DNA from: Trichodesmium erythraeum IMS101
GTDB lineage: Bacteria > Cyanobacteriota > Cyanobacteriia > Cyanobacteriales > Microcoleaceae
Direction: 5' to 3'
Assembly (NCBI RefSeq): GCF_000014265.1
Contig: NC_008312.1
Coordinates: 2,700,001 to 2,732,000, forward strand
Length of the DNA: 32,000 nt
Below the pieces are notes generated by a model, which had not been told where the DNA came from, ran no database searches, and saw nothing but the letters and a program-made list of their open reading frames with translations. Below, in pieces: positions 1-32,000 of the stretch. How positions within the stretch are numbered: the first letter of the stretch is position 1; each line of letters begins with the position of its first letter. Both the position numbers and the translations under genes were made by a program.

Positions 1-1785
1 GTAGTCTTGGTTGACTTGGGCGGTTTGGTTGGCTGTGGTGTAGTTGACTTTGACTGTGGTGGTTGTGGGGTTGTCTAGGGTGACGTTGAATTTGGCGGTT
101 TTATTTGTGTTGCCTTCGGTGAGCTTGGTGTCGGAGATGGTGATGTTGGGGATGATGGTTATGGGGGTTTTGTTGATGAGGATGGATACGTTGTCATCCC
201 AATAGTTCGCCACAGCCAGATCAGGAATGCCGTCTCCATTTAAATCTTCTGCTGCTACTGACGCAGGTCCGTCTCCCACCGGAAAATTAGTACGTCGAGC
301 AAAACTACCGTCACCTTTTCCTGATAACACTGATACGTTGTCATCGCCACCGTTCGCCACAGCCAGATCAGGAATGCCATCTCCATTAAAATCTCCTACT
401 GCTACTGAAAACGGATCGTCTCCCACCGGAAAATTAGTAGCTGAACCAAAACTACCGTCACCTTTTCCTGATAACACTGATACGTTGTCATTCCACCTGT
501 TCGCCACAGCCAGATCAGGAATGCCATCTCCATTAAAATCTCCTACTGCTACTGAGATAGGTCCGTCTCCCACCGGAAAATTAGTAGCTGAACCAAAACT
601 ACCGTCACCTTTTCCTAATAACACTAATACGTTGTCATCGACCCAGTTCGCCACAGCCAGATCAGGAATGCCATCTCCATTAAAATCTCCTACTGCTACT
701 GACAAAGGTCGGCCTCCCACCGGAAAATTAGTAGCTGAACCAAAACTACCGTCACCTTTTCCCAATAACACTGATACGTTGTCATCCCGATAGTTCGCCA
801 CAGCCAGATCAGGAATGCCATCTCCATTAAAATCTCCTGCTGCTACTGACACAGGTCGGTCTCCCACCGGAAAATTAGTAGCTGAACCAAAACTACCGTC
901 ACCTTTTCCTGATAACACTGATACGTTGTCTGACCCGTCGTTCGCCACAGCCAGATCAGGAATGCCATCTCCATTTAAATCTTCTGCTGCTACTGACGCA
1001 GGTCCGTCTCCCACCGGAAAATTAGTAGCTGAACCAAAACTACCGTCACCTTTTCCTAATAACACTGATACGTTGTCTGAAGAAAAGTTCGCCACAGCCA
1101 GATCAGGAATGCCATCTCCATTAAAATCTCCTGCTGCTACTGAATATGGTCCGTCTCCCACCTTAAAATTACGAGCCTTCTCAAAATCAACCTTTTCACT
1201 AGCCTCAACCTCAACCTCAACACCCCCGACCCAAATATCTACCCGATCATCCTGACCCCGAAGCATCATCACCTGAAACTGAGTCAACTCCTCACCCCTC
1301 ACCAAAGCAGCCAATAACTCACCCTCATCTCCAGGGGAGTCCGACTCAGACAACTGAGAGTCCAAAAAATGCCCCAACTCCTCCAACAGCACATCCACCA
1401 AAACCCCATCAGTATCAGGCAATAAAGAATCAGCCAAATAAATTGAACCAGTCAAAGGATCATAGGCACCCACCGCCGGCTCCATATCCGCCGCCGGCAA
1501 CATAATAACCTCCGGCAAATTTTCCCCAGTCAAAACATCCTTTATCTGCTCCTTTGCCAGCTCCGGGTCCACAGTTTCACCAAAAGCCGTTTTAATATAG
1601 TCATCGAACTCCGGGGCCAAGATAAAATCAGCCAATTCGTCACGAACCTCACCCCAGGCACCTTGTATCATCGGGTCTGTAACCTCAGGGTTCGAGTCAG
1701 CCCCAGGGAGATAGTGGACATTTAGGGATGTCTCATCTGGTTCCTCGGGAAATAAAGAATGGTCATCTGGAGAAAATTCGTCCAT
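1..1785 (-). CDS. FG-GAP/VCBS seven-blade beta-propeller + Calx-beta repeat protein, paralog 1 (C-terminal part runs off the left edge)
   Basis: Probably absent from the ORF track because it has no stop codon inside the window. Nt 1-~1870 align almost base-for-base with 3181-~5070 (paralog 2). Minus-strand ATG at 1785-1783 gives MDEFSPDDHSLFPEEPDE. There are seven exact 147-nt (49-aa) units, anchored by TTCGCCACAGCCAGATCAGGAATGCC at 206, 353, 500, 647, 794, 941 and 1088 (minus sense GDFNGDGIPDLAVAN). The first Calx-beta unit (..ITISDTKLTEGNTNKTAKFNVTLDNP..VKVNYTTA..) starts near nt 190 and leaves the window. Differences from paralog 2 in the N-terminal part are substitutions plus one 12-nt in-frame indel. 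The stretches I hand-translated contain no stops. Confidence 0.8.
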   Translation of the reverse strand, partial: MDEFSPDDHSLFPEEPDETSLNVHYLPGADSNPEVTDPMIQGAWGEVRDELADFILAPEFDDYIKTAFGETVDPELAKEQIKDVLTGENLPEVIMLPAADMEPAVGAYDPLTGSIYLADSLLPDTDGVLVDVLLEELGHFLDSQLSESDSPGDEGELLAALVRGEELTQFQVMMLRGQDDRVDIWVGGVEVEVEASEKVDFEKARNFKVGDGPYSVAAGDFNGDGIPDLAVANFSSDNVSVLLGKGDGSFGSATNFPVGDGPASVAAEDLNGDGIPDLAVANDGSDNVSVLSGKGDGSFGSATNFPVGDRPVSVAAGDFNGDGIPDLAVANYRDDNVSVLLGKGDGSFGSATNFPVGGRPLSVAVGDFNGDGIPDLAVANWVDDNVLVLLGKGDGSFGSATNFPVGDGPISVAVGDFNGDGIPDLAVANRWNDNVSVLSGKGDGSFGSATNFPVGDDPFSVAVGDFNGDGIPDLAVANGGDDNVSVLSGKGDGSFARRTNFPVGDGPASVAAEDLNGDGIPDLAVANYWDDNVSILINKTPITIIPNITISDTKLTEGNTNKTAKFNVTLDNPTTTTVKVNYTTANQTAQVNQDY

Positions 1786-1814
1786 GGGAAATTTAGAGTA
1801 TAGTTTGACTAAAT

Positions 1815-1841
1815 ATTATAATAGCTGACTTGAAATTTGAA
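1815..1841 (-). promoter_or_regulatory. Predicted sigma70-type promoter of paralog 1 (TTCAAA-N15-TATAAT in minus sense)
   Basis: Minus sense reads ccttTTCAAAtttcaagtcagctatTATAATattt, about 30 nt upstream of the ATG at 1785. The same arrangement is conserved upstream of paralog 2 (5014-5041). No experimental support. Confidence 0.35.
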
Positions 1842-1900
1842 AAGGTGTTAGGTGGCAGGTTTTTAGTTTTTGGTTTTTGGTTTTTGATTTTTGATTTTAG
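1833..1900. repeat. Gene-proximal core variant (aaatttgaaaaggtgttaggtggcaggtt) followed by a short heptamer tract (GTTTTTA/GTTTTTG/ATTTTTG)
   Basis: Direct reading. Same motif family as the large array at 5030-6718. Confidence 0.85.
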
Positions 1901-2019
1901 ATGTGAATAATATTATATTTATGACCAAAATAAAAATGAACTAAGTAGCTTTTTACCCTCAGAAAAAAACTGGGAAATAATAAATAAGCTCAATAGATAA
2001 TTTGGTAAGTCCGACGTTA

Positions 2020-2063
2020 GGTAGCAGGTTTTAGGTTTTAGGTTGCAAGTTTTAGGAGGCAGG
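2020..2063. repeat. Short GGTAGCAGG/TTTTAGG-type repeat patch
   Basis: ggtagcaggttttaggttttaggttgcaagttttaggaggcaggc. It is related to the 14-15-nt GGTAGCAAGTTTTAG units seen at 5881-5915, 6250-6315 and 6585-6645. Confidence 0.7.
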
Positions 2064-2166
2064 CCGCAGTTCCCAGCCTGGTTTTACACGAATGATGCTG
2101 CCGAACATAATATTAGGAAATTATGTTTATTTAGACCTCAGCTCAAACCTCAGAAAGCTGATACCT

Positions 2167-2304
2167 TCAACCGCCAACATTCTCATAATTAACCTTCACC
2201 ACTTCACTGCTACTATTATCTAACTTGACCTCAAACTTCATACTTTTCTCACCCTTGTTTCCTTCAGTAACATTGGCATCCCTGATGGATATTTGGGGAA
2301 TTAT
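2167..2304 (-). pseudogene. Truncated fourth Calx-beta unit lying in frame after the TAG stop of paralog 2
   Basis: Minus sense after TAG (2307-2305) continues in the same frame as IIPQISIRDANVTEGNKGEKSMKFEVKLDNSSSEVVKVNYENVGG, then TGA (2169-2167). It matches the first ~40 residues of the preceding Calx-beta units (PQISIRDAKVTEGNRGKKQMKFEVELNS..KTVRVNYAT). Confidence 0.65.
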
Positions 2305-4974
2305 CTAATCTTTGGGAACCCCTTCGTCGTTATCAATAATTCTGCCGATCGCGTTGTTATCCGACAACCTACCATTTCTGGCACGGCTGAGTTTGACTTG
2401 AAACTGCTCATTATTTTCATCAACCCTATCTCCCAAAATAGGAATATTCACTATCTTTTTCCTCTGCCCTGGTTGGAATGTCACCACTCCCCTTTTATTT
2501 TGAAAATCTTTTCCTGACTTCGCGCTGCCATCTACTGTAGCGTAATTTACCCTCACTGTTTTCGTGCTCAGGCTGTTGAGCTCAACTTCAAACTTCATCT
2601 GTTTCTTACCCCTGTTTCCTTCCGTCACTTTAGCGTCCCTGATAGATATTTGGGGAAGTGGGTCGTCATTATCAATAATTCTGCCGACCGCTGTTTTATC
2701 TGACAATTTTCCATTTCTGGCACGGCTGAGTTTGACTTGAAACTCCTCGTTATTTTCATCAACCCTATCTCCCAAAATGGGAATATTCACTATCTTTTCC
2801 GTCTGCCCTGGCTTGAATGTCAGGACTCCCCTTTGATTTCGAAAATCTTTTCCTGACTTGGCGCTGCCCTCTTGGGTTCCATAATTTACTCTCACTGTTT
2901 TCCCGCTGGGGTTGTTTAATTTCACTTCAAATTCCATGTTTTTCTGACCTCGGTTTCCTTCCGTAACTTTGGCATCGCCGATAGATATTTGGGGAAGTGG
3001 GTCGTTATCAACGATAGTGCCCGTAGCCTCCCCATCTTTGATATTCGCATTCTGGGGGCTCCTCAGTTTTAGCCCGAATTTTTCCTTGGGTTCGTCTCGC
3101 TTATCTCCCAAGATGGGAACTGTTATGTTTTTGTTCGTTTCTCCTGGTCGAAAGGTCAGAGTGCCTGTAGTAATTTTGTAGTCTTGGTTGACTTTTGCGG
3201 TTTGGCTGGCTGTGGTGTAGTTGACTTTGACTATGGCGTTTGTGGGGTTGTCTAGAGTGACCGTGAATTTAGCGGTTTTATCTATGTTGCCTTCGGTGAT
3301 CTTGGTGTCCGAGATAGTGATGTTGGGAATGATGGTTATAGGGTTTTTGTTGATCAGGATGGATACGTTGCCATCCAACCAGTTCGCCACAGCCATATCA
3401 AGAATGCCGTCTCCATTAAAATCTTCTGTTGCTAATGAGAAAGGTCTGTCTCCCACCGGAAAATTAGTAGCTGAACCAAAACTACCGTCACCTTTTCCTA
3501 ATGACACTGATACCTTGTCTGAAAAGAAGTTCGTCACAGCCAGATCAGGAGTGCCGTCTCCATTAAAATCTTCTACTGCTACTGAAAAAGGTCCGCCTCC
3601 CAACGGAAAATTAGTAGCTGAACCAAAACTACCGTCGCCTTTTCCCGATAACACTGATACATTGTTTGAGTCTCTGTTCGCCACAGCCAGATCAGGAATG
3701 CCATCTGCATTAAAATCTCTTGCTACTACTGAGGTAGGTGTCTCTCCCACCGGAAAATTAATAGCTGGACCAAAACTACCGTCACCTTTTCCTGATAACA
3801 CTGATACATTGTCTGAAAAGAAGTTCGCCGCAGCCAGATCAGGAATGCCATCTCCATTAAAATCTTCTACTGCTACTGATATTGGTTCGTCTCCCACCAG
3901 AAAATTAGTAGCTGAACCAAAACTACCCTCACCATTTCCTAATAACACTGATACATTGTTTGAGTCTCTGTTCGCCACAGCCAGATCAGGAATGCCATTT
4001 CTATCAAAATCTCCTACTGCTACTGATCTTGGTTCGTCTCCCACCGGAAAATTAGTACGTCGAGCAAAACTACCGTCATCTTTTCCTGATAAAACTGATA
4101 CGTTGTCTGAACCAGCATTTGCCACAGCCAGATCAGGAATACCATCTCCATTAAAATCTCCTGCTGCTAGTGACTCTGGTCTATCTCCCACAAAAAAATT
4201 AGTAGCTGAACCAAAACTACCGTCACCATTTCCTGATAACACTGATACGTCGTCATCAGCCCTGTTCGCCACAGCCAGATCAGGAATGCCATCTCTATTA
4301 AAGTCTCCTACTACTAATGACCGAGGCTCATCTCCCACCAAAAAATCATCAACCTTCTCAAAATCAACCTTTTCACTAGCCTCAACCTCAACCTCAACAC
4401 CCCCGACCCAAATATCTACCCGATCATCCTGACCCCGAAGCATCATCACCTGAAACTGAGTCAACTCCTCACCCCTCACCAAACCAGCCAATAACTCACC
4501 CTCATCTCCAGGGGAGTCCGAGTCAGACAACTGAGAGTCCAAAAAATGCCCCAACTCCTCCAACAGCACATCCACCAAAACCCCATATTCTGCCCCATCA
4601 GTATCAGGCAATAAAGAATCAGCCAAATAAATTGAATCAGTCAAAGGATCATAGGCACCCACCGCCGGCTCCATATCTGCCGCGGGCAACATAATAACCT
4701 CCGGCAAATTTTCCCCAGTCAAAACATCCTTTATTTGCTCTTTTGCCAGCTCCGGGTCCACAGTTTCACCAAAAGCCGTCTTAATATAGTCATCGAACTC
4801 AGGAGCCAAGATAAAATCAGCCAATTCGTCACGAACCTCACCCCAGGCACCTTGTATCATCGGGTCTGTAACTTCAGGGTTCGAGTCAGCCCCAGGGAGA
4901 TAGTGGACATTTAGGGATGTCTCATCTGGTTCCTGGGGAAATAAAGAGTGGTCATCTGGAGAAAATTCGTCCAT
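2305..4974 (-). CDS. FG-GAP/VCBS seven-blade beta-propeller + 3x Calx-beta repeat protein, paralog 2
   Basis: 892-aa ORF in the track. The track start at 4983 is a TTG; the first ATG (4974-4972) gives MDEFSPDD, as in paralog 1. Layout: an acidic ~215-aa N-terminal domain, then seven DF[ND]xDGxPDLAVAN blades with exact 147-nt period (anchors 3383, 3530, 3677, 3824, 3971, 4118, 4265), then three ~105-aa Calx-beta-like units (TEGN..F.V.L...V.VNY.T..GSAK.G.DF....G.[LV]TF.PG...K...IPILGD..DE..E.F.VKL). Confidence 0.9.
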   Translation of the reverse strand: MDEFSPDDHSLFPQEPDETSLNVHYLPGADSNPEVTDPMIQGAWGEVRDELADFILAPEFDDYIKTAFGETVDPELAKEQIKDVLTGENLPEVIMLPAADMEPAVGAYDPLTDSIYLADSLLPDTDGAEYGVLVDVLLEELGHFLDSQLSDSDSPGDEGELLAGLVRGEELTQFQVMMLRGQDDRVDIWVGGVEVEVEASEKVDFEKVDDFLVGDEPRSLVVGDFNRDGIPDLAVANRADDDVSVLSGNGDGSFGSATNFFVGDRPESLAAGDFNGDGIPDLAVANAGSDNVSVLSGKDDGSFARRTNFPVGDEPRSVAVGDFDRNGIPDLAVANRDSNNVSVLLGNGEGSFGSATNFLVGDEPISVAVEDFNGDGIPDLAAANFFSDNVSVLSGKGDGSFGPAINFPVGETPTSVVARDFNADGIPDLAVANRDSNNVSVLSGKGDGSFGSATNFPLGGGPFSVAVEDFNGDGTPDLAVTNFFSDKVSVSLGKGDGSFGSATNFPVGDRPFSLATEDFNGDGILDMAVANWLDGNVSILINKNPITIIPNITISDTKITEGNIDKTAKFTVTLDNPTNAIVKVNYTTASQTAKVNQDYKITTGTLTFRPGETNKNITVPILGDKRDEPKEKFGLKLRSPQNANIKDGEATGTIVDNDPLPQISIGDAKVTEGNRGQKNMEFEVKLNNPSGKTVRVNYGTQEGSAKSGKDFRNQRGVLTFKPGQTEKIVNIPILGDRVDENNEEFQVKLSRARNGKLSDKTAVGRIIDNDDPLPQISIRDAKVTEGNRGKKQMKFEVELNSLSTKTVRVNYATVDGSAKSGKDFQNKRGVVTFQPGQRKKIVNIPILGDRVDENNEQFQVKLSRARNGRLSDNNAIGRIIDNDEGVPKD

Positions 4975-5013
4975 GGAAGTCAACTGAATTTAGAATATAG
5001 TTTTGACTAACAT

Positions 5014-5041
5014 ATTATAATAACTGATCTAAAATTTGAAA
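5014..5041 (-). promoter_or_regulatory. Predicted sigma70-type promoter of paralog 2 (TTCAAA-N15-TATAAT in minus sense)
   Basis: Minus sense reads ccttTTCAAAttttagatcagttatTATAATatg, about 40 nt upstream of the ATG at 4974. It is conserved with 1815-1841. Sequence-based prediction only. Confidence 0.35.
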
Positions 5042-5991
5042 AGGTGTTAGGTGGCAGGTTGTTGGTTTTTGGTTTTTGGTTTTAGTTTTTAGTTTTTGGT
5101 TTTTGGTAGTTTGAAAAAGTATTAGGCGGCAGGTTTTTGGTTGTTGGTTTTTGGTTTTAGTTTTTAGTTTTTGGTTTTTAGTTTTTGGTAGTTTGAAAAA
5201 GTGTTAGGCGGCAGGTTTTAGGTTTTAGGTTTTAGGTTTTAGGTTTTAGTTTTTAGTTTTTGGTTTTTGGTAGTTTGAAAAAGTGTTAGGCGGCAGGTTT
5301 TTGGTTTTAGGTTTTTAGTTTTTAGTTTTTAGTTTTTGGTTTTTGGTAGTTTGAAAAAGTGTTAGGCGGCAGGTTTTTGGTTTTAGGTTTTTAGTTTTTA
5401 GTTTTTAGTTTTTGGTTTTTGGTAGTTTGAAAAAGTGTTAGGCGGCAGGTTTTTGGTTTTAGGTTTTTAGTTTTTAGTTTTTAGTTTTTAGTTTTTGGTA
5501 GTTTGAAAAAGTGTTAGGCGGCAGGTTGTTGGTTTTTGGTTTTAGTTTTTAGTTTTTAGTTTTTAGTTTTTGGTAGTTTGAAAAAGTGTTAGGCGGCAGG
5601 TTTTTGGTTTTAGGTTTTTAGTTTTTGGTTTTTAGTTTTTGGTAGTTTGAAAAAGTGTTAGGCGGCAGGTTTTTGGTTTTAGGTTTTTGGTTTTAGTTTT
5701 TAGTTTTTGGTTTTAGGTAGTTTGAAAAAGTGTTAGGCGGCAGGTTTTTGGTTTTTGGTTTTTGGTTTTAGTTTTTAGTTTTTAGTTTTTAGTTTTTAGT
5801 TTTTGGTAGTTTGAAAAAGTGTTAGGCGGCAGGTTTTTGGTTTTTAGTTTTTAGTTTTTAGTTTTTAGTTTTTAGTGTTTGGTTTTAGGTAGCAAGTTTT
5901 AGGTAGCAAATTTTAGGTTGCAGAAGTCAATATCAACTCCCATCAAAGCTACAGCTAATTTTTTAAGGTTACACAGCAGCCGGGGAGGATG

Positions 5992-6050
5992 TCACCATAA
6001 GCGAGCCTTAGCTATAGCAATATTTCCCGATAAACACACTCCAACATCAG
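5992..6050 (-). pseudogene. Orphan copy 1 of the surE 3' end (stop codon + ~19 codons) embedded in the repeat field
   Basis: tcaccataagcgagccttagctatagcaatatttcccgataaacacactccaacatcag matches 6719-6777 of the genuine surE 3' end, with few mismatches and one extra base. The match breaks off into a heptamer tract (ttagttttt). Confidence 0.85.
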
Positions 6051-6385
6051 TTAGTTTTTAGTTTTTGGTTTTTGGTTTTAGTTTTTAGTTTTTGGTTTTA
6101 GGTAGTTTGAAAAAGTGTTAGGCGGCAGGTTTTAGGTTTTAGGTTTTTAGTTTTTAGGTTTTTAGTTTTTAGTTTTAGGTAGTTTGAAAAAGTGTTAGGC
6201 GGCAGGTTTTTGGTTTTAGGTTTTTAGTTTTTAGTTTTTAGTGTTTGGTTTTAGGTAGCAAGTTTTAGGCGGCAAGTTTTTGGTAGCAAGTTTTAGGTAG
6301 CAAATTTTAGGTTGCAGAAGTCAATATCAACTCCCATCAAAGCTACAGCTAATTTTTTAAGGTTACACAGCAGCCGGGGAGGATG

Positions 6386-6461
6386 TCACCATAAGCGAGC
6401 CTTAGCTATAGCAATATTTCCCGATAGACACACATCAACATCAGTCCCTGGATCAGACTTT
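6386..6461 (-). pseudogene. Orphan copy 2 of the surE 3' end (stop codon + ~24 codons) embedded in the repeat field
   Basis: tcaccataagcgagcc...gatagacacacatcaacatcagtccctggatcagactttt matches 6719-~6794 of surE, then switches to heptamers. Confidence 0.85.
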
Positions 6462-6718
6462 TAGTTTTTAGTTTTTGGTTTTTGGTTTTAGTTTTTAGTT
6501 TTTGGTTTTAGGTAGTTTGAAAAAGTGTTAGGCGGCAGGTTTTTGGTTTTTAGTTTTTAGTTTTTAGTTTTTAGTGTTTGGTTTTAGGTAGCAAATTTTA
6601 GGCGGCAAGTTTTTGGTAGCAAGTTTTAGGTAGCAAATTTTAGGTTGCAGAAGTCAATATCAACTCCCATCAAAGCTACAGCTAATTTTTTAAGGTTACA
6701 CAGCAGCCGGGAAGGATG

Positions 6719-7417
6719 TCACCATAAGCGAGCCTTAGCTATAGCAATATTTCCCGATAAACACACATCAACATCAGTCCCTGGATCAGACTTTCGGTTA
6801 AGATCGTATCCCACATAAAGATATCCGTTCTCTTTTTTAACAAATTCTGTAAGTAGAGGGCGGTTACAGAGGCGACAAAAAACCATTTCAGGCTCAGGTG
6901 CATCAGGTTCAAGGTGGGGAAAATTAACCGTCCATAAAGTTCCTTCCTCAGGTGGTTCAGCTAATAACTTCTTCAAGACCATCACCGTCCACTGTATTGC
7001 TCTTTCCCAGTCAATTTCCCAGTCATTTCTCTTAAAATGAGAAAAAGCGATCGCTGGAATTCGATGTATTGTAGCCTCTCTAGCCGCTGCAATAGTTCCA
7101 GAAGGATAAATATCCGAGCCCATATTACAGCCGCTATTAACTCCAGAGACCACAAAATTGATATCATCATACAGATAGTTTACCCCCAAACGAACACAGT
7201 CAGCCGGCGTACTATCAACACTCACCTCAGTTTCAGAACGCCATTCTACTGGTATAACTGTGCGGATATTGACTTGATGGCCACAGCCGGACTGGTGGTG
7301 TTTCGGTGCAACCATAACAATGCGGTCCGAAGTCACTTGGGATAGTGCCTTATGTAATGCACGAATTCCAGGAGCGTCAATACCATCATCATTAGTGATT
7401 AAAAAAGACGTTACCAT
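6719..7417 (-). CDS. surE: 5'/3'-nucleotidase SurE
   Basis: 232 aa. N-terminal signature FLITNDDGIDAPGIRAL and a later GVNSG..MG.D...SGT..AAREA match the SurE family. Length is typical. ATG at 7417-7415. Confidence 0.9.
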   Translation of the reverse strand: MVTSFLITNDDGIDAPGIRALHKALSQVTSDRIVMVAPKHHQSGCGHQVNIRTVIPVEWRSETEVSVDSTPADCVRLGVNYLYDDINFVVSGVNSGCNMGSDIYPSGTIAAAREATIHRIPAIAFSHFKRNDWEIDWERAIQWTVMVLKKLLAEPPEEGTLWTVNFPHLEPDAPEPEMVFCRLCNRPLLTEFVKKENGYLYVGYDLNRKSDPGTDVDVCLSGNIAIAKARLW

Positions 7418-7768
7418 AACATCAATAAATTAAAATAAATTAAACAACACAACTTCTATTTTCTTGAGCAGCAAAGAGAATATACCCAATAGTAAAGGTC
7501 AGGTACATCCCTAAGCTATTAGAATAACTGTTTTTCTTGTAGTTATCAGCTTTAAACTTAATTAGCTGAAACCCTTGACAGCAAGACTTAAAACTTGCTA
7601 TAATAAAAATCTTATGAGCTATAAGAATATTTAGTAATAGTTGTAATAACTATCTACAGTATGAGCGATCGCTTATTGTCACAAAGAAAAACCCTAAGTT
7701 TCCAGAAACTATTGGGTTTCAAACTCTAACTTCGGTTCAGAAGCGTTATCTTAAATAACTTGAGAAAT

Positions 7769-8316
7769 TTATTTTTCGTGTTTTTGTAACCCATAAAGCC
7801 TTGAACTAAAGCAATAGAGAATAGACAAGATATCTTCAACCATTTCTGCCTCTGGAGATAAGCTGATCTCATTGAGAACCAGCACATTGACCTCCAAAAG
7901 TGCTCACACAACCATTCAATAAATAGAAATCCAAATTTAACCGAGCTCTTAGCGTAAGGGAGCACAAGGGTTGAAATCTCCCCTACACTTATGCGTTCCA
8001 ATATTTTCAGGAACTTACACCGTTTAAAATTGAGCCCACTTCCAATTTCTGAAACAACATCAGCATTTGGGTACTTTACCCGTAGAAACTCAATTTGTTG
8101 ATCAAAGTCATCTTGTTAGCTATGACTAGATACTCTTGCATAAGCGATCAGATAATAAGCTTAGTTTGAGGATTTTTTTCATCAATATAAAATAGCCGTT
8201 AATTTCCTGGAGTTTTGATGCTGCAAACTTTCCTCCCTTATCCCATCGTCTAAGACTGCTGATACTAGCACCATAATATTCTGCCGCCTCTTTTAGTGAG
8301 ACATACTTTTTAATAC
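7769..8316 (-). mobile_element. tnpA: Decayed IS607-family serine-recombinase transposase gene (tnpA pseudogene)
   Basis: Hand translation of the minus strand gives, in shifting frames:
- (G)IKKYVSLKEAAEYYGASISSLRRWDKGGKF, a MerR-like HTH with no ATG in frame and a TAG just upstream
- YLIAYARVSSHS*QDDFDQQIEFL, the catalytic-Ser region with an in-frame TAA
- VSEIGSGLNFKRCKFLKILERISVGEISTLVLPYAKSSVKFGFLFIEWLCEHF
- after another frameshift, VNVLVLNEISLSPEAEMVEDILSILYCFSSRLYGLQKHEK*
This is the standard order of IS607 TnpA motifs. The track ORF 7726-8001 is just one fragment of it. Confidence 0.75.
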
Positions 8317-8760
8317 CCTATTAAACTTGACTAACTATATATTAGCAGTTATAGAAAGGTTTGAAAGACTTTGTTATGGGGTCAGCCATTGTGGCTATAA
8401 AAACTATTTATTTACTAGTGTTCCTAAAGAAGAACTTTTTCCTAGCTAATTATAGCAAGCAATAGTTCAAACATCTTCCCTGATCACAAAATTAGTTAAC
8501 TTAAGCCTTCCCAAAAAGTTAGAGTCCCATTAACTAGAATTACCCAAACTTATATAATTAGAAATTGCATAAACTTTGGAACTAGCTTCCTGGTTTCACC
8601 CTTATGCCACTGACCCCAGTTTTAACTTATCTTTTCTCTTCAAGCAACAAAATTACAAGGAAGCTTCAAGCTACTTATTCATATAGTTTTCGCTTATTAT
8701 TAATACTGCGACAAAATCCATATATATGTGTAAGTTTCAATAAGTATAGTAAGTTCTTAT

Positions 8761-9930
8761 TTAACTATCAAGTCCCCTAGCATCTAACCACATTACCCCA
8801 AACAGATCATGACCAACACCATAACCTGGTTGCTGTGTTGCCTCCAATTTTTGCAATACTTGAGCCAACATGAGCTCAACTTTTTGTCGGCGGGCGTCTT
8901 TTCCAGAAATCTGTTGGAACTCTTTATCAAGTTCCGCCTTAAACCCTTGAACCTCTTGAGGCAAGTCAACAAGTTCCACCTCTATAGACTCACCTAAGAT
9001 AGCCCCTGCCTGACTCACTAATAAATTCCACCAACCGGAGAATTTTTCAAAGAATTCCAAAATATGTTTTGGTGCAGTTGTCAACTCCACTTGAAAAATC
9101 AGCTTATTCAACTCTGTCTCTTCACCAGGCTCCATTAAACTGTTAATCAAATTACGATAATTCGGTAATTTTGGGTTAAATTGTCCTGTAGAAGTATGAC
9201 GCCCCACCATAATTGAGCGATCGAAAAACTGAAATCTCTCAACAGGACAGCCAACAGCATCAGCTGCCTTCTGCATAATATTTTGCAAATCATCATGGGA
9301 GTAAAAACTCATCCATGTAGGTTCCGCATGTCCTTCGCTCTCAAAAAAGCTCATAGAGTAGTCCCAACGAGTTTCATTCCATTTAGGTGTCCACTCAATG
9401 CTGTAGCGTCCCAATACATCTACAACTACCGCACACCTGGAATTATACTTGCGAACATTAGTAACAATTGTTTTGATGGCTTGGTAAAGCTCATCGTTAG
9501 TCAAATGAGAGTAAGGAACTCCACAGGAAAGATATACATCAAAAAAATCAGTAATGTTGCTGTGACGAATATCTTCACACTTAAACCTAACATGATTTTC
9601 TTTTGCGTACAAATCATTAGCCGCCTTCACCATTTGGGGGCTAATATCAATGCCAAGATATTCTAGTTGATAATTACTAATTTCCTTATATTCCTTGAAG
9701 AGCTTTTTAAGCAACTCATATCCATCCCCTGTGCCGGATCCTATATCAAGAACTTTTAGCTTATCTTTTTTAATTTTATGGGACAACCTAATCGCTTTCT
9801 TAAAAACCGAACAAGAAAATGGCTCTTCCCACTCAACTTTTACACCATCACGACGATCTTTAGATAGGTAATGTTCAACGGCATTACTTTTATCGTAATT
9901 ACTTTTGATACACTCTGATGTAACTTTCAT
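8761..9930 (-). CDS. Class I SAM-dependent methyltransferase (substrate unknown)
   Basis: 389-aa ORF. Motif I is KVLDIGSGTGDGYELL, followed by the acidic post-I LGIDIS, typical of the Rossmann-fold methyltransferase family. The C-terminal ~170 aa are unassigned. Confidence 0.75.
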   Translation of the reverse strand: MKVTSECIKSNYDKSNAVEHYLSKDRRDGVKVEWEEPFSCSVFKKAIRLSHKIKKDKLKVLDIGSGTGDGYELLKKLFKEYKEISNYQLEYLGIDISPQMVKAANDLYAKENHVRFKCEDIRHSNITDFFDVYLSCGVPYSHLTNDELYQAIKTIVTNVRKYNSRCAVVVDVLGRYSIEWTPKWNETRWDYSMSFFESEGHAEPTWMSFYSHDDLQNIMQKAADAVGCPVERFQFFDRSIMVGRHTSTGQFNPKLPNYRNLINSLMEPGEETELNKLIFQVELTTAPKHILEFFEKFSGWWNLLVSQAGAILGESIEVELVDLPQEVQGFKAELDKEFQQISGKDARRQKVELMLAQVLQKLEATQQPGYGVGHDLFGVMWLDARGLDS

Positions 9931-10891
9931 AAAAAACCAATAACTTTATAACTATGGGCAACATTCAGGATGAAGGACTTACGCGAAAACACTAATTAAT
10001 GATAGTGAATGTATTTCAAATAATGATCAAAAATGCACTATACATAGTGTTACTGCCTAACTCCTCTAACTAGTAAAGCCCTAAAAAGAAAATAGTTAAC
10101 TCTTTAGTTGAAGGAAAACTTATCAAGTTTCAATCACAAAAGTGTTATGTATGAACAAAAATTTTCCTTATATTTTTAGCTTAGTACTGATGAGAACTTA
10201 TGTAAAGAGACTAATTGTAGTAGGAATATCTAGAATAATGCTGTAATCATAAGCTATATATAGCAAAACTGCATTCATCCCTATTTATCGTATCTTTCTT
10301 TACTTCAACTATAGCTTATCAAAATCTTTCTTAATATAAAACTTGACAAAAATCGCCTAATGTGAGATAAAATGTATTTTTGGAATGCGATCGCTGACTA
10401 CCAAGATGGCCTCTAGCTCATTGGGCCTGGATCCAGAACTATTGCTTTTCCTTGTTTCGTTACTATGAACGTTAAAGTTTGTCAACAATGCATAATAGAA
10501 AGTAGTCAAAATTGGAGGTATCTGCGAATATGTAGAATATTTTTGTGGGTATTACTTTTATATCATATCCAGTTAATAATCAGCGCTCACAGAAGTTAAT
10601 TGGCAAGACCCAAACTAGGGTTAACTTATCAGAAATTCGACCAGTCATAGTAGAAAAGACGCAAGCAAGTTAGCTAAGATTCGCTCATATTGACATTCTC
10701 CCCAGCTATTAGACGCGCTTAAACAACTGAGCCCTAGCCCCAATGTAGGTTAATGTTTGATTACTGCTGCCACCTGTCGCCTTTGCTCTACCATCTCTCA
10801 AATATTACCTGTTGCCTGTAACCTGCGACCTGCCAACTACCACCTTAACAGGCAGGCCTACATACATCATCAAATCGGAAATTGCTGCAAT

Positions 10892-10911
10892 AAAAAAACC
10901 TCCAACGGAGG
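10892..10911 (-). terminator. Candidate intrinsic terminator downstream of ctaE
   Basis: Minus sense reads gtgCCTCCgttGGAGGttttttta, a 5-bp GC-rich stem with a 3-nt loop followed by a T7 run, ~47 nt after the ctaE stop. The stem is short. Confidence 0.5.
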
Positions 10912-10957
10912 CACAAAAATAATCAATTGCTTTATATTCAAAACAAAACTGTCTCAA

Positions 10958-11593
10958 TTAAAGTAGAGTCAAAATATATATTAAAGTGAACAAAACAATC
11001 CAAATAATATCAACAAAGTGCCAATATATTTCTGCCATCTCAATACCAACATGCTTTTCTTCATTGTAATGACCAGCACGACGAGAACGCCATAACACCC
11101 CAAGAATTAGCAATACACCAACAAAAACGTGGAGACCGTGGAAACCAGTCATCAGATAAAAACAGTTAGAAAAAACATTAGTAGTCAGACCATAACCCAA
11201 AGTCATGTACTCATAAACCTGGCCACCCAAGAAAATGATACCCATAATTGCTGTAACTAAATACCATAAACGCATTCCTGAAACATCATTCTTTTTAATC
11301 GCAGTATCACCCTTGTGAATCACAAAACTGCTGGAAACCAGAATAATAGTGTTAATTGTTGGCAATAATAACTCTACCTCTGTTTCCTCAGGAGGCCAAA
11401 CCCCTGCATTCGTTCGATAAATTAAATAAGCAGCAAATAGTCCTCCAAACATTAAAGACTCAGAAGCGAGAAAAGTTAATAACCCAAAAACCCTTAAATC
11501 CTGATGTTCCTCGTGATGCTCTGCTTCTACTGATGTTGAAGAAACTGAAGTATCAGCTAAATTATTAGTTGTATCAATGGTTGAACCTTGCAT
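10958..11593 (-). CDS. ctaE: Cytochrome c oxidase subunit III
   Basis: 211 aa, polytopic. Motifs FLASESLMFGGLFAAY, MTGFHGLHVFVGV and YWHFVDIIW are characteristic of heme-copper oxidase subunit III. Located downstream of ctaD. Confidence 0.92.
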   Translation of the reverse strand: MQGSTIDTTNNLADTSVSSTSVEAEHHEEHQDLRVFGLLTFLASESLMFGGLFAAYLIYRTNAGVWPPEETEVELLLPTINTIILVSSSFVIHKGDTAIKKNDVSGMRLWYLVTAIMGIIFLGGQVYEYMTLGYGLTTNVFSNCFYLMTGFHGLHVFVGVLLILGVLWRSRRAGHYNEEKHVGIEMAEIYWHFVDIIWIVLFTLIYILTLL

Positions 11594-11931
11594 AATATTT
11601 TATACCTAAATTAACAATTAACAAAATTAACTTATGAATTGGGATATTTGAATAGTCATACAAATTCTCTCAAGAATTACTACACATCATACCCAAGAAT
11701 TAAATCATATAACCTTATTAAGATTGGCAGTTTAGCCTAAGTTTATGAAATTAGTATTAGTAGCTTTGTATTAGGTTGGCTTAATTTGCCTTAACCCAAT
11801 ACAATAGCAGCTAGGAAACTTAGAAATTGAGGTGAGGACTTACCTGGATAAATCCTTGTTTAATTCAATAAAAATCTATGAAAAAACAGTTTTTTTTAGC
11901 TTTATCCCCGTAAGTCCTGTGAGTAAAATAA

Positions 11932-13704
11932 CTAACTTTTCCTAGTAGGATCCTGAGAATCATTAATAGACCCGGAACCACTATATAAGGATGAAGAATC
12001 AGCTTCAGAAACAGGTACACCTGTTTCCTTAACCTTTGAACTTGGTGTAGAAATCAGCTTGAACCGCTCTCGAATAGCAAGAGTTTTCTTAGAACCAAAA
12101 TCATAAGGACCCTCAGTAACTACTGGTAATACTTCCCAGTTTTCAATAATGGGAGGTGAGCTAGTAGTCCACTCTAAAGATAAACCACCCCAAGGATTAT
12201 CCCCAGCTTTTGGCCCATACATCCAACTCCAAATCATGTTAATTAAGAATGGAAGTACAGATAAACCTAAGAGAATTGACCCATAAGTACAGATATGATT
12301 CAGAGATTCAAACTTAGGGTCATACATAGCAATTCGACGAGGCATTCCTTGTAAACCCAATTGATGCATGGGTAAGAAAGTGAGGTTAGTACCAATTAAA
12401 GTGAGAACAAAATGAATTCGACCCCAGGTTTCGTTGTACATTCGGCCTGTGATTTTGGGGAACCAGTGATAGATACCTGAATACAGACCAAATACTGAAC
12501 CACCAAATAGAACGTAATGGAAGTGACCTACTACATAGTAACTATCATGAACGTGAACATCAAAAGGAACCGTTCCCAGAGTCACCCCACTTAGTCCTCC
12601 CATAACGAACATTGCTAATAAACCGACGGCAAAAAGCATTCCACTTGTGAAGCGAATTTTTCCCCCCCAGAGAGTAGCTATCCAACTAAAGATTTTGATT
12701 CCTGTAGGAACTGCAACAATTAGAGTAGAGATGGTAAAGAACATCCGCATCCAAGGTGGGGTTCCACTGGTGAACATATGGTGTACCCATACGAACAAAC
12801 CTACTAAGCAAATAGCAAGACTCGAGTAGGCGATCGCTTTATAACCAAATATTGGTTTACGAGCGTGAATAGGAATAACTTCTGAGAGAATGCCGAATAT
12901 TGGCAGAATCATCAGATAAACTGCCGGGTGAGAATAGAACCAAAATAAGTGCTGGTATACAACTACATCACCGCCCATCTCTGGTCTAAAGAAGCCGGTG
13001 CCAAAGTTGATATCAAATAATAACATGATCAACCCTGCTGCTAAAACAGGAGTGGAGCATAAAGCTAAAACAGAAGTAGCAAGAATTGCCCAGCAGAACA
13101 GGGGAAGCTGATCCCATTTCATGCTAGGAACTTTCATTTTCAGAATCGTAGCGATAAAATTCAGGGCACCCAGAATGGAAGAAGTTCCCACTAACACAAT
13201 ACTGAGAATCCATAAAGATTGTCCCCCGTTATTGGTAATAACGCTCAGGGGTGGATATGCTGTCCAACCACTTTGTGCCCCTCCCAGAGATAAACTAGCA
13301 ATTAATAATGCTCCAGCAGGAGGGTTTAGCCAGAAGGCGATCGCGTTCAAGTTGGGAAATGCCATATCTCTTGCTCCTACCATCAGAGGTACGAGATAGT
13401 TCCCGAGACCACCGATGGCAGCCGGAATAATCCATAAGAAAATCATTATAGTGCCATGATTTGTCAGGAAAGCATTGTAGATATCTGGTTCCAGAACGTC
13501 TGGATCTGGCGTATAGAGTTCTGCTCTAAGGCCCATTGCCATTAGACCACCAAGCAGATAAAAGAAGAAGGCAGTAACAAGATATTGAATACCAATTACT
13601 TTATGGTCTATGTTATAGCCGAAGTAGTGATACCATTTCCACGCCTTCGGGTGTGGTTTTTCCGGTTTTGATTGAGTATCTAAAGGAATTTGTGTTTGTG
13701 TCAT
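11932..13704 (-). CDS. ctaD: Cytochrome c oxidase subunit I
   Basis: 590 aa. Signatures are WFYSHPAVYLMILPIFG, VWVHHMFT, GHFHYVLFGG and GMPRR. It has a Ser-rich ~50-aa C-terminal tail. Confidence 0.95.
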   Translation of the reverse strand: MTQTQIPLDTQSKPEKPHPKAWKWYHYFGYNIDHKVIGIQYLVTAFFFYLLGGLMAMGLRAELYTPDPDVLEPDIYNAFLTNHGTIMIFLWIIPAAIGGLGNYLVPLMVGARDMAFPNLNAIAFWLNPPAGALLIASLSLGGAQSGWTAYPPLSVITNNGGQSLWILSIVLVGTSSILGALNFIATILKMKVPSMKWDQLPLFCWAILATSVLALCSTPVLAAGLIMLLFDINFGTGFFRPEMGGDVVVYQHLFWFYSHPAVYLMILPIFGILSEVIPIHARKPIFGYKAIAYSSLAICLVGLFVWVHHMFTSGTPPWMRMFFTISTLIVAVPTGIKIFSWIATLWGGKIRFTSGMLFAVGLLAMFVMGGLSGVTLGTVPFDVHVHDSYYVVGHFHYVLFGGSVFGLYSGIYHWFPKITGRMYNETWGRIHFVLTLIGTNLTFLPMHQLGLQGMPRRIAMYDPKFESLNHICTYGSILLGLSVLPFLINMIWSWMYGPKAGDNPWGGLSLEWTTSSPPIIENWEVLPVVTEGPYDFGSKKTLAIRERFKLISTPSSKVKETGVPVSEADSSSLYSGSGSINDSQDPTRKS

Positions 13705-13790
13705 CCGTAATTATTTTTGAGAATTATGAATTAGCTATTATTAAATGAGGGACTTGAATGATTATTTAGCAAATCCCAGGGCACTTTTTT

Positions 13791-14810
13791 TTAGTGATAA
13801 GTTTGATTAATGTGATTTAAGGTTTCAGAATCAATTCCTATTTCCTCAGAGTATGGTTGGAGGTATTCCGAGTCGGATAAGTCAGCAGTGTTTACTGCTA
13901 TAGCTTGATTCAATTCTTGTTGTTGAGCAAAAGTATTTTCTTCTATCCAAGCTGCGTATTCTTCTTGGGTTTGAACCACCACAGTTGTTCTCATTGCTCC
14001 ATGATAAGAACCACAAAGTTCGGCACAATAAACTGGATATTCTCCTATTTTAGTGGCTACAAAACGCAGTTGAGTTTCTTTACCGGGAATGGCATCTTGC
14101 TTCAAACGGAAAGCCGGTATCCAGAAAGAATGAATTACATCTTGGGCAGAAAGGTTAATTTGAATATCCTTGTTTACAGGAATATGTAATTCTCCTGCAA
14201 AAACACCACTATCAGGATAGTTCATTAACCAACCATATTGAATACCGGTGATGTCTACTATCACATCAGCTTGTTTTCCGGCCCCCTGTGGAGTTGCTCC
14301 AAAACCATACTTGCTAGCTACTTTTGTTGCTTCCATTCCTTCAGTATCTGCAATTAGGGGAGCAGCAATAGCAGAACCTCTCATTTTCGCCACTTCCTGG
14401 TAAGATGGAGCATGATGATGAGCTACCATTGTACTATTTGGATCAAATCCACCCATTTGTCTATATATATCTACACTATAGATACCAAGACCAATTACAA
14501 TTATGGATGGAATTGCTGTCCAGAATATTTCTAATGGTAAATTTTCTCTAAAGTTGGCACCATCGCTGTCGTCTCCTTGACGCCGACGAAATTTAATCAT
14601 ACAAAAGACTATTGTGCCTTCTACTATTATAAATAAACCTGTTGCTATAGTAAACATAATGTCAAAAAATCTGTCCACCAGAGGCGCTTGTTCAGATGCT
14701 GCCTCTGGTAACAGACCATGATTTTGACCTGCCCATAAGCTAATTATGGTGACTACTATACCAACTACTAAAGTTATTATTGAGACTGGTACTTTTTCTT
14801 TTTCTTCCAT
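13791..14810 (-). CDS. ctaC: Cytochrome c oxidase subunit II (CuA subunit)
   Basis: 339 aa. Two N-terminal TM helices, DVIHSFWIP and CAELCGSYHGAM (CuA ligand pattern H...CxExCGxxHxxM). Confidence 0.93.
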   Translation of the reverse strand: MEEKEKVPVSIITLVVGIVVTIISLWAGQNHGLLPEAASEQAPLVDRFFDIMFTIATGLFIIVEGTIVFCMIKFRRRQGDDSDGANFRENLPLEIFWTAIPSIIVIGLGIYSVDIYRQMGGFDPNSTMVAHHHAPSYQEVAKMRGSAIAAPLIADTEGMEATKVASKYGFGATPQGAGKQADVIVDITGIQYGWLMNYPDSGVFAGELHIPVNKDIQINLSAQDVIHSFWIPAFRLKQDAIPGKETQLRFVATKIGEYPVYCAELCGSYHGAMRTTVVVQTQEEYAAWIEENTFAQQQELNQAIAVNTADLSDSEYLQPYSEEIGIDSETLNHINQTYH

Positions 14811-16581
14811 TTTACTTAGGTTGCTTTGTTATTCTGGTGAAATTCACCAAATTAATTCAAATCTCAGGTTTCACTTTTAGATACTGCTTTGATATTTCTC
14901 AGAAAATCAAGTAATTGCAGTCCATAAGTTATGTCTTCCACAAACTTAAAATCTGCGTCAACACCATCTACTTTGACTTAATTGGCTTTTGTTTTAGGTT
15001 ACAAACTTCCCTGTTTATAGTTTTAGTTGTTAACCATAGCCTAGTAGAGGTTCCTCTGACTTGTTGTCATAGTCAACTATTTAGCTTAAAGTAACCATTT
15101 ACTTATAACTAAAATATAGTTGTCACCCTTTAGGAATATTTTAGGTTCTTTTCATTTAATCTACAATTTTTCTAAACAAAATTTATTTTATTTTAACTAT
15201 TGCACCAAAAAACTGCCCCATACTTTGGAGCCACAAAATTAAAATTGAAGATGTACTCTTAAGTTTCATACCTTTTTAGTAATTTAAAATAGAGATCTCG
15301 GAAAAATAAAGAAGTTATACTATAGTAATCAAACATATTATTTGAAGCGATTGATTATAAGTAGTATATGAGAATAGGTCCACAGTAATCCTGAATTAAC
15401 CTCACAAGGTTGATTGAGAATCAAGTATAAATAACAGTAGAGATTATTAACATATCTACCAAAAGTTATTAATGAAACTTTAAGAGAGTAAGATTTTATC
15501 TATAGATAGGTATTAAAAAGTCAATTAAAGGCAAAAAAATATATGTATAAAAAACAAGAATAATATGACTTGGGGCAGAAAAAAAAATTAGGGAATAAAA
15601 AAAACTAATAATTGTGTTTTCTTTTGGTGAATATATTATTGATATAGAAACTAAAAATTTAGGAAAAAGAGTAGCATAAATAATTCATGTAAAACACAAT
15701 AAAAATTCCCTTAACAACAAAAAAAATACTTGGGATCAAGCCTAAATTGGATTAGGATTAATCAAAATACCTAAAAAAAACTCAAAAATTCAAGAATTAA
15801 CTAGCAAAAAAAAGCCGAAAAACCAAGAGCAGACATCTGAAATAATTTTGAACGAATCAGCCTTATTCCTCCATCTCTCTATAAATTTTTGTTTTAGCAG
15901 TAAACATTAGGGTATTTAATATAGCTATATTTAGGGATGTAGAGTTTTACCGCGATATGGGCATTCCGAAAATCTTGGTAGTTAGATAGCTCTCTTCAAA
16001 ATAGTTACAGTAAGTATTTTGCTATTTTTACAAGATTTCTAATACCAATGAGCAAAAATAATGATATGTATCAAATGACACTTAAATTATTAAGTAATTA
16101 ATATAGGCAGCATCACCTTTTTAATTAATAATGTGTTAATTATTCTCATATTGTAGGGAGATTGTATAGAGCATCCCTTCCTATACAGAAGTTTTATAGA
16201 ACGCCCCTAACTACTCCTATGCTCCCAGGAAAGATAGGAATAGAACAGTTGTTGAGCAATAGTATAAACTTTAGGAGAAAGCCGGTTTATTTCCCTAATT
16301 ATTATTGTTAAAATTATGAAATTTCGTATCATAACCCTATGATCGTGTGTAATTCTTAAAAAATAAAGTTTTTTGGGAGTCATGGGAAATTAGTAGCATA
16401 TATAACAATGAATTATTAAAAAAAAATTTAAAATAAAAAGAGTTTGTAAAGATAGATAACTATGCAAACATTATTGTCTATAGTAACAAACAGTAATAAA
16501 AATTATTAACCTTTATTACCTTGTCAATAGTTAATTTTTTGTTAAATTAGCAACAATAATAATGTCAATCATATAAGATTT

Positions 16582-17496
16582 ATGGCCAATTCTATTTTAA
16601 ATAACAATGGAATTATTTACTCCCAGTCTCAAGCACAGGGACGCATTCGTGGCTTAGTATGGAAACTCTGTATAGCAACCCTAGTATTGATGGCTATTGG
16701 TAGTGCTACCAGAGTGATGAATGCAGGTTTAGCTTGTCCTGATTGGCCGTTGTGTTATGGTAAGTTGGTACCAATGGCACAAATGAACCTACAGGTGTTT
16801 TTAGAATGGTTTCATCGGCTAGATGCAAGTTTAATTGGCTTGGGCGCGATCGCTATGATGGGTTTATCATGGTGGCATAGACAGGAACTACCTAGTTGGC
16901 TGCCCTGGGCATCTACCTTTGCTTTTTGTCTAATAGTCTTCCAAGGTGTACTCGGTGGATTAACAGTTACAGAATTATTACGTTTTGATATTGTTACTGC
17001 TCATCTGGGTACCGCATTACTTTACTTTATGACTCTATTAGTAATAGGTATATCAATGCTGCCATACAAAGGGACTGGAAATGTTGGTAAATTACCTTGG
17101 GTGGGATTAACTGCTGCTATTCTAGTATATTTACAAAGTTTACTAGGTGGGTTAGTTTCTTCTCAATGGGCATTGCATCAATGTTTTGGTCTAGAAGAAC
17201 TTTGCACGGTAATGAATAGTCATTTGGCTGGGGTTGTTCCTCCGACTTTAGTAACATTAATATTAGTAGTAATGGTATGGCGTACCTCTGCTTTACATCC
17301 GCTGCTGCGAAACTTAGCCAACTGTTCTGGTCTATTAGTATTAGCTCAGATAGGTTTGGGGGTTATGACTTTCCGGTTACGTCTGCAAATTGAGCTGTTA
17401 ACTGTATCTCACCAGGCTGTAGGAGCTGCATTACTAGGAACTTTAGTAGCTTTTACTGTTATAGCTTTACGCGATCGACAAGCTGTAAATGTCTAA
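16582..17496 (+). CDS. ctaA: Heme A synthase (COX15/CtaA family)
   Basis: 304 aa, polytopic. ATRVMNAGLACPDWPLCYG and FLEWFHR are typical CtaA/COX15 motifs. Divergent from ctaCDE, as is common in cyanobacteria. Confidence 0.88.
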   Translation: MANSILNNNGIIYSQSQAQGRIRGLVWKLCIATLVLMAIGSATRVMNAGLACPDWPLCYGKLVPMAQMNLQVFLEWFHRLDASLIGLGAIAMMGLSWWHRQELPSWLPWASTFAFCLIVFQGVLGGLTVTELLRFDIVTAHLGTALLYFMTLLVIGISMLPYKGTGNVGKLPWVGLTAAILVYLQSLLGGLVSSQWALHQCFGLEELCTVMNSHLAGVVPPTLVTLILVVMVWRTSALHPLLRNLANCSGLLVLAQIGLGVMTFRLRLQIELLTVSHQAVGAALLGTLVAFTVIALRDRQAVNV

Positions 17497-18048
17497 TTGT
17501 TAATACAGATACAGTAATATACCCCTCTTTTGTGAGTTATTATATTAGAAACGTTAGCTATAACTTTAAGCGTTTAGCTATCAGCTAGCCTTCCACGTAG
17601 GAACTGCGTTAACAGCTCAAATAAAAACTATTAGCTCTAAAGGATTTTTGCTTTGCTCAATATCCCAATATCAAGTTGCATTGATTAACCACAATATAAA
17701 AAGATGGCATACCGATGAGAGAGTCATTTTTAATATAACTCAAGCTAAAAGCTTAGAGATTTAACCCTTGGAGGTTCAGTAGGTTGGAAGTTTTGTAGCG
17801 TTCCAAAAATCAATTTCTAGGCTGCACAGTAGAAGTCATCTAATAGATGACCAAAGATAGCTGATAAATTTGGCTAATTAATGAGACTTGATATAACCTA
17901 GATGCGTAGTGCTATACAAGTAACTAAATTTTTCAAATTTGCTAACATCCAAAATGGACTGGCACTAAGATCCGTTTCTATATAGCTTATAAACTTTAGA
18001 TGATGGAAATTATAACCAGTTTCAATAGAAAATTAACAAATAAAATCC

Positions 18049-19035
18049 ATGCAACAAGTTATTTCTCATAGTCTACCACGGCGCCATAACAATATCCTAC
18101 AGGTATTTAAAAGCTATTATCAACTTACAAAACCCCGCATTATTTTGCTGCTATTAATTACAACTGCAGCGGGAATGTGGTTGGGAGCAAAAGGAGAAGT
18201 ATCTCTCTTTCTTTTGTTCGTTACATTAACAGGTGGTGCATTAGCTTCTGGTGCAGCTAATGCTATTAACTGTATCTACGACAGCGATATTGACTATATT
18301 ATGGAGCGTACTCGCTGGCGTCCTATTCCATCTGGGAGAGTTAAACCTCGTGATGCTCTGATTTTTGCGTTGACTCTGGCAGCAACATCATTTACTTTAC
18401 TCACAGTTTTTGCTAATTTACTAGCTGCACTGTTGGCCATGTCGGGAATAGTTTTTTATGTTGGTGTTTACACTCACTGGTTAAAACGTCACAGTGTTCA
18501 AAATATTGTAATTGGTGGTGCTGCTGGTGCTATTCCTCCGTTAGTGGGTTGGGCCGCAGTCACAGGGGAATTGAGTTGGGCTGCTTGGTTATTATTTGCA
18601 ATTATTGTGGTCTGGACTCCTCCTCATTTTTGGGCATTAGCAATTTATATTCGTGATGAATATCAGGAAGTTGGGGTGCCTATGTTACCTGTAATTGAGG
18701 GAAATGAGGAAACAGCTAGACAGATTTGGGTTTATACTCTAATTTTAATTCCTATGACGCTATTGCTGGTTTATCCGTTGCATGTGAGTGGAGCCATTTA
18801 TGCAGTATTAGCGACTTACCTTGGTGTAATTTTTATTAAGAAAGCTTGGCAGTTGTTGAAAGATCCTTCGAATAAAGATGTAGCACGATCGCTGTTTAAG
18901 TATTCTATCTACTATATGATGTTATTGTGTTTGGTAATGGTCATTGATAGTTTGCCTTTTACTCATGGAATTACTACTGCTTTAGCAGATAGTTGGCAAA
19001 CTTTTATTGGTGGAGCGATCGCAATTTTATTTTAG
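18049..19035 (+). CDS. ctaB: Protoheme IX farnesyltransferase (heme O synthase)
   Basis: 328 aa UbiA-type prenyltransferase. Motifs are [32 protein letters not shown] (NxxxDxxxD) and [10 protein letters not shown]. Confidence 0.93.
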
Positions 19036-19151
19036 GAGCTATATCAAAATAAGTTGTATAAATTTCATTTGAGATGAATTGTGAAATTTAGCTTCTATCA
19101 AAAAACTGTTTGAGTTATTTTTACCAAAAAATTGGGTACAAATATAAAGGC

Positions 19152-19178
19152 TCCCCCTTTGAGGGGGACTTTTAATTT
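19152..19178 (+). terminator. GC hairpin + T-rich tail: ctaB terminator and/or terminal hairpin of the adjacent IS200/IS605 remnant
   Basis: TCCCCCtttgaGGGGGActtttaatttt, a 6-bp stem with a 5-nt loop, 117 nt after the ctaB stop. It directly abuts the stop (19174-19172) of the minus-strand tnpA remnant, so the assignment is ambiguous. Confidence 0.5.
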
Positions 19179-19610
19179 TGAATGTACTTTTTAAGATTTG
19201 CAAGTGGTGCGCCTCTAACTAAAGTCACATACAGAGGAAGGACTCCAAAGCAGAGTTTTGTGAGTTTTTGTATATTCTGCTGGGCTATATCATCTACTCG
19301 AAACATCTTTAAGATGATTGACAATTTTGTGATCTGGATAATTTGGGTGGGTATTTGATAGCTATATGAACATGATAATTTTCGCCATTAAATTTTAGTA
19401 TCTTGAAGTTTATCTCTTTACCCCAGGAGGGGAGCAAGAGAAGTGGGTGCAGTACCCTATAAAATTTCAGCCGACATAGGAGCTTCGAGTCGGTTCTTTC
19501 TCTGTGTCTGCTTTCTTCAGAAGAGCTTCGTTAACAGGTCCCAGAGAATCTCAAATAAGTCTTTAGTTTCAATTAGACAATATAATTTTGTTTTAGGTAG
19601 GCAAAATGCT
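19172..19610 (-). mobile_element. tnpA: Decayed IS200/IS605-family Y1 transposase gene (tnpA pseudogene)
   Basis: Hand translation of the minus strand across at least two frameshifts gives EINFKILKFNGENYHVHIAIKYPPKLSRSQ / VNHLKDVSSR*YSPAEYTKTHKTLLWSPSSVCDFS* / RGAPLANLKKYIQN*. This follows the family pattern (..EFNGE.DH[IV]H.L..YPPKLS...VN.LKGVSSR....LWSPSYF..S.GGAPL..LK.YI.NQ). The catalytic-Tyr context WSPSYF reads WSPSSV here. The 5' extent is uncertain. Confidence 0.75.
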
Positions 19611-19667
19611 TACCTTTCCTTTTTATTAGCCTGAGATTATCTAAAATTATTTTTCAAAATATGATTT

Positions 19668-20190
19668 TTAAAACCATTGCAGCTGATTTTTAATGATAAT
19701 TTCTTGGCACATATTACTAACCCATTGAATAACCACAGCATTATAGGGATAAGGTTGATATTGAGTGCGCAAAATTGTTTTTCGCAGTTCATTGAAAAAT
19801 TCAGATTTCGTAACTCTGTATCAACTATTGTCTGTGGTTCCATCTCCAATAGAAGAGAGCACAAAAAAATTCAGTTTACTTTTGACATCTAAACCATAGC
19901 GATCGCTCATCAAACTTCTATGTTGGTTTTCACAAATTTTTCTTTTAATATTATTGTAGGCTTGATTTATTTCCTGATAATTGAAAAATCAAAAAAACCA
20001 CTACAAGCTCTAAATTGTTGGCAACTACACCTCCATTAAAAATTCTATATCCAGTGTATAGTGACTCTCCACTCACTATTAGGAATTGTCTTCCAGCAAC
20101 TTCCGTATTAGCTTTTATAATGCTCATGGCTATAGATGGAGTTTTAGTATTAGGGAATAAAGCGATCGCTTCTGCTTTATCCTAGATAAA
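19668..20190 (-). pseudogene. Frameshifted remnant of an unidentified gene
   Basis: Minus-strand fragments lie in different frames:
- DKAEAIALFPNTKTPSIAMSIIKANTEVAGRQFLIVSGESLYTGYRIFNGGVVANNLELVVVF
- EINQAYNNIKRKICENQHRSLMSDRYGLDVKSKLNFFVLSSIGDGTTDNS*
- YRVTKSEFFNELRKTILRTQYQPYPYNAVVIQWVSNMCQEIIIKNQLQWF*
I cannot assign a family. The overlapping short track ORFs on both strands (19637-19864, 19677-19892) are consistent with debris. Confidence 0.3.
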
Positions 20191-20198
20191 AATTGCTC

Positions 20199-20395
20199 TG
20201 CAGAAAATAGGAAATATAGACAATTTTTGACCAAATAAATAATCGCGTTTATGTAGCAATTCATGATAGTTATACCATGGGTAAATTATCTGTATTTAAG
20301 TATATAAAATATCTCTATTTTGGGATGATAAAGGATTACATTTTTCAGAATATTTGACTTTTGATAACAACTGTGAGGATTCATTTACCCTAAAG
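20199..20395 (+). pseudogene. Degenerate fragment of a type-A ATPase gene (codons ~18-85, including the Walker A region)
   Basis: cagaaaataggaaatatagacaatttttgaccaaataaataatcgcg...ccatgggtaaattatctg...tatataaaatatctctattttgggatgataaaggattacatttttcaga...gataacaactgtgaggattcatttaccc aligns with 20590-20790 of the intact gene at roughly three quarters identity by eye. It contains stop codons. Confidence 0.7.
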
Positions 20396-20466
20396 CAATA
20401 AGCGTAGGTTAGGTCTCAGAAAAAAGCCCCCACAAAAATATAGCGCGTATTAGGTTTGACTAGAAA

Positions 20467-20495
20467 TTTAACAACCCTGAATACTCTGATATAAT
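20467..20495 (+). promoter_or_regulatory. Predicted promoter of ATPase cassette 1 (TTTAAC-N17-TATAAT)
   Basis: tttaac (20467-20472), a 17-nt spacer, then tataat (20490-20495), 43 nt before the G1 ATG. The block ctgaaNactctgatataatNtgaNNttatagtcaaNctaaag recurs upstream of G4 (26014-26042 region). Confidence 0.4.
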
Positions 20496-20538
20496 TGAGT
20501 GTTATAGTCAAACTAAAGTTCAAATAATTTATCTAATT

Positions 20539-21768
20539 ATGTCATCCAATAAATTCTTTCCCAATAAACCTGTTCCTCCAGAGAAGTTTGTCGGTAGAAA
20601 ATCTGAACTATACACAATTTTTGACCAAGTTAATAATCGTGGTCATGTGGCTATTCATGGTGCTTCTGGTATGGGTAAATCATCTTTACTCGACTATATA
20701 AAATATCCTCATTTTTGGGATGATAAAGGATTAAATTTTTCAGAGGCTTTGATTGTTTATCACAACTGTGAGGGTTCATTTACGCCAAATAGTTTTTGGC
20801 AAGAAATTTTACAAGAGTTAAGAAATGAAGCTGAAGGTGATACAGATTTACAGAGTAAGATTGATGATGTCTTAAAATTAGAAACAATAGAAATAAGAGA
20901 TATACGTCGAATACTTAAACAAATTGGGAAAAGAAATAAATTTTTATTATTATTATTAGATGACTATAATGGAATACTTCGTACACCAGAATATTATAGC
21001 AAAGACTATCAAAAGTCTAGAGAAGTACAGACGTTTTTAAGTGGGTTGCGTAATCTGGCAGTTCATAGTACAGAAAGTCAATATTTCTCAACAGTTGTTG
21101 CTGCATTCCAAAAAGTGGATGAGTTAGGTCCAGAGATTCCTCGTGGTGGTTCTCCTTGGTATAATCATTATCTATATGTAGATTTAAAACCTTTTAGTCG
21201 GGAGGATATTAATAATTATTTTTTTAATTCCGATAGTCATTTCTTTATTTCAATTCCTGAAAATATTCAGAAAGAAAAAGTGTTAGAAATTACTAGTGGA
21301 TATCCAATCTTACTTCAACAGGCAGGTTATATATTTTCTAAACTGGATCGAGTTATTGATATTAATACTTTTAAGGCAGAACTTAAAAATCAAACTGAAC
21401 AGATATTTAAGGATATATGGAGAGAATTGACTACAGACGAACAAAAGCTTTTACAGCTCATTGTCATTGATAACTTCAAAGGAGAAGTTAATGGAAAGCG
21501 TTATTCTCATGATGGTATAGATCAAGTATTTGAGGAAAATAAGTATAAACTGACAACCTTGGAGCAAAAAGGTGTTATCTCTCAGAGCCCAGACCAGGAT
21601 AAATATAATTTTTCTTCTTCTTTAATGCAAGATTTAGTTCTTCAAAAATTGGCTGAAAGTATTTGGGACCCTAAAAAGGGTAAAATCTTGTTTGACAGCT
21701 TTGGAACCAAGATTAACTATGAGCAGTCCATGATTGAAGAATTATTAGGAATAATCCCTTTTAATTAA
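20539..21768 (+). CDS. STAND/ATPase_2-like P-loop NTPase, type A (G1)
   Basis: 409 aa. Motifs are FFPNKPVPPEKFVGRKSEL, Walker A GASGMGKSSL, Walker B FLLLLLDDY, LKPFSREDI, GxP-type motif TSGYPILLQQAGY, and a C-terminal winged-helix-like LTTDEQKLLQLIVI...LEQKGVISQ. No effector or sensor domain recognised. Closest paralog is G4. Confidence 0.8.
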   Translation: MSSNKFFPNKPVPPEKFVGRKSELYTIFDQVNNRGHVAIHGASGMGKSSLLDYIKYPHFWDDKGLNFSEALIVYHNCEGSFTPNSFWQEILQELRNEAEGDTDLQSKIDDVLKLETIEIRDIRRILKQIGKRNKFLLLLLDDYNGILRTPEYYSKDYQKSREVQTFLSGLRNLAVHSTESQYFSTVVAAFQKVDELGPEIPRGGSPWYNHYLYVDLKPFSREDINNYFFNSDSHFFISIPENIQKEKVLEITSGYPILLQQAGYIFSKLDRVIDINTFKAELKNQTEQIFKDIWRELTTDEQKLLQLIVIDNFKGEVNGKRYSHDGIDQVFEENKYKLTTLEQKGVISQSPDQDKYNFSSSLMQDLVLQKLAESIWDPKKGKILFDSFGTKINYEQSMIEELLGIIPFN

Positions 21769-21857
21769 TCAAAAAATCAAGAATAGTCAACTCAATTTTG
21801 GCAATTTTCTTTATACTTAAATAAAAAATTAAACCCTAATATGAGGTAGTACTTCAG

Positions 21858-24755
21858 ATGAGTAATTCAGAATTTATTTCTAACCCATATATTATTGGCA
21901 TTCCCATTCGCCAAAAAGATAAATTTTATGGACGAAGAGAAATATTTGATTTTCTTGAAACTCAGCTCAGGCAAAATGTAAAAATTATCTTATTACAAGG
22001 ACAGCGACGAATTGGTAAAACATCAGTTCTTGAGCAGATTAGTAATTTTATTGATTTGAATGATTTTGTTTTTATTCAACTTTCTCTAGAAGATAAAAAA
22101 TCTACAAATATAGAATATTTATTTGAGGAATTAGCAATAGAAATTCAAGATTACATCACAGATAATCTTGAGATAGAAGAGAGTAGTGTCTCTTGTTATA
22201 ATAGTTCTAAATTTCCTAATACATTAAATTGGTTTGAGAAAATATTTTTGCCGGAAGTTTATGAAACTCTAGACGGTAAAAATGTTGTTTTAATGTTAGA
22301 TGAATTTGATAGACTAGATAATATTAATCAAGAGACAGAAAACAAATTTTACAAATATTTGAAGCAGATAGTTACAACAGATAAAAAACTTTTTCTACTG
22401 CCAGTTATAGGCAAACCTGTTGAGGATCTTTCTGAATATTTTCAGGACTCTTTTCGGCAAGCAATTTTGCAAAAAATTGGATTACTAGATGATTCATATG
22501 CTAAAGAGTTAATTATCAATCCAACGAAAAAACTAAAATATCAAGATGAAGCCATCGAGACAATTCTCAGATTATCAGCTAATCATCCTTATTTTACTCA
22601 GGTTTTATGTTTTACTTTGTTTAATAGTGCTAAGGCTAGAGATAGATGGGAAGTAACTTCTCAAGATGTAGAAAGTATTGTTGAAAAAGCGATTACTCAT
22701 TCTCAAACAGGATTAGCATCTTTAAGAAATTCATTACCAATATATGAAAAAGTTGTTTTTTTAGCAGTAGCAAAGTCTCAAGATATAGATGGTATAAAAG
22801 AGCAGTTATTAACTTTAGAAGATTATGGTGTTTCTGTAACGGATGCCTTGAAAAAAGCGTTGAAAAATTTGGATAAATGGGGTTTTTTAGAAAAGCAAAG
22901 TTCTAGTTCCCCACAGGATTTTTATCAATTAAAAGTAGAGTTTGTTCGACGTTGGTTAATTACAAATAATTTCATCAAAATTTTTGGTGAGGCAATTCGT
23001 GAATTAGAAATTGCTGATTTAGAAGCTAATGAGCTTTATCAGGAAGCATGCAAAATAGGAGCAAGCGATATTAATAGTGAGATTGAAAAGTATAAGGAAG
23101 TAATTATAAAAAATCCTAACCACTTTAGCGCTAAATTGAAACTGGCTCAACTTTACTACGAGAATAAAAAATTCGACTCAGCAATTGAATTATATGAAAA
23201 TATTGACAAACTATATCAAAGAATTGATAGGTTTAGAGAGCATAAAAATATCCAGGAGTTTCTACCATTAAAAGTTGAAAATAATTTGCTTGAGGTTCGA
23301 TGGAAATATATTGATATTTTATTAGCAGATCCAGAGAATTTAGACTCTTTAAGATTTGCAGAGGAACAGCTCAAAAAAATATCTGAACTAGAGCCAAATA
23401 ACGAGAAAGTTAATAATAAGTTAAATGATATAAATCTGAAAATTCGTCGCCTGACAGCAAATCCTTTTACGATCAAAAAATATGTTGAACCAGAAGATTT
23501 TGTTGGTCGTAGAGATATTATTAGTTATGCTTTCAATCAAATTAAATATAATAGTAATGGTCTTTTTTATGGTACCCCAGGGATAGGAAAATCTTCATTG
23601 CTCAGATATTTAGTTGAACCTGCATCTTGGGAGATAAAAAAATACAACGTTGATATTAATGATTACTATATATTGCAAATTGATTGTGAATCTATAGAAA
23701 ATTTATCTGTTACTAACTTTTGGAAAGAAGTTATAAGAGAACTAGATCTGGAAACTGCAGATGATACAAAGTTAAAAGATAACATTCAAAAAATCTTAGC
23801 TCAGGAAACAATAACTAAAGTTGACATAGAGTCTTTATTTAGGTCAATTAGCTCTCAAAAATCCTTGGTACTATTGATAGATAATTATGATGCTTTATTC
23901 AAAACCCAAAATAATTATTCCTCAAATGAAGCATTGAAGCTTTTGAGACAGTTGAAAAGTATTAATAATCATAAACGTATAAAATGTTCCCTGATCATGA
24001 CTTCCTCGGAAAAGGTAGAGAAACTGCTTGGAGAGTTAAAAGAAGATACATCAATTTGCGAATATCTTGTTACTTTTCCTCTCGAACCATTTAATGATAA
24101 TGAAATGGAAGAATTATGGGAAAGAATGCCAAAAGAATATAGAGATAGAAGAGTTCTACAAAAAAAAGTCAAAGATTTGACTGGCGGCCATCCGGCGCTT
24201 TTTCAAATTATTTGTTATTATTTGTACGATTTGTGTAAAGTAAATATTGATAAACAGACACAGAAAAATAAATATGAAAACCTAAATAAGTGGTTTTATG
24301 ATCAGGCAAAGTTAATATTAAAAGGAATATGGAAATCATTAACTTTGGCAGAACAAGGAATGTTACTTTTAGTTATTTTATCTGACTTAGAAGGGCGTAT
24401 TAAAAGACATAGGAAGTATGACTTAAGTGGAATTAGAAGGTCGTTTAGAGAACAAGATCAAGTTTTAAATAGTCTAAAATACAGAAAAATAATCACAAAA
24501 ACTGGTACTGATAGAAACCACGAGGATATTTACGATTTAACGTCAGATGCTTTAAAGGAATGGGTAATTAATGAAATTATCATTAAGGATGTTGATGACG
24601 ATGTTGCACAGCGGGAAAAAATCTTTTTATTTATCAAGCAAAAAGATGTCAATATGATTAACCAGCTATTTAAAGAATTATGGAGTAGCAAAGATGAAGT
24701 TAAAGAATCACTGGTTTGTCTTAAGGAAATATTATCCTTATTTTTTGTGGCATGA
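21858..24755 (+). CDS. Fusion protein: type B' NTPase module + TPR/coiled-coil linker + type A NTPase module (G2)
   Basis: 965 aa.
- aa 1-~375: NPYIIGIPIRQKDKFYGRRE, Walker A GQRRIGKTSV, DFVFIQLSLEDK, Walker B VVLMLDEFD, SANHPYFTQVLC, KVEFVRRWL
- aa ~385-530: TPR-like/coiled-coil segment (IKNPNHFSAKLKLAQLYYENKKFDSAIELYENI)
- aa ~535-965: second module with EDFVGRRD, Walker A GTPGIGKSSL, LVLLIDNYD, TGGHPALFQIICY. Confidence 0.8.
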   Translation: MSNSEFISNPYIIGIPIRQKDKFYGRREIFDFLETQLRQNVKIILLQGQRRIGKTSVLEQISNFIDLNDFVFIQLSLEDKKSTNIEYLFEELAIEIQDYITDNLEIEESSVSCYNSSKFPNTLNWFEKIFLPEVYETLDGKNVVLMLDEFDRLDNINQETENKFYKYLKQIVTTDKKLFLLPVIGKPVEDLSEYFQDSFRQAILQKIGLLDDSYAKELIINPTKKLKYQDEAIETILRLSANHPYFTQVLCFTLFNSAKARDRWEVTSQDVESIVEKAITHSQTGLASLRNSLPIYEKVVFLAVAKSQDIDGIKEQLLTLEDYGVSVTDALKKALKNLDKWGFLEKQSSSSPQDFYQLKVEFVRRWLITNNFIKIFGEAIRELEIADLEANELYQEACKIGASDINSEIEKYKEVIIKNPNHFSAKLKLAQLYYENKKFDSAIELYENIDKLYQRIDRFREHKNIQEFLPLKVENNLLEVRWKYIDILLADPENLDSLRFAEEQLKKISELEPNNEKVNNKLNDINLKIRRLTANPFTIKKYVEPEDFVGRRDIISYAFNQIKYNSNGLFYGTPGIGKSSLLRYLVEPASWEIKKYNVDINDYYILQIDCESIENLSVTNFWKEVIRELDLETADDTKLKDNIQKILAQETITKVDIESLFRSISSQKSLVLLIDNYDALFKTQNNYSSNEALKLLRQLKSINNHKRIKCSLIMTSSEKVEKLLGELKEDTSICEYLVTFPLEPFNDNEMEELWERMPKEYRDRRVLQKKVKDLTGGHPALFQIICYYLYDLCKVNIDKQTQKNKYENLNKWFYDQAKLILKGIWKSLTLAEQGMLLLVILSDLEGRIKRHRKYDLSGIRRSFREQDQVLNSLKYRKIITKTGTDRNHEDIYDLTSDALKEWVINEIIIKDVDDDVAQREKIFLFIKQKDVNMINQLFKELWSSKDEVKESLVCLKEILSLFFVA

Positions 24756-24803
24756 TCAAGAGTTACGATTTAGTATATTAAATATTTTTAACTTTCAAGA
24801 AAG

Positions 24804-25916
24804 ATGAACGATTACAAATACAGACCAAATCCTTATATTTTTGGCAAACCAATTTATCAAAAAAAACAATTATTTGGTAGAGAAAATACTGTTAAAAGAA
24901 TTCAAAATAACATTAAAAATAATATAAAAATAACTTTGTTGCATATCCAAAGACGTATTGGTAAAACTTCATTAATAACTTGTTTGCCTCAGTTTTTCAC
25001 TGATGATATTAAGTGTGTTACTTTTTCATTTCAAGGTTATAAAAATAGATCAATACTTGAAATCTTAAATAATCTTGCTGATGAGATTGCTAATACTATT
25101 GATGGAGTCCCTAGAGAAGTAAGAGAACTAGCTGATAGTTCAGAAAATTTTTTTCGGATTTTTTTGCCAAGGATTATTAATAAATACTTATCTGGTAAAA
25201 ACCTTGTTCTTCTCCTAGATGAATTTGATGTTTTAGAAGAAGATCAAACAACGTTTATTCATGGAAAATACTTATTTAATGAATTAAAAAAAGCTGTGAA
25301 CCGAGAAGAAAAACTATTTGCTATCCTGGTTTTTGGTAGACCATTAAAAGATATGACCTATCTAGGAGAATTGTTACAAAAAGAAGGTCAAGAGACTATA
25401 GAAGTTGGTTTGCTGGATAAGAAAAGTACACACAATTTGATTGTTGAGCCAGCTAAGGGAACATTAGAATATGAAGCAGATGCAATTGATGCTATTTGGC
25501 AACTATCCGCGGGTCATCCTTCTCTAACACAACTACTATGCTTGTATATTTTTAGGTTTTGTATTCAAAAAGGAATAAAAAAGGTAACTCATACTCATGT
25601 CGACTCAATTTTAGATGAAGCAATGGAGGGAGGTAAGGCAGCATTAAAAGGCTTTATAGAACCTTTGAATGAAAACGAAAATTTGTTTTTTCGTGCAGTA
25701 GCAAAAGCTCAGAATGAAGTTGGAGAAAACCGACTAAAGGCTAATATAAAAAAATCGCAGTCTGTAGGGAAACGTTTAGCTGAAGAATATGGCTTTTTAG
25801 AAGAAAAAGAAGATGGAACAGGCTATAAAATTAAAGTCGAGTTAGTCCGGCGTTGGCTAGTAAAAAATTATCCTTTATCTGACAAAGAAAAGCTGCAAGT
25901 GGAAAAAGCTATTTAA
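24804..25916 (+). CDS. STAND/ATPase_2-like P-loop NTPase, type B'' (G3)
   Basis: 370 aa. Motifs are NPYIFGKPIYQKKQLFGREN, deviant P-loop LLHIQRRIGKTSLITCLPQ (first Gly replaced by Ile), Walker B LVLLLDEFD, SAGHPSLTQLLC and KVELVRRWL. Close to the N-terminal half of G6 at the DNA level in the P-loop region (about 90% identity by eye). Confidence 0.8.
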   Translation: MNDYKYRPNPYIFGKPIYQKKQLFGRENTVKRIQNNIKNNIKITLLHIQRRIGKTSLITCLPQFFTDDIKCVTFSFQGYKNRSILEILNNLADEIANTIDGVPREVRELADSSENFFRIFLPRIINKYLSGKNLVLLLDEFDVLEEDQTTFIHGKYLFNELKKAVNREEKLFAILVFGRPLKDMTYLGELLQKEGQETIEVGLLDKKSTHNLIVEPAKGTLEYEADAIDAIWQLSAGHPSLTQLLCLYIFRFCIQKGIKKVTHTHVDSILDEAMEGGKAALKGFIEPLNENENLFFRAVAKAQNEVGENRLKANIKKSQSVGKRLAEEYGFLEEKEDGTGYKIKVELVRRWLVKNYPLSDKEKLQVEKAI

Positions 25917-26013
25917 AAAAATAAAATCCCATATTTTGTGTTTTGGATGTGGAACTGCTATTAAAACCTAGCCAACTTAATTAAAGTATGAAATATCTGA
26001 AAGATGCCGAAGA

Positions 26014-26042
26014 TTTAGCAATTCTGAAGACTCTGATATAAT
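26014..26042 (+). promoter_or_regulatory. Predicted promoter of ATPase cassette 2 (TTTAGC-N17-TATAAT)
   Basis: tttagc (26014-26019), a 17-nt spacer, then tataat (26037-26042), 43 nt before the G4 ATG. Same position and flanking sequence as the G1 upstream element. Confidence 0.4.
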
Positions 26043-26085
26043 ATGAAATTATAGTCAAGCTAAAAGTAAAATAGTTGATCCAATT

Positions 26086-27363
26086 ATGCCACGCAATCAA
26101 TTTTATCCCGATAAATCTGTTCCTCCAGAAAAATTTGTAGGTAGAACATCTGAACTATCCACGATTTTTGACAAAATTAATAGTCGCGATCATGTTGCTA
26201 TTTTTGGTAGTTCTGGTATGGGTAAAACATCTTTGCTTCAATATATAGAAAACTCTAAATTTTGGGAAGAAAGAGACTTAGATTTTTCAGAAGCTTTGAT
26301 TGTTTATCACAACTGCGAGCTTTCAGTTATAGATAGTTTTTGGCAAGAAGTCCTCAGAACATTAATAGATAAAGCTACAGGTGATCAAGATTTAGTGAGT
26401 AAGATTAATGCTTTATTAGGGTTGGAGAAAATAGAAATAACAGATATACGGGAGCTTCTCAGAGAGATTGGGAAAAGAGGTAAGTTTTTATTATTATTAT
26501 TAGATGACTATCATAGAATACTTGGTACACGAGAAGAGTATCCGGAAAACCAGGGAAAAAAATCTAAAAAAGTGCTGACTTTTTTAAGTGAGTTGCGTAA
26601 CCTAGCAGTTCATAATAGAGAAGGTCAATATTTCTCAACTATTGTTGCTACGTTTCAAAAGTTGCATGAACTAGGTCCAACAATTGTTCCTGGTGGTTCT
26701 CCTTGGTATAATCATTATGCCTATCTACCTTTAAAACCTTTTTGTAAAAGCGATATTGAGGGTCATTTTTTTAATCGCGATAGTCATTTTTTCATTTCAG
26801 ATGCTCCGAAAGAAGAAGTTTTAAAAATGACTGGTGGGTATCCAGCGTTACTTCAGTTTACAGGTTATATATTTTCTCGCTTGGAACCAGTTAATGTTGA
26901 TACTCTGAATACAATGTTAAAAAACGATGCTGATAGAATTTTTCAGGATGTCTGGAACAATTTTGAAAAAAATGAGCAAGAAATTTTGCAGTTAATTTTA
27001 ATTGATAAATATAAGGGTAAATTCAGGGAAATTTCTTATTCTATTGCTGGCATAGAAAAAGAGTTTATTCGCAATATTAGCATATTGAAGAGTCTTGAAG
27101 AAAAAGGATTTATCAGTCAGGTTAAACAAGCAAATAAATATAGTTTTACTTCTTCTTTAATGGAAGATTTTATTGGTGATCAACTTGCAGAAAAAAATGT
27201 TTCAAACGCTAAAGACCGCAAGATAGTGATTAATTTATTTATTATCAAGATTACTCTTGGACTATGGAAGAAAGTTAAAGAAAAAATACAGCCTGTTACT
27301 AAGTTCATATCACCTCTTGCTAAAATCATCGATTTAATCGCTAACAAAATAGAAGGCAAATAA
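26086..27363 (+). CDS. STAND/ATPase_2-like P-loop NTPase, type A (G4)
   Basis: 425 aa. Motifs are FYPDKSVPPEKFVGRTSEL, Walker A GSSGMGKTSL, FLLLLLDDY, LKPFCKSDI and TGGYPALLQFTGY. Collinear with G1. The distinct C-terminal ~50 aa are amphipathic/hydrophobic (IVINLFIIKITLGLWKKVKEK...). Confidence 0.8.
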   Translation: MPRNQFYPDKSVPPEKFVGRTSELSTIFDKINSRDHVAIFGSSGMGKTSLLQYIENSKFWEERDLDFSEALIVYHNCELSVIDSFWQEVLRTLIDKATGDQDLVSKINALLGLEKIEITDIRELLREIGKRGKFLLLLLDDYHRILGTREEYPENQGKKSKKVLTFLSELRNLAVHNREGQYFSTIVATFQKLHELGPTIVPGGSPWYNHYAYLPLKPFCKSDIEGHFFNRDSHFFISDAPKEEVLKMTGGYPALLQFTGYIFSRLEPVNVDTLNTMLKNDADRIFQDVWNNFEKNEQEILQLILIDKYKGKFREISYSIAGIEKEFIRNISILKSLEEKGFISQVKQANKYSFTSSLMEDFIGDQLAEKNVSNAKDRKIVINLFIIKITLGLWKKVKEKIQPVTKFISPLAKIIDLIANKIEGK

Positions 27364-27395
27364 TAGCAAACGTCTAGTTGGATGTAGTTTTGCAA

Positions 27396-28643
27396 ATGAG
27401 AAATTTAAAGGCTTTGATTAAAAATCCCTACACTGTTGGTCGCCCAATTTTTGAACCAGAAAACCTATTTGGACGAGAAACAATTTTAAGTTTTATTCAA
27501 GAACAACTGACTTCTGGGGCTAAAGTAATTCTATTGCATGGGCAAAGACGTATGGGCATGACTTCATTTATGAACTACATTGCTGAAGATGTTAGTTTAG
27601 ATGAATTTGTCTTTGTTCGACTGTCTCTAGAAGATAAATATAATAAATCTTTGGATAAAATATTATATGATTTAGCTAGAAATATTACTGATGAGTTGGG
27701 AATATCTAGAACCACCATAACTATTCCTAGTCAAGAAGATTTAAAGGTGGAAACACAAGATTTTGTTAATATTTTTATGCTTCAAGTTTACCAACAATTA
27801 AAGAGGAAAAATTTAGTTCTACTTCTTGATGAATTTGATATGTTATGGGACAATAGCTGTCAAGAAATTAACCCCTTTGTCAATTTCTTAATTTCAATTA
27901 TTAATCTACAAGAGAAATTATTTATAATTTTGTTTGTCGGAAGAGGGGAAACTAATCTAGAGTTTATCCAAGATTTATTCCGGGAAGTAGGAAAATTACC
28001 TCACCAAGAATTGGGGTTACTTGATAAGTGTAATACTATCAAGTTAGTTACTGAAATTCCTAGGGAAGCCACGAATTATAAGTACGATCCAGATGCAATT
28101 GAAAAAATCTGGGAATTATCGGGGGGACATCCTTACTATACTCAATTACTATGTTCTAATTTATTTCACCAAGCTAGAAATAAAGGCAAATGGAATGTGA
28201 GTTATCAAGATGTCCAAGGAGTTATAGATAAATCTTTGGAGCAAGGTGAACCTGCTTTTGTATCTCCTCTAGAAGTTTTATCTACTCAACAAAAATTAAT
28301 TTTGTCGGCAGTAGCTGAAGCACAAGAAAGAGCTACAAATTCAGAGCATATTGTTAGTCCATTGGTGATACTAGAAATGTATGATGTCAAGGTCACATCA
28401 AATTTAATAGAAGAACTAATAACAGCAGCAAAACATTTAGTTGATTTGAAGTTTATAGTGGAAATAGGAAAACAAAAATTCAGAAAAATCAGAGTTCCTA
28501 TCTATAAAGTTAGAATTGAATTGTTTCGACTTTGGTTATTAAAACAATGTCCATTAGACAAACAAAGAGATTTAATTAATGATTTATTTCCTAAGAAGCC
28601 CTGGATCCAGAGGCTTTGGTATATGGCCTTTTTAAATGAATAA
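27396..28643 (+). CDS. STAND/ATPase_2-like NTPase, type B', Walker A lysine replaced by Met (G5)
   Basis: The track ORF starts at a TTG (27378). The first ATG at 27396 gives MRNLKALIKNPYTVGRPIFEPENLFGRE. The P-loop reads GQRRMGMTS (ATG codon at 27558-27560 where GKT is expected). Other motifs are EFVFVRLSLEDK, LVLLLDEFD, SGGHPYYTQLLC and RIELFRLWL. Closest paralog is the N-terminal module of G2. Confidence 0.75.
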   Translation: MRNLKALIKNPYTVGRPIFEPENLFGRETILSFIQEQLTSGAKVILLHGQRRMGMTSFMNYIAEDVSLDEFVFVRLSLEDKYNKSLDKILYDLARNITDELGISRTTITIPSQEDLKVETQDFVNIFMLQVYQQLKRKNLVLLLDEFDMLWDNSCQEINPFVNFLISIINLQEKLFIILFVGRGETNLEFIQDLFREVGKLPHQELGLLDKCNTIKLVTEIPREATNYKYDPDAIEKIWELSGGHPYYTQLLCSNLFHQARNKGKWNVSYQDVQGVIDKSLEQGEPAFVSPLEVLSTQQKLILSAVAEAQERATNSEHIVSPLVILEMYDVKVTSNLIEELITAAKHLVDLKFIVEIGKQKFRKIRVPIYKVRIELFRLWLLKQCPLDKQRDLINDLFPKKPWIQRLWYMAFLNE

Positions 28644-28672
28644 TATTCAGATAATAACTAAACAATCTAATA

Positions 28673-30601
28673 ATGCAAACTAACAATCATTTATCCATAA
28701 ATCCTTATGTTTTTGGCAAACCAATTTATGAATACAACAACTTATTTGGTAGAAAAAATGATGTTGATAAAATTAAAGATCACATCATTAACAAAGATAT
28801 AAAAATAACTTTATTGCATGTCCAAAGACGTATTGGTAAAACTTCATTGATAACTTGTTTGCCTCAGTCTTTCACTGAGGAGCAGAATGGTGTTAAGTTT
28901 GTTACTTTTTCATTTCAAGGTTATAAAGATAAGCCAATCCCTGAAATACTAAATTATCTTGCTGATGAGATCGCTGGTACTATTCAACTTCCTCAAAAAG
29001 TAAGAGATCAGGCTGATACTACGCACAACTTTTTTGAACTTTTTTTGCCGAAAGTTATCGATCAATATTTGTCAGGTCAAAAGTTGGTTCTTCTCCTTGA
29101 TGAATTTGATGTTTTAGAAGAAAAAGATAAGAAAGGAAAAGTATTATTTGATTACTTAAAAAAAGCTGTTAAGGAACAAAAAAAACTATTTGCTATTCTG
29201 GTTTTTGGTAGACCCTTAAAGGATATGAAGTATCTAGAAACATTTTTACAAGAAGAAGGTCAAGAGACTATAGAAGTTGGTTTACTGGATTATGAAGGTA
29301 CACAAGATTTGATTGTTGAGCCACTTAAGAGAATACAGAGCGTATTTAGATATGAAAAAAGTGCAATAGATAGAATTTGGGAACTATCTGCTGGCCATCC
29401 TTCTTTGACACAACTGCTGTGCTCAAATGTTTTTGTTCATTGTAGGAATAAGCAACAGAGTGTAGTTCGGAAAGACGATGTAGACTCAATTTTAAGTCAA
29501 GCAATGGAAGAAGGCCAGGCAATATTACAAGGCTTTCTAGAGCCTTTAAGCGATATTGAAAAGTTATTTTTTTTTGCAGTAGCAGAAGCTCAAGAACAAG
29601 GCACAGACCCATTAAAGATTCTGAAAATAATACAAAAAACTACAATAACACCGGCAGATTTTAGAAGAGCACGAGAGCGTTTAATAGAGTTAGGCTTTGT
29701 AGAAAAAAATGGCAAAGGTCTTAAAATAAAAGTTGAATTAGTCCGGCTCTGGCTAATAGAAAAAAACCCCTTACCCAACAATAAACAGAGGAAACCGAAG
29801 GAAGGAAGAAAAAAGATCAAACGTCATATAACCTCAAGTCAACCCAACAGACCTAACCCAGTTGCACAATTCATTGCTTTTATTGCGTTGATAAGCGTTA
29901 TAGTTTTTATTGGACAGAAGTTACTCTCTAGGATTGATAGCTCCAAAAACTATGAACGCTTTCAGTCTGACTGTTACAGACTATCAGAGGAAATAAGCAA
30001 CGCTTTAGAAGAGAAAAAAGATACAACGCAGTTGCAAGTCATCAAAAAAGTTAGAACTGAATGGTCGAGAGAAAAAAAAGGCTTATTAGACAAACAATGC
30101 CCATATTCTTATGAACTAGATGCAAAATATAATGCATTACTACAGTACTATGGACAAAGTAAAGTAGATACTGGAAACTTTGATGAAGGTATAGAAGCAT
30201 TTTGTGAGATTACCAGTGAATACAAGAATTTTTCTGACATTAAAAAAATCTTTGAAAGATGGGTACTAATAGACAAAAGATTATCTAATGAAAGTACAAA
30301 AAGGGTGCTGAAGCAAATAATTAAGCAAAATCAATCAGGAAATGATTGCCTTGTTTATTCATTTAAAGACGATAGAAATAAAAATGATCTGTATGACCTG
30401 AAAGCTCAAGTTCATGCTGATGATTATGAGTATGGCGAAGCGGTCGAGTCATATTGCAAAATTACAGAAAACTATTATAAGTTTGAGACTGTTGTTAAAC
30501 AGCTAAAAAAATTGAAACGAGAAAATGTAGAGAAAGTAGAGGAAAAACTCAAAGAATTAAACGATCCGTGTCCAGCATTTCCTCCCTCACCAGACAATTA
30601 A
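28673..30601 (+). CDS. Type B'' NTPase module fused to a basic linker, one TM helix and a ~225-aa Cys-containing repeat domain (G6)
   Basis: 642 aa.
- aa 1-~365: collinear with G3 (LLHVQRRIGKTSLITCLPQ, LVLLLDEFD, SAGHPSLTQLLC, KVELVRLWL)
- linker and TM: KQRKPKEGRKKIKRH followed by the hydrophobic VAQFIAFIALISVIVFIGQKLL (nt 29861-29926)
- C-terminal domain: six Cys and an internal duplication (QCPYSYELDAKYNALLQYYG..GNFDEGIEAFCEITSEYKNF versus NDCLVYSF..DLYDLKAQVHADDYEYGEAVESYCKITENYYKF). Confidence 0.8.
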   Translation: MQTNNHLSINPYVFGKPIYEYNNLFGRKNDVDKIKDHIINKDIKITLLHVQRRIGKTSLITCLPQSFTEEQNGVKFVTFSFQGYKDKPIPEILNYLADEIAGTIQLPQKVRDQADTTHNFFELFLPKVIDQYLSGQKLVLLLDEFDVLEEKDKKGKVLFDYLKKAVKEQKKLFAILVFGRPLKDMKYLETFLQEEGQETIEVGLLDYEGTQDLIVEPLKRIQSVFRYEKSAIDRIWELSAGHPSLTQLLCSNVFVHCRNKQQSVVRKDDVDSILSQAMEEGQAILQGFLEPLSDIEKLFFFAVAEAQEQGTDPLKILKIIQKTTITPADFRRARERLIELGFVEKNGKGLKIKVELVRLWLIEKNPLPNNKQRKPKEGRKKIKRHITSSQPNRPNPVAQFIAFIALISVIVFIGQKLLSRIDSSKNYERFQSDCYRLSEEISNALEEKKDTTQLQVIKKVRTEWSREKKGLLDKQCPYSYELDAKYNALLQYYGQSKVDTGNFDEGIEAFCEITSEYKNFSDIKKIFERWVLIDKRLSNESTKRVLKQIIKQNQSGNDCLVYSFKDDRNKNDLYDLKAQVHADDYEYGEAVESYCKITENYYKFETVVKQLKKLKRENVEKVEEKLKELNDPCPAFPPSPDN

Positions 30602-30733
30602 TTAATATTGCTCCCTTGGATTTTCCCAAGAATTATCGCTACCTTGGAACTCTTCTTGAGGTACTACTTTAATTCCTTGCCTAAATACTCTAGCTATTTT
30701 CTTCAATAAGTTTCTTTCTTGAGACAAAATTCT

Positions 30734-32000
30734 TTATTTTCTAAGTATTTTTTCAAATAAGTATAAGGTAAGCCCAATAAATATCCAGATTATACAACTA
30801 ACTAAAAAAGTAGTGATAAAAACCACGCCCCATCCTGAAAATTGCCATTCTAATCGCTCCAAGAAATTATAAGTTTTCTCATAAACGATAGTGCCTCTGA
30901 GGCTAAAAGATACAGCAATAGTACCCCAGCATCCGCAAAAGAGATGAACAGGAATAGCCCCTAATGGATCCTCAAGTTTTATCCACTTTAAAAGTTTCCT
31001 AGTTAAAACGACAACCACTCCACTAACAGCACCTATAAAAATGGCAATAGGAATATCTACATAAGCAGCAGAAGCGGTTATCCCAACTAAGCCTCCTAAT
31101 ATACCATTAATTAGTGATGACAGATCTAGTTTTCCAATCTCTGAGTTGTTGCTAGATCTTTGAGAAAATAATGGGCTAAGTAATATAGCAATAATCCCGC
31201 CAGTTGCTGCAGACATAATAGTAGTTATGATAATATGACCTACTTCTTTGAGCTCGGTTGTTGAACCACCATTAAAGCCTAACCAACCTAACCAAAGTAT
31301 CAGACATCCGAGGGTAGCAGACGTCAAATTTCTTTGATCATAGGATTCCTTTTGACCCTGAGGAGAAAGTGCTTCCGAACCTTCATCCGTTTCTAAATCT
31401 TCCCAGGGATCATATCCAAGCCAAGACCATCTTGGCTTAAGTAATATAGCAACTGCTAAAGCAGCAGTTCCTCCCACAGTATGAACAACAGTAGATCCGG
31501 CAAAATCTATAAAGTTCAGTCCTTGCTTGAGCCAACCATATTCTGACCATACCCAATGACCGACAATAGGGTATAAAAATCCTACCAAAATAAAACTAAA
31601 GCAGAAAAATACCCAAAGTTTCATTTTTTCTGCAACTGCTCTAGAAACAATAGTAGCTGCAGTGCCAGCAAATGCTAATTGAAAGAAAAATATAGAGGCG
31701 ATAGAACGTTTAGGAAACTGACGCTGCAAACAAGAAAATCCTTTGCTAGGATAACCTAGGGGAGTATCATTTTTTGGCGGTAGAATAAATTGTGACTTTT
31801 GCTCGAACTCATTATATTCCATTGTTGGAGAAAAATGTCCGTGATAACTCTGTACTTTTTCATTCTTTTGCTCGAAGTTTCCCCTACAAGGAAGATGATA
31901 TGAGCTATCCCCAAACATCAAGCCAAAACCAAACATCCAAAAGGCGATCGCCGCCACACAAAAAACGATTAAGTTTTTTGCCAAGACATTAACAGAATTA
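30734..32000 (-). CDS. amt: Ammonium transporter (Amt/MEP family), divergent paralog; 5' end beyond the window
   Basis: Motifs are FWMFGFGLMFG, FFFQLAFAGTAATIVS.AVAE, FIDFAGSTVVHTVGG, LILWLGWLGFNGGS and GAIPVHLFCGCWGTIAV, so both pore His contexts are present. The track start at 31984 is a TTG. The frame stays open upstream (..NSVNVLAKNL) to nt 32000, so the true start lies outside the window. Confidence 0.85.
   Translation of the reverse strand, partial: NSVNVLAKNLIVFCVAAIAFWMFGFGLMFGDSSYHLPCRGNFEQKNEKVQSYHGHFSPTMEYNEFEQKSQFILPPKNDTPLGYPSKGFSCLQRQFPKRSIASIFFFQLAFAGTAATIVSRAVAEKMKLWVFFCFSFILVGFLYPIVGHWVWSEYGWLKQGLNFIDFAGSTVVHTVGGTAALAVAILLKPRWSWLGYDPWEDLETDEGSEALSPQGQKESYDQRNLTSATLGCLILWLGWLGFNGGSTTELKEVGHIIITTIMSAATGGIIAILLSPLFSQRSSNNSEIGKLDLSSLINGILGGLVGITASAAYVDIPIAIFIGAVSGVVVVLTRKLLKWIKLEDPLGAIPVHLFCGCWGTIAVSFSLRGTIVYEKTYNFLERLEWQFSGWGVVFITTFLVSCIIWIFIGLTLYLFEKILRK

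Follow-up and report, generated by a model that had tools for sequence, protein, structure and literature searches.

According to Mazel et al. 1990, the STRR1-3 families of cyanobacterial repeats reportedly have the consensus sequences CCCCAGT, TTGGTCA and CAACAGT. More generally, cyanobacterial STRR sequences are "usually made up of 7 bp repeats" (PMC2670836). The repeat field described here, from Trichodesmium erythraeum IMS101, resembles them in having tandem 7-bp units, with a period of 7, in the intergenic DNA of a filamentous cyanobacterium, and the likeness to such heptamers drawn in the initial annotation is accurate as an analogy. In contrast to STRR, however, its units are CCAAAAA, CTAAAAA and CCTAAAA, outside the STRR1/2/3 families as reportedly defined, it cannot form the hairpins reported for STRR, its host lacks heterocysts, and the array has a hierarchical structure and exceeds typical STRR tracts about tenfold in length. 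A description of this array was not found in the published literature on Trichodesmium heptanucleotide/STRR repeats. The same strain carries an array of more than 6 kb near Tery_0080, composed of seven ~0.9-kb repeats, which is highly expressed and whose repeat sequence has no similarity outside its locus (Pfreundt et al. 2014; PMC4143802). As in the Tery_0080 array, the units studied here include a copy of the 3' end of an adjacent gene, in this case surE, while they differ in size (75 and 333-394 nt), in being built of heptamers and in that the repeat units lack a promoter-like site.

The TAAA tract upstream of Neisseria nadA is a model for a repeat that tunes expression. In H. influenzae hmw1A, the (ATCTTTC)n repeat is part of the transcribed 5' UTR, where it forms an RNase III-processed hairpin by pairing with a G-rich arm, and expression falls in inverse proportion to repeat number (PMC12721329). 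As at hmw1A and hmw2A, where repeat number varies between isolates, tandem heptamers precede a large adhesin-type gene at our locus; here, by contrast, they are situated upstream of the predicted -35 box, the RNA would be unstructured and the array appears dispensable in a relative. Contingency loci carry their repeat in the open reading frame, in the -35/-10 gap or in the transcribed leader, and with respect to the predicted promoter the present array occupies none of these places. Runs of four or more CYAAAAA copies are found in representative genomes of many phyla (at least 119 stretches of 30-190 nt, ~92% intergenic); none of those listed is from Trichodesmium, and the listed arrays show neither an orientation bias with respect to the downstream gene (same strand in 45 cases vs 43) nor a preference for promoter-upstream positions. 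These generic microsatellites are one-level, the matches listed being free of both interspersed cores and higher-order units. The nesting of monomer, unit and super-unit, the probable homogenisation by unequal exchange and the fast turnover between close lineages rather recall the higher-order-repeat satellites of eukaryotes, although here the repeats cover only 1.7 kb of a bacterial chromosome and no centromeric or structural role is indicated.

Three nested levels of repetition

The window, a 32,000-nt stretch of T. erythraeum IMS101 (NC_008312.1) whose numbering is used for all coordinates, comes from a genome that is ~40% non-coding according to the literature. The repeat field of ~1.7 kb lies between surE, the product of which is identical to ABG51034.1 / WP_011611409.1, and FG-GAP/Calx-beta gene A, both on the minus strand (Table 1). 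The gene A product has an acidic N-terminal domain of ~190 aa and is a putative extracellular, adhesin-like or surface protein. Approximately 130 heptamer-class units, 13 near-identical cores and one degenerate core, 14-mer blocks and three super-units make up the field, with periods of 7, 14, 75-77, 89, 333 and 394 detected by Tandem Repeats Finder. The initial annotation had placed a three-level repeat field at 5030-6718, flanked by surE and an FG-GAP gene; both flanking genes were confirmed by their domains (PF01975; FG-GAP/Calx-beta), and the anatomy proved right and far beyond chance, except that the repeated sequence runs on into surE.

Table 1. Features of the repeat field, its flanking genes and the paralogous upstream region (window coordinates)
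Feature	Coordinates	Strand	Basis
Unexpanded upstream region of the paralogous FG-GAP gene B, ATG 1785	1815..2056	-	Scan, alignment
FG-GAP/Calx-beta gene A, directly downstream of the array	2305..4974, ATG 4974	-	Domain match
Predicted sigma-70-type promoter of gene A, TTTTCA-N17-TATAAT	5014..5042	-	Consensus scan, 10/12 matches
14th, degenerate, gene-proximal core CCTGCCACCTAACACCTTTTCAAAT	5034..5058	-	Sequence reading, parse, paralog alignment
Level-2 sub-array, 10 units of 27-nt core plus 6-9 tokens	5059..5835	-	Period 69-89 nt
Super-unit 1, heptamer tract and 14-mer block (period 14, 5882-5920)	5836..5920	-	Tandem Repeats Finder, parse
Super-unit 1, unique segment	5921..6051	-	Alignment and direct reading
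Super-unit 2, repeat part: heptamers, 2 cores (plus-strand starts 6101, 6178), 14-mer block 6248-6314	6052..6314	-	
Super-unit 2, unique segment	6315..6461	-	Alignment and direct reading
Super-unit 3, repeat part: heptamers, 1 core (6511), 14-mer block 6582-6647	6462..6647	-	
Source copy of the duplicated segment	6648..6794	-	Alignment
surE (5'/3'-nucleotidase)	6719..7417	-	PF01975, E=7.5e-49

At the first level, parsing of the minus strand resolved the heptamer register into 130 tokens in total (CTAAAAA 43, CCAAAAA 41, CCTAAAA 27, CTAAAA 9, plus rarer variants), and the array is strand-asymmetric, C+A-rich in the sense direction. Each 14-mer consists of two heptamer-length halves, CCTAAAA and cttgcta. 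Successive cores are separated by 6-9 heptamer-class tokens, and it is this copy number that generates the differences in unit length, as had been proposed. Within the ~127 kb of Trichodesmium DNA searched, the repeat family occurs in three places only, namely the field itself, the upstream region of the paralog and a 14-mer tract in contig L139.

The second level is defined by a 31-nt core with 13 plus-strand matches at no more than one mismatch, starting from 5105 to 6511 and spaced 69-89 nt apart inside the sub-arrays, while none of 100 shuffled sequences gave a match. The 13 conserved copies reported earlier at this spacing were thus all recovered, and the count missed the degenerate copy next to the gene. 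The core is the best-conserved element of the array, 12 of the 13 copies being identical; in the ten-unit sub-array, nine are identical and one carries a single mismatch. On the minus strand its 27-nt form reads CCTGCCG, CCTAACA, CTTTTTC and AAACTA in succession, and alignment with the paralog shows that in it a 14-mer-like element is joined to the -35 region of the FG-GAP promoter.

At the third level, the super-unit marker CAGAAGTCAATATC starts at exactly 5921, 6315 and 6648, the positions originally given. Downstream of surE, 6648-6718 is the genuine 70-nt sequence and 6719-6794 the genuine last 76 nt of the gene. In super-unit 1, a copy of the 70 nt (5921-5991) is followed by a truncated surE 3' end, comprising the final 60 nt of the coding sequence (5992-6051); in super-unit 2, the copied 70 nt (6315-6385) precede a copy of the final 76 nt (6386-6461). 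Because both super-units carry copies of the surE 3' end, the repeated sequence extends past 6718 to 6794. The fragments are joined at two distinct junctions, and their copies differ by 1-3 substitutions; in super-unit 2 the junction, which also occurs in the independent assembly L002, joins CTAAAA to GTCTGATCC, with AAA common to surE. Since each super-unit contains the surE tail and the 70 nt that follow, the third level is a segmental duplication reaching into the gene, and the presence of the fragments points to indiscriminate duplication rather than to a designed regulatory module. The surE fragments, the -35 portion of the core, and the unexpanded arrangement in a sister lineage and upstream of the paralog had been overlooked in the initial annotation.

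The predicted promoter, the paralog and the unexpanded relatives

The predicted promoter of gene A (-35 at 5042-5037, 17-nt spacer, -10 at 5019-5014) lies ~40 nt upstream of the ATG and leaves a leader of ~30 nt. It is the only consensus promoter, intact and single, at the gene-proximal edge of the field and outside the repeats. The degenerate core overlaps its -35 box, the 3' part of the core being the -35 region, and this proximal copy appears from its sequence to be the ancestral one. The repeats end at the -35 box, and alignment indicated that the predicted promoter is conserved upstream of paralogous gene B and in two contigs (L005 and L006) of the Trichodesmium sp. MAG_R01 type, the leader and ATG being likewise conserved where the array is absent. 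With the predicted promoter and leader outside the repeats, a change in copy number therefore cannot alter the -35/-10 spacing, the reading frame or the leader.

Gene B, 3 kb from gene A, is preceded by one unit only, in the same architecture in miniature: a predicted promoter (1843 to 1815), one core-like element (1835-1859), five heptamers (1860-1898), a unique AT-rich stretch and then 14-mers (2017-2056). In the MAG_R01 lineage, surE, promoter and FG-GAP gene follow in the same order, with ~230 nt between the genes and no cores. Two independent assemblies, L005 and L006, show this unexpanded intergenic region, with flanks that match the window at 96.5-97.2% identity; judging from these contigs, a lineage with flanks 97% identical seemingly does without the array at this locus. 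In other Trichodesmium clades, surE is followed by a different gene and the array is absent. Arrays are found in several sub-lineages, among them one (L009) with only 97.6% flank identity, a persistence that could mean retention rather than drift. Among contigs whose flanks are 99.7-99.8% identical to IMS101, the order of units differs, as read from short-read contigs of different samples that are possibly mis-threaded through the repeats.

Origin of the field

We consider that the field is probably a young, lineage-specific and satellite-like amplification of a short repeat-containing stretch located just upstream of the FG-GAP promoter. Since the gene and its promoter occur without the array in a close relative, the array seems to have arisen incidentally, through slippage and unequal recombination, and is not a proven genetic switch. 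The ancestral order would have been the surE stop, then 70 nt, a small number of 14-mers and of CYAAAAA-type heptamers, and finally the -35/-10 promoter and the gene, a state that seems to persist in MAG_R01 and, in miniature, upstream of gene B. From the paralog and by parsimony, we infer expansion in T. erythraeum as the direction of change, as opposed to collapse in MAG_R01.

Three nested processes may have inflated the field in the T. erythraeum line. First, slipped-strand mispairing would alter heptamer numbers. Second, a single duplication would have fused the -35 region (CTTTTTCAAA) to repeat sequence lying upstream (CTACC plus heptamers), creating a ~75-nt unit whose core combines a 14-mer-like element with a promoter-less -35 half; this unit would then have been multiplied and homogenised to 13 copies, through unequal recombination or slippage between long direct repeats. 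Third, segmental duplication mediated by short homology, with two junctions and running from the heptamers into the surE 3' end, would have produced super-units of 333 and 394 nt that carry dead surE fragments. The array most likely has no dedicated function, and would at most act as a passive spacer, predicted to be straight and unstructured, between surE and the FG-GAP promoter. As such, the locus offers a clean and reconstructable case of how the large non-coding fraction of Trichodesmium grows, here from ~230 nt to 1.7 kb, by nested slippage, unit amplification and a segmental duplication that took in part of a neighbouring gene.

Possible effects on the FG-GAP gene

The array occupies an upstream-regulatory position and each unit copies a promoter-flanking element, so that a dosage, decoy or architectural effect may exist; nevertheless no finding here requires an effect of the array on the FG-GAP gene, and a regulatory effect is unproven. 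The initial annotation had raised the hypothesis that copy-number slippage changes promoter context, as in the phase variation of contingency loci. In such a contingency locus or expression rheostat, repeat copy number would alter FG-GAP/Calx-beta transcription and create heritable heterogeneity of the surface protein between cells or strains. Heptamer repeats do lie upstream of a putative extracellular, adhesin-like gene, adhesin expression is tuned elsewhere by how long a heptamer simple-sequence repeat is (PMC12721329), and the array structure varies among near-identical strains, as far as short-read contigs tell. The anatomy speaks against it, however: the repeats are upstream of the predicted -35 box and neither between promoter elements nor in the leader or the open reading frame, and a sister lineage and the paralog share the promoter yet lack the array. 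Besides, units of 75-390 nt that include gene fragments are atypical of tuned simple-sequence repeats and, unlike in hmw1A, no RNA hairpin is possible (minimum free energy of the minus-strand, sense, RNA -2.6 kcal/mol over 301 nt, z = +1.9). The predicted layout thus does not support classical phase variation, and while the variable unit orders fit the earlier hypothesis, we regard it as unlikely. A variant driven by recombination, in which the number of promoter-upstream units tunes transcription by means of the 27-nt element carried on a straight A-tract rod, is quite unlikely as well. If the array did modulate the FG-GAP gene, repeat-mediated expression variation would extend to an ecologically important free-living diazotroph; a rheostat would mean surface heterogeneity at the level of strains or filaments in a free-living, colony-forming marine cyanobacterium, and a contingency-type locus outside host-associated pathogens.

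Rather improbable too is an operator, decoy or architectural element, whereby the core binds a regulator or sigma/RNA polymerase, the 14 copies titrating or cooperatively loading the bound factor, or whereby the A-tract rod insulates the promoter from surE. The core includes sequence flanking the -35 box, its copies are almost uniform, and the element CCTGCCACCTAACACC is common to the promoters of both FG-GAP paralogs; on the other hand, recent amplification predicts high core identity equally well, and the MAG_R01 promoter has plain heptamers in place of the CCTGCC element. We know of no core-binding protein. The exact degenerate core pattern gave no match in 185,579 GTDB representative genomes, from which the source genome is possibly masked or absent, so with that proviso the core is not a dispersed regulatory motif; a metagenome scan with AAACYTGCYRCCTAAMAC (14 specified bases) gave single chance matches only among the matches listed. 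As to architecture, a wedge model predicted an unusually straight array, with an end-to-end/contour ratio of 0.98 vs 0.93 for flanks and shuffles (indicative only), and the AA/TT signal was weak at 10-11 bp (0.004-0.019) compared with 0.037 at 7 bp. On this phasing and the wedge model, the latter indicative only, we rejected phased A-tract curved DNA or an UP element. A CRISPR array was likewise rejected because the "spacers" are low-complexity heptamer runs common to the units; Rfam gave no CRISPR match.

It is very unlikely that the field is a transcribed non-coding array, either through surE read-through, which would give the FG-GAP mRNA a long CA-rich leader, or from start sites of its own. 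Such a reading is favoured by the lack of terminator-like sites after surE in our scan, which detected none in the field either, and by precedent, much T. erythraeum non-coding DNA being transcribed and another gene-fragment array being the most abundant RNA (PMC4143802). Yet a consensus scan of both strands located no promoter-like site in the cores, the sole one inside the field being a weak 9/12 match in a 14-mer block (6622 to 6595), and the locus is neither among the top-20 transcripts of Table 1 nor mentioned in the main text of PMC4143802. No conserved RNA-like element was recognised, and Rfam returned no match at E<=1 on 1700-7000 nor at gathering thresholds on the whole window, where no tRNA or tmRNA gene was found. 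The plus-strand RNA had a folding z of +1.3; with both strands folding worse than shuffles and no Rfam match, an RNA element was ruled out. The sense RNA is C-rich, G-poor and unstructured, like Rho-loading sites, a reading dropped because cyanobacteria, to our knowledge, lack Rho. Open reading frames of at least 30 aa were absent from the repeat tracts, and three of 47-57 aa antisense to the surE-derived segment were judged spurious.

Finally, that the IMS101 reference expanded or mis-ordered a shorter repeat is hardly credible, for although the number of identical 76-nt units is difficult to establish and all short-read contigs stop within the array, an independent assembly (L002), whose flank is 100% identical, reproduces the first 347 nt including the first surE-fragment junction, which is therefore not an IMS101 assembly error, a single contig from another population (L007) holds at least nine cores, and the super-unit copies carry private substitutions. 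The presence of the repeat array at this spot explains why every short-read assembly of the clade breaks here, and the field, being hypervariable, can serve as a VNTR-like marker to distinguish T. erythraeum populations with only ~0.25% divergence elsewhere.

Anatomy of the repeat field

The 1.7-kb field between surE and FG-GAP gene A (5030-6718) contains every repeat element listed in the initial annotation, as established by core matching, marker positions and Tandem Repeats Finder, which returned periods of 7, 14, 75-77, 89, 333 and 394. The 31-nt core was recovered in the 13 copies previously counted (≤1 mismatch; zero matches in shuffles), and the super-unit marker CAGAAGTCAATATC lies, as described, at 5921, 6315 and 6648. 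The repeat tracts keep a heptamer register on the sense (minus) strand, where a token parse gave 130 heptamer-class tokens: CTAAAAA (43), CCAAAAA (41), CCTAAAA (27), CTAAAA (9) and minor variants. The 14-mer is composed of CCTAAAA and cttgcta, and the core, taken as 27 nt, reads CCTGCCG-CCTAACA-CTTTTTC-AAACTA. Length differences between units had been ascribed to repeat copy number, and the 6-9 tokens between cores are indeed their sole source. Strand asymmetry is strong in 5001-6000 (GC skew +0.70, AT skew -0.46).

The only good consensus promoter predicted on the sense strand, TTTTCA-N17-TATAAT (5042 to 5014), lies ~40 nt 5′ of the gene A ATG, and the same promoter is predicted ahead of the paralogous gene B (1843 to 1815). 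Alignment showed that promoter, leader and start codon are conserved between genes A and B and in two contigs from a related lineage. Judged by its sequence, the core is a chimera, with a 5′ half like the 14-mer (CCTGCCGCCTAACA against CTTGCCGCCTAAAA) and a 3′ half matching the -35 region of the gene A promoter. The 13 amplified cores retain this -35-like half and lack the -10 box, and a consensus scan of both strands found them free of promoter-like sites. Gene B is preceded by the entire architecture in miniature, in the order 14-mers, heptamers, core-like element and promoter, indicating that the motif classes are older than the gene duplication and that ballooning was confined to gene A's copy.

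Besides repeats, each super-unit carries a 130-147-nt unique segment, missed in the initial annotation. This segment duplicates the 70 nt that follow the surE stop together with the final 76 or 60 nt of the surE coding sequence, and 1-3 substitutions separate the three copies. Two kinds of heptamer/surE junction were observed: CTAAAA/GTCTGATCC, which has AAA in common with surE, and CTAA/CTGATG, with ~1 nt in common. The surE fragments and the two junctions thus show level 3, the super-unit, to be a segmental duplication into a gene, with little or no junction homology. A TTG-start ORF of 47-57 aa (MQKSISTPIKATANFLRLHSS...), which runs antisense to the 3′ end of surE and to each duplicated copy of it, was triplicated via super-unit duplication; these ORFs are probably spurious.

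Features of the field and its neighbours (window coordinates)
Feature	Position	Strand	Remarks
surE	6719-7417	minus	product identical to ABG51034.1 / WP_011611409.1, T. erythraeum IMS101; Pfam SurE E=7.5e-49
FG-GAP gene A	2305-4983, real ATG 4974	minus	FG-GAP, Calx-beta and DUF7601 domains (Pfam)
FG-GAP gene B	1-1785	minus	tandem paralog of gene A; N-terminal domain near-identical to gene A's
surE coding-end copy 1	5992-6051		last 60 nt of surE
surE coding-end copy 2	6386-6461		last 76 nt of surE
Third 'copy'	6648-6794		genuine surE end
14-mers, gene B miniature	2017-2056
Five heptamers, gene B miniature	1860-1898
Single core-like element, gene B miniature	1835-1859
47-57-aa ORFs	5918-6061, 6312-6464, 6645-6818	plus	TTG start

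The locus in relatives

Relatives were collected from public assemblies through surE and its 90%-cluster members, and they display four locus classes. In L002 (GCA_018457135.1) a 10.3-kb flank is 100% identical and the array's first 347 nt are reproduced, including the first surE-fragment junction, so a reference artefact can be ruled out there. Flank identity is 99.7-99.8% (~2.5 SNPs per kb) for contigs L001, L003, L004, L007, L008 and L010 and 97.6% for L009. Each of these short-read contigs runs into an array of the same elements and stops within it, with unit numbers and orders that depart from the window within the first few hundred bases. L007 displays at least 9 cores and zero surE fragments in its contig. 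The allele is unexpanded in L005 (Trichodesmium sp. MAG_R01, GCA_023356555.1) and in the separate metagenome scaffold L006 (flanks 96.5-97.2% identical), where the surE stop is followed by 70 nt, five 14-mers, three CCTAAAA, CCTTTTCAAAT...TATAGT/TATAAT and ATG-MDEFSPDD, in an intergenic region of ~230 nt without a core array. In Trichodesmium clades at a greater distance (85-87% identity; St18_bin1-type and others) similarity is lost immediately after the surE stop; these clades have another gene downstream (ATP-grasp/SGL or DUF4359) and lack the heptamers. These four classes indicate that the DNA 3′ of the surE stop is part of the FG-GAP cassette and that the 1.7-kb state is confined to the T. 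erythraeum line.

Some T. thiebautii-type contigs have an extra ~95-nt insert after surE (L133/L134 ~160-250 nt, L136 ~150-240 nt), with CAGGACTTACG...CGTAAGTCCT inverted repeats at its ends and missing from other contigs of the clade; the insert resembles a miniature inverted-repeat element.

Origin of the array and alternative functions

We consider the array to be probably a young bacterial satellite, grown in a genome that tolerates non-coding DNA (~40% in T. erythraeum). Slipped-strand mispairing would act at the heptamers, while one duplication that joined the -35 region to repeat sequence lying upstream of it would have created a direct repeat of ~75 nt, which unequal recombination or slippage would have multiplied and kept uniform; 12 of the 13 cores are identical. 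A segmental duplication mediated by short homology, with two different junctions, would have extended from the heptamers into surE. RecA prefers G/T-rich strands as substrates, and this preference may favour such exchanges in the array.

The initial annotation proposed that copy-number slippage changes the promoter context, as in contingency loci. The between-strain variation in units agrees with this proposal, which is at best partly supported, but a contingency or rheostat function appears unlikely, as the repeats sit outside the predicted promoter and leader, and a relative and the paralog both do without the array. Nor does the sense RNA, which has almost no structure (-2.6 kcal/mol over 301 nt, z = +1.9), form a hairpin like that of hmw1A, a H. 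influenzae adhesin gene (PMC12721329), to which the likeness is limited to unit length and gene type. That the core serves as operator, decoy or insulator is quite improbable, since its CCTGCC element is missing from the MAG_R01 promoter and recent amplification predicts core identity anyway. Transcription of the array as non-coding RNA could occur by read-through from surE, because no terminator-like site lies 3′ of that gene; it is nevertheless very unlikely given repeat units without promoter-like sites or RNA structure, and we found no mention of it in the literature. The G/U-rich RNA of the antisense strand likewise folds less stably than shuffles, no Rfam family was found in the field and no ORF of ≥30 aa within the repeat tracts, and there were no tRNA or tmRNA genes. 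A pure assembly artefact is extremely improbable, being contradicted by L002 and L007 and by the private substitutions of the super-unit copies.

Curved upstream DNA was also considered and is not supported: the A5-tracts recur every 7 bp, out of phase with the helix, and an indicative wedge model predicts a straighter array (end-to-end/contour 0.98) than flanks or shuffles (0.93), a phased control being strongly bent (0.42).

Spread of the motifs and the surrounding genes

The exact core pattern had 0 matches among 185,579 representative genomes, where the source genome is possibly masked or absent. Plain (CYAAAAA) arrays of ≥4 copies form at least 119 stretches of 30-190 nt in GTDB representatives of many phyla, so the heptamer is a common slippage-prone microsatellite and not a Trichodesmium speciality. 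Among the matches listed, 109 of 119 (~92%) are intergenic, with no bias to upstream of a same-strand gene (45 vs 43); the A-rich strand following a same-strand gene is somewhat commoner (55 vs 30), and hosts include Bacteroidota, Acidobacteriota, Paenibacillus, Chloroflexota and several cyanobacteria. In ~127 kb of Trichodesmium DNA the 14-mer/heptamer family has one further site, in L139 ahead of a dnaE-like gene, and some dispersal is likely.

L139 (Trichodesmium sp. St5_bin8; region 3100-3990) also encodes a homologue of the FG-GAP N-terminal domain (66% identical), whose upstream repeats are quite unlike the window's: a ~120-nt run of CTCCCAAA/TTCCCAAA-type units precedes its promoter, and beyond this run lie three ~100-nt tandem units with one HIP1 (GCGATCGC) site apiece. 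The dnaE-like gene is divergent, and its 14-mers are four GGTGGCAGGTTTTA. A repeat tract ahead of the gene may be a recurrent feature of this family.

We file the field under intergenic tandem-repeat arrays made by slippage and unequal recombination. It shares a heptamer tandem repeat with cyanobacterial STRR (PMC2670836), but falls outside that sequence family and lacks the STRR hairpin feature. Like the array near Tery_0080 (PMC4143802), it is a gene-fragment-bearing tandem array of T. erythraeum; the likeness seen concerns gene-fragment content, the defining feature of that other array being strong transcription. The nesting of the repeats is unusually clear, and the origin of the field can be traced. 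The locus is useful as an illustration of how non-coding sequence grows in a genome and as a strain marker, though no surprise for T. erythraeum.

Genes A and B contain long in-frame tandem repeats (185-1171, 3380-4346, 2324-3005), with FG-GAP periods of 147 and 294 nt (82-90% identical) and a Calx-beta period of 339 nt, and share a near-identical acidic N-terminal domain of 190 aa; the whole neighbourhood is thus recombination-prone. This domain (4384-4974, minus) has no obvious signal peptide and very few homologues: a search of 5.8 billion proteins gave 8 matches (E≤1e-5), from Trichodesmium, Okeania, Crocosphaera and metagenomes, one distant match (P0020) having PF15639. The far side of surE displays methyltransferase and ctaCDE-type cytochrome oxidase genes (Pfam). 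Finally, 15000-30000 is markedly AT-rich (GC 0.27-0.33 vs 0.43-0.48 in the FG-GAP genes), with a GC skew opposite in sign to that of the window's first half.

Follow-up and report, generated by a model that had tools for sequence, protein, structure and literature searches.

What do six co-directional P-loop ATPase genes of Trichodesmium erythraeum IMS101, Tery_1782-1787 (here G1-G6), encode, given that their layout recalls STAND NTPases and that they come with no recognisable effector? Our analysis of the window, i.e. the whole 32,000-nucleotide stretch in which they occupy positions 20539-30601 of the + strand, leads us to lean towards the reading that they make up two neighbouring copies, now diverged, of an operon conserved among filamentous cyanobacteria, which encodes a hetero-oligomeric, membrane-anchored switch of ATPase_2/STAND type. 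An open reading frame check reproduced exactly the gene coordinates given in the earlier note (20539-21768, 21858-24755, 24804-25916, 26086-27363, 27378/27396-28643 and 28673-30601, all on the + strand), every motif that it had quoted for G1-G6 was recovered in the translations, and the intergenic gaps of 29-169 nt hold when the start of G5 is taken as the ATG at 27396. The features, assigned to the families A and B described below, are as follows.

20180-20394, + strand: relic of an A-type gene, corresponding to G1 codons ~12-84, with an indel and stop codons
20468-20495, + strand: promoter-like site P1 (TTAACA, 16 nt, TG-extended TATAAT), 44 nt upstream of G1
20539-21768, + strand: G1 (Tery_1782), 409 aa, family A, with Walker A GASGMGKSS, Walker B LLLLLDD, SPWYNHY, GYP..LQ, a winged helix and a short C-terminal tail
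21858-23057, + strand: N-terminal B-type module of G2 (Tery_1783, 965 aa), with GQRRIGKTS, VVLMLDEFD and NHPYFTQ
23067-23216, + strand: TPR linker of G2, ~aa 404-453
23448-24755, + strand: C-terminal A-type module of G2, aa 531-965, with Walker A GTPGIGKSS
24804-25916, + strand: G3 (Tery_1784), a B'' member of family B with 370 aa and the Walker A IQRRIGKTS
26015-26042, + strand: promoter-like site P2 (TTAGCA, 16 nt, TG-extended TATAAT), 44 nt upstream of G4
26086-27363, + strand: G4 (Tery_1785), 425 aa, family A, with GSSGMGKTS, LLLLLDD and SPWYNHY
27378-28643, + strand: G5 (Tery_1786), a B' member of family B, 415 aa with the annotated ATG start at 27396 and 421 aa with a TTG start at 27378
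28673-29857, + strand: cytoplasmic B'' ATPase module of G6 (Tery_1787, 642 aa), with VQRRIGKTS and, behind the module, a basic juxtamembrane stretch
29858-29923, + strand: single transmembrane (TM) helix of G6, aa 396-417, hydropathy 2.44
29924-30601, + strand: predicted extracytoplasmic tail of G6, ~225 aa, its six Cys arranged in two loose repeats

These modules had been sorted into three sequence types (A, B' and B''), taken to form a fixed trio that was duplicated once. Sequence comparison and hhalign instead resolve them into two families, A, comprising G1, G4 and the C-terminal module of G2, and B, comprising G3, G5 and the N-terminal modules of G2 and G6 (G2N and G6N). G1 and G4 are 56% identical, and the C-terminal module of G2, which had been left untyped, is 28% identical to both over ~390 aa; in a tree it clusters with A modules from other B-A fusion proteins. 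Within family B, G3 and G6N are true paralogues (57% identical), as proposed, but the suggested pairing of G2N with G5 fails: the two are 34% identical, G2N is at least as close to G3, the tree does not place them as sisters, and the motifs that they have in common are ancestral states of the B family. A and B are themselves homologous, both having the ATPase_2 layout (hhalign probability 99%, E 1e-17, 334 columns). With G2N and G5 unpaired, and with an A module at the C-terminus of G2, the two cassettes differ in architecture, the first being A / B-TPR-A / B'' and the second A / B' (with the Walker A Lys absent) / B''-TM-ectodomain. Both nevertheless begin with a common block, as had been noticed (20466-20765 and 26013-26312, 80% identical), within which lie the two top sigma-70-type matches of the 12-kb region 19000-31000, each with a TG-extended -10; P1 has the top score (11/12 matches) and P2 has 10/12 matches. 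The relic at 20180-20394 is 74-84% identical to 20574-20789, the offset shifting from 394 to 395.

The ATPase_2/STAND layout without an effector is borne out by Pfam, AF2 models and structure searches. Pfam matches among the six proteins are weak and spread over AAA_16, AAA_22, ATPase_2, AAA_35 and nSTAND families. ATPase_2 (PF01637; cut-off 33.2 bits) matches G5 at 42.5, G2 at 33.0 and G4 at 31.7 bits, with no match to G1, G3 or G6; nSTAND1 (cut-off 27.1) matches G1 at 27.6 bits over 38 residues only, G2 at 37.9 and G4 at 26.3, and is also matched by A orthologues from Nostocales. The AF2 models of A (G1, pLDDT 84) and B (G3, pLDDT 88) contain a helical lid and a C-terminal winged helix, and the top PDB neighbour of both is 2qen, PABY2304 (E 1.8e-10 and 4e-10, respectively, TM score ~0.55-0.65), with 2fna (SSO1545) fourth for A and outside the top 50 for B. 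ORC/Cdc6 follows ATPase_2 among the structural neighbours of both, a likeness of fold only, the match not being found by a profile search of PDB sequences. Plant NLRs and Avs4 are lower-ranking neighbours of A, and NLRs are absent from the top 50 neighbours of B.

STAND NTPases are reportedly recognised by a Walker A of the form GxxxxGK[ST], a Walker B of the form hhhhD[DE], a GxP helical domain and a winged helix. The P-loop features are present here, with canonical Walker motifs in G1, G4 and G2N and a Walker A that lacks the first Gly in G3 and G6 ([IV]QRRIGKTS), as are the GxP and winged-helix features, G[HY]P..[LFT]Q occurring in all seven modules (with N-H-P in G2N). Neither an effector nor a repeat-type sensor was found in the same polypeptide. 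G1, G3, G4 and G5 have nothing beyond the ATPase layout, and the extras of G2 amount to a second NTPase module and a short TPR stretch; the latter, proposed earlier as a TPR-like linker, reaches 25.1 bits with TPR_19 at aa 409-451 (Pfam; cut-off 25). Searches of the six proteins against Pfam, NCBIfam and PADLOC likewise returned no effector domain, in agreement with the earlier note.

A survey of GTDB species genomes with a profile of family A located 78 cyanobacterial loci, all named taxa among which are filamentous. At every assessable locus a B gene follows A on the same strand (median gap 45 nt); 30 loci are A-B-B, 25 are A-B and ~11 carry a B-A fusion, and A lacks a B behind it only at contig ends and at one locus with an ambiguous long ORF. 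The same adjacency is recovered when the survey starts from a B protein. The expected synteny thus holds in that A precedes B throughout, A-B-B being the commonest form, but not as a fixed A/B'/B'' trio, the conserved unit being A plus one or two B genes. B-TPR-A proteins like G2 are present in Nostocales and Oscillatoriales, as are B-B fusions, and no other gene family is conserved beside A/B (77 loci). In Trichodesmium, Okeania, Dapis and related MAGs the locus sits between ctaA-ctaB and amt, and plasmid and phage collections gave no A/B match; the locus is an old chromosomal resident.

The B modules of Trichodesmium had been regarded as minimal, whereas comparison with their relatives identifies them as reductions of large single-pass membrane proteins with periplasmic-binding-protein (PBP) ectodomains. 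The usual B protein consists of an ATPase module, TPR, one TM helix and a Leu/Ile/Val-binding-protein-like ectodomain: a single TM helix separates ATPase module and tail in 63 of 108 long B proteins, Peripla_BP_6/ANF_receptor domains are found in 42 of 72 B tails, and for one Nostoc B protein the ectodomain matches amino-acid-binding proteins of LIVBP type with solved structures. The TM segment and Cys-repeat tail reported for G6 were confirmed as one helix (aa 396-417) and a six-Cys tail, and the 30 residues preceding the helix contain 10 K/R and 1 D/E, indicating, by the positive-inside rule, an N-in/C-out orientation. The tail has no family match in Pfam and is restricted to Trichodesmium and Okeania. 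Judged from its sequence, G6 retains a receptor-like topology with a lineage-specific Cys-rich ectodomain, which we assume, by likeness to PBP tails, to be a predicted ligand-binding sensor. One Trichodesmium B paralogue carries GUN4 in the sensor's place, and both sensor and TM segment are absent from G3 and G5. The PBP ectodomains and TM helices of B relatives move the reading away from a cytosolic NLR-like sensor and towards a transmembrane receptor.

One module per cassette has a degenerate active site. In G5 the Walker A lysine is replaced by Met (GQRRMGMTS) and Walker B (LVLLLDEFD) is intact, a state conserved in all ten members of the G5 clade (Okeania, Dapis, Trichodesmium), which lack the lysine (G[MI]TS) and keep Walker B. 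In the A module of G2 the Walker B is degenerate (LLIDNYD, i.e. D-N) and the SPWYNHY motif is gone; D-N occurs in 6 of 13 fused A modules, and D-D in 73 of 79 that stand alone. The B-A and B-B fusions, together with these conserved degenerate modules, lend support to the idea of a hetero-oligomer. Some ORC/Cdc6 and RFC subunits also have degenerate nucleotide sites, and the ORC/Cdc6 and RFC clamp-loader complexes, which are structural neighbours, are similarly built from several paralogous ATPase subunits with winged helix or lid; the analogy is one of organisation only, and differs in that B subunits are membrane proteins.

From the observed gene order, fusions, topology signals, motif states and expression we infer a physical assembly of A with B that is under ligand control. 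Distant relatives with signalling outputs agree with this reading: B-like modules occur with Trans_reg_C, and A-like modules with Ser/Thr kinase, cyclase, TIR or caspase domains. In the mechanism we propose, A would be the soluble partner, predicted to be catalytically competent, and B the receptor subunit, combining a cytoplasmic ATPase module, one TM helix and an outward-facing sensor domain, which would be Leu/Ile/Val-binding-protein-like in most taxa, Cys-rich in Trichodesmium/Okeania (G6) and GUN4 in the one Trichodesmium paralogue. By analogy with ORC and clamp loaders, G5 and the A module of G2 probably have a structural or regulatory role and do not hydrolyse nucleotide. When a ligand outside the cytoplasm binds the B ectodomain, nucleotide-dependent A/B assembly at the inner membrane face would change; no output domain was found in the A/B proteins or in neighbouring genes, and the output may be DNA binding by the winged helix or recruitment of proteins encoded elsewhere. 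Points against the reading are this absence of an output domain, G3 and G5 with neither sensor nor TM segment, a G6 ectodomain of no recognisable fold family, and the high substitution rates and damaged alleles described below.

The earlier statement that the arrangement corresponds to no described system stands, there being no match in PADLOC, Pfam, NCBIfam, the PDB or the literature searched. PADLOC-DB v2 gave no full-length component match for the locus and no match at all for G5, the partial P-loop matches being to PDC-S27, mad8 and DpdD (E 1e-8 or weaker). G3 and G6 match the PDC-S27 profile PDLC04984 (E 2e-8 and 1e-7), but over protein residues 22-165 and positions 3-132 of a 474-position profile, i.e. 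the P-loop region. The archaeal ATPase_2 proteins (PABY2304 of Pyrococcus abyssi, SSO1545 of Sulfolobus solfataricus) share the P-loop domain, GxP-type helical lid and winged helix and, with B, the RR.GKT Walker A signature; however, they stand alone, whereas A and B are two diverged families always paired in an operon, B usually adds TPR, TM helix and ectodomain, and identity is only 15-18%. STAND proteins (NLR, Avs, bNACHT and nSTAND1-6 of PMC7159879) share Walker A, hhhhD[DE], GxP helical domain, winged helix and a phyletic pattern that leans to filamentous bacteria, but A/B have no effector or effector-associated domain, place the sensor on a separate subunit outside the cytoplasm, and comprise two obligatorily paired paralogous NTPase families. 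In Avs and bacterial NLR-like proteins a single polypeptide carries an effector at the N-terminus, a STAND NTPase in the middle and a cytosolic repeat sensor at the C-terminus; A/B fall outside this layout because they have no effector and because the sensor-like domains of B lie beyond the TM helix. Within the portions of Kaur et al. 2020 (PMC7159879) covered by a term search and by its System 4, the A/B pair is absent, the sole PBP-ectodomain system is System 4 (EACC1 plus caspase), and, of the conflict components given there, caspase, TIR, Trypco, EADs, vWA-MoxR and EACC1 have no counterpart in the six proteins. Solute-binding-protein ectodomains also serve as sensors in animal ANF receptors and in sensor kinases, Ser/Thr kinases and cyclases (reviewed in PMC8050422). 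Most B proteins resemble these receptors in placing a type I PBP/ANF_receptor domain outside the cytoplasm and linking it through one TM helix to a signalling module inside, although that module is an ATPase_2/STAND-type NTPase, not a kinase or cyclase, and the PBP domain is replaced or lost in the Trichodesmium proteins. The operon is previously unstudied, and its products have the look of a receptor complex of a new type.

An NLR/Avs-like system, anti-phage or directed at other conflicts, in which the ATPases would respond to an invader by oligomerising, with death or arrest of the cell as the result, whether by clustering of B TM helices that damages the membrane or through an effector encoded elsewhere, is in our judgement unlikely. 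The STAND-like layout, the lower-ranking likeness of A to plant NLRs and Avs4, the filamentous habit of all named taxa among the 78 loci, the fast and patchy nonsynonymous change, the paralogue turnover and the pseudogenes would all suit it, as would the fusion of distant A-like modules to TIR, caspase and TCAD9 domains, which are typical of such systems; the weak PADLOC matches to PDC-S27 and mad8 point the same way, but span the P-loop third of the profiles only. Against it stand the absence of both an effector domain and a conserved neighbour gene, the usual sensors, which are extracytoplasmic amino-acid-binding-protein domains out of reach of cytosolic phage proteins, a location that stays the same from genus to genus, flanked by housekeeping genes and not in a defence island, the absence from plasmids and phages, and low-level constitutive expression (8.5-98 CPM for the six IMS101 genes, 72-100 CPM for dnaA; PMC12090762 Table S1). 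A set of independent MalT/AfsR-type regulators, each a nucleotide-gated DNA binder acting through its winged helix and clustered by tandem duplication, would account for the winged helix that ends both families, for DNA-binding ORC/Cdc6 as the next structural neighbours after ATPase_2, for the distant B-like modules that occur with a Trans_reg_C DNA-binding domain or adjoin a protein carrying one, and for G1/G4 and G3/G6 being clear tandem paralogues. We find this improbable: strict A-then-B order in at least 73 species-level loci and the B-A fusions are unexpected from duplication alone, a stand-alone ATPase switch would hardly account for a subunit in which loss of the Lys is conserved, and in most B proteins the membrane anchor comes straight after the winged helix.

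That the Trichodesmium genes form a largely functionless, decaying paralogue array, the family being functional in other cyanobacteria, appears quite improbable, although non-coding DNA and pseudogenes abound in this genome. All six ORFs (370-965 aa) remain intact at a G+C content of ~30%, the Walker and GxP motifs are intact except at the two conserved degenerate sites, and the promoter blocks are conserved. Between genera dN/dS is 0.37-0.46, against 0.07-0.12 for ctaA/ctaB, and within Trichodesmium it is near-neutral for G1, G4 and G6 (0.7-1.4); however, the changes in G4 are concentrated in two surface segments, with the ATPase core almost invariant, and G5 is 99% identical between strains (dN/dS 0.3-0.6). 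The earlier note held that premature stops and loss of transcription would speak against a working system: some Trichodesmium alleles are indeed truncated or frameshifted, but all six IMS101 genes are transcribed, and peptides of Tery_1783 (G2) and Tery_1785 (G4) have been detected (PMC6411698 supplement). From the damaged alleles and the upstream A relic, part of the locus may be losing function in Trichodesmium. Some G1 alleles are 372-375 aa long and lack the C-terminal tail, three relatives (L010, L018 and L021) have broken G1 orthologues, a frameshift splits G6 in strain 21-75, and environmental contigs carry a deletion in G3, one resulting allele being 141 aa. The TM helix and ectodomain missing from G3 are likewise absent from its L018 orthologue and are kept by its B'' relative in L021.

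The six plus-strand open reading frames at 20539-30601 (G1-G6) were found as the earlier note had described them, and every motif it quoted is present in the encoded proteins, which match Tery_1782-Tery_1787 (WP_011611416-421; annotated as hypothetical or 'ATP-binding') exactly. The genes lie downstream of a cox operon, ctaA and ctaB, and are followed on the opposite strand by an ammonium-transporter gene (amt). Pfam returned weak generic P-loop/STAND matches (AAA_16, AAA_22, nSTAND1, nSTAND6, ATPase_2, AAA_35 and NACHT), with scores mostly near or under the curated cut-offs, together with a TPR match at aa 409-451 of G2, where a TPR-like linker had been proposed. None of the six proteins has a domain of nuclease, protease, TIR, SIR2 or pore-forming type, as had been noted from inspection. 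Assignment to a known defence system was rejected, the PADLOC and NCBIfam matches being partial and at P-loop level, and Rfam and tRNA scans of the whole window returned no match. In the searchable literature we found no paper naming Tery_1782-1787 or the KEGG-cited orthologues alr0841, Ava_4445 and Ava_3080 (a search for the latter three tags retrieved only the neighbouring tag alr0840), and no experimental work on the gene pair described below.

The earlier proposal that these genes represent three types, A, B' and B'', occurring twice in the same order (cassettes G1-G2-G3 and G4-G5-G6) does not survive for B', and BLASTP resolves two families. Family A comprises G1 and G4 (56% identical) and the C-terminal module of G2 (aa 531-965), which is 28% identical to both over ~390 residues. 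Family B comprises the N-terminal modules of G2 and G6 (G2N and G6N), G3 and G5; G3 and G6N are 57% identical, and mutual identities between G2N, G5 and the G3/G6N pair are 31-35%, G2N and G5 themselves being 34% identical and not sisters. Neighbour-joining trees place G1 and G4 in one clade confined to the Microcoleaceae, G3 and G6N together in another, G5 within a clade of ten orthologues, and G2N in the general B pool, grouped with its two orthologues alone and not with G5. The A module of G2 clusters with its counterparts in other B-A fusions (i.e. B-TPR-A proteins), including some from Nostocales. The FVF..LSLEDK and HPY[FY]TQ motifs on which the pairing of G2N with G5 had been based are ancestral within family B. 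A and B are homologous across their entire core (hhalign probability 99%, E 1e-17, 15% identity); below, B' denotes the G5 subtype and B'' that of G3 and G6N.

Conservation of the operon was examined by searching a family A profile against species-representative genomes, taking the best 80 of 180 matches (78 distinct loci) and using HMMs of both families to classify every ORF there. All 78 loci from these best 80 of 180 matches are cyanobacterial, and the named taxa, among them Nostocales, Microcoleaceae, Moorena, Scytonema, Tychonema, Stigonema, Leptolyngbyaceae and others, are all filamentous. In this set of best matches the arrangement is A-B-B in 30 loci, A-B in 25 and A followed by a B-A fusion in six, with a few compound arrangements, and the median A-to-B gap is 45 nt. 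A lacks a following B at four contig ends and in one long ORF. That ORF (L066 155-4819, Scytonema sp. PMC 1070.18), the sole assessable B-less locus among the best 80 of 180 matches, encodes 1554 aa with the A module first, and the HMMs detect no B module in the remaining ~1100 aa. The proposed check for a conserved gene order in other cyanobacteria thus had a positive outcome, the conserved unit being A plus one or two B genes. When the search was begun from a Leptolyngbya B protein, the gene directly upstream encoded an nSTAND1-like protein of 433 aa. Clustering of all ORFs in 77 loci, again from the best 80 of 180 matches, gave no conserved third gene or effector beside A and B; the largest neighbour 'family' consists of promiscuous pentapeptide-repeat proteins (17 of 77 loci). 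Filamentous cyanobacteria conserve the pair in no fewer than 73 genomes at species level, among them Trichodesmium, a globally important N2 fixer, and bloom formers such as Dolichospermum and Aphanizomenon.

Many B proteins have a receptor-like topology. Peripla_BP_6/ANF_receptor domains occur in 42 of 72 non-redundant B C-terminal tails, most of them preceded by TPR repeats; in 63 of 108 long B proteins a single transmembrane (TM) helix separates the cytoplasmic part from the tail; and for one Nostoc B protein the ectodomain has matches among solved Leu/Ile/Val-binding proteins and related binders of amino acids. Together these indicate that the typical B protein is single-pass, with ATPase, TPR, TM helix and binding-protein ectodomain in that order. 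The cassette of Okeania, Dapis and Trichodesmium corresponding to G4-G5-G6 encodes A (~430 aa), a soluble B' (~420 aa) and a B'' of ~650 aa with a TM helix and a Cys-rich tail. The TM helix and Cys-repeat tail previously ascribed to G6 were confirmed, as one strongly hydrophobic helix (aa 396-417) and an acidic tail of ~225 aa with six Cys; with 10 K/R within 30 residues upstream of the helix, the positive-inside rule predicts the ATPase to be inside the cell and the tail outside. A search for homologues of this tail outside the lineage gave none, its seven matches all being to Trichodesmium, Okeania or metagenome contigs. Elsewhere, a B''-type ATPase from Trichodesmium sp. MAG_R03 (L010 6298-8049) has a TM helix at ~aa 402 and a C-terminal GUN4 domain (PF05419) that is apparently extracytoplasmic; an outward-facing domain of this porphyrin-binding type is unexpected.

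Several modules have degenerate catalytic sites. In the clade of G5, Walker A reads G[MI]TS in place of GKTS in 10/10 proteins, with Walker B (LLLDEFD) kept; all B'' proteins have [VIL]QRRIGKTS, so that the first Gly is absent. The A module of G2 has D-N at Walker B and has lost the SPWYNHY motif, which is invariant among stand-alone A proteins; D-N is found in 6/13 fused A modules, versus D-D in 73/79 stand-alone ones. Judged from these motifs in G5 and in the A module of G2, one module in each Trichodesmium cassette is probably unable to hydrolyse ATP normally. The degenerate state is maintained across genera.

AF2 models of G1 (pLDDT 84) and G3 (pLDDT 88) predict a P-loop domain, a helical lid and a C-terminal winged helix. 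The top PDB neighbour of both is the archaeal ATPase_2 protein PABY2304 (2qen); SSO1545 (2fna) ranks high for A, ORC/Cdc6 proteins come next for both families, and plant NLRs and Avs4 are lower-ranked neighbours of A that are not in the top 50 for B. A profile search of PDB sequences identified no solved relative of either ATPase module, the TPR tails alone being matched. An exhaustive profile search yielded 285 family A clusters (50% identity) at E < 1e-30, of which the top matches either stand alone (~430 aa) or form the C-terminal half of a ~950-aa B-A fusion. In remoter A-like modules the fusion partner is a Ser/Thr kinase, a kinase together with a caspase, TIR, TCAD9 or a nucleotide cyclase, and remote B-like proteins have a Trans_reg_C DNA-binding domain in cis or in the protein encoded next downstream, indicating that both chassis are used in other settings to regulate a variety of outputs. 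In the cyanobacterial A/B pair itself, no output domain lies in cis. On one metagenome contig (L089 3037-6581), a remoter A-like NTPase-Ser/Thr kinase fusion is followed by a weakly A-like 451-aa ATPase and a beta-propeller protein, which hints at paired ATPases as a wider theme. In the STAND conflict-system catalogue for multicellular prokaryotes (Kaur et al. 2020; PMC7159879), neither the term matches nor the section on System 4 mention the A/B pair; in these parts of the catalogue TM plus PBP is mentioned for System 4 alone, and System 4 was rejected as a match, being an EACC1 plus caspase system.

The best-supported model of the A/B operon is a hetero-oligomeric, membrane-anchored ATPase switch, in which B would be the receptor subunit, A its soluble partner, and the degenerate modules structural or regulatory subunits; conservation of the operon, the fusions, the signals of topology, the states of the motifs and expression are directly observed, and physical assembly of A with B, control by ligand and an output are what we infer here. 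STAND/ATPase_2 NTPases such as NLRs, Avs, MalT and Apaf-1 are known as cytosolic single-chain switches. In contrast, the A/B locus splits the same chassis into two obligatorily paired families, one of which spans the membrane with an extracytoplasmic ligand-binding domain, and conserves dedicated, catalytically degenerate subunits. It is possible, if rather doubtful, that the operon represents an unrecognised class of 'inside-out' STAND-type receptors of filamentous cyanobacteria. Paralogous single-pass B subunits would then sense small molecules in the periplasm, amino acids via LIVBP-like ectodomains and other ligands via GUN4 or Cys-rich domains, and would pass the signal on by nucleotide-dependent co-assembly with soluble A. 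As the cells of a filament are generally considered to share one continuous periplasm, a receptor of this kind could serve cell-cell communication. If the model holds, it would describe a new receptor type for bacterial signal transduction and open to experiment the sensing of the shared periplasm by filaments or else a new strategy of defence; tests are feasible because some Nostoc and Anabaena strains that can be manipulated genetically have orthologues.

A role for A/B in defence is less likely, given extracytoplasmic sensors of amino-acid-binding type, the absence of an effector of any kind, and a stable, housekeeping neighbourhood: the site between ctaA-ctaB and amt is common to Trichodesmium, Okeania, Dapis and related MAGs. 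A mobile-element origin was likewise rejected, as there is no plasmid or phage match and the position is syntenic across genera. Fast evolution and turnover of paralogues would nevertheless suit defence. Between genera, dN/dS is 0.37-0.46 for the A and B genes versus 0.07-0.12 for ctaA/ctaB in the same genome pairs; the latter were used as control because amt, itself at 0.33-0.61, was uninformative. Within Trichodesmium, values are 0.74 for G1, 0.87-1.36 for G4, 0.67-0.89 for G6 and 0.32-0.57 for G5, and G4 differs from the allele of T. erythraeum strain 21-75 at 42 positions, which are concentrated in aa 52-84 and aa 307-335 and leave the ATPase core nearly unaltered. G1 and G3 are ~70-78% identical to A and B'' of orthologues and of single-cassette relatives, with G4 and G6 more distant, indicating that the cassettes are old paralogues with different middle genes and not a recent duplication.

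Partial loss of function in Trichodesmium, affecting G1, G3 and perhaps G6, is a real possibility. The 1.5-kb spacer from ctaB to G1 contains one remnant:

20180-20394, relic of a further A-type gene: corresponds to the part of G1 around Walker A (74-84% identity) and contains stop codons and an indel

Environmental alleles with shortened G1 or G3 (P0242, P0218 and P0221) include G1 forms of 372-375 aa in which the C-terminal tail is absent, and a G3 form of 141 aa arising from a deletion that fuses codon ~128 with the spacer preceding G4. The order of the six genes is identical in Okeania sp. SIO3I5, where the G1 orthologue is broken; in another MAG, A is broken and is accompanied by a B-A fusion and a B'' still with its TM tail. 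In strain 21-75 a one-base frameshift (L088 4100-4500) divides G6 into 302 + 275 aa, which could instead be an assembly error. The DNA of this strain is 94.7% identical to IMS101 over G3-G6 until position 30512 of the window; the adjoining amt (30734-31984, minus strand) has 80% protein identity and an unusually high dN/dS (0.54-0.61), which suggests either a recombination boundary or an atypical, fast-evolving amt paralogue.

The promoter-like block reported to begin each cassette was recovered before G1 and G4 (20466-20765 and 26013-26312, 80% identical). Of the sigma-70-type matches in the 12-kb region, the two that score best lie in this block, as putative promoters with a 16-nt spacer and TG-extended -10 in both; since such matches are no more frequent in the region than expected by chance, the case is one of rank, position and conservation. 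All six genes are transcribed in IMS101 (8.5-98 CPM, versus 72-100 for dnaA and 1-8 for transposases), with no response to iron supply in any of them (PMC12090762 Table S1). Proteome spectral counts are 0-6 for Tery_1783, 2-11 for Tery_1785 and 0-1 for Tery_1782, and Tery_1787 appears as a decoy entry only (PMC6411698 supplement).

Elsewhere in the window, a non-coding array of ~1.7 kb (5035-6800; small outliers at 1858-1898 and 2017-2056) consists almost entirely of G and T on the plus strand (GC skew +0.70, AT skew -0.46). Its heptamers GGTTTTT, TTTTAGG and TTTTAGT are nested in ~75-77 nt units carrying TTTGAAAAAGTGTTAGGCGGCAGG. In appearance the array is telomere-repeat-like, with strict strand asymmetry. 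Two further arrays, at 185-1171 and 3380-4346, consist of 147-nt tandem repeats (49 codons), with 6-7 copies each and 82-90% matching. The second array lies, together with a 339-nt repeat at 2324-3005, within a large minus-strand ORF at 2305-4983 (892 aa); the first is outside this ORF and overlaps small plus-strand ORFs at 227-793 and 815-1255. These 147-nt arrays probably represent a repeat-rich surface protein.
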